This document shows positions 1-32,000 of a DNA stretch of 32,000 bases, one piece after another. Source of the stretch: Pseudodesulfovibrio mercurii. GTDB lineage: Bacteria; Desulfobacterota; Desulfovibrionia; Desulfovibrionales; Desulfovibrionaceae. Under the pieces are notes generated by a model. It was not told the origin of the DNA. It did not search any database and saw only the letters and a program-made list of their open reading frames with translations. The position numbers were made by a program, and so were the translations under genes. Numbering within the stretch: the first letter of the stretch is position 1; every line of letters begins with the position of its first letter. Location: the NCBI RefSeq assembly GCF_000189295.2, contig NC_016803.1, forward strand, positions 1,530,001 through 1,562,000. Reading direction: 5' to 3'.

Positions 1-61
1 CTCCTCCACAGGTTGAAATCCTTCTGCCGGACCGGACCCGCCGGGTCCGTGCCGTAGGCGG

Positions 62-88
62 TCCGCCTCGCCCCCTTCGGGAGGCGGA
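62..88 (-). terminator. GC-rich hairpin directly after the USP stop codon (candidate terminator, no U-tract)
   Basis: tccgcctc (62-69) pairs with gaggcgga (81-88). It abuts stop codon 89-91 on the minus strand. No T/U run follows. Confidence 0.25.
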
Positions 89-517
89 TCACTTGCGCTT
101 GCCGTGCGCGGACACCTTCTGCACCACCTCCACCTCGCAGCGGGTGGTGGTGTTCACCGCGTCAATCACCTTCATCAGCTTGGAATAGAGGGACTGGCGG
201 CCAGACGGAGGGGCTCCGATGAAGAGCTTGGTCACGTTGTTCTCGCGAATGAACTTGGGGATCTCCTCCTCCATCCGCCCGCGGACCACGTAGTAATCGA
301 GGCGGGCGCCCTCGGAGCGGCCTTCGGCCAGGATCGATTCCAGCCGCTTCTCGGGCGATCCGATCCACTCCCCGTCGTCCTCGATGCCGTCGAACTCCTC
401 GTCCACCACCATGAGGATGGAGACGTTGACGGCCATGCGCCGGGTCAGTCCCATGGCGTAATAGGCGAGCCACAGGCTGGATTCCGATTTGTCCACTACG
501 ATCAGTACGTTCTTCAT
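89..517 (-). CDS. Universal stress protein (USP)-like protein, 142 aa
   Basis: ORF 89..652 trimmed to the internal ATG at 517 (MKNVLIVVDKSES...), which is preceded by a GGAAGGAAAC SD-like run. USP-like pattern: beta1 VLIVVD and a C-terminal KLFIGAPPSG segment. The sigma54 promoter at 544-559 also excludes the longer N-terminus. Confidence 0.6.
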   Translation of the reverse strand: MKNVLIVVDKSESSLWLAYYAMGLTRRMAVNVSILMVVDEEFDGIEDDGEWIGSPEKRLESILAEGRSEGARLDYYVVRGRMEEEIPKFIRENNVTKLFIGAPPSGRQSLYSKLMKVIDAVNTTTRCEVEVVQKVSAHGKRK

Positions 518-543
518 TGTTTCCTTCCGTCGGCACCCCCTTG

Positions 544-559
544 AGCAAGGGCGGTGCCA
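544..559 (-). promoter_or_regulatory. sigma54 (-24/-12) promoter for the USP-like gene
   Basis: The minus strand reads CTGGCACCGCCCTTGCTCAA, i.e. TGGCAC-N5-TTGC with exact consensus spacing. The -12 GC lies about 28 nt upstream of ATG 517. Confidence 0.75.
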
Positions 560-583
560 GGACGGCGGCGGGCAGCAACATCT

Positions 584-596
584 CAATATGTTGATA
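584..596 (-). promoter_or_regulatory. IHF-consensus site between the sigma54 promoter and upstream dyads
   Basis: The minus strand reads TATCAACATATTG, matching WATCAANNNNTTR. It sits in the only strongly AT-rich tract (about 580-625) of this intergenic region. Confidence 0.45.
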
Positions 597-650
597 TATA
601 TGTAATTTATTTTCCGTTGTGCGGCTTTGGACAGACTTTCGGCCCGATTC

Positions 651-903
651 ATGTTTCAAAATGAACAGCTGACCGGAAGACGGACGTCACCCGGCACGAA
701 CCGGAAGCTGTCCGGAAGCTTGCCTGATAACCTGCTTGAATATCATGCGATAATAGAATCATGCCCGCCCGGAGCGGGCGTGCGGAGGGCGAAAAACATG
801 TTTCATTCTGAAATACCCATGGAGGACGACGGGTGCCCGAGACCGCTTTTCACGCGAATCGTGTTTCAAAATGAACAGGCGGTCCGGAGCGAGTCCGGAG
901 GGT
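651..903. repeat. Three copies of a TGTTTCA-N3-TGAA dyad plus 11-nt-phased CCGGA(A/G)G repeats (candidate enhancer/UAS)
   Basis: Dyads: atgtttcaaaatgaacag 651-668, atgtttcattctgaaata 798-815, gtgtttcaaaatgaacag 861-878. Copies 1 and 3 share about 27/33 nt including flanks. CCGGAAG occurs at 673, 701 and 712 (tandem 11-mers 701-722). GTCCGGAG occurs at 882 and 893. Confidence 0.5.
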
Positions 904-1075
904 GGTCTGGGCTTGTGCGGATTTTCCCGAAAAAAATGGCCGGAGAGTCGTCTTTTCGAAGAAAGTCAGGGGCGCGCACACCGGACAGGGGCCGAGGCCC
1001 GGCATGGGGAAAGGTCAGGAAAACAGTGGGTTGCCGACGAAGCGGCGCATCTTCCGCCCGCGCACCGCGGACGGA

Positions 1076-2430
<1,355 letters not shown>

Positions 2431-2431
<1 letters not shown>

Positions 2432-3858
2432 CACGCCGCCTCCTCGCCGGTCCCGGCGGCCGGGGCGGCTTCGTCGGCCAGCACGGGCAGACAGACGGTG
2501 AAAGTCGTGCCCACGCCCTCCTCGCTCTGCACGTCGATCCCCCCGCCGTGCTTCTTGAGGATGCCGTAGATGATGGACAGCCCAAGCCCCGTGCCCTTGC
2601 CCACGGGCTTGGTGGTGAAGAAGGGATCGAAGATGCGGCTCAGGGTGTCCCTGTCCATGCCGCAGCCGGTGTCGGACACGTCCACGCACAGCCGGTCGTG
2701 GTCCCTGCGGACCTTCACGCCCAGGGTGCCGCCCTTTTCCATGGCCTGGTCCGCGTTGAGAAAGAGGTTGATGAAGACCTGCTGGAGGTAGTGCATGTCG
2801 CCGTGGATGTCCGGCAGCCCCTCGGGCAGGTCGGCCTCCACCTTGATGCCGTTCAGGGAGAGCTGGTTGCCCACCAGCTTGAGGGTCTGGCGGATGACGT
2901 TGTTCATGCTCAGCCGGGCCAGGGGCCGCTCCTCCTCGCGCGAGAAGTCCAGAAGGTTGCGGACCACCTCCGAGGCCCGGCCGGTCTCGTTGATGATGTC
3001 GCCCAGAAGCTCGCGAACCTCGGCCTCGGGCAGGTCGTCCAACTCCTCCAGAAGCGTGTCGGCAGTCAGGGAGACGTTGTTCAGCGGGTTGTTCAGCTCG
3101 TGGGCGATGCCCGAGGTCAGGGTGCCGATGGAGACCAGCTTGCGGGCCTCGATGAGCTGCTCCTGGCGGTCGTCCAGCTGGGCGGCCATGGACTGGAAGG
3201 CGGAGCGCATCATCTCGGAGATGGGGTCCTGGCTGGTCAGGTGCTGGATGGCCTCGTAGTCCCCCTTGGCCACGCCCTCGGCGGCCCGCTGCACGTAGTC
3301 CAGGCGGTCCAGGATCTTGCGCGCCTGCCACAGGTAGACCGCGGTGATGGAGATGAGGATCAGGGACATGACCGCCAGGGGCATGAACAGGATGCGGTCC
3401 AGGGCGTCGTGGATGGCCTGCTTCTTGGTGGCCAGCAGGGACTGGGCCCCCTCCACCAGCCGGGTGCCGTGCTGCCGGGTGTCGTCGGCCACGGATCTGT
3501 CGCCGTTGGCCAGGGCGTGCAGCAGCGTGCGGTAGGCGGCAATGTCGTCGAGCAGGCCGTCGTAGACGTCCCGGCCCGCGATCTCCACGATCTTGGGCTG
3601 GAGCAGGGCCACGGTGTGCTCGGCGCGGTCCAGATAGACCAGGGCCTCGCCCAGGCTGCCCGGCTCGGGGTAGAACATGAAGTTCTTCTCGTAGCGCCGG
3701 GTCTCCAGGATGTCCGAGACCACGTCGTGGAACTCGTCCATGACGGTCAGCCGCTCGCGGAAGGCCACGATGTTCCACCAGTACATGCCCATGGTCAGGA
3801 GCATGAACAGGACAAAGGCGACGACCACCAGAAGGACCTTGATCTTCAACGACTGCAT
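2431..3858 (-). CDS. Membrane sensor histidine kinase (2 TM periplasmic sensor, HAMP, HisKA, HATPase_c)
   Basis: ORF 2431..3906. The preferred start is ATG 3858 (MQSLKIKVLLVVVAF...) with GGAG 7 nt upstream. H-box SGIAHELNNPL; G-boxes DTGCGM and GTGLGLS. Hydrophobic segments lie near the N-terminus and at FMPLAVMSLILISITAVYLW. Confidence 0.85.
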
Positions 3859-4189
3859 ACCGGCTCCAAGGGTTTCCACAACACCCGGCGGGGCGTTCGG
3901 CCGCACGTGCGGGCCAAGGCTGCCGGGGACAACGGGTACTTTCGCCCCAAACGGTGCAAAAAATCAACTTCGCGCCACCCCCCCTCAAAATCCGGGTCAT
4001 TCCGACCCGAGAAATTTCGGCGTTTGGGTCATAAGGAAACGTTAAGAACCCCCCGCCCGTACCCCTTTTCGGACCATTTCCCCCTCACGGAAAAATTCCT
4101 GCATTTTTCTCAACCGAGTGGTTTTGCACAGCTAGTATTATGCCCAAATCCTGCACAAAATAGGTCCGAAAGCCCCGCCCCGCAAGGGC

Positions 4190-4205
4190 TGGTCCCGGAT
4201 TTGCT
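4190..4205 (+). promoter_or_regulatory. sigma54 (-24/-12) promoter for the ferredoxin/AOR operon
   Basis: CTGGTCCCGGATTTGCTC has TGG at 4190-4192 and TTGC at 4201-4204, which is consensus spacing. It lies about 47 nt upstream of GTG 4252 and is divergent from the kinase/NtrC pair. Confidence 0.6.
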
Positions 4206-4251
4206 CATGGGAGGGCATGCGGTTCAATGCGTAAACCAACAGGAGGCTTCC

Positions 4252-4917
4252 GTGAGCACCATCAAGACAACGGACCAAGCATCGGTAGAAGAGACGGCCA
4301 CCGATTACGTGGCGGTCCAGGAAGAAACGTTACCGTCAAAGGGCGAGGGCATCAGCCGACGCAAGATGCTCGGTTTCCTGGGCGTCCAGGTCGTGGCCGC
4401 CGGGACCCTGGCCGGCGTGGCCATGGCCGCCCCGAAGAATTTCAAGCCCGAAAACTACAACCGCGGGATATCCCCGGACCAGCTGCCCAACACCCGGGCC
4501 TGGCTGGTCTCCGACCCGACCACCTGCGTGGGCTGCCGGACCTGCGAGATCATCTGCTCGCTGGCCCACGACGACGTCTGCCGGCCCGCCCTGGCCCGCA
4601 TCCACACCACCTACGATCCCCAGCACAAGCTGGTCAAGCTGGCGGTCATGCCCGACGTCTGCCGTCAGTGCAACATGGCCGACTGCTACCTGGCCTGCGA
4701 ATACGACGCGCTGGTCCTGGACAAGAAGACCGGGGCCCGGATCATCGACCCGGCCAAGTGCCAGGGATGCGGCGAATGCTTCGCCGCCTGCCCCTACGAC
4801 ATGATCGTGGAGAACAAGGAGAAGAGCATCTTCTCCAAGTGCGACCTGTGCGGCGGCGACCCCATGTGCGTCAAGTTCTGCCCGGCTGACGCGCTGAAGT
4901 TCATCCAACTCGGCTAA
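4252..4917 (+). CDS. Tat-signal 4x[4Fe-4S] ferredoxin-like subunit (YdhX/DmsB-like), 221 aa
   Basis: C-terminal part of ORF 2548..4917. GTG 4252 follows AGGAGG (4241-4246). Twin-arginine motif ISRRKMLGFLG, a hydrophobic stretch, then AMA-AP. Four Cys clusters: CVGCRTCEIIC, CRQCNMADCYLAC, CQGCGECFAACP, CDLCGGDPMCVKFCP. Confidence 0.8.
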   Translation: MSTIKTTDQASVEETATDYVAVQEETLPSKGEGISRRKMLGFLGVQVVAAGTLAGVAMAAPKNFKPENYNRGISPDQLPNTRAWLVSDPTTCVGCRTCEIICSLAHDDVCRPALARIHTTYDPQHKLVKLAVMPDVCRQCNMADCYLACEYDALVLDKKTGARIIDPAKCQGCGECFAACPYDMIVENKEKSIFSKCDLCGGDPMCVKFCPADALKFIQLG

Positions 4918-4941
4918 CCCACAAAGCAAGGAGACAGCACT

Positions 4942-7086
4942 ATGTACGGATGGGCTGGACAAATATTGCGAATCAACCTGGACAACGGCTCCATCACCAA
5001 GGAAGACACGTCCAAGTACCTGGAATACACCGGCGGCATCGGCATCGGCTACAAGGTCATCTTTGACGAAGCGCCCCAGGCCGGACCCTTTGACCCCGAA
5101 AACCGGATCATCTTCGCGGTGGGCCCCATGACCGGTTCCCTGGCGCCCTCCACCGGGCGTTCCGAGGTCATCTCGATCTCACCCCACGTCTACGCGCCCA
5201 AGTCCAAGAAGCCCCTTGTCAGCCGCAGCGGTTTCGGCGGCTACTGGGGCGCGGAACTGAAGTTCGCCGGATACGACGCGGTGATCGTCCAGGGCAAGGC
5301 CAAGAAGCCCGTGTTCATCAACGTGGTCAACGACGAGGTGACCATCGAGGACGCCTCGGACATGTGGGGCAAGGACACCTTCGAGACCCAGGACATGATC
5401 AAGGCCAAGACCGGCGACGAGAAGACCCAGATCGCGGTCATCGGCCCCTCGGGCGAGCGGCTCGTGCGCATCGCCCCGATCCTGCACCGCATCGGCAACG
5501 CGGCGGGCCAGGGCGGCTTCGGCGCGGTCATGGGCTCCAAGAACCTCAAGGCCATCGCCGTGCGCGGCACCAGTGGCGTGCAGGTGGCGGACAAGAAGAA
5601 CCTGATCAAGTACGTCAAGAGCGTGCGCGAGTTCCAGCCCGGCCCCCTGGGCTCCACCCCGCTGTCCACCGGCCCGCTCAGCTGGACCGAGAAGTACGTG
5701 GACCCCAAGGACATCAACAAGCAGGCCCTGCGCTTCGACCAGACCGAGAGCTGCGCGCCGTGGCTGAACAAGTACCACGTCAAGTCCCAGTCCTGCTATT
5801 CCTGCCCCCAGGGCTGCTACTCCTACATGAACGTGGACGGCATGGGCGGCGGCGCGGTCAGCTGCACCCAGTGGTTCTATTCCTGGATGGGCAACCGCGA
5901 CAAGGCCACCTTCCTGGCGAACCAACTGGCCAACAAGCTCGGCGTGGACACCTTCGAGATGTTCCCCATGATCCAGTTCGTCTGGCACCTCCAGGACGAG
6001 AAGATCGACGGCAAGAGCCTGCTGCGCCTCCTCAATGAGAAGAAGCTGGTCAGCAACGAGATCCTGGCCGGCCTGGAACAGGGCCACTATCCGCCCGAGG
6101 GCGACCTGAGCACCGTGGGCCTCGAGACCCTGATGAACATGATCGCCTACCGCCAGGGCTTCCTGGGCGACGCCCTGGCCGAAGGGTTCCGCCGGGCAGT
6201 GGACATCGTCGCCGACAAGTTCACCGCCATGCACATGAAGGAAGCCGCCCAGAAGACCATGAACTTCGTGAACATGGAAGGCATCATGGGCGGCGTCGTG
6301 GGCGGCAACGGCGGCTGGGGCATGTCGGCCCACTACGACCCGCGCACCTTCGGCTACTACTGGGCGGTCAACTTCGCGGTGGAAAATCGCGATCCCAACC
6401 GCCACTCCATGACCAACCTGGTGGAGTGGACCGGCCTGTCCTTCGAACAGGCCATGCCCGTGGCCGTGCGGCACTGGGGCGAGGAGATCGCCGAGAACGG
6501 GCTCAACGACATCCACCGCAAGCGCGACGTGGCCCTGACCTGGAACGGCGAGAAGTCGGCCTACGCCAACGCCTACCTGGGTCAGTTCATCCACTACCGC
6601 GGCTGCATCAAGGACAGCATCACGGTCTGCGACTGGGTCTTCCCGATCATGACCAGCGGACGCAAGGACCGCGAGTACACCGGCGACATCTCCGTGGAGT
6701 ACAAGCTCTTCGAACTGGTCACCGGCGAGAAGATGACCCAGAAGGCCCTGGACGACCGGGCCGCCCGCATCTGGGTCCTGCACCGGCTGCTGACCGCCAT
6801 GGAATGGGGCGGAGGCAGGAAGGTCAACCTGCGTGAAGAGCACGACCAACTGCCCGATCACTTCTTCACGCCCGTGGAGACGCGCCTGCTGCCGAGCTAT
6901 CCGCCGGCCGATCCGCCGCATCCCCCGCTGATCCGGGAGAACTTCGAGGCGGTCAAGGACGAGTACTACAAGCTGATGGAATGGGACCCGAAGACCGGCA
7001 TGCCCACCCGGCGGCTCATGAAGCGCCTGGGCATGGACAAGGAACTGGCCAAGTTCGAGAAGGAGGCCTTCAAGCTGCCCGCGTAG
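4942..7086 (+). CDS. Aldehyde:ferredoxin oxidoreductase (AOR) family tungsto/molybdopterin enzyme, 714 aa (YdhV-like long form)
   Basis: The N-terminus MYGWAGQILRINLDNGSI...GGIGIGYKV...FAVGPMTG is typical of AOR N-domains. The cluster motif CYSCPQGC (CX2CX3C) is present. AAGGAG lies 8 nt upstream of the ATG. Confidence 0.85.
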   Translation: MYGWAGQILRINLDNGSITKEDTSKYLEYTGGIGIGYKVIFDEAPQAGPFDPENRIIFAVGPMTGSLAPSTGRSEVISISPHVYAPKSKKPLVSRSGFGGYWGAELKFAGYDAVIVQGKAKKPVFINVVNDEVTIEDASDMWGKDTFETQDMIKAKTGDEKTQIAVIGPSGERLVRIAPILHRIGNAAGQGGFGAVMGSKNLKAIAVRGTSGVQVADKKNLIKYVKSVREFQPGPLGSTPLSTGPLSWTEKYVDPKDINKQALRFDQTESCAPWLNKYHVKSQSCYSCPQGCYSYMNVDGMGGGAVSCTQWFYSWMGNRDKATFLANQLANKLGVDTFEMFPMIQFVWHLQDEKIDGKSLLRLLNEKKLVSNEILAGLEQGHYPPEGDLSTVGLETLMNMIAYRQGFLGDALAEGFRRAVDIVADKFTAMHMKEAAQKTMNFVNMEGIMGGVVGGNGGWGMSAHYDPRTFGYYWAVNFAVENRDPNRHSMTNLVEWTGLSFEQAMPVAVRHWGEEIAENGLNDIHRKRDVALTWNGEKSAYANAYLGQFIHYRGCIKDSITVCDWVFPIMTSGRKDREYTGDISVEYKLFELVTGEKMTQKALDDRAARIWVLHRLLTAMEWGGGRKVNLREEHDQLPDHFFTPVETRLLPSYPPADPPHPPLIRENFEAVKDEYYKLMEWDPKTGMPTRRLMKRLGMDKELAKFEKEAFKLPA

Positions 7087-7134
7087 CGACCGCAACCGTT
7101 CCTGGTCCACCTCCGTGACAGGGGCGTCCAGAGT

Positions 7135-7172
7135 CCCCGGTCCCCCCAAAGTCCTTCCCGGGGGGGCCGGGG
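7135..7172 (+). terminator. 13-bp GC-rich hairpin after the AOR gene (candidate terminator/attenuator)
   Basis: ccccggtcccccc (7135-7147) pairs with ggggggg ccgggg (7160-7172), with one G-U pair and a 12-nt loop. A TTTT run occurs only about 10 nt downstream. Confidence 0.35.
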
Positions 7173-7222
7173 CATATCCGGTTTTAACAGACCGCCCGCA
7201 TGTTTTACGATAAGGAGAAAGG

Positions 7223-8620
7223 ATGAAGGTACTGCTCCTGACCCCGCCCGCCCCCAGGCTGCGCAATCCGGCCACTGCCGAAGAGGACCTGCTGCCGCCC
7301 AAGACCTGGGTGCCCCTGGGCATCGCCTATCTGACCAGCGCCCTGCGAAACCAGGGCGTGGAGACCGTCTACCGCGACCTGCACGAGGAGTCCTGGCCGT
7401 CCGCTGCCGCCCTCATGCGCCGGGAACAGCCCGACGTGGTCGGCATCAGCTGCTTCACCCTGGGCCGGACCAACGCCCAGCGCCTGGCCGTCGAGGCGCG
7501 CCGCGTCCTGCCCGAGGCCCACGTGGTCATGGGCGGGCCGCACGCCACCTTCTTCCCCGGACACATGCTGGCCAACCCTGCCGTGGACACGGTGGTCCTG
7601 GGCGAAGGCGAGGAGACCATCGTGGAACTGGTCGCCCGTCTCGATGCGGGCGGCGACCTGAAGGACATCCCCGGCCTGGCCCTGCGCTCGGAGGACGGGA
7701 TCTTCCTGACCCCGCCGAGGACGCGGACCACGGACCTGGACGGGCTGGCCTTCCCGGCCTACGACGCCTTCAACCTCGCCCAGTACAAGTCCCCGGAGAT
7801 CCCGGAGCAATACCGCTCCCTGACCGGAACCCACCTGCTCAGCTCGCGCGGCTGCCCGTTCCACTGCGGCTTCTGCTCGGTGAACCGGTTCTTCGAGGGG
7901 CGCTGGGCCAGGCGCTCGCCGGGCAACGTGGCCGACGAGATCGAACGCCTCATCGAGGACCTGCACGTCCGCCACCTGTACTTCTCCGACGACCTGTTCA
8001 CCCTGGACCGGGAGCGCGTCCTGGCCCTGTGCAAGGAGATCATCACGCGCAAGCTGCACTTCGTGTGGATGGCCGAGACCCGTGTGGACCTGGTGGACGA
8101 GGAGCTGCTCGGCTGGATGTACAAGGCCGGGTGCTACCGCATCTACTACGGGGTGGAGTCCGGCAGCCCGCGCGTGCTCAAGGCCGCCAACAAGGGATTC
8201 ACCGTGGAGCAGGTCCGCCGGGCCTTCGCCCTGACCCACGAGGCGGCCATGGAGCCGTGCTGCTTCCTCATGGTCGGCAACCCCGGCGAGAACCCGGAGA
8301 CCATCGGCGAGACCGTGGAGCTCATCCGCGAGATCCGCCCGGCGACAATGCCCATCATGGGCATCAACACTCTGCTCCCGGCGTCGGCCCAGTACGACCG
8401 TGCCAGGGAGGCCGGGCTGATCGACGACGACTACTGGCTCGGGACGGAACCGCCGCCGCCCTACACCCTGGAGCACGACGTGGACGACCTGATCTACCTG
8501 CAAATGCTCCTGACGCGGGGCATCGCCCCGGAGCTGTACGAGCAGATGCGCGCCATGGGCTTCGACGAGAAGTACTTCCTCATGCGTCGCATGGCCAAGG
8601 GGCTGTCCCACCGCGCCTAG
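7223..8620 (+). CDS. B12-binding-domain radical SAM protein (class B rSAM), 465 aa
   Basis: N-terminal cobalamin-binding-like region (LGIAYLTSALRNQG...VVGISCFT). Radical SAM motif CPFHCGFC (CX3CX2C) at SSRGCPFHCGFCSV. AAGGAGAAAGG precedes the ATG. Confidence 0.8.
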   Translation: MKVLLLTPPAPRLRNPATAEEDLLPPKTWVPLGIAYLTSALRNQGVETVYRDLHEESWPSAAALMRREQPDVVGISCFTLGRTNAQRLAVEARRVLPEAHVVMGGPHATFFPGHMLANPAVDTVVLGEGEETIVELVARLDAGGDLKDIPGLALRSEDGIFLTPPRTRTTDLDGLAFPAYDAFNLAQYKSPEIPEQYRSLTGTHLLSSRGCPFHCGFCSVNRFFEGRWARRSPGNVADEIERLIEDLHVRHLYFSDDLFTLDRERVLALCKEIITRKLHFVWMAETRVDLVDEELLGWMYKAGCYRIYYGVESGSPRVLKAANKGFTVEQVRRAFALTHEAAMEPCCFLMVGNPGENPETIGETVELIREIRPATMPIMGINTLLPASAQYDRAREAGLIDDDYWLGTEPPPPYTLEHDVDDLIYLQMLLTRGIAPELYEQMRAMGFDEKYFLMRRMAKGLSHRA

Positions 8621-8684
8621 GGGGCCGCCCCGAAGCAACACCGCGATCGAATACGCCAACCGCCCAAGGGGAAAGAAATTATTG

Positions 8685-8699
8685 CGGCAAGTGCCTTGA
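8685..8699 (+). promoter_or_regulatory. Candidate sigma54-type promoter upstream of the alcohol dehydrogenase (imperfect -12)
   Basis: CGGCAAGTGCCTTGA has GG and TTG at consensus spacing, but the -24 T and -12 C are not conserved (TTGA rather than TTGC). Confidence 0.3.
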
Positions 8700-8743
8700 T
8701 AGAGGATGCGCAAGACGATACAATCGAACCAAAGGACAATACC

Positions 8744-9886
8744 GTGGACATATTCAAGTTCGCTATTCCCGAAGTGATTTTCGGCCGGGGAAGCCTGCAA
8801 TATGCCAGCATCTGCGCCAAACGCCTGGGGGCCTCCAAGATCTTCGTGGTCTCGGACCCAGGCGTGGAGGAGGCGGGCTGGGTGGAGGCTCTGCTGGACA
8901 TCCTGCGCCAGGAAAATCTCGATTTCGTCTATTTCAACGACGTGGTGCCCAACCCGCGCGATTTCCAGGTCCACAACGGCGCGGAGCTCTACCGCCGGGA
9001 AGAGGCGGACGTGGTCATGGCCCTGGGCGGCGGCAGCCCCATGGACGCGGCCAAGGGCATCGCCCTGATCGTCAGCAACGGGGGCGTCATCGCCGACTAC
9101 GAGGGGGCCAACATGGTCTCCCGACCCCTGCCCCCCATGGTCTTCATCCCCACCACCATGGGCAGCGAATCGAACATTTCGCAGTTCACGGTGGTCACGG
9201 ACGTGGAGCGGCGGGTCAAGATGACCGTCATCAGCCGGACCCTGGTGCCGAACATCTCCATCACCGACCCCCTGCTCCTCGAGACCCTGAACCGGGACCA
9301 GATCATCCCGCCGCTGTTCGACTCCCTGGCCCACGCCGTGGAGTCCTACGTCTCGCCCATCGCCAACCCATTCACCGAGGCGTGGAGCCTCAAGGGGCTG
9401 GACCTGCTCATGCGGCACATCCGACCAGCCCTGGAACACCGCAGGCTGGAGGACCTCGAACAGCTGGCCATCGCGGGCACCTCGTCGGGCATGGCCTTCA
9501 CCAACGCCAGCGTGGGGCTCGGCCACGCCCTGGCCCACGCCCTGGGCGGCATGCACGACGTGGTCCACGGCACGGCCCACTCCCTGCTCCTGCCCAGCGT
9601 CATGCGCTACAACCTGCCGGTCTGCGAGGCCAAGATGGCCAAGATCGGCGAGGTCATCACCGGTAAGCGGCTCAAGACCGACGAGGCCACGGCCCTGGCC
9701 GGCATCGAGGCCCTGGAGCAATTGCGAGGCGAGATCGGCATCCCCGGCCGCCTGCGCGAGATTCTGCCGGACCGGACCATGCTCCCTCAGGCGAGCCACA
9801 ACGCGGTCAAGGACATCTGCCTACTGACCAACCCCCGGCCGGCGGACTGGAAGGACATCCTGAACATCTACTACGAGATGTGGTGA
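8744..9886 (+). CDS. Iron-containing (group III) alcohol dehydrogenase
   Basis: ORF 8696..9886. Motifs: GGGSPMDAAKG and the metal-site His cluster GLGHALAHALGGMHDVVHG. GTG 8744 is preferred (AAAGGA 7 nt upstream) over TTG 8696, which has no SD and overlaps the candidate promoter. Confidence 0.85.
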   Translation: MDIFKFAIPEVIFGRGSLQYASICAKRLGASKIFVVSDPGVEEAGWVEALLDILRQENLDFVYFNDVVPNPRDFQVHNGAELYRREEADVVMALGGGSPMDAAKGIALIVSNGGVIADYEGANMVSRPLPPMVFIPTTMGSESNISQFTVVTDVERRVKMTVISRTLVPNISITDPLLLETLNRDQIIPPLFDSLAHAVESYVSPIANPFTEAWSLKGLDLLMRHIRPALEHRRLEDLEQLAIAGTSSGMAFTNASVGLGHALAHALGGMHDVVHGTAHSLLLPSVMRYNLPVCEAKMAKIGEVITGKRLKTDEATALAGIEALEQLRGEIGIPGRLREILPDRTMLPQASHNAVKDICLLTNPRPADWKDILNIYYEMW

Positions 9887-9887
9887 C

Positions 9888-11120
9888 ATGACCCAGGGAA
9901 ACGGCGGCGACACCGGCGGCAATGCCCGGCTCGAAGACATCATCGGCATCGAGTCCATCAAGCTCGGGTTCTTCAAGGAAGTCCAGAAGACCATCAACGA
10001 GCTCAAGGCCTCGAACATCGAACTCGAGCAGAAGCGGCGCGACGTCCAGGACATCCTCAACGGCATCCCGGACGTGGTCGCCGTAGTCTCTCCGGACTAC
10101 CGCGTGCTCTCGGTCAACAGCGCCTTTTCCGAGACCTACGGCAAGCGCGACCCCCTGGGGCTGCCCTGCTACAAGGTCTTCAAGAACTCGAAGCGGCCGT
10201 GCTCGCCCTGCCCCCTGGTCATGGCCAGGGAGGAGGGCCGCAAGGTCTGCCGCCAACTGCAGATCATGAACGTGGACGGCGAGAACCGGCAGATCGAGTG
10301 CTCGGCCGCGCTCATGCCCGGCACCGGGGACTCGCCGGGCAAGGTCCTGCTCCTGCACCGCGACGTGACCGTGGAGAAGCAGTACCAGGCCAAGTATTTC
10401 CAGGCCGAACGCATGGCCACCGTGGGCGTGCTGGCCGAAGGCGTGGCCCACGAGATCAACAACCCCCTGACCTCCATCCGGGGGTTCGCCGAGGCCCTGT
10501 ACGGCCACCTGGACCGGCTGGGCGTCTGCCTCAAGGACGGCGAGCCGTGCACGGACCTGCTCGAAACCTTCGAGGAGTACCTGGACATAGTGCTCAAGGA
10601 GTGCAACCGCTGCTCCGAGATCGTCCACAACCTGCTCAGCTTCGGCCACCGCGACGTGCGCGCCATGTCCATCGTCAACATCAACAACATCATCCTCAAC
10701 TGCCTGAAGCTGCTCCACCCCAGGCTGTCCATCCTGCCGTCCGGGATCATCAAGCTCGCCCTGTCCGAGGAGGAGCCCTGCGTCATGGGCCACCCCGGCG
10801 AACTGATGCAGGTGGCCCTGAACCTGATCCTCAACGCCCTGTACGAGGTGCGCGACATCGGGACCATCGACATCTCCACGCGGGTGAAGGGGAGGATGGT
10901 TCTGCTGCGGGTCTCGGACACGGGCGGCGGCTTCGCGCCCGAAGACGTGGACAAGCTCTTCGAGCCGTTCTTCACCACCAAACCGGCGGGCCAGGGGATC
11001 GGCATCGGCCTGTCCACCTGCTACAACATCATCATGAAGCACGGCGGCGAGATCACCGCCTCGAGCGAACCCGGCGAGGGCGCGGTCTTCGAGGTCATAT
11101 TGCCCCTGCTTGAGGAATGA
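9888..11120 (+). CDS. Cytoplasmic PAS-domain sensor histidine kinase, 410 aa
   Basis: PAS-like ILNGIPDVVAVVSPDYRVLSVNSAF. H-box EGVAHEINNPL. ATPase boxes DTGGGF and GIGIGLS. No TM segment. The ATG lies 1 nt after the ADH stop. Confidence 0.85.
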   Translation: MTQGNGGDTGGNARLEDIIGIESIKLGFFKEVQKTINELKASNIELEQKRRDVQDILNGIPDVVAVVSPDYRVLSVNSAFSETYGKRDPLGLPCYKVFKNSKRPCSPCPLVMAREEGRKVCRQLQIMNVDGENRQIECSAALMPGTGDSPGKVLLLHRDVTVEKQYQAKYFQAERMATVGVLAEGVAHEINNPLTSIRGFAEALYGHLDRLGVCLKDGEPCTDLLETFEEYLDIVLKECNRCSEIVHNLLSFGHRDVRAMSIVNINNIILNCLKLLHPRLSILPSGIIKLALSEEEPCVMGHPGELMQVALNLILNALYEVRDIGTIDISTRVKGRMVLLRVSDTGGGFAPEDVDKLFEPFFTTKPAGQGIGIGLSTCYNIIMKHGGEITASSEPGEGAVFEVILPLLEE

Positions 11121-11124
11121 GCCC

Positions 11125-12471
11125 ATGGCGAACACGGAGATCAACCGCGTCCTGGTGGTGGACGACGAGCCCTTCATCCGCAAGCTGGCCGAACGCGAGC
11201 TGGCCCTGCCCGGCCGGGAGGTGACCACCGCGGCCACGGCGGCCCAGGCCCAGCGCCTGGTCAAGCGGGGCGACTTCGACGTCATCCTGCTGGACGTCCG
11301 GCTGCCCGACGGCAACGGCAACCGGCTGCTGGAGCATTTCCGCGAGACCCTGCCCGACGTGGAGGTCATCATGATCACCGGCTACTCCGAGGTGGACAGC
11401 GCGGTGGAGGCCATGAAGGCCGGGGCCTACGACTACGTGACCAAGCCCTTTTCCCTGGACCGCATGAACCTGCTCATCGACCGGGCCTACCAGCGCCGGG
11501 TCATGCAGCGGGAGCTGCGCACCCTGCGCCGGGACAAGGGGGGCAAGCCTCGGCAGTGGTTCATCGGGACCTCGGCGCCCATGCGCGAGATCGCCTTCCT
11601 GGTGGACAAGGTCGCGCCCACGGACGCGCCCGTGCTCATCACCGGCGAGAGCGGCGTGGGCAAGAACGTCATCGTCAACGTTCTGCACGCCCGCAGCTCG
11701 CGGGCGAGCATGCCACTCATCGTCAAAAACTGCGGCGCCTTCAACAAGGAGCTGCTGCGCAGCGAGCTGTTCGGCTACTGCAAGGGCGCGTTCACCGGGG
11801 CCGAGACCACCCAGGAGGGCGTCCTGGCCCAGGCGGACAAGGGCACCCTGTTCTTCGACGAGGTGGGCGAGCTGCCCCTGGAGGTCCAGGCCATGCTCCT
11901 GCGCGTGTTCGAGTCCCAGCGGTACCGCCGCGTGGGCGACCGCGAGGAGCGCTCGGTGGACGTGCGCTTCCTGTTCGCCACCAACCGCGACCTGGCCGCG
12001 GAGGTGGAGGCTGGCCGCTTCCACGAGGCCCTGTACCACCGCCTCAACGTCTTCCGCATCGACATCCCGCCCCTGCGGGAACGCAAGGAGGACATCCCCA
12101 TGCTCGTGGGGCACTTCCTGGAGAACCTCTACCCGGACCGGCCGCCCTACCGGCTGTCCAAGCGGGCCGGGGAGAGCATGATCGCCTACGACTGGCCGGG
12201 CAACGTCCGCGAACTGCGCAACGTCATCGAGCGGGGCATCATCCTGGCCGAGAACGACCTGATCACCACCAAGTGCCTGCCCTCGGACATAGCCCGCTCC
12301 CTGGACGAGGGCGAGTGCTGCGCCCCGCTGCCCACCCTGGACCAGCAGGAGAAGCGCTACATCCTCCGGGTCATGGAGCACGTGGGCCAGAACCGCACCC
12401 AGGCGGCACGCATCCTGGGCATCGGACGCAAGACCCTGTACCGCAAGCTGCGCGCCTTCGAGGAGAGCTAG
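11125..12471 (+). CDS. sigma54-dependent response regulator (NtrC family), 448 aa
   Basis: ORF 11110..12471. ATG 11125 has GAGGA 8 nt upstream. Acceptor context FDVILLDVRLPDGNG; Walker A GESGVGKN; GAFTGA present; HTH AARILGIGRKTLYRKL. Confidence 0.9.
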   Translation: MANTEINRVLVVDDEPFIRKLAERELALPGREVTTAATAAQAQRLVKRGDFDVILLDVRLPDGNGNRLLEHFRETLPDVEVIMITGYSEVDSAVEAMKAGAYDYVTKPFSLDRMNLLIDRAYQRRVMQRELRTLRRDKGGKPRQWFIGTSAPMREIAFLVDKVAPTDAPVLITGESGVGKNVIVNVLHARSSRASMPLIVKNCGAFNKELLRSELFGYCKGAFTGAETTQEGVLAQADKGTLFFDEVGELPLEVQAMLLRVFESQRYRRVGDREERSVDVRFLFATNRDLAAEVEAGRFHEALYHRLNVFRIDIPPLRERKEDIPMLVGHFLENLYPDRPPYRLSKRAGESMIAYDWPGNVRELRNVIERGIILAENDLITTKCLPSDIARSLDEGECCAPLPTLDQQEKRYILRVMEHVGQNRTQAARILGIGRKTLYRKLRAFEES

Positions 12472-12498
12472 GCCCCGGCGCGCAACCGCGCCCGTCGG

Positions 12499-12529
12499 TT
12501 CTCCGGGAGCGTCATCCGCTCCCGGAGAA
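12499..12529. terminator. 13-bp perfect hairpin between convergent genes (candidate bidirectional terminator)
   Basis: ttctccgggagcg (12499-12511), tcatc loop, cgctcccggagaa (12517-12529). No U-tract. Confidence 0.4.
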
Positions 12530-12555
12530 GGGTTCCCTGCGCGCGGGGCGCGGCG

Positions 12556-12576
12556 CCGGGCTCCACGGGAGCCCGG
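12556..12576. terminator. Second 9-bp hairpin in the convergent intergenic region
   Basis: ccgggctcc acg ggagcccgg. Confidence 0.3.
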
Positions 12577-12599
12577 GCCGGACCGCCGCCTCGGGACGG

Positions 12600-13898
12600 T
12601 CACAACCCCACGTTCTTGAGGTCTTCGCCGAGGTATTCCCGCTCGTTTTCCCCCAGGATGCCGAGGGAGAGGCAGATGAGCGTCCACAGGTGGACCACGG
12701 GGAACCCGGCCTCGTAATGTTCGCTCAGATCATGAATCTGAGAATGGCAGTTGTGGCACGGGGCGATGCAGTAGTCGGCCTTGGTCCTGAGGATCTGGTT
12801 CAGCTTGATCCTCCCGTAGGCCCGCCGCTCCTCGGCGAACCCGGATTGCAGGAACCCGCCCCCGCCGCCGCAACAATAGTTGTTCGACTTGTTCGGCCAC
12901 ATGTCGATGAAGTTCTCCTCGCCGACCACGGACCTGACCACGAAGCGCAGGTCCTCGGCCACGGGGTCGTGCAGGGACTTGCGGACCAGCTGGCAGGGGT
13001 CCTGGACCGTGAAGGTCACGCCCAGGTCCTTGTTCCAGTCCGAATTGACCGGCAGTTTCCCCTCGCGAATCCACCTGGCGTACAGGCGGATGATGGACTC
13101 CATCTCGAAGCTGTGTTCGACGTTGAACCGTTGCAGTCCGGCCCGGACCGCGTAGAATTCGTGTCCTCACTCCGTATTGAGCCAGACCTTGCACCCGAGG
13201 TCCTCGACCGCCGCGGCCTTGTTGCGGACCACCTTCTCCCAGGCCTCGTCGTCGGCCAGGAACATGCAGTAGTTTTCGGCGGCCCACCCCTTGGTGGAGT
13301 AGGTCCAGTCCGCGCCCACCAGGTTGAGGATCTTCCACAGCGGGACCATCTCGTCCGGCTCGGTGACCGGCTCGCGCGAGTTCTGGTTCAGGAAGTAGTA
13401 GGCCCCCTTGCGGTCGATGGAGACCTCGAGGTTCTCCATGCCCGGCTGGGTCTCGCGGACCTCTTCGAGCACGTCCTCGACCACGAACTTGAAGTCCTCG
13501 CTGGACGCGCCCATGGCGCTGTTGCCCGGCGTGGACAGGGCCTGCTCGCAGGAGCCGAGGATGCCCTTGGGGCGCTCCTCCCTGGGCCAGGACTGGCGGC
13601 AGTGGTAGACCAGCTGCGGGATGTCCACCTCCATGGGGCAGGCGTGGACGCAGCGCCGGCACATGGTGCACAGCCAGACCCACGGCGTGGACCGGATCTC
13701 CTCCTCCTGGCCGTAGAGGGCCAGGCGCAGGAATTTGCGAGGGTCCATGCCGTGCATGCCCGTGGCCGGGCAGCCCGAGGAACAGGCCCCGCAGGCCAGG
13801 CACATGTTCAGGTTGCCGCCCTCGGGCAGCAGTTCCTTGACCTTGTCCACCAATGCCGAGTGTTTCGGTTCGATCAGCAGTTGTGCCGCTTCGCCCAT
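12600..13898 (-). CDS. HdrD/DsrK-family Fe-S oxidoreductase (2x[4Fe-4S] ferredoxin domain + CCG domain), probable selenoprotein with in-frame UGA at 13167-13169
   Basis: ORFs 13167..13898 and 12600..13103 are in the same frame (offset 567 nt). Read-through gives ...KVWLNTE-[TGA]-GHEFYAVRAGLQRFNVEHSFEMESIIRLY... The N-terminal piece has CLACGACSSGCP and CTMCRRCVHACP. The C-terminal piece has the CCG motif DPC-X39-CCGGG...CHNC. AAAGGAG SD precedes ATG 13898. Confidence 0.75.
13133..13151 (-). promoter_or_regulatory. Candidate bacterial SECIS hairpin downstream of the in-frame UGA
   Basis: The mRNA reads UGA-GGACACGAAUUCUAC-GCGGUCCGGGCCGGACUGC. This forms a 7-8 bp stem (one G-U pair) with a G-rich apical loop. 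The stem starts 15 nt after UGA and the loop about 23 nt after it. Confidence 0.5.
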
Positions 13899-13952
13899 GG
13901 TTCACTCCTTTCGCGCATGGACGCCGCCGGACGTTCCCCGCGGCGCGCGTCG

Positions 13953-13980
13953 TTCCGGGGGCGACCGTCCGCCCCCGGAA
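13953..13980 (-). other. 11-bp GC hairpin between the tandem-USP gene and the HdrD-like gene
   Basis: ttccgggggcg (13953-13963), 6-nt loop, cgcccccggaa (13970-13980). No U-tract, so it may be an intra-operon processing, stability or attenuation element. Confidence 0.35.
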
Positions 13981-14001
13981 CCGGTTTCGTTTCAGCTCGG
14001 A

Positions 14002-14907
14002 TCAGGCCAGGGCCTCGGCCTCGACCACCTGGCCGGTCTGGTCGTACATCAGGCCGCAGCGCAGGTCGAAGTGCCGGTTGACGCTCATGGTCGGACACGG
14101 CGCGTTCAGGGCCACCTGGGTCACGGTGGAGCCCAGGAAGGCCTTTTCGGGATCGCGTTCCTTGGAGTGGTGGGCCATGATCAGCAGGTCCGCGTCGCCC
14201 TGGCGGGCCGTGCGCAGGATCTCCATGGCCGGTTCACCCATCTCCGCCCGGAAGGCGCAGTCGGCGATGCCGTCGAGGCGCTTGCCGTAGGCGTCCTCCA
14301 GCCGGGCCGTGCATTCGCTGCGGCCCGGTCCACCGGGCTCGGCCACGTGCATGACCACCAGGTTGGCCTTGTACTGACGGGCCATCTGCCCGCCGTAGGA
14401 CACGGCGCATTCGGCCTGGTCCGAGAAGTCCGTGGCGACCACGATGTTCGAGAACAGCGGCTCGCGGCAGGATATCTCCTTGTGAACGATCATGACCGGA
14501 CAGCGGGCCCGCTGGCTGACGCGCTCGAGCGTGCTGCCGGCCATGCCCCACATCTTGGCCCGCTTCTCCTCGTATTCCTTGGTGTGCGGCCCCATGACGA
14601 TGAGGTCCGAGTTCTTGGCCCGGGCCAGGCGCAGCAGTTCGTTGTGCGGGATGCCCGGCACGACCACGATCTGCGCGCTGGGGAGTTCCTTCAGGTATTC
14701 GTCGTACATCTCCCGGATCTTGTCCCCGAGCTGCTCGGTCTCGCCCGAGGGCGCGAGGTGTTCTATGGAGCCCCAGCCCTGTTCCATCCCGGCCACGTGG
14801 GTCAGGTAGAGCTTGGACTCGAACTTGACGGCGAACTCCACCGCCGCCTTGACCGCACAGGCATCGATGCCGGTGGGCGTGACGCCCACGATGATGTCCT
14901 TAAACAT
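14002..14907 (-). CDS. Tandem-domain universal stress protein (2x UspA), 301 aa
   Basis: Two USP repeats: MFKDIIVGVTPTG...LIVMGPH...GSTLERVSQRARCPVMIV and NIVVATDFS...LLIMAHHS...LGSTVTQVALNAPCPTMSV. An SD-like AAGGAAAGGGGG precedes the ATG, which lies 24 nt after the hdrB stop. Confidence 0.85.
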   Translation of the reverse strand: MFKDIIVGVTPTGIDACAVKAAVEFAVKFESKLYLTHVAGMEQGWGSIEHLAPSGETEQLGDKIREMYDEYLKELPSAQIVVVPGIPHNELLRLARAKNSDLIVMGPHTKEYEEKRAKMWGMAGSTLERVSQRARCPVMIVHKEISCREPLFSNIVVATDFSDQAECAVSYGGQMARQYKANLVVMHVAEPGGPGRSECTARLEDAYGKRLDGIADCAFRAEMGEPAMEILRTARQGDADLLIMAHHSKERDPEKAFLGSTVTQVALNAPCPTMSVNRHFDLRCGLMYDQTGQVVEAEALA

Positions 14908-14931
14908 GACTAGCCCCCTTTCCTTTCTGGT

Positions 14932-15861
14932 TTATCCGTTCAAACCCGCCGTTTCTTCCTCGTTTTCCTCCGCCATGGGCGCGGGCTCGGCCCACGCCCT
15001 GGTTGCAATGTCCCGTCTGACCTTCGGCGTCATGGTCAGGTTGTCCGCCAGCCGCATGTCCCGCTCGGTCAGCCCCATGGCCAGCCCCATGAGCTGGGTC
15101 AGGTAGAGCACGGGCACGGGCGTGCCGCCCGCCTTGCGCACCCTGGCCTGGTAGGCCTCCAGGTTCATCTGGCAGAGCGGGCAGACCGTGACGATGGCGT
15201 CGGCCCCGGCCGCGTCGTTCAGGATCTCGGCCACGGAGCGGATGGCCACCTCGGGGTGGCCGACCATGAGCGAGGCCCCGCAGCAGCGGTTGGCCATGTC
15301 CCAGTGGTGGACTTCGCCGCCCATGGCCTCGATGAACGGCTCCATGGAGACCGGCCTGCCAGGCTCGTCGAAGACCGGGTAGGGGCGCAGGATCTGGCAG
15401 CCGTAGTAGGGCGCGACCCGCATGCCCTGAAGCCCGTCGGTGATCTTCTGCTCCACGATCTTGGCGCCCACGTCGTTCTTGAGCACGTCGAGCAGGTGGC
15501 GGACCTTCACGTCGCCCCGGTAGTGCAGGCCGGAGGCGGCCAGGACCTCGTTGACCCGGCCGTGCAGATGCCGGTCGCCGACCACCTCGCGGTTGACCTT
15601 GAACAGGTTGAGGTAGCAGGCCGAACACGGGGCGAGGACGTCCAGGCCGCCCAGTTCCTGCTCCGCGATGGCCAGGTTGCGCGCGGGCAGGACGTGGTTC
15701 ATGAGCTTGCTGACCGGTTCGGCCGCGCTGGCCCCGCAGCAGGTCCAGTCCGGAATCTCGACCAGCTCGCAGCCGAGCCGCTCCAGGACCAGCCTCGTCG
15801 AGACGTCGAACTCGCGGGCGCTCTCGGTCAGCGAACATCCGGGATAATAGGCGTACTTCAT
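14932..15861 (-). CDS. hdrB: Heterodisulfide reductase subunit B (two CCG domains), 309 aa
   Basis: Real part of ORF 14932..16488, starting at MKYAYYPGCSL (ATG 15861). Motifs: DWTCCGAS...CSACYLNL and YYGCQIL...NRCCGAS...CPLCQMNL. An ATGA overlap joins it to hdrC. Confidence 0.9.
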   Translation of the reverse strand: MKYAYYPGCSLTESAREFDVSTRLVLERLGCELVEIPDWTCCGASAAEPVSKLMNHVLPARNLAIAEQELGGLDVLAPCSACYLNLFKVNREVVGDRHLHGRVNEVLAASGLHYRGDVKVRHLLDVLKNDVGAKIVEQKITDGLQGMRVAPYYGCQILRPYPVFDEPGRPVSMEPFIEAMGGEVHHWDMANRCCGASLMVGHPEVAIRSVAEILNDAAGADAIVTVCPLCQMNLEAYQARVRKAGGTPVPVLYLTQLMGLAMGLTERDMRLADNLTMTPKVRRDIATRAWAEPAPMAEENEEETAGLNG

Positions 15862-16427
15862 GACAGTCCCTCCATCTCGCGGGCCTTGGCGAACAGGGGC
15901 CGGAGCACGTCGCCCCGCCCCTTGCCCGGCATGTGCACCTTGCCCTTGCCGAGCATGCGCACGCCCAGCGGCAGGTAGGAGAGCGGCAGCATGGGGTCGC
16001 GGGCCTTGAGGAAGTACCGCTGCATCATGCTCGTCTCCTGGACCCGGCCGTGGACCTCCACGTCGTCCATGAAGGCCCGGTAGAAGGCCAGGTTCCTGCG
16101 CGCGTGGGGGCCGTCCGCGATCCCGGCCAGCCGCTTCAGGGCGGCCATGGCCGAGGTCAGCTTGAGCCCGCGCGGGCAGCGCAGCGTGCACATGTAGCAG
16201 GCCGAGCACATCCAGAAGGTCTTGCTTTCCAGTATCTTGTCGAGCATGCCGAACTGGATCATCCGCCACATGGCCCTCGGGGTGATGTCCATGGCGTGCC
16301 AGTTGGGACAGGAGGCCGTGCAGGTGCCGCACTGCATGCACGCCCCCACGGTTTCCCTCAACTCCTTGAGCACCAGTTGGTCGGCCTCCGAGGCCGGGCT
16401 CCACGTTTCCCTGACAGCTCCGTTCAT
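15858..16427 (-). CDS. hdrC: Heterodisulfide reductase subunit C (2x[4Fe-4S]), 189 aa
   Basis: CMQCGTCTASCP and CSACYMCTLRCP motifs. Size and position upstream of hdrB fit HdrC. Confidence 0.85.
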   Translation of the reverse strand: MNGAVRETWSPASEADQLVLKELRETVGACMQCGTCTASCPNWHAMDITPRAMWRMIQFGMLDKILESKTFWMCSACYMCTLRCPRGLKLTSAMAALKRLAGIADGPHARRNLAFYRAFMDDVEVHGRVQETSMMQRYFLKARDPMLPLSYLPLGVRMLGKGKVHMPGKGRGDVLRPLFAKAREMEGLS

Positions 16428-16462
16428 GATCCCTCACTCCTTGGCAATGTTGTTGCCCGGCC

Positions 16463-19400
16463 CTAGGCCGGTTCCTCCAGGGCCGCATCGATGACGGACA
16501 GCATCGGCCCGTCGTGGAACCCCTTGAGCACGGTGGCGCTGTTGGGGCAGACCGCGGCGCAGGCGCCGCACCCCTGGCAGAGAATCTCGTCCACGATGAT
16601 CTTCTCCTCGGTGGTGTCCACGGCCCGGGCCCCGTAGGGACAAGCGCTGACGCAGGCCTGGCACAGGGAGCACAGGGAGTGGCGCACCGTGGCCACCACG
16701 GTCTCGCGGGGGATCTTCTCGGCGTTGAGGATGCGCAGGGCCCGCTGGGCCGCCGCCTTGGCCGTGGCCACGGTCTCGCGCATGCGCCGGGGACCCAGGG
16801 CGATGCCGCACATGTAGATGCCCTGCTTGAGGAAATCCACGGGCCGCCACTTGAAGTCCGCCTCGCGGTAGAAGCCGTGCTCGTCCACCTCCACGTCGAA
16901 GACCTCGAGCAGGTCCTCCACGTCGTTGGGCTCGATGCCGCTGGCCAGGGACAGGATGTCCGGACGCAGCTCCACCTGGCCCCGCAGGATCGGGTCGTAC
17001 CCCCGGACCACGGGCCTGCCCTCCTCGAAGGTCACCTGGGGCACGGTCAGGTGGTCGTAGCGGATGAAGATGGCCCCCGCCTTGCGCGCCCTGGTGTAGT
17101 AGGTCTCCAGGAACCCCTGGGTCATGATGTCGCGGTAGAAGACGTAGATGGGCAGGTCCGGGTTGCGCTCCTTGAGGGCGAGCACGTTCTTGAGCATCTC
17201 CGGGCAGCAGACCTTGCTGCAATAGGTCCGGTCCTCGCCGTCGTTGCGCCAGCACTGGATCATGACCACCGAGGAGAGGGCCTTGGCGTCGAGCCGGCCG
17301 GTGGCCAGCTGCTCCTCCAGGGCCAGGTGGGTCATGACCGACTTGTGCACACACAGGCCGGACTCGTAGACCTTGGCCTCGTGCCCGCCCGTGGCCAGGA
17401 TGGTCACCGCGTGCTCCAGGGGGAAGACCCCCCGCGGGCTGGCGATGGCCGAGCGGAAGTGGCCCGCGCTGCCCCTTGAGAGGACCACGCGCGAATCCTT
17501 GAAGACCTTGATGTTCGGGTGCTTCTCCACCTGGGCGATGAGCTCCTCCATGTAGGCGTGCGGGTCGGTGCCGTCCAGCTGGGTATGCAGCCGCATGGCC
17601 GTGCCGCCGAGCTCCTCCTCGGCCTCCACCAGGCAGACCCCGTAGCCCTGGTCCGCGATGGACATGGCGGCGACCATGCCCGCCAGGCCGCCGCCGACCA
17701 CCAGGGCCGAGCGGACCACGTCCACGGTCACGGCCGGGCCGGACGGGTCCGCGCCCTGCAACCGGGCCACGGCCGTGGCCAGGGAGGCGTATATCTCGCG
17801 CTCCACGCGGCCGTCGCCGTCCCCGCCCACCGTGGCGGTGTAGATGTCCACCACGTCCATGAGCGCGGGGTTCAGGCCGATGGTCCGGCCCAGCTCCTTG
17901 AGCCTGGGGATGTAGGCGTAGGGCATGCACGCCCCGATGAGAATACGGTTGGGCTTGTACTCCAGGGCCGCCGCCTCGATGTCCTTCCAGCCCTGCGGGG
18001 TGCAGGCGCTGCCCACGCGCATGACCTTGCAGACCGAATGGACCCGCTGCATGCGCTCGGCCAGGTCGTCCAGGTCCACGGCCTGCTCCAGGGTCGGGCA
18101 GGAGGTGCAGACCGTGACCAGGGTCCGCGCCGGGTCCCTGGACACGTCCGGGTAGGACGGTTCGGGCTCGCCCTCGATGCCCGCCAGGACGTCGTAGGCC
18201 TTGATGATCCGCGAGGCGGCCTGGGCCGCGGCCCCGGCGTGGATGACCGACTCGGAGATGTCGCGGGGTTCGCCGAAGGCCCCGGCCGCGAACACGCCCA
18301 CGCGACTGGTCCGCTCGGGCCGGTACGGCAGGGTGTCCACGAAGCCCCACTCGTTCAGGTCCACGCCCATGGTCAGGGCGAACTTGTCCGTGCCCCTGGG
18401 CGGCCGCGCCCCGGCGGCCAGGACGACCATGTCGAATTCCTCGGCAATCAGCTCGCCCGCGTCGTTCAGATATTCGAGCTTCAGCCCCTTGCCGTCGTCG
18501 GCGGCCAGGACCGTGTGCGGACGGCTGCGCACGAAGCGCACGCCGTGCTTCTTCTCGGCATCGACCCGGTAGCGCTGGTACTCCTTGCCCGAGGTGCGCA
18601 TGTCCATGTAGAAGATGGTCGCATCCAGGCCCTCGCCCGCGACCTTCTTGGCCAGCAGGGCCTCCTTGATGGAGAACATGCAGCAGATGCCGGAACAGAA
18701 GTCCGCATGCTTGTGCACGTCGCGCGAGCCCACGCATTGCAGCCAGGCGATGCGTCTGACCGGCTCGCCGTCGGATCGTTGCAGCCTGCCGCCCGTGGGC
18801 CCGGTGCCCGAGAGCAGCCGCTCGAACTCCACGGCGGTGAGCACGCCCGGATGGGCGTAGGCCCAGACGTCCGCCCCGCCCTCGGGGTCCATGTCCGGGG
18901 TGTAGCAGTCGAAGCCCCCGGCCAGGACCACGGCCCCGACCTCGAGCTTGACCGTGGAGTCCGAGAGGATGCGCACGTAGAGCTTGTCGAGCCAGGGCAC
19001 GAAGCGCTTCCGCCTCAGCGGCTTGACCAGGTATTCGCGCGCGCCCTGCATGACCAGGTCCGCGGCCGCCTCCTCGCTCCCCGGATCGGCCAGGACGACC
19101 ACGGGCAGGTCGGGCCTGAGCTCCCTGGCGCGGGTCAGGACCCGTTCCGCATCCATGTCGTTCAGCCCCATGCCCAGCAGGAGCAGCCCCACGGGCTCCT
19201 CCGAGGCGAGCCGGTCCACGGCCTCGCGTCCGCTCTGCGCGAAGTGCAGCGGGAAGTTCTGCTCCTTGAGCTCCGCCTCCATCATCGCCTTCACGTCCGG
19301 GTCGCGGTCGGCCACCAGGATGTGGAAGTCCCTGCGATCCTCGAACTTGAAGTCGATGGCCCCGGTGGGGCAGGCCTCGTGGCACTTCCAGCAGCGGATG

Positions 19401-19891
19401 CAGTTGTCCAGGTCCAGCACGTAGTGGTTGGGGATGGCGTAGGGCACGGGCAGGTGCACGGCCGTGCGCTCGGTCAGCCCGGCGTTGAACTCGCTGGGCA
19501 CGCGCACCGGGCAGACCTCGGCGCACCGGCCGCAGCTGATGCACTTGGCCGGGTCGATGAGCGTGGACTTGCGCTTGAGGGAGAGCAGGAACTTGCCCGG
19601 TTCGCCCTCCAGGGTCTCCACCTCGGTGGACAGCATGAGGTCGATGTTGTCGTGGAACAGCCCCTTGCGCAGACAGTACTGGCTGGAGGAGTCGCGCGAC
19701 ATCAGCGGGAGCATGCGGCACATGCCGCAGTGGTCCGTGGGGAACTGGTGGTCCAGCTGGGCGAGTATCCCGCCGTGGCTGGGCCTGCGGTCGATGAGGG
19801 CCACCTTGTGCCCGGTGACGGCCAGGTCCAGGGCCGCGCGGATGCCGCCGATGCCCGCTCCGACCACCAATGCGCCGTATTGCTTTCTCAT
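16463..19891 (-). CDS. Giant double HdrA-like flavo-iron-sulfur protein (QmoA-like half with inserted receiver-like domain + complete HdrA-like half), 1142 aa
   Basis: ORF 16463..19903. ATG 19891 is preferred because the TTG GAG GAC codons supply the GGAGGA SD. Half 1: GALVVGAGIGG, FPTDHCGMCRMLP, and an inserted ferredoxin CISCGRCAEVCP...CIRCWKCHEACP. The mid-protein segment LVTVCTSCPT...SACTPQG...LIGACMPYAY mirrors the HdrA N-domain. Half 2: SALVVGGGLAGM...CSKVCC..., ending with C-terminal CSLCQACVSACP...CQGCGACAAVCP. Confidence 0.85.
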   Translation of the reverse strand: MRKQYGALVVGAGIGGIRAALDLAVTGHKVALIDRRPSHGGILAQLDHQFPTDHCGMCRMLPLMSRDSSSQYCLRKGLFHDNIDLMLSTEVETLEGEPGKFLLSLKRKSTLIDPAKCISCGRCAEVCPVRVPSEFNAGLTERTAVHLPVPYAIPNHYVLDLDNCIRCWKCHEACPTGAIDFKFEDRRDFHILVADRDPDVKAMMEAELKEQNFPLHFAQSGREAVDRLASEEPVGLLLLGMGLNDMDAERVLTRARELRPDLPVVVLADPGSEEAAADLVMQGAREYLVKPLRRKRFVPWLDKLYVRILSDSTVKLEVGAVVLAGGFDCYTPDMDPEGGADVWAYAHPGVLTAVEFERLLSGTGPTGGRLQRSDGEPVRRIAWLQCVGSRDVHKHADFCSGICCMFSIKEALLAKKVAGEGLDATIFYMDMRTSGKEYQRYRVDAEKKHGVRFVRSRPHTVLAADDGKGLKLEYLNDAGELIAEEFDMVVLAAGARPPRGTDKFALTMGVDLNEWGFVDTLPYRPERTSRVGVFAAGAFGEPRDISESVIHAGAAAQAASRIIKAYDVLAGIEGEPEPSYPDVSRDPARTLVTVCTSCPTLEQAVDLDDLAERMQRVHSVCKVMRVGSACTPQGWKDIEAAALEYKPNRILIGACMPYAYIPRLKELGRTIGLNPALMDVVDIYTATVGGDGDGRVEREIYASLATAVARLQGADPSGPAVTVDVVRSALVVGGGLAGMVAAMSIADQGYGVCLVEAEEELGGTAMRLHTQLDGTDPHAYMEELIAQVEKHPNIKVFKDSRVVLSRGSAGHFRSAIASPRGVFPLEHAVTILATGGHEAKVYESGLCVHKSVMTHLALEEQLATGRLDAKALSSVVMIQCWRNDGEDRTYCSKVCCPEMLKNVLALKERNPDLPIYVFYRDIMTQGFLETYYTRARKAGAIFIRYDHLTVPQVTFEEGRPVVRGYDPILRGQVELRPDILSLASGIEPNDVEDLLEVFDVEVDEHGFYREADFKWRPVDFLKQGIYMCGIALGPRRMRETVATAKAAAQRALRILNAEKIPRETVVATVRHSLCSLCQACVSACPYGARAVDTTEEKIIVDEILCQGCGACAAVCPNSATVLKGFHDGPMLSVIDAALEEPA
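18968..19327 (-). other. CheY-like receiver (pseudo-receiver) domain inserted in the HdrA-like protein
   Basis: ORF-track residues ~193-312 read FHILVADRDPD...VGLLLLGMGLNDMDA...LPVVVLADPGS...GAREYLVKPL. This is a receiver-like b1/b3/b4/b5 pattern with the conserved Lys (KPL). Gly (codon 19172-19174) sits where the phospho-acceptor Asp is expected, and Ala where Thr/Ser is expected. Confidence 0.6.
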
Positions 19892-19907
19892 TTTGTCCTC
19901 CAATGAA

Positions 19908-21038
19908 TCAGGCCATGTGCGAAACCGCGTCCTGGAACTCGTCTTCCTTGAAGACCGACAGCGGCGGGGCCTCGTCCAGGCTGCGGCCCGGCACGTAGTC
20001 GAAACTCTCCTGGGTGCGCGCGGCCACGGTGCGGAACAGCTCCATGACCGGGATGTCGTTGGGGCAGGCGTTGGAACACTGGCCGCAGCCCACGCAGGCC
20101 ATGGACATGTGGGCCATGCGCGTGAGGTGGTAGAAGACCGTGTCCGTGGGCATCTTCAGCGAGCCCTTGCGCTTGGCCCAGCCCATGTACTGCCACGGCT
20201 TGTGCTCGAACACGTCGGTGTTGAAGACGCACTCCTTGCAGTAGCAGACCGGGCAGGCCACCCGGCAGTTGTAGCAGTTGACGCAGGAGGCCAGGTACTC
20301 GGCCAGGTCGGTCAGGGTGCCGGTGACCGCCCGGGTGCGCTCGAACATCTCGTCCCGGTTGGCGGTGCGCACCTCGATCATGGCCTTGAGCGCCTCGTCG
20401 CGGCCGCCGCCCGCCTCGGCCTCGGGCAGCCCCAGGCTGAGGAGCAGGGACTCGCCGCGCGGGCTGGAGGCCGTGACCGGAATGTGCCCGGACAGGTCCG
20501 CCCCGGCCAGGCCGAGGACGATGTCCGCGTTCTCCGGGGCCGGATGCTCGCAGGCCCGGCAGGCCGAGGCGATGTCCGCCCCGCCGTTGCCCACCTGCCT
20601 GTGGAAGTCCATGGTGGCCTCGAAGGGATCGCGGTCGCCCAGAAACGCCTTGTACCCGGTGTTGTCGAAGGCCCCCATGCAGTCCAGGCCGACCAGGATG
20701 ATGTCGTCGATGGAACCCTGGTTGAGCTTGACCAGCTCCACGAAGGCGCGGATTTCGCACGGCCGCAGGACCGCGGCGATGCGCTCGCCCGACTGCCCTC
20801 TGGTGAGCCGGGCCAGGAGCTTGGCGCTGTTCATGGGAAATGCCGGGGCCAGCGGGTCCGCTCCGGAGAGCTGCTCCGGGTCCGTGACCAGGGTCGGCAT
20901 GGGGATGCCCTTGCCGAACAGGTGCATGGGCACCAGCACCCCGCCGATGCTCTCGTTCTCCATCAGGCCGCGCAGGAACCCCTGCACCGCCGCAATCGGG
21001 TTGCCCCCGTCGATCTGGATCTTCGCCGTGGTTGCCAT
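19908..21038 (-). CDS. FrhB/FdhB-like (F420 hydrogenase/dehydrogenase beta-family) Fe-S flavoprotein, 376 aa
   Basis: N-terminal pattern IGGVLVPMH...AAVLRPCEIRAFVEL...ILVGLDCMG. C-terminal Cys clusters CVNCYNCRVACPVCYC and CVGCGQCSNACP. The family call is by eye. Confidence 0.6.
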   Translation of the reverse strand: MATTAKIQIDGGNPIAAVQGFLRGLMENESIGGVLVPMHLFGKGIPMPTLVTDPEQLSGADPLAPAFPMNSAKLLARLTRGQSGERIAAVLRPCEIRAFVELVKLNQGSIDDIILVGLDCMGAFDNTGYKAFLGDRDPFEATMDFHRQVGNGGADIASACRACEHPAPENADIVLGLAGADLSGHIPVTASSPRGESLLLSLGLPEAEAGGGRDEALKAMIEVRTANRDEMFERTRAVTGTLTDLAEYLASCVNCYNCRVACPVCYCKECVFNTDVFEHKPWQYMGWAKRKGSLKMPTDTVFYHLTRMAHMSMACVGCGQCSNACPNDIPVMELFRTVAARTQESFDYVPGRSLDEAPPLSVFKEDEFQDAVSHMA

Positions 21039-21055
21039 AGCTCGCCTCCCGCGCC

Positions 21056-21481
21056 CTAGATCACGGCCATGGAACGCGCTTCCATGGGGCCGAGTTCTCT
21101 GATTTCGTTGATGAAGTTATTGACCGTCGCGGCAAACTCGTTGCCTTCGCTCGCCCCCACCCAGGTCAGCTTGACCCGCTCCTTTTCGATGCCGAACTGG
21201 GGCAGAATCTCGTTCAGGAGCTTGACCCGCCGCCGGGCCTTGTAGTTGCCGTTGATGTAGTGGCAGTCACCGGGATGGCAGCCCGAGACCAGGACCCCGT
21301 CCGCCCCGGAGAGCAGGGACTTGACGATGTACTTGGGGTCCACCATGCCGGTGCACATCATGCGCACCATGCGCAGGTTGGGCTGCTGGATCATGCGCGA
21401 GGTCCCGGCCAGGTCCGCCGCCGTGAAGGTGCACCAGTTGCAGACAAAGGCCAGGATGGTCGGTTCGAACTCGTTACTCAT
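21056..21481 (-). CDS. mvhD: MvhD/FlxD-like (methyl-viologen-reducing hydrogenase delta subunit family) protein, 141 aa
   Basis: ILAFVCNWCTFTAADLAG...RMMCTG...VLVSGCHPGDCHY is the characteristic MvhD Cys pattern. It overlaps the hdrA end by 8 nt. Confidence 0.85.
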   Translation of the reverse strand: MSNEFEPTILAFVCNWCTFTAADLAGTSRMIQQPNLRMVRMMCTGMVDPKYIVKSLLSGADGVLVSGCHPGDCHYINGNYKARRRVKLLNEILPQFGIEKERVKLTWVGASEGNEFAATVNNFINEIRELGPMEARSMAVI

Positions 21482-23510
21482 GACGTGCCTCCTCGACGAC
21501 CCGCGTAACCGGGATGTCCACCGGATGCGCCCCGCCCGCCTCGGGCGGCAGCCAGCCGGGGACCATCCCTAGCAGTCCGTCTATTTCGTTGAATATCTGC
21601 GTCTCGTTGAAGTGCTTGATCTGGGCCGCGCCGCTCGGGCAGTACCCGGCGCAGGAGCCGCATCCCTTGCACATGGCCTCGTTGATCACGGCCACGTTGC
21701 GCCGCTCGTCGAACTCGATGGCCGAGTAGGCGCACAGTCCCACGCAGACCCGGCAGCCCACGCAGATGTCCGGGTTGATCCAGGACGTGGTCGGGGAGAT
21801 GGAGACCGTGCCCTTGGCCGCCAGGGCCAGGGCCTGGGCCGCGCCGCCCGAGGCGTGGGAGACCGCGTCCGGGATGTCCTTGGGTCCCTGGCAGGTGCCG
21901 GCCAGGAAGACCCCGTCCGTGGCAGTGGAGACCGGCCCGAGCTTGGGGTGCTCTTCCAGGAAGAAGCCGTCCGAGCCCTGGGCGATGCCGAAGACGCGGG
22001 CCACCTCGGTGGCGTCGGGCCGGGGCTCCATGGCCGTGCACAGGATGACCATGTCCACGGGCAGGCGCACGTTGACCCCGAGCAGGGTGTCCTCGCCCAC
22101 CACCACGAGCCTGCCGTCCTCCTCCACCACCTCGGCGGGCCGCCCCCGGATGAAGGTCACGCCCTCGTCCTGGACCCGCCGGTAGAACTCCTCGTACCCC
22201 TTCCCGAAGCAACGCATGTCGATGTAGAAATTGTAGACCTTGGTGTCGTGGCCGACCTTGTCCTTGATCAGATGGTCGTACTTCAGCGCGTACATGCAGC
22301 AGGTCCGCGAACAGTACTCATGGTAGTTCTTGTCGCGGGAGCCCACGCAGTGGATGATGGCCACGGACTCGGGCTTCCTGCCGTTCTTCATGACGATCTT
22401 GCCCTCGGTGGGGCCGACCGCGTTGTTCAGCCGCTCGAACTGGAGGGCGGTGTAGACCTCGTCGTACCGGCCGAAGCCGTATTCGCGCATGGGCGTCGGG
22501 TCCATGGTGTCGTAGCCCGTGGCCAGGACGATGGAACCCACGTGGAAGACCTCGCGGGACTCCTTCATGTCGTAGTCGATGGCCCCGGTGGGACAAATTT
22601 TCTGACACACGCCGCACTTGCCCTTGGTGATCATCTTGCAGGCGTCGCCGTCGATGACCGGGGTGTTGGGCACGGCCTGGGGCGAGTTGCGGTAGATGGC
22701 CTTGCGGAAACCCAACCCCTCGTTGAACTCGCTGATGGCCTTGGTCGGGCACTTCTCCAGGCAGGCCCCGCAGCCGGTGCAGACGTCTTCCTTCACGTAG
22801 CGCGGCTTGTGCCGGACCGTGACCGTGTAGTTGCCCACGAACCCGGTGACCTCCTCCACCTCGGACCAGGTCATCAGGTTGATGTTCGGCTCCTGGCTGA
22901 CCGCGACCATCTTGGGCGTTGAGATACAGGCCGCGCAGTCGAGCGTGGGGAAGGTCTTGTCGAACTGGGCCATATGCCCGCCGATGGACGGGCTCTTCTC
23001 CACCAGGTGGACCTTGTGCCCGGACTTGGCGATGTCGAGCGCGGCCTGGATGCCAGCGATGCCCGCGCCCACGACCATGACGTCGGGCAGGACCCCGACC
23101 TCGCGCGAGTAGAGCTTCTGGTGGTCGGCCACCCGCTCCACCGCCGCCTCGACGATGTGCCGGGCCTTGGCCGTGGCCTCATCGGGATCGGCCGTGGTCC
23201 AGGAGCAGTGCTCGCGGATGCAGCAGTGCTGCATGAGGTACGGATTGAGCCCGGCCCGGGCGCACGCCTTCTGGAAGGTCTTCTCGTGCAGCCGGGGCGA
23301 ACAGGAGGCGACCACCACGCGATCCAGGCCGTACTGCCGGATGTCCCGGATGATCATCTCCTGGCCGGGGTCCGAGCACATGAACTGGTAGTCGCGGGAG
23401 ACGACCACGTCCTTGAGACCGCCCGCAAACTCGGCCACCCCCTCGCAGTCCACCTTGCCCGCGATGTTGGACCCGCAATGACAGACATAGACACCGATCT
23501 TTCTGGACAT
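21474..23510 (-). CDS. hdrA: Heterodisulfide reductase subunit A, 678 aa
   Basis: ORF 21474..23528. ATG 23510 has GGAGGA 6 nt upstream. N-domain IGVYVCHCGSNIAG; FAD fold VMVVGAGIAGIQAALD; FPTLDCAACI; inserted ferredoxin CTGCGACLEKCP...CGVCQKICP; C-terminal CVGCRVCVGLC...CKGCGSCAGYCP. Confidence 0.9.
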   Translation of the reverse strand: MSRKIGVYVCHCGSNIAGKVDCEGVAEFAGGLKDVVVSRDYQFMCSDPGQEMIIRDIRQYGLDRVVVASCSPRLHEKTFQKACARAGLNPYLMQHCCIREHCSWTTADPDEATAKARHIVEAAVERVADHQKLYSREVGVLPDVMVVGAGIAGIQAALDIAKSGHKVHLVEKSPSIGGHMAQFDKTFPTLDCAACISTPKMVAVSQEPNINLMTWSEVEEVTGFVGNYTVTVRHKPRYVKEDVCTGCGACLEKCPTKAISEFNEGLGFRKAIYRNSPQAVPNTPVIDGDACKMITKGKCGVCQKICPTGAIDYDMKESREVFHVGSIVLATGYDTMDPTPMREYGFGRYDEVYTALQFERLNNAVGPTEGKIVMKNGRKPESVAIIHCVGSRDKNYHEYCSRTCCMYALKYDHLIKDKVGHDTKVYNFYIDMRCFGKGYEEFYRRVQDEGVTFIRGRPAEVVEEDGRLVVVGEDTLLGVNVRLPVDMVILCTAMEPRPDATEVARVFGIAQGSDGFFLEEHPKLGPVSTATDGVFLAGTCQGPKDIPDAVSHASGGAAQALALAAKGTVSISPTTSWINPDICVGCRVCVGLCAYSAIEFDERRNVAVINEAMCKGCGSCAGYCPSGAAQIKHFNETQIFNEIDGLLGMVPGWLPPEAGGAHPVDIPVTRVVEEARHE

Positions 23511-23535
23511 GTCCCATCCTCCATGCAATCCGTGG

Positions 23536-23805
23536 TCAACGGGTGGGTTTGCCGCTGGTCAGTTCCAGGGTCAGTTCGCCCACCAGCTTCTTGAGTTCCT
23601 CGTTCTCGGCCGCCAGCTCCATGTCGTTCGGAGCCAGGGGCGGCTTCTCGAACACGCGGTAGCTGTTCTCCAGAAAATGCCCCCGCCACTTGTAGTACTG
23701 GCCCGGCCGCAGATCATTGGACCGGCAGAGATCGTTGACGCACTCGCCCATCAATCCCGCCAGCACGATCCTGGCCTTGGTCTTGGAATCCCACTTTCTT
23801 CTCAT
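23536..23805 (-). CDS. Solo IS3-family OrfA-like HTH protein (transposase_8-like), 89 aa, with no orfB
   Basis: MRRKWDSKTKARIVLAGLMGECVNDLCRSNDLRPGQYYKWRGHFLE...NEELKKLVGELTLEL resembles IS3/IS911 OrfA (HTH + leucine zipper). hdrA starts 25 nt downstream and no DDE orfB or terminal repeats were seen. Confidence 0.6.
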   Translation of the reverse strand: MRRKWDSKTKARIVLAGLMGECVNDLCRSNDLRPGQYYKWRGHFLENSYRVFEKPPLAPNDMELAAENEELKKLVGELTLELTSGKPTR

Positions 23806-24002
23806 CCGCCGAACCTCCTGCCGATCTTCCCGGTCTCGCCACTGCCGCCGTTCTCCCGAGGAGAGCCGGTGAGTCCGGTCACCTCCTCCGCCGTCGGTCG
23901 TCCCACCCTGCTTTCATGGCCAACCATCCGAATTGGAAGACGAAATCTACAAACATCAGCATGGACTTCCAGTCTGTGCGGGCAACTCACTTTCTCTCCT
24001 AG

Positions 24003-24017
24003 TCAAAATGCGTGCCG
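24003..24017 (-). promoter_or_regulatory. Candidate sigma54 (-24/-12) promoter for the OrfA-like/hdr cluster (imperfect -12)
   Basis: The minus strand reads CGGCACGCATTTTGA. GGCACG is perfect and the spacing is consensus, but the -12 is TTGA instead of TTGC. It lies about 200 nt upstream of ATG 23805. Confidence 0.4.
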
Positions 24018-24106
24018 TTTCAAACATAGAGAGGAATATGAAGATGATAATGGATAGACATGTTCAATACGGCAGCATAAACCCCATGAAAAACGGAGAT
24101 TTTTTG

Positions 24107-24263
24107 TCTCGTCGCGCAAGACGGTTCTTGCCCGGCAAGACGACGGGAGTCGGCCAGGAGAGTCGAGAATCATTTTCATCGGGAGTTTCAGCCCCCTTGC
24201 GCAAGGCCCGACTCTCCTTGTCTCCAGAGGATTTTCGGCCGAAAACGGTCTTGCGCGACGAGA
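24107..24263. promoter_or_regulatory. Array of TCTTGC/GCAAGA dyads (candidate enhancer-binding-protein UAS)
   Basis: A perfect 16-nt inverted repeat: tctcgtcgcgcaagac (24107-24122) and gtcttgcgcgacgaga (24248-24263). Palindromes: GCAAGA-cggt-TCTTGC (24116-24131), TCTTGCC-c-GGCAAGA (24126-24140), CCTTGCGCAAGG (24195-24206). All lie 100-250 nt upstream of the candidate promoter. Confidence 0.5.
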
Positions 24264-24395
24264 TACCAGAGCGGCGAGGGCGGAAATCCAGAGACATTTT
24301 TTCAAGGATTTCACAGACCAAAAGGCATTGCCCACGAACCGAAAATTATGCTACGTGTGAGCCATCATTCATGCTGCAAGGGGAGGGGGCACCCC

Positions 24396-25805
24396 ATGAC
24401 AGACATTCTCATCGTGGACGGCGATGCGGTCTTTGCCGAACGGCTGGCCGCTTCGCTTCTGGAGCACGGCTTTCCGACCAATGCCTGCGACTCGCTGTCC
24501 AAGGCGCTGGGCATCCTGCACACCGGCACGTTCAAGGCGGTCCTGCTCGGGGACGATCTGCCCGATGGGGACGTGGTGGACTATCTGGCCCTTATCCGCG
24601 AGGTACCTTCCTTTCCCGAGGCGATCATCATCACCCGCAGGCGGGACCCGGACATGGCGGAAAGGGCCATCCAGTCCGGGGCCTGGAACTACATCACCAA
24701 GCCCCTGAACCTGCAACGGCTCCTGGTCCTGCTGGAGCGGGTCATCACCTACCACACCAAGGTCCACTCCGGGTTCTGCCCCGTGTCGCTCAGGCGCGAG
24801 GGGATCATCGGCAACAGCCGGGCCATGCTCTCCTGCCTGGACGCCGTGGCCCAGGCCGCCACCAGCGACATCAACGTCCTGCTCATCGGCGAGACCGGCA
24901 CGGGCAAGGAGCTCTTCGCCCGGTCCATCCACAAGAACTCCGCCCGCCGCAACAAGCCCTTCGTGGTCGTGGACTGTGCGGCCATGCCCGACACCCTGGC
25001 CGAGAGCCTGCTCTTCGGCCACGCGCGGGGCGCGTTCACCAGCGCGGACGCCCCCACCGTGGGCCTGGTCAAGCAGGCGGACCAGGGCACCCTGTTCCTG
25101 GACGAGGTGGGCGAGCTGCCCATGCCCCTGCAAAAGGTCTTCCTGCGCGTGCTCGAGGGCCGCAGCTTCCGGCCCGTGGGCTCCGCCCGCGAGATCACCA
25201 GCGACTTCCGGCTGCTGGCGGCCACCAACCGGGACCTGGAGGAAATGGTCGAGCAGGGCGAATTCCGGCGCGACCTCTATTTCCGGCTGCGCGGCATGCA
25301 CATCCGCCTGCCCGCTCTGCGCGACATCGCCGAGGACATCAACGAGATGACCTGCAAGTTCATCCAGCGCCACTGCGAAAAACTCAAACTGTCCACCAAG
25401 GGGTTCTCCCCGGATTTCCTGGACGCGCTCATGCACTACGACTGGCCGGGCAACGTCCGGGAGTTGATCCACACCCTGGAGCAGGCCCTGTCCCGGGCGG
25501 GCAACGACGCGGTCCTCTTCCCCCGCCACCTGCCCAAGGCCATCCGCGCCCAGATCGCCCGCCGGTCCATGAGGCCCGAGCACCAGGCCGCCAAACCGGC
25601 CCACCACCACGAGATCGCGCCGCCGGACGCCTTTCCGGACATGCGCACCTACCGCGACCAGCAGATCGCCCGGAGCGAGGAGCGCTACCTCATGAACCTG
25701 ATGGAGATCACCGGCGGCGACATGGCCGCCTCCTGCACCGTCTCCGGTCTGTCGCGGGCCCGCCTTTACGCCCTGCTCAAGCGCTACAACGTTTCCCGCA
25801 AGTGA
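24396..25805 (+). CDS. Orphan sigma54-dependent activator with atypical (probably non-phosphorylatable) receiver domain, 469 aa
   Basis: ORF 24348..25805. ATG 24396 follows GGGAGGGGG. The receiver reads ILIVDGDAVF...FKAVLLGDDLPDGD, with Gly (24549-24551) at the acceptor position by alignment to the two neighbouring regulators. Walker A GETGTGKE; GAFTSA instead of GAFTGA; C-terminal HTH SGLSRARLYALLKRY. No adjacent kinase. Confidence 0.85.
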   Translation: MTDILIVDGDAVFAERLAASLLEHGFPTNACDSLSKALGILHTGTFKAVLLGDDLPDGDVVDYLALIREVPSFPEAIIITRRRDPDMAERAIQSGAWNYITKPLNLQRLLVLLERVITYHTKVHSGFCPVSLRREGIIGNSRAMLSCLDAVAQAATSDINVLLIGETGTGKELFARSIHKNSARRNKPFVVVDCAAMPDTLAESLLFGHARGAFTSADAPTVGLVKQADQGTLFLDEVGELPMPLQKVFLRVLEGRSFRPVGSAREITSDFRLLAATNRDLEEMVEQGEFRRDLYFRLRGMHIRLPALRDIAEDINEMTCKFIQRHCEKLKLSTKGFSPDFLDALMHYDWPGNVRELIHTLEQALSRAGNDAVLFPRHLPKAIRAQIARRSMRPEHQAAKPAHHHEIAPPDAFPDMRTYRDQQIARSEERYLMNLMEITGGDMAASCTVSGLSRARLYALLKRYNVSRK

Positions 25806-25896
25806 CCGGCCGGACCGAGTCGGCGGTGGCTTTTCCCGTCCAAACAGGCTATCCTCGCCGCCGAAGCGACGACCCGTTTCCGGAGGGATGTTTTCC

Positions 25897-26613
25897 ATGC
25901 ATGACTTTTTCGCCCCGCACCTGCTGGACCTGCTCTGCCTGGCCGTGTCGGCCGGGCTGTTCACGTTCTACCACCTGTACGTGCGCCACAAGCTCAAGGC
26001 CAACCCGACCTATTCGCTGTACGGGGCCACGACCATCGCCCGCACCGCCTGGGTGGTCAACGTCATGGAGGAGAAGAACGACATCCTGGCCGTGCAGACC
26101 CTGCGCAACTCGACCATGGCCGCCACCTTCCTGGCCTCCACCTCCATCCTCCTGGCCGTGGGGCTGCTGACCCTGTCCGGCCAGGCCGACAAGCTGGGCG
26201 AGACCTGGCACGCCATGAACCTCTTCGGCTCCCGCGCCGAGAGCACCATCACCCTCAAGCTGCTGATCATCCTCGGCAACCTGTTCATCGCCTTCTTCAA
26301 CTTCTCCTTCGCCATCCGGCTGTTCAGCCACGTGGGCTTCCTGATCAACACCCCGCCCGAGGAAGGAAGCTACGGTGCGTCCATCACCTTCGTGGCCATG
26401 GAGCTGAACAAGGCGGGCGGCTATTTCCACATGGGCATGCGCGCCTACTACTTCCTGGTGCCGCTCATCTTCTGGCTGTTCAGCCCCCTGTTCATGCTCG
26501 CGGCCACGGTCACACTGGTGCTGATCATGTCCCGGATCGAAAGGACCCCGGACCTGGACTGCGAATATCTCGGCACCCTGTTCCACAATTCCTGCACCCT
26601 GCCGCGCAAATAG
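25897..26613 (+). CDS. Multi-pass membrane protein, DUF599-like
   Basis: ORF 25888..26613. ATG 25897 is preferred because GGAGGG abuts ATG 25888. Several hydrophobic helices. The ILAVQTLRNSTMAATFLAS pattern recalls DUF599, a family call made from memory only. Confidence 0.55.
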   Translation: MHDFFAPHLLDLLCLAVSAGLFTFYHLYVRHKLKANPTYSLYGATTIARTAWVVNVMEEKNDILAVQTLRNSTMAATFLASTSILLAVGLLTLSGQADKLGETWHAMNLFGSRAESTITLKLLIILGNLFIAFFNFSFAIRLFSHVGFLINTPPEEGSYGASITFVAMELNKAGGYFHMGMRAYYFLVPLIFWLFSPLFMLAATVTLVLIMSRIERTPDLDCEYLGTLFHNSCTLPRK

Positions 26614-26829
26614 CCCCAGCGTCCGGCCTGCCATCCTCCCCCCGCCGGGGAAAACCGTCACCCCGGGCAGGGACGTACGGCAGCCGCAGCCTGTTGCCGA
26701 ACGGGATTTCGGCTCGGAAATTTCACGGATTAGTCTGTTGAACTATACAATAAAACACGTTAGGTTTCGTTCCGTAATTACTGGCAGCATCGGCAAGGCC
26801 GGACAAACAGCAAGACCTGCGGTACGGAA

Positions 26830-27774
26830 ATGAAATCGATCTCACTTGTTGTCCCCGTGTACAATGAAGAAGAATCCCTGCCCCTTTTCTTCACAAGACT
26901 CGATGATATAATTCTGAAGAAAAACGATGCGGAGAAGTATGACTTCGAGGTTCTCTTCATTGATGACGGAAGCCGGGATGCATCTCTGGCACTGATCAAG
27001 GCGCAAGCGGACGCCTCGGACCACATCAAATACATCTCCTTTTCCCGCAATTTCGGGAAGGAAGCGGCCCTGTCTGCAGGCATCAGACACGCCACGGGCG
27101 ACGCCGTCATCCCCATAGATGCCGATCTGCAGCATCCCCTGGAACTTGTATGGGAAATGCTGGACAAGTGGGAGCGCGGGGCCGACATGGTCGTCGGCGT
27201 CCGGGACAAGCGGTCGGACGAGGGCTTCCTGAAGAAGAAAATCACCAAGGGTTTCTACAAGTCCATCAACAAGATCAGCGAGATACCGCTCATCGAGAAC
27301 GCGGGCGATTTCCGGCTCCTCGACAAGCAGGTCGTCTCCGTCATCCGGGAGCTCCCGGAAAACAACCTGTTCATGAAGGGGCTCTTCTCCTGGGTCGGCT
27401 TCAAGGTGGACACGGTCCACTTCGAGGACAAGCCGAGGCAGGGCGGAAAAACAACCTGGAATTACTGGAAACTGTGAAACTTCGCCCTGGACGGCATCAC
27501 GGCCTTCTCCACGGTCCCCCTCCGGATCTGGACCTATGTGGGGGCCGGGGTCTCCGCCGTCGCCTTCCTGTTCGGCCTGTTCACCCTGATCAAGACCCTG
27601 TTTTTCGGGGTGGACGTTCCGGGCTACGCCTCCCTGCTGATCGTCATGCTGTTCCTGGGCGGCATCCAGCTCGTGGGCATCGGCATCATCGGCGAATACG
27701 TGGGCAGGATTTTCAATCAGGTCAAGGGACGTCCCAATTATATCGTGAAGTACAAGAGGGGATTCGATGATTGA
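26830..27774 (+). pseudogene. gtrB: GtrB/ArnC-like polyprenyl-phosphate glycosyltransferase (GT2) interrupted by in-frame TGA at 27475-27477
   Basis: ORFs 26830..27477 and 27538..27774 share a frame (offset 708). Read-through gives ...TTWNYWKL-[TGA]-NFALDGITAFSTVPLRIWTYVGAGV... GT2 motifs: LVVPVYNEE, FIDDGSRD, PIDADLQ. The two C-terminal TM helices lie beyond the stop. Confidence 0.7.
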
Positions 27775-28135
27775 CAAGCTCGTCCACAGCGGCACTGTGG
27801 TGAATGCATTATTCCTGTCCGCGCTGCTCGCCTTTTCCCACGCCCTGCTCAAGTACGCCTCGCAACACAAGAGCAACGGGGTCGTCGATTTCTTCCTTTC
27901 CAACTGGATCGCCGTGGGCTGTTCCCTGGCCATCTACGGCTTCATCTTTTTCTACTACTCCTACATTCTCAAGGTGATCCAGATCAGCACGCTCTACCCG
28001 ATATACACGGGGCTTTCGATCATGCTCGTCTTCCTCATCGGCGTGTTCTGGTTCGGGGAAAAGACCTCCGCCATGCAGTGCCTGGGGGCGGCCTTGATAA
28101 TCATCGGCGTGGTCATCGTCTCCAGAGGGGCCTAG
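27767..28135 (+). CDS. Small 4-TM EamA/ArnE-ArnF-like (DMT/SMR-type) membrane protein, candidate lipid-linked sugar flippase, 122 aa
   Basis: Four hydrophobic segments, the STLYPIYTGLSIMLVFLIGVFWFGEK pattern, and a C-terminal GAALIIIGVVIV. An ATGA overlap joins it to the gtrB-like end. Confidence 0.6.
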   Translation: MIDKLVHSGTVVNALFLSALLAFSHALLKYASQHKSNGVVDFFLSNWIAVGCSLAIYGFIFFYYSYILKVIQISTLYPIYTGLSIMLVFLIGVFWFGEKTSAMQCLGAALIIIGVVIVSRGA

Positions 28136-28357
28136 CGGCGCCGCGGACGTCGGCGGGACCACGTCCCCCCGCCATGGAGCGGCCGGATACCGAAAAAACC
28201 AGCCAGGCGCGGGCCCGAGGGTGCCCCATGCGGGCAAATGGATTTTGGCACGGCATGAACGATGCCGCGCGACACGGTTCAATACGACAGAGGTTTTGAT
28301 GACGATCCGTCCATGCCGCCACGACAGCAATACGGGCAGAATCCGTCAGTGAGGTCA

Positions 28358-29878
28358 ATGATGCAGTGTATCAAGGCATGCAGGACGTTGTACGACGTCC
28401 TGCGCGATGTGGTCGTCAGGAATTACCCGACATGCATCATACTGACGATTTCATGGTTTCTCGTCTTTTCCACGTACATCTTTTCCGGCAGGCTCTACAT
28501 AGACGACATAGGCAGGTCCATCAGGAACTACGACCTCTGGAGAACCGGAGGCCGTCCTCTCGCTGACATCCTCAGCCGCAGCCTCTATCTGTCCTCCTCC
28601 CCGTTCAACATATCGCCCATCAGCCATCTCCTGTTCTTTGCCGTCATGTCTTTCGTGGGCGTGATTATTGTCAGAATGTTCAATCGGAAAGAGTCGTTAC
28701 GTAACGTCATCTACATCTTTCCCATCGGCATGTCGCCCTTCATCATCCAGATCGCCTCCTACGCGTTCGATTCCCCCTGGTATGCCATCGGCGTCCTGAC
28801 GGCCACGCTTTCCGCCCTGACCCTGACATTGGAAACGGGCTTCCTGGCCGGGGTCACCCTGCAGGTATTCTTCATCGGCTGCTCCCTGTGCCTGTATCAG
28901 CCGACCTTCGGCGTCTACGTTCTCCTGGCCCTTTTGCTCATGTTCAACCGTCTGCTGCTGGGGAAAAGCATTCGCGGAATACTGTCGCAGACAGCCGTCT
29001 CATCCATCTGCGCACTGTCCCTGTACAAGATCATCTTGTCCTTCATGCCTCTTGCCTGGTACGCCGAGAACCACAAAGGGCTTTTCGGTATCAGGGACCT
29101 GCTCAGCGGATTCCTTGTCAACACGGGCCAATACATCTCGCTATTGCGTTCCGACTGGCAGGGCACGCCGTTTGGTTACCTCATGTTGGCGTTCATCCTG
29201 CTGTTCCTGCTGGGCGCTTTCCTGTACATCGGCAAGGATCGCCCGACCAGGACACCGCTCTACCTGGTCACGCTCGCCATCATTCCCCTCTGCGTGCTCG
29301 TCATCGGGGGGGTCCAACTGCTTCTGGCAAAACCGGTGTGGCATTACCGGGTCCTGGTGGCGGGCAGCGTCCTGGTCACGGCCCTCTATTTCGCCCTGCC
29401 CAGGATCAGCTCCAGGCTGCTGGGCAACGTCCTGGGCGTCGTCGTGGTGCTGATCTGCATCCATTCCGCCCTGTACGTCTCCCTCTATGGATACATCTCG
29501 AAAATCCAGGTCCAATACGAGACGTACATCCTGAACCATCTGGTCTTTGACGTGGATTCCTGCCTCGACAAGTACAACGACCTGGCGTCGTTGGACATAC
29601 AGGGAACAACGGGAGTCTCTCCGGCGCTCGCCAATGTGTACGGGATCTATCCGACGATGAAACGGCTCAACCCCGCCACCCTCGACGGAAGAAGCTGGTG
29701 GGGTTACATGCAGCTCCAGTATTACAGCCGGCGCGTGGCGGGGTTGGCCTTCGAGGCGTCCACCGCCACCAGCCTGCCCCCCGCCGTGGTCCGCACGCCG
29801 TACTACTCGATCTACGTCGCCGACAGGGAGCTGATCATCCGCTTCCCCGAGGTGCCCCCGCCGCCCGCACACGAATAG
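28358..29878 (+). CDS. Large polytopic membrane protein, GtrII/GtrC-like glucosyltransferase
   Basis: ORF 28262..29878. ATG 28358/28361 after GAGG is preferred. The N-terminal YIDDIGRS...LWRTGGRPL motif resembles the DD...R...GR signature of the Glucos_trans_II family. There are about 10 or more hydrophobic helices. The start is uncertain. Confidence 0.55.
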   Translation: MMQCIKACRTLYDVLRDVVVRNYPTCIILTISWFLVFSTYIFSGRLYIDDIGRSIRNYDLWRTGGRPLADILSRSLYLSSSPFNISPISHLLFFAVMSFVGVIIVRMFNRKESLRNVIYIFPIGMSPFIIQIASYAFDSPWYAIGVLTATLSALTLTLETGFLAGVTLQVFFIGCSLCLYQPTFGVYVLLALLLMFNRLLLGKSIRGILSQTAVSSICALSLYKIILSFMPLAWYAENHKGLFGIRDLLSGFLVNTGQYISLLRSDWQGTPFGYLMLAFILLFLLGAFLYIGKDRPTRTPLYLVTLAIIPLCVLVIGGVQLLLAKPVWHYRVLVAGSVLVTALYFALPRISSRLLGNVLGVVVVLICIHSALYVSLYGYISKIQVQYETYILNHLVFDVDSCLDKYNDLASLDIQGTTGVSPALANVYGIYPTMKRLNPATLDGRSWWGYMQLQYYSRRVAGLAFEASTATSLPPAVVRTPYYSIYVADRELIIRFPEVPPPPAHE

Positions 29879-29913
29879 CCCGACGCCCGACGGAACGCGC
29901 GCCCGCAACCGGC

Positions 29914-30402
29914 TCAGGAGACGACCCAGACGGTGCGGTCCTTGGCGTGGTGGATGAGCTTGTTGGAGACGCTGCCGAACAGGAACTCCTCGGCCTTGGA
30001 CACGCCCCGGCGGCCGATGACCAGGGTGCCGTAGCCGCCCTCCTCGGCGATGGACAGGATCTCCAGGGCGATGTTCCGGCCGTGGCTGCAATCCTCCGCG
30101 CCCTCGGGCCGGGCCGCACAGCTGTCGATGTACTGGCTGCAGACCTCCCCGGCGGACAGGCCGCCCGCCTCCAGTTCGGCCGCCGCCCGATCAAGGAAGT
30201 CGCGCATGGCCTGCGAGTGCTCCCTGCACTGTCCGGACCAGCTGGTCTCGTCCGGGAACATGTCCCGCTCCGGCAGCCGCTCGATGTGCACCAGGAGCAC
30301 GTCGTATCCCCGGCCGCCGTCCAGGATGGCCGCGGCGTAGCGCACGGCGCGCAGCGAATTCTCCGAACCGTCCACCGCGATGAGCACCTTCTTGAAATCC
30401 AT
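29914..30402 (-). CDS. Universal stress protein (single UspA domain), 162 aa
   Basis: ORF 29914..30468 trimmed to ATG 30402 (MDFKKVLIAVDGSENS...). ATP-type motif VIGRRGVSKAEEFLFGSVS. Confidence 0.8.
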   Translation of the reverse strand: MDFKKVLIAVDGSENSLRAVRYAAAILDGGRGYDVLLVHIERLPERDMFPDETSWSGQCREHSQAMRDFLDRAAAELEAGGLSAGEVCSQYIDSCAARPEGAEDCSHGRNIALEILSIAEEGGYGTLVIGRRGVSKAEEFLFGSVSNKLIHHAKDRTVWVVS

Positions 30403-30446
30403 GACCGCCCCCTTCGGGCTGAGGTTGATGGCGCGGGCCGCCCGGT

Positions 30447-31406
30447 TCAGCCGAGGAGCGCGCGGCACGGCCGAAGCTCGTCGAGCAGTTCCTCCACGGT
30501 GTCGTAGAAGACCTCGGCCTGTTGCGAAAAATGCAGGAACACGTTGTTCAGGGCCGCCGGGATGTAGGGGAAGAGCTTGCGCAGGTTGACCACCCGGTTG
30601 CGGATGACCAGGGAGTGGTCGCCCCGGTCCAGGCCGTTCAGGACCTCGGCGGAAAAGCCGCCCTGGTCCAGGTTGCCCAGGTTCCAGACCTGCTTGCCCG
30701 CGCAGTAGATGAGGATGTTGCCCAGGCCGAAGATGTCCAGGCCGAACGGGTTCTCGTGGAAGTCGAAGGTGTAGTCGAAGTCGATCCAGCGGTAGGCGCC
30801 CGTGCCGTACTCGATGAACAGGTGGTCACGCCGGATGTCGCCGTGCTTTTCGCCTTGGGCGTGCAGGGAGGCGATGGCCTCGCAGGCCCCCATGAAGTTG
30901 TCGAGGATGGCCGGGAAGTGCTCGTGGAAATAGGTCTCGTGGTCCGCCTTGACGGCGTAGACGTACTTGCCGATCTCCCGGCCCTGGACGATGTCCAGGA
31001 TGCGCACCGGGTTGTCATGGTCGTCCCGACGGGTCACGCCGTGCATGAAGCGATGGTCGTCGGCCACCAGGTCCAGGATACGCGACTCCTTTTCCGGGCT
31101 GCGGTAGCACAGGACCTCGAAGTCCCCGACGTTGAGGGGGAAGCGCTCGAAAAAGACCAGCTTGAGAATCTTGGGCTGGCCGCTCTCCAGCTCCCGGCAG
31201 CGCTTGACCCAGTACTTGGGGTCCTCCATGCCGAAGCGCCGCTCGCTCTCGTCCTTGAGCACGAGATAGTGCGACCCCGCCAGCTCGATGACGTCACCGT
31301 GGTTGATGTCCATGAACTGGGTGGTGTCCGTGAACACCTTGCCGCAGCGCCGGACATCGAATTCCGGCATGTACCGTTCCACAAGCTCCCTGACCGCGTC
31401 CGACAT
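30447..31406 (-). CDS. Protein-kinase-like fold protein with atypical catalytic loop, 319 aa
   Basis: HGDIRRDHL resembles HRDxKxxN but has Arg for Lys and His for Asn. WIDFDY resembles DFG. The candidate VAIK-type Lys is in PKILKLVF. No clear Gly-rich loop. Confidence 0.5.
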   Translation of the reverse strand: MSDAVRELVERYMPEFDVRRCGKVFTDTTQFMDINHGDVIELAGSHYLVLKDESERRFGMEDPKYWVKRCRELESGQPKILKLVFFERFPLNVGDFEVLCYRSPEKESRILDLVADDHRFMHGVTRRDDHDNPVRILDIVQGREIGKYVYAVKADHETYFHEHFPAILDNFMGACEAIASLHAQGEKHGDIRRDHLFIEYGTGAYRWIDFDYTFDFHENPFGLDIFGLGNILIYCAGKQVWNLGNLDQGGFSAEVLNGLDRGDHSLVIRNRVVNLRKLFPYIPAALNNVFLHFSQQAEVFYDTVEELLDELRPCRALLG

Positions 31407-31452
31407 GGCGACCCCCGCTTGACCGGTTCCCGAGAGAGTTCCCTACTCTTGC

Positions 31453-31481
31453 AGGATATTCGGCCGGGCGGGATATGGCAA
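31453..31481 (-). promoter_or_regulatory. Candidate sigma70-type promoter for the kinase-like/USP pair
   Basis: The minus strand reads TTGCCA (31481-31476), a 17-nt spacer, then TATCCT (31458-31453). It lies about 45 nt upstream of ATG 31406. Confidence 0.35.
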
Positions 31482-31547
31482 GTATTCATTCCGGCGCGGC
31501 CGGAACTCCTGTAGCGGCGGTACGGACCGGCGGTGCGGACCGGGCGG

Positions 31548-32000
31548 CTAGCGCCCGGCCAATCTGGACTTCAGGGTCTGGGGGTAGTCGGTGATGATGG
31601 CGAAGCAGCCCGCGTCGAGCAGGGACAGGGCGCGGTCCATATGGTTGACCGTGTACGGCGAGACGCGGATGCCCGCTTCGGCCAGGCGGCGGACCGTGTC
31701 CTCGTCCAGGATGGCCTCGTCCGGATGGTAGCCCACGGCGCCCAGGTCGCGCAGGTACCCCTCGATGTCCTCGGGGTGGCGCTCCTCCACCAGGGCGGCC
31801 ACGGGGATCTCCGGGGCCAGGCGGCGCATCTCGGCCAGGTAGTCGTGGTTGAAGGAGGAGATCAGGACGAGGTCCTCGGCCCTGGCCTCGCGGACCTTGC
31901 GCAGGACTTGGGAGACGATGGACAGGTCGCCCGGAGCGTGGATCAGGTCCTTGATCTCCAGGTTCATGGGGAAGTCGTTGCGCCGGATGAAGGCCAGGGT
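31548..32000 (-). CDS. Glycerophosphodiester phosphodiesterase (GDPD) family protein, C-terminal part (5' end beyond window)
   Basis: The ORF-track Met at 31967 is internal: the frame stays open to 32000 (...TLAFIRRNDFPMNLEIKD...). NLEIKD, LISSFNHDYL, VSPYTVN and IITDYP are GDPD-like. Confidence 0.7.
   Translation of the reverse strand, partial: TLAFIRRNDFPMNLEIKDLIHAPGDLSIVSQVLRKVREARAEDLVLISSFNHDYLAEMRRLAPEIPVAALVEERHPEDIEGYLRDLGAVGYHPDEAILDEDTVRRLAEAGIRVSPYTVNHMDRALSLLDAGCFAIITDYPQTLKSRLAGR

Follow-up and report, generated by a model that had tools for sequence, protein, structure and literature searches.

Comparative analysis of a 32,000-nucleotide stretch of the Pseudodesulfovibrio mercurii genome (referred to below as the window) indicates that positions 13898..12600 of the minus strand are almost certainly a single gene, in which the UGA at codon 244 is decoded as selenocysteine (Sec). 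The encoded protein is a soluble, cytoplasmic Fe-S thiol/disulfide-type oxidoreductase in which an HdrC-like and an HdrB-like module are fused ('HdrD-type' or 'GlpC'). This Cys-to-Sec gene belongs to the catalogued 'Fe-S oxidoreductase (GlpC)'/HdrD-like selenoprotein family (also called 'Fe-S oxidoreductase-like protein'), which was published by Zhang 2006 and has listed members in D. vulgaris, Desulfotalea psychrophila and Syntrophobacter fumaroxidans. A 2026 review table gives the Sec motif of the family as 'UGH', and the reference model of the GlpC-like selenoproteins is PANTHER PTHR43551, with WP_174406253.1 as reference sequence. The exact ORF fragments of the window cluster at 90% identity or above with a D. 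ferrophilus entry named 'oxidoreductase, selenocysteine-containing'. Because these selenoproteins entered the catalogues about two decades ago, the find, though correct, is ordinary, and no new kind of system is revealed. In annotation the locus calls for a single selenoprotein of 432 residues, with codon 244 marked as a translation exception.

The in-frame UGA and its Cys-containing counterparts

Translation of the gene (12600..13898, minus strand, 432 codons) from the ATG at 13898-13896 yielded 243 codons ending in ...KVWLNTE, the Sec codon TGA at 13167..13169, and then 188 open codons up to the true stop, a TGA at 12602-12600. The joined product has 432 residues with Sec at 244. The preliminary description had taken a 243-aa and a 167-aa ORF to be pieces of one protein; the two do share a frame, with a stop-to-stop distance of 567 nt, and 21 codons (GHEFYAVRAGLQRFNVEHSFE) lie between the in-frame TGA and the 167-aa ORF. 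GC3 was 0.97 upstream of the TGA and 0.87 downstream.

A search for homologues found 2608 sequences, and the best 120, all full length and sharing 61-72% identity, were aligned. All 120 carry a Cys in the UGA column, placed within an invariant E-C-G-H (E243, C244, G245 and H246), so the ECGH motif given in the preliminary description is real. The window protein reads T-E-U-G-H at this point (residues 242-246; 13161..13175, minus strand), which sequence, homologues and literature identify as the Sec version of a T/GECGH motif. Each Cys homologue is one undivided chain, about 430 aa long.

The identical codon is TGA, and the frame stays open after it, in 80 of the 80 closest loci at species level (67-87% identity over the N-terminal part) and in one paralogue. 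These TGA-bearing loci span several families of Desulfobacterota. A simple neighbour-joining tree contained several pure Sec and several pure Cys clades rather than one split, and we make no claim of a single origin for the Sec form. Cys and Sec paralogues stand in tandem in the related loci L004, L081, L082 and L083; such pairs suggest a selenium-responsive isoenzyme pair in some species. The locus of P. mercurii ND132 carries the Sec form only, suggesting that its Hdr-like module is strictly selenium-dependent.

A SECIS hairpin and the decoding of codon 244

Folding, covariation and the criteria of the published model together identify a bacterial SECIS element within the coding sequence (13125..13160, minus strand). 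Its lower helix pairs 13160-13156 with 13129-13125, and an upper helix of 8 bp, which begins 15 nt past the UGA, pairs 13151-13144 with 13140-13133. Three nucleotides, GGC (13143-13141), form the apical loop, which lies 23 nt from the UGA, and folding gives an MFE of -13.9 kcal/mol. For a bacterial SECIS the published model specifies a loop of 3-9 nt, an upper stem of 4-16 bp, a G in the first two loop positions, a UGA-to-loop distance of 16-37 nt and an MFE <= -7.5 kcal/mol, and the hairpin agrees with it in loop size, stem length, loop G, spacing and MFE.

The hairpin occurs in one register in all 81 TGA sequences, with loop G27 invariant, 94.8% of the upper-helix cells paired and compensatory changes at five of the eight pairs. 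None of 500 shuffles reached the observed covariation, and sliding the partners made the pairing collapse. The hairpin was not formed in four Cys paralogues. Folding of the single sequence, which is 65% G+C, gave z-scores that were not significant (-1.3 for 86 nt; -0.8 for 45 nt, where 48 of 200 shuffles folded as well as the SECIS hairpin), so the evidence for the element is comparative and we rely on covariation. An Rfam scan of the whole window returned no family at threshold, and hence no curated model applies to the SECIS here. In the proposed mechanism the hairpin would recruit SelB carrying Sec-tRNA(Sec), and the ribosome would therefore continue into the CCG domain.

Among bacterial stop codons UGA is the leakiest, and its read-through can be stimulated by downstream structures. 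The codon might for this reason be passed by near-cognate Trp or Cys insertion or by low-level leaky termination, the hairpin merely acting as a stimulator. We judge such read-through very improbable. The hairpin conforms to what is modelled for SelB-type SECIS elements, in its spacing and the invariant G of its loop among other features, and homologues invariably carry Cys where the window has the recoded codon, which is the hallmark of Cys/Sec pairs. In addition, the family is catalogued as a selenoprotein family and the host is a documented Sec user: P. mercurii (D. desulfuricans ND132) stands in a published table of Sec-utilizing organisms, where 6 known selenoproteins are given for it. 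The window itself contains no selA, selB, selC or selD, and no tRNA genes.

The 21 codons after the UGA bear on a second alternative, in which the TGA terminates an HdrC-like ferredoxin gene and a restart at ATG 13103 yields a distinct CCG-domain subunit. Canonical Hdr has separate HdrC and HdrB polypeptides, as does the window, and several pipelines annotate two genes (JGI/IMG, and GenBank for P. indicus), the split public records naming the halves as an 'HdrC/ferredoxin' gene and a 'cysteine-rich protein' gene. The expectation that automated annotation would break up the gene was thus borne out in several records, whereas NCBI gives a full-length product of 431 aa in at least two relatives, L081 and L083. 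A restart is nonetheless extremely unlikely. Across 79 distinct sequences the 21 codons never contain a stop, and entropy is highest at the third position (0.93 bits vs 0.48 at position 1 and 0.39 at position 2). This wobble argues that the stretch is kept as protein, in line with its earlier description as open and protein-like. An ATG where the 167-aa ORF of the window starts is present in only 3 of the 79, most of the others having ATC or ATT; in 59 of them the stretch after the UGA lacks any in-frame start codon. A ribosome-binding site before ATG 13103 is neither required nor conserved. The break would moreover split the first HdrB-like half-domain midway rather than fall at the boundary between the HdrC-like and HdrB-like modules, and the Cys homologues are undivided.

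Other Sec candidates were sought by scanning the window for TGA-joined high-GC3 frames. The one other serious candidate, at 27475, was rejected, since its TGA interrupts a GtrB-type glycosyltransferase exactly where a solved homologue has Trp; trivial in-frame TGAs therefore do occur in this genome. That codon 244 is likewise a nonsense mutation or sequencing error in a pseudogene or truncated gene is scarcely credible and, as far as sequence conservation can decide, effectively refuted: the TGA recurs at the same codon in all 80 related species from several Desulfobacterota families, the downstream frame is intact under coding-type constraint, the aligned residue is an invariant Cys and not Trp, and a conserved SECIS follows.

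Domain organization and the proposed role of Sec244

The N-terminal part contains an HdrC-like domain (residues 30-92; 13623..13811, minus strand) with two CxxCxxCxxxCP motifs and matches to Pfam Fer4_8/9/17, for which two [4Fe-4S] clusters are predicted. It matched HdrC chains in the PDB at 5e-12 to 1e-9, and at 1e-16 in a profile search. The C-terminal part contains an intact CCG domain, C-X39-CC-X36-C-X2-C (residues 297-388; 12735..13010, minus strand; Pfam PF02754, 2e-10), whose five Cys are all invariant and which is matched by the second CCG domain of HdrB (5odc_B) at 5e-7 in a profile search. The preliminary description had placed a 4Fe-4S dicluster ferredoxin-type domain upstream of the TGA and a CCG domain downstream, with a C-X39-CCG...CHNC motif, and Pfam and the sequence agree on each point.

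To the region between these domains (about residues 165-290; 13029..13406, minus strand) we assign a degenerate first HdrB-like half-domain, on the basis of a structure model, a fold match and the literature, where the same assignment has been made for DsrK. Pfam finds no CCG domain in this half, and C211 and U244 are the only CCG-motif cysteine positions that survive in it. Because only the second CCG motif is intact, a single non-cubane [4Fe-4S] cluster is predicted from the sequence, with the intact CCG domain as its site.

The structure examined was an AlphaFold model of a Cys homologue, P0003, which is 69% identical to the window protein. It forms one compact fold (pLDDT 85.9, pTM 0.87, about 95 across the junction). 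The strand-helix pattern of residues 168-267 recurs at 296-403, with C244 and C381 each directly after a strand and directly before a helix. Foldseek aligned the model with whole HdrB chains over about 300 columns, at TM 0.60-0.66 (normalised to the target). Alignment of the two half-domains by hhalign placed NYC-M with NYCCG and TECGH with TPCHNC, in the register that had been expected but at an E value of 0.19 that is not significant, and comparison of residues 120-290 with the first CCG domain of HdrB by phmmer and a PDB profile search gave coverage of the second CCG domain only.

The earlier proposal of a Sec in place of a conserved Cys close to the non-cubane cluster matches the literature on the T/GECGH Cys. 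In DsrK, HmcF and TmcB, the cytoplasmic catalytic subunits of membrane redox complexes of sulfate reducers, this Cys is described as a strictly conserved remnant of a lost second CCG motif that is probably catalytic and probably essential for disulfide reduction. By analogy, Sec244 would be a redox-active residue acting together with the single non-cubane cluster. The secondary-structure repeat of the model, the fold match and the literature on Cys homologues, on which both this role and the closeness to the cluster rest, make a catalytic function of Sec244 somewhat probable. Electrons would reach the Sec enzyme from the HdrA/MvhD-type flavoprotein module encoded upstream, via the two cubane clusters. 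A selenosulfide would form as intermediate while Sec244 attacks or resolves its substrate, which could be a disulfide, a trisulfide or a persulfide; plausible candidates are a DsrC-like protein and other thiol carriers.

Sec usually takes the place of catalytic cysteines, which lends modest independent support to a redox-active T/GECGH residue in DsrK-type enzymes. The Sec stands at the very cysteine for which a catalytic partnership with the one non-cubane [4Fe-4S] cluster of those enzymes has recently been proposed. The literature searched held no paper linking the 'UGH' selenoprotein family to the T/GECGH motif. We regard it as an evenly balanced question whether the family bears on that proposal: if Sec244 is the nucleophile that forms a selenosulfide with the substrate, the family would constitute a natural Cys-to-Sec 'experiment' backing that mechanism, and would offer a 77Se spectroscopic handle on it. 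The Hdr-like electron-transfer cluster of ND132, a mercury-methylating sulfate reducer, includes a selenium-dependent active site, probably of thiol/disulfide type.

Gene neighbourhood and comparison with known systems

As the preliminary description had stated, the selenoprotein gene is the last of the hdr cluster. The gene order is hdrA-mvhD-frhB-like-hdrA(REC)-hdrC-hdrB-usp-gene. On the minus strand, and as identified by Pfam and NCBIfam, the cluster begins with hdrA (23528..21474), an mvhD/FlpD-like gene (21481..21056), a gene for an FrhB/FdhB-like Fe-S protein (21038..19908) and the gene of an HdrA paralogue into which a response-regulator receiver domain is inserted (19903..16463). It continues on the same strand with an hdrC-like gene of 189 aa (16427..15858; Pfam, product identical to EGB14597.1), an hdrB-like gene with two CCG domains (15864..14932; Pfam, NCBIfam CoB_CoM_SS_B at 1e-49) and usp, a tandem-domain universal stress protein gene (14002..14907; Pfam Usp at 2e-36, product identical to P. 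mercurii EGB14595.1). The hdrA, mvhD, hdrCB and hdrA paralogue genes are adjacent here and recurrent in related loci. The full order from hdrA to the selenoprotein gene is kept in one of these, L001, and L081 and L083 likewise have hdrA(REC)-hdrC-hdrB-usp ahead of their Sec/Cys genes. The usp gene, which lies directly upstream of the selenoprotein gene, also stands ahead of the Sec/Cys gene in L001, L004, L065, L081 and L083.

Between usp and the selenoprotein gene lie 94 nt that contain a G+C-rich hairpin of 12 bp (13952..13981), without a U tract on the sense strand, so that usp and a strong hairpin separate hdrB from the selenoprotein gene. Unrelated but analogous hairpins occupy the equivalent place in L001, L081 and L065; the element may be a partial terminator or affect mRNA stability. 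A search for the sigma-54 consensus gave 10 matches against 14 expected by chance, none of them ahead of the selenoprotein gene, and a sigma-70 scan gave no match in 12300-16600. Of the window ORFs examined, none was identified as a gene for a membrane cytochrome b partner.

The best structural match of the P0003 model is M. smegmatis EtfD (PDB 9ojn; Foldseek E 2.5e-10, TM 0.67, 455 columns), whose sequence match covers residues 50-350. EtfD, an 'iron-sulfur-binding reductase' by description, has a chain of 1042 residues, shares 16% identity and is not a selenoprotein.

With HdrD of methanogen HdrDE and with HdrB plus HdrC of HdrABC, the window protein shares the HdrC-like and HdrB-like modules, here in fused form. 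In HdrD and HdrB both CCG motifs are complete and the non-cubane clusters number two, whereas the window protein has one complete motif, together with C211 and U244, and Pfam detects one CCG domain in it. With DsrK, HmcF and TmcB it has in common two cubane clusters, a single CCG motif and the conserved T/GECGH position. One CCG domain combined with T-E-U-G-H places it within the definition of that type, with Sec for Cys. These families also provide the best NCBIfam matches (HmcF 4e-46, TmcB 1.5e-43, DsrK 2e-35), at scores of 157.6 and 149 bits against the HmcF and TmcB equivalog cut-offs of 750 and 735 bits, and of 122.2 bits against the 400-bit equivalog cut-off of DsrK (NF045796). The term 'HdrD/DsrK-type' used in the preliminary description therefore holds for the architecture only: strict membership is lost with scores far under the NCBIfam cut-offs for DsrK, HmcF and TmcB, and with the lack of HdrD's second CCG motif. 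The window protein differs further from DsrK, HmcF and TmcB in having Sec where they have Cys, and in that the neighbours identified in the window are soluble HdrA/MvhD-type proteins.

A closer parallel comes from Desulfobacterium autotrophicum HRM2, a sulfate reducer with many hdrA/mvhD loci, in which HdrD4 is reported to contain Sec. Compared by description, HdrD4 is like the window protein a soluble 'HdrD' homologous to HdrC plus HdrB, and the two are likely orthologous.

Where the selenoprotein literature writes 'GlpC', the name serves as a COG-style label and not as a functional assignment; against the GlpC cut-offs of TIGR03379 and NF008369 (about 280 bits) the window protein scored 31 and 30 bits, over the ferredoxin part only. 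The published five-gene operon of the GlpC-type selenoprotein family includes the hydrogenase genes frhG/frhA, in place of which the window cluster has hdrC, hdrB, usp and the receiver-domain HdrA paralogue. The window protein and this family share the dicluster ferredoxin plus CCG architecture, the U-G-H Sec motif, a deltaproteobacterial distribution, the existence of Cys-containing homologues and recurrent linkage to hdrA and frhD/mvhD genes, and between the proteins themselves we find no essential difference.

Reading frame across the UGA

The minus strand of 13898..12600 translates as 243 codons (MGEAAQ...KVWLNTE), a TGA at 13167-13169 and 188 further open codons (GHEFYAVRAGLQRFNVEHSFE-MESII...NVGL) up to a stop at 12600-12602. 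In the ORF table this appears as two minus-strand pieces in the same frame, of 243 aa (13167..13898) and 167 aa (12600..13103). The preliminary description had read them as one gene, and its observation of a single frame across the TGA was confirmed: translation yielded the 21 intervening codons, a joined product of 432 residues and, in the downstream piece, the C-X39-CCG...CHNC motif, and the offset of 567 nt is the distance between the two stop codons. Third-position G+C is 0.97 directly before the TGA and 0.87 directly after it.

With the joined protein as query 2608 homologues were found, the best 120 of which were nearly all single chains of ∼410-450 aa with 61-72% identity. In a MAFFT alignment all of these 120 carried Cys at the UGA column, within an invariant E-C-G-H, the motif that the preliminary description gave for Cys-containing homologues. 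A scan for related loci, covering one genome per species and using the N-terminal fragment only, returned 80 loci (67-87% identity to this fragment) from Desulfovibrionaceae, Desulfobacterales, Desulfohalobiaceae, Desulfonatronum and others. Every one had TGA at the identical codon, followed by a frame reading GHE(L/F/M)(F/Y)AVR.GL.KF.... In the 21 codons past the UGA, entropy was 0.93 bits at third positions versus 0.48 and 0.39 at first and second positions, a two to three times greater variation, and none of 79 distinct sequences had an in-frame stop. This third-position wobble, the lack of stops and the scarcity of starts indicate that the stretch is translated. A stop-and-restart model for the 167-aa ORF was rejected, as it fits neither this codon pattern nor the starts: ATG occurs at the ORF's start site in only 3/79 distinct sequences, and 59/79 have no in-frame start codon within the stretch. 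The interpretation of one gene with a Sec-decoded UGA is supported.

SECIS hairpin and Sec decoding in the host

At a fixed register 3′ of the UGA lies a hairpin with upper helix GCGGUCCG/CGGACUGC (13151-13133) and loop GGC, flanked by a 5-bp lower helix. Pairing holds for 94.8% of upper-helix cells over the 79 distinct sequences, and 5 of the 8 pairs show changes on both sides, a covariation reached by none of 500 shuffles. Sliding the partners by 1-3 columns reduced hairpin pairing from 90.7% to 10-49%. The loop opens with an invariant G. For bacterial SECIS elements, the published model specifies a loop of 3-9 nt, a stem of 4-16 bp, G within loop positions 1-2, a UGA-to-loop distance of 16-37 nt and an MFE ≤ −7.5 kcal/mol; the window hairpin lies within all of these limits (3-nt loop, 8-bp stem, G at position 1, spacing 23 nt, −13.9 kcal/mol). 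Because its folding energy alone is unremarkable for G+C-rich sequence (z = −0.8) and Rfam holds no matching family, the SECIS evidence is comparative. In the control set of four Cys-containing paralogues, three of them adjoining a Sec copy, the hairpin was absent from all four MFE folds; 4-7 of the 8 pairs were in register with MFEs of −7 to −11, compared with a mean of −15.8 for the TGA forms.

Tandem Cys and Sec paralogues occur in four related loci, L004 (2751-5370), L081 (4628-7275), L082 (6001-8553+) and L083 (6001-8638), and may be selenium-responsive isoenzyme pairs; the window locus has the Sec form only. In a simple tree, Sec and Cys forms fall into several distinct clades, each purely one or the other, a hint that Sec and Cys have interconverted repeatedly. 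The L004 Cys paralogue (3459-3508) keeps 7/8 SECIS-register pairs after its TGC codon, with the hairpin outside the MFE structure, and may have kept a fossil SECIS after a change from Sec to Cys.

The usp and HdrC products are identical to EGB14595.1 and EGB14597.1 of P. mercurii, which we take to be the organism formerly named Desulfovibrio desulfuricans ND132. ND132 has been tabulated as Sec-utilizing with six known selenoproteins (2016, PMC5029168), a listing that speaks against a host devoid of Sec machinery. No tRNA gene lies anywhere in the window.

Another in-frame TGA (27475-27477) interrupts a plus-strand GtrB-type family-2 glycosyltransferase gene (26830-27771), the frame of which is otherwise intact through both C-terminal membrane helices. 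Sec is unlikely here, since the aligned residue of the solved Synechocystis GtrB (5ekp) is Trp (WNYWKL-W-NFALDG). This TGA looks like a TGG-to-TGA nonsense change, whether it reflects a sequencing error, leaky read-through or a gene that recently became a pseudogene. The truncated 215-aa product is identical to RefSeq WP_202945501.1, and a GtrII-type glucosyltransferase gene follows downstream (28262-29878).

The hdr cluster and its neighbours

As stated in the preliminary description, the selenoprotein gene (13898..12600) is positioned last in the minus-strand hdr cluster. It is preceded, in order, by hdrA (23528..21474), an mvhD/FlpD-like gene (21481..21056; 141 aa, Pfam 2e-52) overlapping the hdrA end by 8 nt and too short for the 150-aa ORF list, genes for an FrhB/FdhB-like Fe-S protein (21038..19908) and a 1146-residue HdrA paralogue (19903..16463), hdrC (16427..15858), hdrB (15864..14932) and usp (14907..14002). 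Gene order is identical in the Maridesulfovibrio locus L001, and in many other related loci the Sec gene adjoins one or two HdrA paralogues. The CNWC motif of the MvhD/FlpD-like protein carries Cys; FrhD/MvhD itself is a known selenoprotein family. A response-regulator receiver domain is inserted in the HdrA paralogue (∼residues 195-301), an arrangement kept in L001, L081 and L083; control of an HdrA-like flavoprotein by phosphorylation, if true, would be unusual.

Between usp and the selenoprotein gene lies a perfect 12-bp G+C-rich hairpin (13952-13981) with no U tract on the sense strand and a T-rich tail on the antisense (plus) strand only; unrelated hairpins occupy the equivalent position in L001, L081 and L065. 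Promoter searches found no convincing promoter for the selenoprotein gene, a cluster member by position that may be co-transcribed with the other genes. The sole exact sigma-54 consensus match in the window (TGGCAC-N5-TTGCW) is at 544-559 (minus), and window matches with ≤2 mismatches do not exceed chance in total.

Adjoining plus-strand genes within 4400-12471 encode a small ferredoxin, a tungsten-type aldehyde:ferredoxin oxidoreductase (4942-7086), a B12-binding radical SAM protein (7223-8620), an iron alcohol dehydrogenase (8696-9886), and a PAS histidine kinase and sigma-54 response regulator (9888-12471); additional sigma-54 activators are encoded at 1076-4000 and 24348-25805. From these neighbours the hdr cluster may be tied to alcohol or aldehyde metabolism, to which the flx-hdr cluster of D. 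vulgaris is linked.

Relation to Hdr and DsrK-type enzymes

Pfam assigns residues 30-92 of the joined protein to a 4Fe-4S dicluster domain and residues 297-388 to a CCG domain. Among solved Hdr complexes, the N-terminal domain aligned with HdrC chains (5e-12; 1e-16 with a family profile) and the C-terminal domain with the second CCG domain of HdrB. A Cys homologue of 69% identity, as modelled confidently by AlphaFold (pLDDT 85.9, ∼95 around residue 244; pTM 0.87), contains one strand-helix pattern twice (residues 168-267 and 296-403), with C244 and C381 each directly following a strand and directly ahead of a helix. Its top Foldseek matches were M. smegmatis EtfD (TM 0.67) and whole HdrB chains (∼300 aligned columns, TM 0.60-0.66 normalised to HdrB). 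On these domain matches, the repeat and the fold search, the joined protein is an HdrC-HdrB fusion of 'HdrD type'; in one of its HdrB half-domains, only C211 and residue 244 are left of the CCG motif. By homology, Sec244 would be the redox-active partner of the single non-cubane cluster, with electrons coming from the HdrA/MvhD module.

The selenoprotein identification is correct and, from family tables, a Sec-HdrD paper and existing annotations, already known. Zhang et al. 2006 (PMC1794560) included 'Fe-S oxidoreductase (GlpC)' among 25 selenoprotein families, listed it for D. vulgaris, Desulfotalea and Syntrophobacter and noted its linkage to hdrA and frhD; a 2026 review has the same family as 'Fe-S oxidoreductase-like protein' with Sec motif 'UGH', and the Db. 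autotrophicum genome paper describes a Sec-containing HdrD. At ≥90% identity, the window ORF fragments share clusters with a D. ferrophilus entry named 'oxidoreductase, selenocysteine-containing' and with pairs of split genes from P. indicus and JGI records, and in two relatives 431-aa NCBI gene calls run across the TGA.

NCBIfam scores for HmcF, TmcB, DsrK and GlpC were all far under the cut-offs, making the window protein a relative of these equivalogs and not a member. According to the DsrMKJOP paper (PMC10861901), DsrK, HmcF and TmcB have a single CCG motif and a strictly conserved Cys in T/GECGH, to which the window's N-T-E-U-G-H corresponds. A search of a limited literature collection found no paper uniting 'ECGH' with 'selenocysteine'; our only small addition is that the Sec of this family occupies the T/GECGH Cys position of DsrK-type enzymes.

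What the first reader, a model, noticed from the sequence alone, without database searches (positions are those of the whole stretch)
12600..23805. Non-canonical Hdr-type cluster with two HdrA-family proteins and no recognisable electron-donor module
The tightly packed minus-strand gene order is OrfA-like, hdrA, mvhD-like, FrhB/FdhB-like, giant double HdrA-like, hdrC, hdrB, tandem USP, Sec-HdrD-like. Several starts overlap or abut (8-nt, ATGA and 16-24 nt gaps). It differs from the FlxABCD-HdrABC arrangement known next to adh genes in Desulfovibrio vulgaris: no FlxA-type NAD(P)H module and no hydrogenase or formate dehydrogenase is present. It contains three HdrA-like FAD modules and two different disulfide-reductase catalytic units (HdrBC and HdrD-like). 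The FrhB-like protein is the only candidate entry flavin site. Proximity to the ADH and AOR genes suggests a role in alcohol/aldehyde-linked electron bifurcation or confurcation, but the donor, the acceptor and the reason for two catalytic ends are open.
Basis: partly seen in the sequence, partly recalled or inferred. Interest (0 to 1): 0.7.

Follow-up and report, generated by a model that had tools for sequence, protein, structure and literature searches.

The report
Conserved two-flavoprotein Hdr operon in sulfate reducers
This is a real nine-gene operon, conserved in sulfate-reducing bacteria, that combines two known kinds of electron-splitting (bifurcating) enzyme module with a fossil signalling domain and a selenoprotein; the gene set was already drawn in 2009 and has archaeal and benzoate-degrading relatives, but nobody has tested what it does.

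Summary
Window 12600-23805 (minus strand) carries nine tightly packed genes: orfA-like HTH, hdrA, mvhD, fdhB-like, a 1142-aa fused double HdrA, hdrC, hdrB, tandem USP and a selenocysteine HdrD-like gene. The window is Pseudodesulfovibrio mercurii ND132. The order is conserved across Pseudodesulfovibrio, Desulfomicrobium and other Desulfovibrionaceae. The core hdrA-mvhD-fdhB-giant also occurs in Desulfobacterales.

The claim that no donor module is recognisable is only partly right. The FrhB-like protein is an FdhB/ElpB-type protein (PDB 7BKB_E and 8RVU_E, TM 0.74). Together with MvhD it matches the hydride-carrier donor arm of the archaeal Fdh-Hdr and Elp-Hdr complexes.

The giant protein is a BamE/"type II HdrA"-style fused HdrA dimer. 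The receiver is canonical and paired with histidine kinases in Desulfobacterales. Here it is degenerate, with the phospho-Asp replaced by Gly.

The TGA in the HdrD-like gene is a genuine Sec codon: it is conserved in 10/10 orthologs, followed by a hairpin, and a paralog has Cys there. A conserved sigma-54-like promoter and a divergent activator precede the operon. The ADH/AOR link is not conserved.

I classify it as a new variant of a known kind. Donor, acceptor and subunit make-up remain untested.

The parts
24348..25805 (+). Divergent sigma-54-dependent response regulator (REC, AAA+, HTH). It is the likely activator of the operon.
   Evidence: Pfam Sigma54_activat E 4e-64 plus Response_reg. 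NtrC/AtoC-like over aa 17-482. Found divergently upstream of the cluster in 15 related loci.
24106..24141 (.). Inverted repeats (TCTTGCC-G-GGCAAGA and a flanking arm). Candidate activator binding sites about 100-125 bp upstream of the promoter element.
   Evidence: the repeat finder I1/I4. AAGAC...GTCTTG blocks are conserved in the alignment of 12 upstream regions.
24003..24017 (-). Sigma-54-type -24/-12-like element CGGCACGCATTTTGA. GG and TTG are in register; the -12 reads GA instead of GC.
   Evidence: This is the most conserved block in 12 aligned upstream regions from several genera. It is not an exact consensus match.
23536..23805 (-). orfA-like small HTH protein (89 aa), first gene of the operon.
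   Evidence: HTH_Tnp_1 E 2e-9. Present upstream of hdrA in all 14 Desulfovibrionales-type loci with upstream sequence, and exactly 89 aa in the 7 orthologs extracted. 64-92% aa identity, dN/dS 0.16-0.43.
21474..23510 (-). Canonical (type I) HdrA with N-terminal cluster domain, FAD/TrxR core, inserted ferredoxin domain and C-terminal ferredoxin domain.
   Evidence: Full-length match to 5ODC_A, E 8e-213. Best NCBIfam hit is HdrA2, below cutoff. Motifs.
21056..21481 (-). MvhD/ElpC-type [2Fe-2S] adaptor. It overlaps hdrA by 8 nt.
   Evidence: FlpD E 2e-52. Five Cys.
19908..21038 (-). FdhB/ElpB-like protein (predicted flavin site) with 15 conserved Cys, enough for about four [4Fe-4S] clusters.
   Evidence: PDB sequence hits 9T1S_M, 7BKB_E and 8RVU_E at E 6e-32 to 8e-29. 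AF2 pLDDT 81; Foldseek TM 0.74 to FdhB and ElpB versus about 0.45 to FrhB/Fsr/HCAR. All 15 Cys invariant in 27 homologs.
16463..19891 (-). Fused double HdrA (BamE/'type II' style), 1142 aa. Half 1 has FAD, a Cys pair, the inserted ferredoxin domain and REC. Half 2 has an N-domain-like segment, FAD and the C-terminal ferredoxin domain.
   Evidence: Four collinear stretches against 5ODC_A. Cys map invariant in 23 orthologs. AF2 pTM 0.80. NCBI name 'response regulator receiver modulated heterodisulfide reductase subunit A'.
19001..19321 (-). Receiver (REC) domain inserted in the giant protein. It is degenerate here.
   Evidence: Response_reg E 1.4e-11. (beta-alpha)5 fold at pLDDT 86-92. Phospho-Asp position is Gly, the acidic pair is not DD, and Thr is replaced by Ala. 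Desulfobacterales orthologs are canonical.
15858..16427 (-). HdrC (two [4Fe-4S] clusters).
   Evidence: CoB_CoM_SS_C E 2e-22.
14932..15861 (-). HdrB with two complete CCG domains. ATGA overlap with hdrC.
   Evidence: CCG x2, E 7e-21. CoB_CoM_SS_B E 2e-50.
14002..14907 (-). Tandem universal stress protein.
   Evidence: Usp x2, E 2e-36. Conserved in this position in 16 loci.
13952..13981 (.). GC-rich 12-bp hairpin in the 103-nt usp-hdrD gap. It has no U-tract in the operon direction.
12600..13898 (-). Selenocysteine-containing HdrD-like protein (HmcF/TmcB/DsrK/BamD type): two cubane motifs, a degenerate first CCG domain carrying Sec, and a complete second CCG domain.
13167..13169 (-). In-frame UGA read as selenocysteine (NTE-U-G).
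   Evidence: TGA conserved in 10/10 orthologs from three lineages. Aligns with Cys of PDCGGG in the Cys paralog.
13133..13151 (-). SECIS-like 8-bp hairpin starting 18 nt after the UGA.
   Evidence: Kept in 10/10 orthologs, with one compensatory pair and no broken pairs.

Best explanation
The region is one sigma-54-controlled operon of Pseudodesulfovibrio mercurii. It most likely encodes a soluble, multi-flavin, flavin-based electron-bifurcating or confurcating complex assembled from two module types that have been solved elsewhere.

Module 1 is an Elp/Fdh-Hdr-like donor arm. The predicted flavin of the FdhB/ElpB-like subunit exchanges a hydride with a two-electron carrier. That carrier is probably NAD(P)H or another non-F420 carrier in this organism. 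Electrons then pass through its four Fe-S clusters and the MvhD [2Fe-2S] cluster into an HdrA flavin.

Module 2 is a BamE/'type II HdrA'-like fused HdrA dimer. It acts as its own heterodimeric partner, with one N-domain cluster completed by the Cys pair of the other half, one inserted ferredoxin domain as the low-potential exit, and one C-terminal ferredoxin domain as the entry.

High-potential electrons would leave through HdrBC, a true two-CCG disulfide reductase whose likely substrate is DsrC or another thiol/disulfide. They could also leave through the BamD-like Sec-HdrD protein, which may serve a protein acceptor rather than a disulfide. Low-potential electrons would go to ferredoxin or a partner enzyme.

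The REC insert is a regulatory handle. It is phosphorylatable in Desulfobacterales, where kinases are co-encoded. In Desulfovibrionales it has decayed to a pseudo-receiver, and control appears to sit at transcription (sigma-54 activator, orfA-like HTH) and perhaps with the USP.

Shown: gene content, synteny, folds, cofactor motifs, Sec, REC status.
Inferred: which subunits assemble together, direction of electron flow, donor and acceptors.
For: - Operon: overlaps and short gaps, no sigma-70-like promoter and no sense-strand terminator inside.
- Promoter: conserved -24/-12-like element and inverted repeats, with a conserved divergent activator.
- Synteny: full order in 14 loci and the hdrA-mvhD-fdhB-giant core in all 25.
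- Donor arm: FdhB-like hits only the FdhB/ElpB chains of Hdr supercomplexes (E about 1e-29 to 1e-32), with TM 0.74. ElpB/ElpC function is described in PMC12350162.
- Giant protein: collinear HdrA pieces and invariant Cys sets with complementary N-domain and Cys pair. Lys/Glu are present in both halves.
- BamE comparison: same domain order, and Cys59-Cys62 pair, as the BamE cryo-EM description (bioRxiv 10.64898/2026.04.10.717634).
- Archaeal parallel: type II HdrA clusters with FdhB, MvhD and HdrBC, sometimes plus type I HdrA and HdrD (PMC12054007).
- REC: canonical residues and adjacent kinases in 9 Desulfobacterales loci; degenerate in all Desulfovibrionales orthologs.
- Sec.
Against: - There is no biochemical, expression or genetic data for this cluster in any organism.
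- F420, the carrier used by every characterised FdhB/ElpB, is not known in Desulfovibrionales. I could not check the genome for its biosynthesis genes.
- FAD binding by the FdhB-like protein is inferred from fold only.
- ElpA/FdhA, present in all solved donor arms, is absent.
- Subunit partnerships are guessed from gene order and co-occurrence.
- My 25 loci were selected through the FdhB-like protein, so 'always together' is partly circular.
- The -12 element reads GA/GT rather than GC.
- In BamE the second flavin is non-bifurcating, so three 'bifurcating' flavins may be an over-count.
Confidence: 0.6

Rival explanations
1. There are two separate enzymes that are merely co-transcribed. One is an Elp-like HdrA-MvhD-FdhB(-HdrBC) bifurcating heterodisulfide reductase. 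The other is a BamDE-like pair (giant protein plus Sec-HdrD) with its own donor and acceptor.
For: - Canonical HdrA has every domain needed to homodimerise as in 5ODC.
- The giant protein is self-complementary and so needs no HdrA partner.
- In L012 the Sec-HdrD gene sits directly next to the giant gene and no hdrCB follows.
- bamD and bamE are partners in the class II benzoyl-CoA reductase.
Against: - There is only one MvhD and one FdhB-like gene for two HdrA-type proteins.
- The four core genes co-occur in all 25 loci, in unchanged order.
- Archaeal clusters also add a type I HdrA and HdrD to type II HdrA, read there as coupled bifurcations.
Confidence: 0.25
2. The complex serves alcohol/aldehyde metabolism. 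Its low-potential exit would feed the neighbouring AOR-family tungsten enzyme, as BamE feeds BamBC. Or it would run in reverse, taking ferredoxin reduced by AOR.
For: - An AOR (4942-7086) and an Fe-ADH (8696-9886) lie within 7 kb.
- In the class II benzoyl-CoA reductase the inserted ferredoxin domain of the fused HdrA feeds an AOR-type enzyme.
- Flx-Hdr sits next to adh genes in other Desulfovibrio (PMC4287179).
- The legend of the D. autotrophicum figure of hdr loci lists an Aor5.
Against: - AOR and ADH are on the other strand, behind their own kinase/regulator pair and a large sigma-54 activator.
- No AOR or ADH homolog lies within 10 kb of the cluster in any of the 25 other loci.
- There is no BamC-like ferredoxin next to the AOR.
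- The ADH scores best as regulatory ErcA-like.
Confidence: 0.12
3. The FdhB-like subunit docks a formate dehydrogenase catalytic subunit encoded elsewhere. The complex would then be a formate-driven Hdr as in Methanococcus and Methanospirillum.
For: - The closest solved relatives are FdhB chains of Fdh-Hdr complexes.
- In D. autotrophicum two of the four hdr loci with fdhB also carry fdhA.
- NCBI and JGI label the protein 'formate dehydrogenase (subunit beta)'.
Against: - There is no FdhA or molybdopterin gene in the window or in any of the 25 loci.
- Elp-Hdr shows that the FdhB-type subunit works without catalytic FdhA.
Confidence: 0.08
4. The products form mainly a redox-sensing or regulatory device (REC, USP, HTH, sigma-54 regulator) rather than a catabolic energy-coupling enzyme.
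For: Signalling parts are unusually dense around the cluster: REC insert, tandem USP, orfA-like HTH, and adjacent kinases and regulators in every lineage.
Against: All cofactor ligands of three HdrA modules, HdrBC, MvhD and FdhB-like are strictly conserved across orders. That fits a working electron-transfer enzyme.
Confidence: 0.05

Closest known systems
ElpABC-HdrABC of Methanothermobacter marburgensis (PDB 8RVU/8RVV/8RVY; PMC12350162) and FdhAB-MvhD-HdrABC of Methanospirillum hungatei (7BKB)
   Same: An FdhB/ElpB-type flavo-Fe-S subunit, an MvhD/ElpC adaptor and HdrABC. The window protein matches ElpB/FdhB full length (E about 1e-29 to 1e-32, TM 0.74). HdrA is about 712 bits to archaeal HdrA.
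   Different: There is no ElpA/FdhA subunit. The host is a bacterium not known to make F420, so the hydride carrier is unknown. A second, fused HdrA, a USP and an HdrD-like selenoprotein are added.
BamDEF module of class II benzoyl-CoA reductase, Geobacter metallireducens (bioRxiv 10.64898/2026.04.10.717634)
   Same: A fused HdrA dimer with the same order: TrxR1 with a Cys pair at about 59/62 and the inserted ferredoxin domain, then TrxR2 and the C-terminal ferredoxin domain. Also an MvhD-like adaptor and an HdrD-like subunit whose distal non-cubane site is degenerate. An AOR-family gene lies nearby.
   Different: - A REC domain of about 130 aa is inserted after the ferredoxin domain.
- The second flavin keeps the Lys where BamE has Gln (inferred by offset).
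- Input is FdhB-like instead of BamGHI.
- MvhD is short and has no Sec.
- An extra canonical HdrA and HdrBC are present.
- There is no BamBC in the operon.
- The BamE sequence could not be aligned here.
Archaeal 'type II HdrA' clusters of ANME-2/3 and Methanosarcinales (PMC12054007; PMC9012536)
   Same: A fused double-TrxR HdrA co-located with HdrBC, MvhD and FdhB, sometimes plus a type I HdrA and HdrD. Both halves keep the Lys/Glu pair. N-domain and Cys197 are complementary between halves.
   Different: The archaeal clusters carry a non-catalytic molybdopterin (FdhA-like) subunit and use F420. No REC, USP or Sec-HdrD is reported. For ANME HdrA3/4 the published text gives the opposite order of the two halves, which I could not check on sequences.
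Desulfobacterium autotrophicum HRM2 hdr locus VIII (hdrL-mvhD-fdhB-hdrA4-hdrCB, hdrD2; PMC2702500)
   Same: Essentially the same gene set and order, and Sec-containing HdrD paralogs are noted there. The Desulfobacterales loci I fetched have the same HdrL (GltD-like insert) in place of HdrA.
   Different: It was described only as a genome map in 2009. No function, REC analysis or regulation was given. The window has plain HdrA rather than HdrL.
FlxABCD-HdrABC of Desulfovibrio vulgaris (Ramos et al. 2015, cited in PMC5296606; PMC4287179)
   Same: Soluble HdrABC plus an MvhD-like subunit in a sulfate reducer. There is loose proximity to an alcohol dehydrogenase gene.
   Different: There are no FlxA, FlxB or FlxC. 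The donor arm is FdhB-like and a second fused HdrA is present. Both systems co-exist in D. africanus.
QmoABC
   Same: Two HdrA-family flavoproteins work together.
   Different: There is no QmoC membrane subunit in the window. Best family scores go to HdrA2, not Qmo. Only the Desulfobacterales relatives carry a QmoC-like/HdrD fusion upstream.

Membership tests
FlxABCD-HdrABC | FlxA: NAD(P)H-binding flavoprotein subunit | tested here: not met
   No such domain in any of the nine products.
FlxABCD-HdrABC | FlxD (MvhD-like) plus HdrABC | tested here: met
   FlpD E 2e-52; HdrA, HdrB and HdrC hits.
Elp/Fdh-type Hdr donor arm | FdhB/ElpB-fold subunit with four Fe-S clusters | tested here: met
   E 6e-32 to 8e-29 to FdhB/ElpB chains. 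TM 0.74. All 15 Cys invariant.
Elp/Fdh-type Hdr donor arm | FAD bound and F420H2 used as hydride donor | not testable with these tools
   No ligand modelling is available. F420 biosynthesis genes lie outside the window.
Elp/Fdh-type Hdr donor arm | ElpA/FdhA (molybdopterin-fold) partner subunit | tested here: not met
   Absent from the window and from all 25 related loci.
Fused HdrA dimer (BamE / type II HdrA) | Two TrxR-FAD cores in one chain, each with its adjacent [4Fe-4S] motif | tested here: met
Fused HdrA dimer (BamE / type II HdrA) | Complementary halves: one N-domain cluster completed by the Cys pair of the other half, one inserted and one C-terminal ferredoxin domain | tested here: met
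   C59/C62, C599/C634/C659 and 2 x 8 ferredoxin Cys are invariant in 23 orthologs.
Fused HdrA dimer (BamE / type II HdrA) | Direct sequence or structure match to BamE (29QY) or an archaeal type II HdrA | not tested
   Neither sequence was available. The structures are not in the PDB copy searched.
Class II benzoyl-CoA reductase (BamB-I) | BamBC catalytic unit and BamGHI input encoded with BamDEF | tested here: not met
   Neither is in the operon. The AOR is separate, on the other strand, and has no BamC.
Two-component receiver domain | CheY-like (beta-alpha)5 fold | tested here: met
   Pfam E 1.4e-11. AF2 secondary structure, pLDDT 86-92.
Two-component receiver domain | Phospho-acceptor Asp, acidic pair, Thr/Ser and Lys | tested here: not met
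   The window has Gly at the Asp site, DR instead of DD, and Ala for Thr; only Lys is kept. All four are canonical in 9 Desulfobacterales orthologs.
Bacterial selenoprotein | Conserved in-frame UGA, downstream hairpin, and Cys homologs at the same site | tested here: met
Bacterial selenoprotein | selABCD machinery in the genome | not testable with these tools
   Not in the window. No tRNA was found in the window.
Sigma-54-dependent operon | GG-N10-GC promoter with an adjacent enhancer-binding protein | tested here: inconclusive
   The activator and upstream repeats are conserved. The promoter block is conserved, but its -12 reads GA/GT.
QmoABC | QmoC membrane haem-b/HdrC-like subunit | tested here: not met
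   None in the window.

The most novel reading that the evidence does not exclude
The operon builds a two-stage bifurcation machine. An Elp-like arm loads a canonical HdrA. A BamE-type fused HdrA, here with a Lys at both flavins, bifurcates a second time. This would reach potentials below ferredoxin for a difficult reduction, for example an AOR-type reduction. In addition, a two-component receiver domain is built into the flavoprotein itself. In Desulfobacterales a co-encoded kinase would then switch an electron-bifurcating enzyme by phosphorylation. The Desulfovibrionales copy, this window included, would be the fossil of that switch.
Probability: 0.15. Interest if true: 0.85.

Novelty: new variant of a known kind. 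Interest (0 to 1): 0.55.

Why it matters
Hdr-type bifurcating complexes set the energy budget of strict anaerobes. In sulfate reducers only Flx-Hdr has been studied.

This operon is widespread in Desulfovibrionales and Desulfobacterales. It joins the two most recently solved Hdr architectures (the Elp donor arm and the BamE fused dimer) in an organism that is cultivable and genetically tractable (ND132, from my own knowledge). It therefore offers three things:
- a practical route to test coupled bifurcation outside methanogens and benzoate degraders
- a way to find what an FdhB-type flavin uses when F420 is absent
- a test of whether a receiver domain can gate a bifurcating flavoprotein

It also adds a clean Sec/Cys pair at a CCG-motif position of an HdrD-type protein.

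Tried and rejected
- Rfam gathering scan and tRNA scan of the window found nothing. The SECIS evidence therefore rests on the ortholog comparison.
- The sigma-70 promoter scan found none inside the cluster. The terminator scan was at chance level.
- An exact sigma-54 consensus search did not flag the operon promoter. It emerged only from aligning upstream regions.
- Considered the OrfA-like gene as an IS3 remnant. Rejected: fixed length, conserved position, dN/dS below 0.45, no OrfB.
- Considered the HdrD-like gene as a pseudogene. Rejected by the conserved TGA and hairpin.
- Considered Flx and Qmo membership. Rejected.
- Considered a conserved ADH/AOR link. Rejected by synteny.
- Literature searches for a receiver-containing HdrA, or for this cluster in Pseudodesulfovibrio/ND132, found no paper that describes this cluster.
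- Pereira et al. 2011 is not held.
- A search on F420 biosynthesis in Desulfobacterota was uninformative.
- One search was wasted through badly chosen terms.
- Cluster-member names gave almost no taxonomy for the REC-less relatives. I therefore could not say which are archaeal or which is BamE.
- The Foldseek search with the giant model only returned single HdrA chains. It does not test the pseudo-dimer packing.

Full report
**Source and gene map.** The FrhB-like and giant proteins are 100% identical to proteins of Pseudodesulfovibrio mercurii, formerly Desulfovibrio desulfuricans ND132. The window is 64-69% G+C over the region, so many long spurious ORFs appear on both strands.

Domain searches single out nine minus-strand genes between 23805 and 12600. 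Three coordinates need refining:
- hdrA most likely starts at the ATG at 23510, behind a GGAGGA.
- The giant gene starts at the ATG at 19891. All orthologs begin MRKQYG, and the NCBI model is 1142 aa.
- hdrB starts at 15861 inside a longer ORF.

Junctions are an 8-nt overlap, an ATGA overlap, gaps of 16-35 nt, and one 103-nt gap before the last gene. That gap holds a strong hairpin with no U-tract in the sense direction. No sigma-70-like promoter is predicted inside the region.

**Conservation.** Scanning one genome per species with the FrhB-like protein returned 25 loci. Mapping all window proteins onto them gave the following:
- The full series is present in Pseudodesulfovibrio, Desulfomicrobium and other Desulfovibrionaceae. 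It runs: divergent sigma-54 regulator, orfA-like, hdrA, mvhD, fdhB-like, giant, hdrC, hdrB, usp2, HdrD-like.
- The core hdrA-mvhD-fdhB-giant is present in every locus, including Desulfobacterales MAGs and Desulfocicer vacuolatum.
- No AOR or ADH homolog lies within 10 kb in any locus. Only the two closest relatives share the kinase/regulator pair that separates the cluster from adh and aor in the window.

Protein searches show orthologs of the giant protein in Maridesulfovibrio, Desulfobaculum, Paucidesulfovibrio, Desulfocurvibacter africanus, Solidesulfovibrio, Desulfohalobium and others.

**Regulation.** Aligning twelve upstream regions reveals one strongly conserved block, CGGCACGCATnTTG(A/T). 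Its GG and TTG are spaced as in sigma-54 promoters, but its -12 dinucleotide is non-canonical. Inverted repeats lie about 100-125 bp further upstream. With the conserved divergent NtrC-type regulator, a sigma-54-dependent operon is the most economical reading. It is unproven.

The first gene is an 89-aa HTH_Tnp_1 protein. It has the same length in every ortholog examined and a dN/dS of 0.16-0.43. It is therefore a domesticated small HTH protein, not a decaying insertion sequence.

**The donor arm.**
- Against all PDB sequences, the FrhB-like protein matches only three FdhB-type chains from Hdr supercomplexes: 9T1S_M, 7BKB_E and 8RVU_E, at E 6e-32 to 8e-29. All other hits concern only its ferredoxin motif.
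- An AlphaFold model (pLDDT 81, pTM 0.84) superposes on FdhB and ElpB at TM 0.74. FrhB, Fsr and HCAR reach only about 0.4-0.47.
- All 15 cysteines are invariant in 27 homologs.
- In the Elp-Hdr complex, ElpB takes a hydride from F420H2 on its FAD. [quoted passage not shown]

So the cluster does contain a recognisable donor module. It lacks the ElpA/FdhA partner, and the hydride carrier is unknown.

In Desulfobacterales the hdrA gene is an HdrL form. It carries a GltD/NfnB-like NAD(P)H module inserted after the ferredoxin domain, and a QmoC-like/HdrD fusion lies upstream. NAD(P)H is therefore one substrate there. The FdhB-like flavin may serve a different carrier.

**The giant protein.** It aligns with archaeal HdrA in four collinear pieces:
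1. TrxR N-part plus inserted ferredoxin domain (aa 10-188)
2. The rest of TrxR1 (aa 318-514)
3. An HdrA N-terminal-domain-like segment (aa 595-687)
4. The end of TrxR2 plus the C-terminal ferredoxin domain (aa 1010-1125)

The cysteine sets invariant across 23 orthologs are:
- the pair at 59/62, which is the Cys197 region of HdrA
- eight in the inserted ferredoxin domain
- four next to each flavin
- three in the N-domain-like segment
- eight in the C-terminal ferredoxin domain

This predicts 2 FAD and seven [4Fe-4S] clusters. It also predicts a chain that is its own heterodimeric partner with a single mobile arm. The AlphaFold model has pTM 0.80.

The same logic was proposed for fused HdrA in ANME (PMC9012536) and for archaeal 'type II HdrA' (PMC12054007). 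The cryo-EM description of BamE matches it as well. BamE is a fused HdrA dimer with a Cys59-Cys62 pair and a bifurcating FAD with Lys280 in TrxR1. Its inserted ferredoxin domain is the low-potential exit, its C-terminal ferredoxin domain is the entry via the MvhD-like BamF, and its second FAD is non-bifurcating with Gln768.

In the window both flavin sites keep the Lys (K409 and K901, invariant). By offset, K901 would correspond to BamE Gln768. I could not align the sequences.

**The receiver domain.** Residues 191-297 are a CheY-like domain (Pfam E 1.4e-11; (beta-alpha)5 at pLDDT 86-92). It is inserted exactly at the end of the inserted ferredoxin domain.
- In nine Desulfobacterales orthologs all signature residues are canonical (VVDDE, LTDIKMPGMDG, TAYATVE, KPF). 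Histidine kinase and REC-kinase genes lie within a few kb downstream of the giant gene.
- In Desulfovibrionales the acidic pair and the Thr are lost throughout. The phospho-Asp is Gly or Ser in 12 of 25 diverse orthologs, including this one.

An exhaustive search of 1.8 billion representative proteins shows that the same fusion order is common without the insert. Most of the best 150 representatives are about 950-1060 aa and skip query residues about 190-310. About eight span the REC segment. Twenty-three are 1275-1532 aa, and the two of these that I tested carry a GltD-like module in that slot. The site is an insertion hot spot next to the ferredoxin-reducing clusters. A regulatory domain there could gate access.

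NCBI already names the protein 'response regulator receiver modulated heterodisulfide reductase subunit A'. I found no paper on it.

**The two CCG ends.** HdrB has two complete CCG motifs.

The HdrD-like protein has two cubane motifs, a complete C-terminal CCG domain, and a degenerate first CCG domain in which the TGA sits (NTE-U-G).
- The TGA is conserved in all ten orthologs from three lineages.
- It is followed by an 8-bp hairpin that is never broken and shows one compensatory change.
- It aligns with the Cys of PDCGGG in a 29%-identical paralog.
- That paralog replaces the Sec protein or accompanies it in other genomes.

The protein is therefore a genuine selenoprotein. In BamD the distal non-cubane site is also disrupted. 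BamD hands electrons to ETF rather than reducing a disulfide. Calling this protein a second disulfide reductase may thus be wrong.

**Comparison and verdict.** The gene set was drawn for D. autotrophicum locus VIII in 2009. It is paralleled by archaeal type II HdrA clusters that sometimes add a type I HdrA and HdrD. Its parts match Elp-Hdr and BamDEF. It fails the Flx, Qmo, Fdh and complete Bam membership tests.

It is best described as a bacterial variant that combines an Elp-like donor arm with a BamE-like fused HdrA, and adds a (pseudo)receiver, a USP, a small HTH protein and a Sec-HdrD. The carrier, the acceptors, the stoichiometry and the direction of electron flow are inferences.

Noticed in passing
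window 544-559 (-) and 89-516 (-): An exact sigma-54 consensus (TGGCACCGCCCTTGCT) lies 28 nt upstream of the ATG of a single-domain USP gene. A 974-aa REC/sigma-54 activator (1076-4000, minus strand) lies just upstream.
   Followed up: partly
window 8696-12471 (+): The Fe-ADH scores best as an ErcA-like 'regulatory' alcohol dehydrogenase (382 bits, below cutoff). It is followed directly by a PAS histidine kinase and a sigma-54 response regulator. This looks like an alcohol-sensing unit rather than a catabolic ADH.
   Followed up: partly
window 4942-8620 (+): The AOR-family protein is unusually long (714 aa, with an insertion relative to the Pfam C-domain). It is followed by a B12-binding radical SAM protein of unclear role.
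   Followed up: no
window about 26000-30000: G+C drops to 58-59%, against about 66% elsewhere. The stretch encodes a GT2 glycosyltransferase, an SMR/EamA-like small membrane protein and a GtrII-like glucosyltransferase. It may be an acquired glycan-modification island. Another USP gene lies at 29914-30468 (-).
   Followed up: no
L019 3395-9068; L022 6057-9536: In Desulfobacterales relatives, hdrA is an HdrL form with a GltD/NfnB-like NAD(P)H module of about 400 aa inserted after the ferredoxin domain. In L019 it is preceded by a 766-aa QmoC-like + HdrD-like fusion (HdrF type), which hints at a quinone link that the window lacks.
   Followed up: partly
L001/L002 about 17150-18460; L003, L006, L007 about 18350-19930: A Cys-containing HdrD paralog (29% identical) replaces the Sec-HdrD in the two closest relatives. 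It sits in tandem with it in others. The window has only the Sec form.
   Followed up: partly
window 13952-13981: A 12-bp GC-rich hairpin sits in the only long intergenic gap of the operon (usp-hdrD). It is not a sense-strand terminator by sequence. It may be a processing or stability element that sets the level of the selenoprotein.
   Followed up: no
proteins P0243, P0270, P0280, P0305: The slot after the inserted ferredoxin domain of fused double HdrA proteins is empty, or holds a REC domain, a GltD-like NAD(P)H module, or extra ferredoxin domains in different relatives. It is a modular insertion hot spot.
   Followed up: partly

Follow-up and report, generated by a model that had tools for sequence, protein, structure and literature searches.

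What is a receiver domain doing inside a redox enzyme? The question is raised by a gene in a stretch of 32,000 nucleotides of the Pseudodesulfovibrio mercurii genome (here called the window), whose product combines HdrA-like flavin modules and a CheY-like domain in one polypeptide. For this protein the most likely answer is a fixed element, structural or allosteric, located at the low-potential electron exit.

The gene and its product

16463..19891, (-): whole ORF, 1142 aa, flavo-iron-sulfur protein, tandem HdrA-like, receiver domain embedded (WP_014322026.1)

The 1142 residues are counted from an ATG; a TTG at 19903, four codons upstream, is an alternative start. The product matches EGB14598.1/WP_014322026.1 of Pseudodesulfovibrio mercurii at 100%. 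The combination of HdrA and a receiver domain is not new to databases, since it is already flagged in the GenBank name of WP_014322026.1 and is found at 127 species-level loci. Literature searches returned no paper on a receiver-bearing HdrA-like protein and no characterised example.

HdrA is the best match of the protein by both sequence and fold. In the AF2 model (pLDDT 85.5, pTM 0.86), the top Foldseek matches of the whole chain are the HdrA structures 8RVU, 5ODC and 7BKB. The motifs quoted in the initial annotation, including GALVVGAGIGG, FPTDHCGMC and a two-cluster ferredoxin, are all present in the ORF. Within an Hdr-type complex conserved in Desulfobacterota, the protein is the large flavo-iron-sulfur subunit.

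Two closer identities were rejected. The protein is not a full HdrA, as each module has an incomplete domain set of one unit and the NCBIfam HdrA cut-offs are missed (612 bits against 1100 for HdrA2, and 482-487 against 1300-1400). Nor is it an HdrL of the Desulfobacterium autotrophicum type, having no Fer4_20/GltD match.

Domain arrangement

19577..19891, (-): module 1, first part of a thioredoxin-reductase-like FAD domain, residues 1-105 (GAGIGG dinucleotide fold, FPTDHCGMC); aligns with HdrA 145-237 and neighbouring HdrA 151-240
19337..19576, (-): module 1, inserted ferredoxin domain, residues 106-185, two 4-Cys motifs; Fer4 matches, aligns with HdrA 238-313
18959..19336, (-): pseudo-receiver (CheY-like) domain, residues 186-311, from Pfam, phmmer, AF2 and Foldseek; the Pfam part, 191-297, is 19001-19321
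18182..18958, (-): module 1, remainder of the FAD domain, residues 312-570, motif CVGSRD...C399..C403C404 with invariant Cys; aligns with HdrA 316-511 and neighbouring HdrA 321-559
17747..18127, (-): HdrA N-terminal-type Cys domain, residues ~589-715, invariant C595, C598, C630 and C655; aligns with HdrA 7-99 and neighbouring HdrA 6-140
16700..17716, (-): module 2, sHdrA-like FAD domain, residues ~726-1064, GGGLAG fold and C880/C891/C895/C896; 6TJR at E=6.5e-30, Foldseek TM 0.86
16466..16699, (-): C-terminal two-cluster ferredoxin domain, residues 1065-1142; Fer4_7/Fer4_10 at 1072-1118, aligns with HdrA 516-634

The GxGxxG FAD fold occurs twice, at residues 8-43 and 729-767. The inserted ferredoxin of module 1 is matched by Fer4 at residues 112-131 and 116-179, and its cysteines (C117/120/123/127 and C164/167/170/174) are invariant throughout the family. 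The second half aligns with the neighbouring HdrA over residues 6-234 and 349-653 of the latter.

This second half had been described as a complete HdrA-like unit, which is wrong: residues 235-348 of HdrA fall in a gap, and in the alignment module 2 has neither the inserted ferredoxin nor the FPTxDC motif. The cluster domains are split between the modules. Module 1 has the inserted ferredoxin only, and module 2 has the N- and C-terminal domains only. Because its second half lacks the inserted ferredoxin, the protein does not consist of two full HdrA units but is a single-chain asymmetric HdrA pseudo-dimer.

The embedded receiver domain

A receiver pattern had been noticed by eye directly after the ferredoxin insert, and profile and structure searches bear this out. 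Pfam PF00072 (Response_reg) matches residues 191-297 with E=1.4e-11 and 44.9 bits (cut-off 30.2). A phmmer search of PDB chains with the window protein matched 110 receiver chains, the best at 4e-8. Both AF2 models of the domain have a (beta-alpha)5 pattern by DSSP. All of the 50 Foldseek matches listed against the PDB are response-regulator receivers (TM 0.70-0.88, rmsd 1.3-5.8 Å), with the sole exception of 28tm_A, titled as an uncharacterized Rossmann fold protein. The closest relatives are receivers of the NtrC family.

The domain sits exactly where the chain returns from the inserted ferredoxin to the flavin domain. In the neighbouring HdrA and in the archaeal HdrA structures the ferredoxin runs directly into the flavin domain, so the segment is not a common HdrA linker.

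Four sites, all placed by alignment, describe the state of the phosphorylation pocket.

19304..19309, (-): Asp195-Arg196 codons, position of the acidic pair (CheY D12-D13), second Asp replaced by Arg
19172..19174, (-): Gly240 codon, position of the phospho-acceptor Asp (CheY D57), also read from the translation
19088..19090, (-): Ala268 codon, position of the conserved Thr/Ser (CheY T87)
19022..19024, (-): Lys290 codon, equivalent of CheY K109, followed by Pro291

The initial annotation had read Gly at the acceptor position, Ala at the Thr/Ser position and a retained Lys; all three readings hold, and Arg196 at the D13 equivalent is a further substitution. Tyr is kept at the Y106 position. With the D57, D13 and T87 equivalents replaced, a canonical phosphorylatable receiver was rejected, and the domain is a degenerate pseudo-receiver. 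Profile, fold and residue tests thus agree with the earlier view of a receiver fold, devoid of its acceptor Asp, grafted into an HdrA-type tandem flavoprotein.

Three contrary outcomes had been set down beforehand, namely failure to recover Response_reg, a segment common to HdrA proteins as a linker, and an Asp at the acceptor position. None of the three was found.

The CheY mutant D13K is constitutively active and non-phosphorylatable. By analogy with this mutant, Arg196 may hold the window receiver in an on-like state.

The operon

24348..25805, (+): sigma-54-dependent response regulator, divergently transcribed; syntenic in nearly all Desulfovibrionales loci
24002..24017, (-): sigma-54-like -24/-12 motif CGGCACGCATTTTGAC upstream of the operon, from a motif search
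23536..23805, (-): small HTH_Tnp_1 protein, 89 aa, at the operon head; conserved in 25 related loci
21474..23528, (-): ordinary HdrA, 684 aa from TTG with an ATG six codons in, no receiver insert; profile matches and alignment
21056..21481, (-): MvhD, [2Fe-2S] connector subunit; FlpD E=2e-52
19908..21038, (-): FdhB/ElpB-like FAD/Fe-S subunit (FrhB_FdhB_C and dicluster motif); PDB FdhB 7BKB_E 9e-32, 8RVU_E 8e-29
15858..16427, (-): HdrC-like subunit; profile matches
14932..15810, (-): HdrB-like subunit, two CCG domains; profile matches
14002..14907, (-): tandem universal stress protein (Usp), conserved at the operon end; profile match and synteny
12600..13898, (-): pair of a second HdrC-like protein (13167-13898) and a CCG-domain protein (12600-13103), behind the operon in most relatives

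The operon has a fixed order of HdrA (or HdrL), MvhD, FdhB-like protein, receiver-bearing protein, HdrC and HdrB. The partnership with MvhD and HdrB/HdrC is kept in all 84 loci wherever the flanks reach far enough. Of 53 related loci, 21 have the promoter motif in its GGCAC-N5-TTGA form, for which the background rate is 0.006 per kb, and the sigma-54 regulator at Desulfovibrionales loci is often accompanied by a PAS kinase.

The receiver across the family

The family comprises 127 species-level loci, one per genome, and its architecture of ~1150 aa is constant across them. Residues were counted over the 73 full-length loci.

A fully canonical receiver (DD/D/T/A/Y/K/P) is found in 18 of the 73. 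The acceptor position of the other 55 holds Gly in 20, Asp in 28 and Ser or Ala in 7. The Pro after the Lys (CheY P110 position) is present in 71/73 loci of the census and in 119/119 homologues of one alignment, 95 of which have the Lys itself at the K109 position.

Every catalytic residue is present in the receivers of a Syntrophobacterales-type sister clade, which score 109 bits for Response_reg, against 45 bits for the window receiver. Operons of this canonical clade encode HK, REC-HK or single-REC genes, of which the REC-HK and single-REC genes adjoin only loci of this clade. Kinase adjacency is seen at about 10 loci, the others being too short or having the sigma-54 pair only (L073 and L075). 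Upstream of the family gene, the canonical clade has a gene for an HdrL-type protein. The window operon and the Desulfovibrionales loci lack these operon-linked kinases, the REC-HK genes included. Usp genes adjoin loci of both the canonical and the Desulfovibrionales clades.

Among the Desulfovibrionales, only the two loci L013 and L052 still have Asp at the D13 position, and most have lost the T87 equivalent. The acceptor Asp has become Gly in the group of Pseudodesulfovibrio and Desulfomicrobium, to which the window protein belongs. Roughly half of the family's Desulfovibrionales members retain this Asp, so some of them may still be phosphorylated. The catalytic residues appear to have been lost stepwise, with the direction from canonical to degenerate drawn from parsimony rather than from a rooted tree. 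A genuine and probably phosphorylatable receiver survives in the sister clade, and the window receiver is more aptly regarded as a decayed descendant of that form.

The domain is 123-140 residues long (126 in the Pseudodesulfovibrio/Desulfomicrobium group). Its dN is about twice that of the remaining protein, which indicates relaxed constraint. Judged by a dN/dS below 1 (0.21-0.67), it is retained under purifying selection. The most conserved positions lie in helix alpha-3 (R250, R254, E257) and in alpha-5 (W300-K303, R307), where surface positions are invariant or nearly so throughout the family.

Comparison with known systems

The window protein shares the FAD domain and the FPTxDC and CxGSRD...C..CC motifs with archaeal HdrA of the Mvh-Hdr, Fdh-Hdr-Fmd and Elp-Hdr complexes (5ODC, 7BKB, 8RVU), as well as the inserted ferredoxin, C-terminal ferredoxin and N-terminal cluster domains. 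Its gene, too, stands beside those for MvhD, an FdhB/ElpB-like subunit and HdrBC. Unlike archaeal HdrA, it combines a pair of flavin modules in a single chain with just one copy of each of the three cluster domains, and a receiver follows the inserted ferredoxin. P. mercurii is not known to have CoM or CoB. In archaeal HdrA the inserted ferredoxin is the low-potential electron exit and the docking site of polyferredoxin, and FdhB/ElpB with MvhD forms the donor arm (PMC12350162).

The flavin domain of module 2 is matched over the full length of sHdrA from Hyphomicrobium denitrificans (6TJR), and both are without the inserted ferredoxin. However, sHdrA is a stand-alone protein of 349 residues, whereas module 2 is flanked by the N- and C-terminal cluster domains of HdrA and fused to a second module.

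Among sulfate reducers, the HdrABC/HdrL complex of Syntrophobacter fumaroxidans (Sfum_0819-0824) has the gene order HdrL, MvhD, FdhB-like FeS protein, 'HdrA', HdrBC, which is that of the canonical clade. It is abundant only with sulfate, and an NADH/DsrC-linked confurcation has been proposed for it (PMC5947623). That report is silent on a receiver domain, and the likeness is one of gene order; the window operon has a plain HdrA in the place of HdrL. HdrL of Desulfobacterium autotrophicum is likewise a large HdrA-derived fusion protein adjoining MvhD, in this case HdrA joined to a GltD-type NAD(P)H module (PMC2702500) that is absent from the window protein.

The receiver itself can be compared with two kinds of protein. 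DVU0749 of D. vulgaris (PMC3333781) has the same change of Asp to Gly with the receiver fold kept, and the basic Arg196 recalls the Lys of CheY D13K. Pseudo-receivers of the DVU0749 type are stand-alone or N-terminal regulator domains, whereas that of the window is embedded in an enzyme.

Response regulators with enzymatic outputs include the CheB, PleD and RpfG types. In PorX and a Rhodopirellula adenylate cyclase, both among the Foldseek matches, a receiver is covalently joined to an enzyme as in the window family. These receivers are N-terminal, whereas that of the window family is internal, between two redox-enzyme domains. The likeness is closest in the canonical sister clade, with all phosphorylation residues and adjoining kinases; the window protein has lost the residues.

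Possible roles of the pseudo-receiver

Allosteric or protein-protein control through the receiver, as suggested by the initial annotation, can reasonably be proposed from the sequence. The favoured model, which is probable though far from certain, begins with an ancestral Hdr-type enzyme that would have been switched post-translationally by phosphorylation of its embedded receiver. Control in the window lineage would then have shifted to transcription, as the sigma-54 regulator gene and the sigma-54-like promoter motif suggest. The receiver would have become a pseudo-receiver that can no longer take up phosphate at the canonical site and that purifying selection maintains for a fixed role, structural or allosteric, in the complex. 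It may hold the inserted ferredoxin domain in position or shield it, or a partner may dock onto it; the positioning role would follow from the topology of the chain.

The pseudo-receiver might instead be a signalling device independent of phosphorylation. Bound to the PAS histidine kinase, the sigma-54 regulator or the Usp of the operon, it would couple the redox or occupancy state of the enzyme to gene expression, or an external signal to enzyme activity. The retained Lys290-Pro291 and Tyr, the affinity to NtrC-family receivers, the syntenic regulator with its frequent PAS kinase and the Usp conserved in both clades are consistent with such a device. It is nevertheless unlikely, as the sole kinase in the window (9888-11120) lies on the opposite strand, in a distinct aor-adh operon, and has its own sigma-54 regulator as partner, whose receiver is only 27% identical to that of the window protein.

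Somewhat less likely still, the domain is an evolutionary relic, a folded spacer that serves stability or assembly with no regulatory or docking role. The loss of all phosphorylation chemistry, the roughly twofold faster evolution and the failure of Pfam to detect the receiver in a fraction of family members would fit a relic. Yet none of the 73 full-length loci has a deleted or substantially shortened receiver, dN/dS remains below 1, and the alpha-3 and alpha-5 surfaces are conserved. Modification or loading at a non-canonical site is highly improbable. It could take the form of phosphorylation at another Asp, Ser or Thr, or of a small ligand or cofactor bound as in flavodoxin-like folds; Asp195 and Asp197 are still near the pocket, and the receiver fold is related to that of flavodoxin. 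However, no flavodoxin is found among the 50 Foldseek matches listed, the only profile match is Response_reg, and Asp247 aligns with the non-acceptor Asp of the 'MDG' turn.

Implications for the family

Since relatives carry intact receivers beside their own kinase genes, some such redox enzymes may be switched directly by phosphorylation. A bolder and rather doubtful proposal is that, in the sister clade, a His-Asp phosphorelay directly switches an Hdr-type bifurcating or confurcating complex at the hinge of the inserted ferredoxin, and that the window protein is a 'frozen' derivative. If this is true, then as far as the literature searches go, no earlier case would be known in which two-component signalling gates flavin-based electron bifurcation.

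A receiver domain without its acceptor

The window protein is encoded at 16463..19891 (-) and comprises 1142 amino acids if the ATG is taken as the start; four codons upstream of it there is a TTG. It is identical to EGB14598.1/WP_014322026.1 of Pseudodesulfovibrio mercurii (formerly Desulfovibrio sp. ND132). As the GenBank product name of this entry indicates, the combination of a receiver with HdrA has already been flagged by automatic annotation. It is unstudied in the searchable literature, and no description of a receiver in an HdrA-type flavoprotein was found in full-text sources.

The initial annotation proposed, by eye, a CheY-like receiver inside an HdrA-type protein, and several comparisons bear this out. 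Residues 191-297 match Pfam Response_reg (E=1.4e-11, 44.9 bits, cut-off 30.2). A phmmer comparison with PDB chains recovers 110 receiver chains, with PrrA, YycF, NtrC1, LuxO and AdeR as the best matches at about 4e-8. In the full-length AlphaFold2 model (pLDDT 85.5, pTM 0.86), residues 191-310 form a clean (beta-alpha)5 unit, and the segment modelled alone reaches a pLDDT of 91.2. When the isolated model is compared with the PDB by Foldseek, the 50 matches listed (TM 0.70-0.88) are response-regulator receiver domains except 28tm_A, which is titled uncharacterized Rossmann fold protein. A flavodoxin-like cofactor domain can be discarded, since no flavodoxin is found among these 50 matches.

The key residues were placed by aligning the segment with receivers of known structure, with CheY and NtrC, and with family members.

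Key receiver positions of CheY and their equivalents in the window protein
CheY D12: Asp195, kept
CheY D13: Arg196, lost
CheY D57 (acceptor): Gly240, codon 19172-19174 translates to G
CheY T87: Ala268, lost
CheY Y106: Tyr287, kept
CheY K109-P110: Lys290-Pro291, kept

The alignments agree with the earlier reading, in which the acceptor Asp is replaced by Gly (Gly240), the Thr/Ser by Ala (Ala268), and the Lys is retained (Lys290). They add a defect that had been overlooked, the loss of the second metal-binding Asp to Arg196. A CheY D13K mutant is reportedly constitutively active; the basic residue at the same position recalls this mutant, as an analogy rather than a result.

Insertion point and tandem architecture

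Residues 6-184 of the window protein align to HdrA 145-313, both in archaeal HdrA (5ODC) and in the neighbouring ordinary HdrA; this region covers the start of the FAD domain and the inserted ferredoxin. Residues 313-511 align to HdrA 316-511. The receiver therefore fills a junction that is only two or three residues long in normal HdrA. There, the junction reads …DYDMKESREVFHVG…. A common HdrA/Qmo linker is ruled out because ordinary HdrA crosses the junction directly, without an insert.

The second half of the protein aligns to HdrA 6-234 and 349-653. It thus comprises the N-terminal cluster domain, the C-terminal ferredoxin and, between them, a flavin domain whose nearest match is 6TJR, a stand-alone sHdrA. 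The initial annotation had described what looked like a non-phosphorylatable receiver grafted onto a fusion of two HdrA-like modules, the second of them complete. The receiver part of this description stands, given the fold and the loss of the acceptor, D13, and T87. The second half is not a complete unit, since both the inserted ferredoxin and the FPTxDC motif are missing from it; without that ferredoxin, the protein is an asymmetric single-chain HdrA pseudo-dimer. It scores well under the NCBIfam HdrA cut-offs. HdrL is a fusion of HdrA and GltD (PMC2702500), and an HdrL identity is excluded because no GltD-type module was found in the window protein.

The operon and its neighbourhood

Genes of the hdr operon and adjacent features in the window
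23536-23805, -, small HTH_Tnp_1 protein
21474-23528, -, HdrA
21056-21481, -, MvhD
19908-21038, -, FdhB-like subunit
16463-19891, -, window protein (receiver-bearing large subunit)
15858-16427, -, HdrC
14932-15810, -, HdrB
14002-14907, -, tandem Usp
12600-13898, -, second HdrC/CCG pair
24348-25805, +, sigma-54-dependent response regulator, divergent from the hdr operon

The FdhB-like subunit matches FdhB and its homologue of the Fdh-Hdr-Fmd and Elp-Hdr cryo-EM structures at 1e-29 to 1e-32. In these complexes, the electron-donor arm consists of FdhB/ElpB together with MvhD/ElpC (PMC12350162). Since the inserted ferredoxin is the low-potential electron exit in such complexes, the receiver is attached at the hinge of the exit domain.

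Directly upstream of hdrA, an 89-aa reading frame encodes a transposase-type HTH (Pfam HTH_Tnp_1, E=2.2e-9). Because 25 related loci have this gene in the same place and orientation (47-92% identity), a transposase or IS remnant is ruled out; the gene seems to encode a small, domesticated HTH protein at the head of the operon. In D. retbaense (locus L001, 3187-4254) and D. africanus (locus L002, 3173-4285), the place in front of hdrA that this HTH gene holds in the window and its close relatives is taken by an extra gene of the FrhB type, with FrhB_FdhB_N and _C domains. At the other end, the second HdrC-like/CCG pair follows the Usp gene and is kept behind the operon in most Desulfovibrionales loci; two such pairs are present in some of them.

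The operon adjoins genes for an aldehyde:ferredoxin oxidoreductase, a B12-binding radical SAM protein, and an iron alcohol dehydrogenase together with a dedicated PAS histidine kinase (9888-11120) and sigma-54 regulator. These form a co-directional cluster (4942-12471, +) that converges on the hdr operon and recalls the D. vulgaris adh/hdr-flox regulon under DVU2394 (PMC3333781). Loci L003 and L005, the closest relatives, still have the kinase/regulator pair, and no aor-adh-type cluster was seen within 8 kb of the large-subunit gene in D. africanus or D. retbaense. The 32-kb window holds three sigma-54-dependent response regulators: 1076-4000 (-), 11110-12471 (+), and 24348-25805 (+). The first has 974 amino acids, of which about 530 N-terminal residues before the receiver are without a Pfam match.

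A strict sigma-54 scan (TGGCAC-N5-TTGCW, at most 2 mismatches) yielded neither a site ahead of the operon nor more matches than chance would give. A relaxed sigma-54-like motif, GGCAC-N5-TTGA, recurs in front of the operon in 21 of 53 loci; the background inside the gene is 0.006 hits per kb. It is unusual in having TTGA, not TTGC, at -12. The motif is noted for the window (24002-24017, -) and for related loci L003, L005, L022-L031, L034, and L043-L056.

Three states of the receiver

With each GTDB species represented by one genome, a family scan found 127 loci; 80 of these were retrieved. Nearly all encode a large subunit of about 1150 amino acids with a receiver segment of 123-140 residues, in the conserved gene order HdrA, MvhD, FdhB-like, large subunit, HdrC, HdrB, Usp. 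Desulfovibrionales loci have an additional divergent sigma-54 regulator, often with a PAS kinase. In three loci (L029, L055, L079) the large-subunit reading frame stops after 337-526 codons, perhaps at selenocysteine TGA codons or through frameshifts or assembly errors.

The catalytic positions were compared across 73 full-length loci and fall into three states. In 18 of them the receiver is fully canonical (DD-D-T-A-Y-K-P). These loci come from MAGs labelled Syntrophobacterales, Syntrophobacteraceae, Desulfobacteraceae or 'Deltaproteobacteria', and their receivers, with a Pfam score of 109 bits, show the NtrC-like motifs ILVVDDE, LMLLDIKMPxMDG, and VVMMTAYATVETAVEAMKxGALDYLxKPF. The canonical clade comprises at least 120 protein clusters, all with PF00072. 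In the second state (about 28 of the 73, Desulfovibrionales), the acceptor Asp is kept in a damaged pocket: the residue equivalent to D13 has been replaced, typically by Pro, and T87 is gone in most cases. In the third, the acceptor is lost as well; it is replaced by Gly in 20 loci, namely the Pseudodesulfovibrio, Maridesulfovibrio, and Desulfomicrobium group that includes the window, and by Ser or Ala in 7 more.

Kinases beside the intact receiver

Operons of the canonical clade encode, on the same strand, a signalling module with four components: a histidine kinase, a hybrid of the REC-(PAS)-kinase type, a Usp, and a receiver that stands as a single domain. In loci L061, L064, L065, L066, L068, and L070 this module lies upstream, in L083 and L084 it lies downstream, and in L072 and L081 it is partial. 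The HK / REC-HK genes are located at 547-2181 in L066 and at 15173-18606 in L083. A tblastn search with its proteins found none adjoining the degenerate-receiver loci, apart from one weak single-REC match in L035. Desulfovibrionales retain only the Usp of this module, and have the sigma-54 regulator. The distribution of the three catalytic-residue states is associated with operon-encoded kinases.

The neighbouring flavoprotein in the canonical clade is of the HdrL type, with a GltD NAD(P)H module. Behind the operon, two of these loci (L070, 12108-16867; L066, 13624-18429) encode a TetR regulator, EtfB, EtfA, and an HdrD-like Fe-S/CCG protein, which hints at a link to electron-transferring flavoprotein.

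Maintenance of the decayed domain

Among close relatives, dN/dS is 0.21-0.67 in the receiver compared with 0.08-0.36 in the rest of the protein, and dN is roughly twofold higher in the receiver; these estimates are rough, because this high-GC lineage shows saturation or bias at synonymous sites and dS is undefined for one pair. They indicate a constraint that is relaxed but real. A deletion of the receiver was found in no family genome (73 full-length loci). Across 119 homologues, its most conserved positions lie in alpha-3 (R250, R254, E257, P260) and alpha-5 (W300, L301, D302, K303, R307). The alpha-3 RxxELRP stretch is common to the window group and the canonical clade. This suggests that a contact between the receiver and the body of the enzyme has been conserved.

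Judging from these sequences, the window protein is probably a decayed form, and the other members of its family are probably genuine response regulators built into an enzyme. In the ancestor, the receiver would have been functional, and a phosphorelay acting through it would have controlled the enzyme post-translationally. Among Desulfovibrionales, that control would have decayed, with sigma-54-dependent transcriptional control present. The pseudo-receiver persists in the window protein, where, from the chain topology, it would position or shield the inserted ferredoxin or offer a docking face.

Other roles can be imagined for such a domain. The pseudo-receiver could act, independently of phosphorylation, as a signalling partner of the kinase, the sigma-54 regulators or Usp; we regard this as unlikely. 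That a domain under residual constraint, and missing from none of the full-length loci, is a mere structural relic seems rather improbable. Modification in a non-canonical manner, or binding of a ligand, would be very surprising.

Significance for Hdr-type complexes

A cluster in S. fumaroxidans has a gene order like that of the window family: Sfum_0824 (HdrL), 0823 (MvhD), 0822 (FdhB-like FeS protein), and 0821-0819 ('HdrABC'). Its products were abundant only when sulfate was available; a confurcating complex with a link to DsrC has been proposed for them, and a receiver domain is unmentioned (PMC5947623). Going by gene order, this published syntroph 'HdrABC/HdrL' complex may hold an overlooked regulatory domain.

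Flavin-based bifurcating complexes of the Hdr type are central to how methanogens, sulfate reducers, and syntrophs conserve energy. The papers covered here treat their control as a matter of gene expression and of conformational gating inside the complex. A receiver located, by sequence, in the flavoprotein at the hinge of the low-potential electron-exit domain points to a switch that acts directly and after translation. P. mercurii ND132 is amenable to genetic work. The family amounts to a natural experiment, with receivers that are intact and have their own kinases, partly decayed, or fully dead, depending on the group, and this makes the question of a switch testable by standard phosphotransfer assays and genetics.
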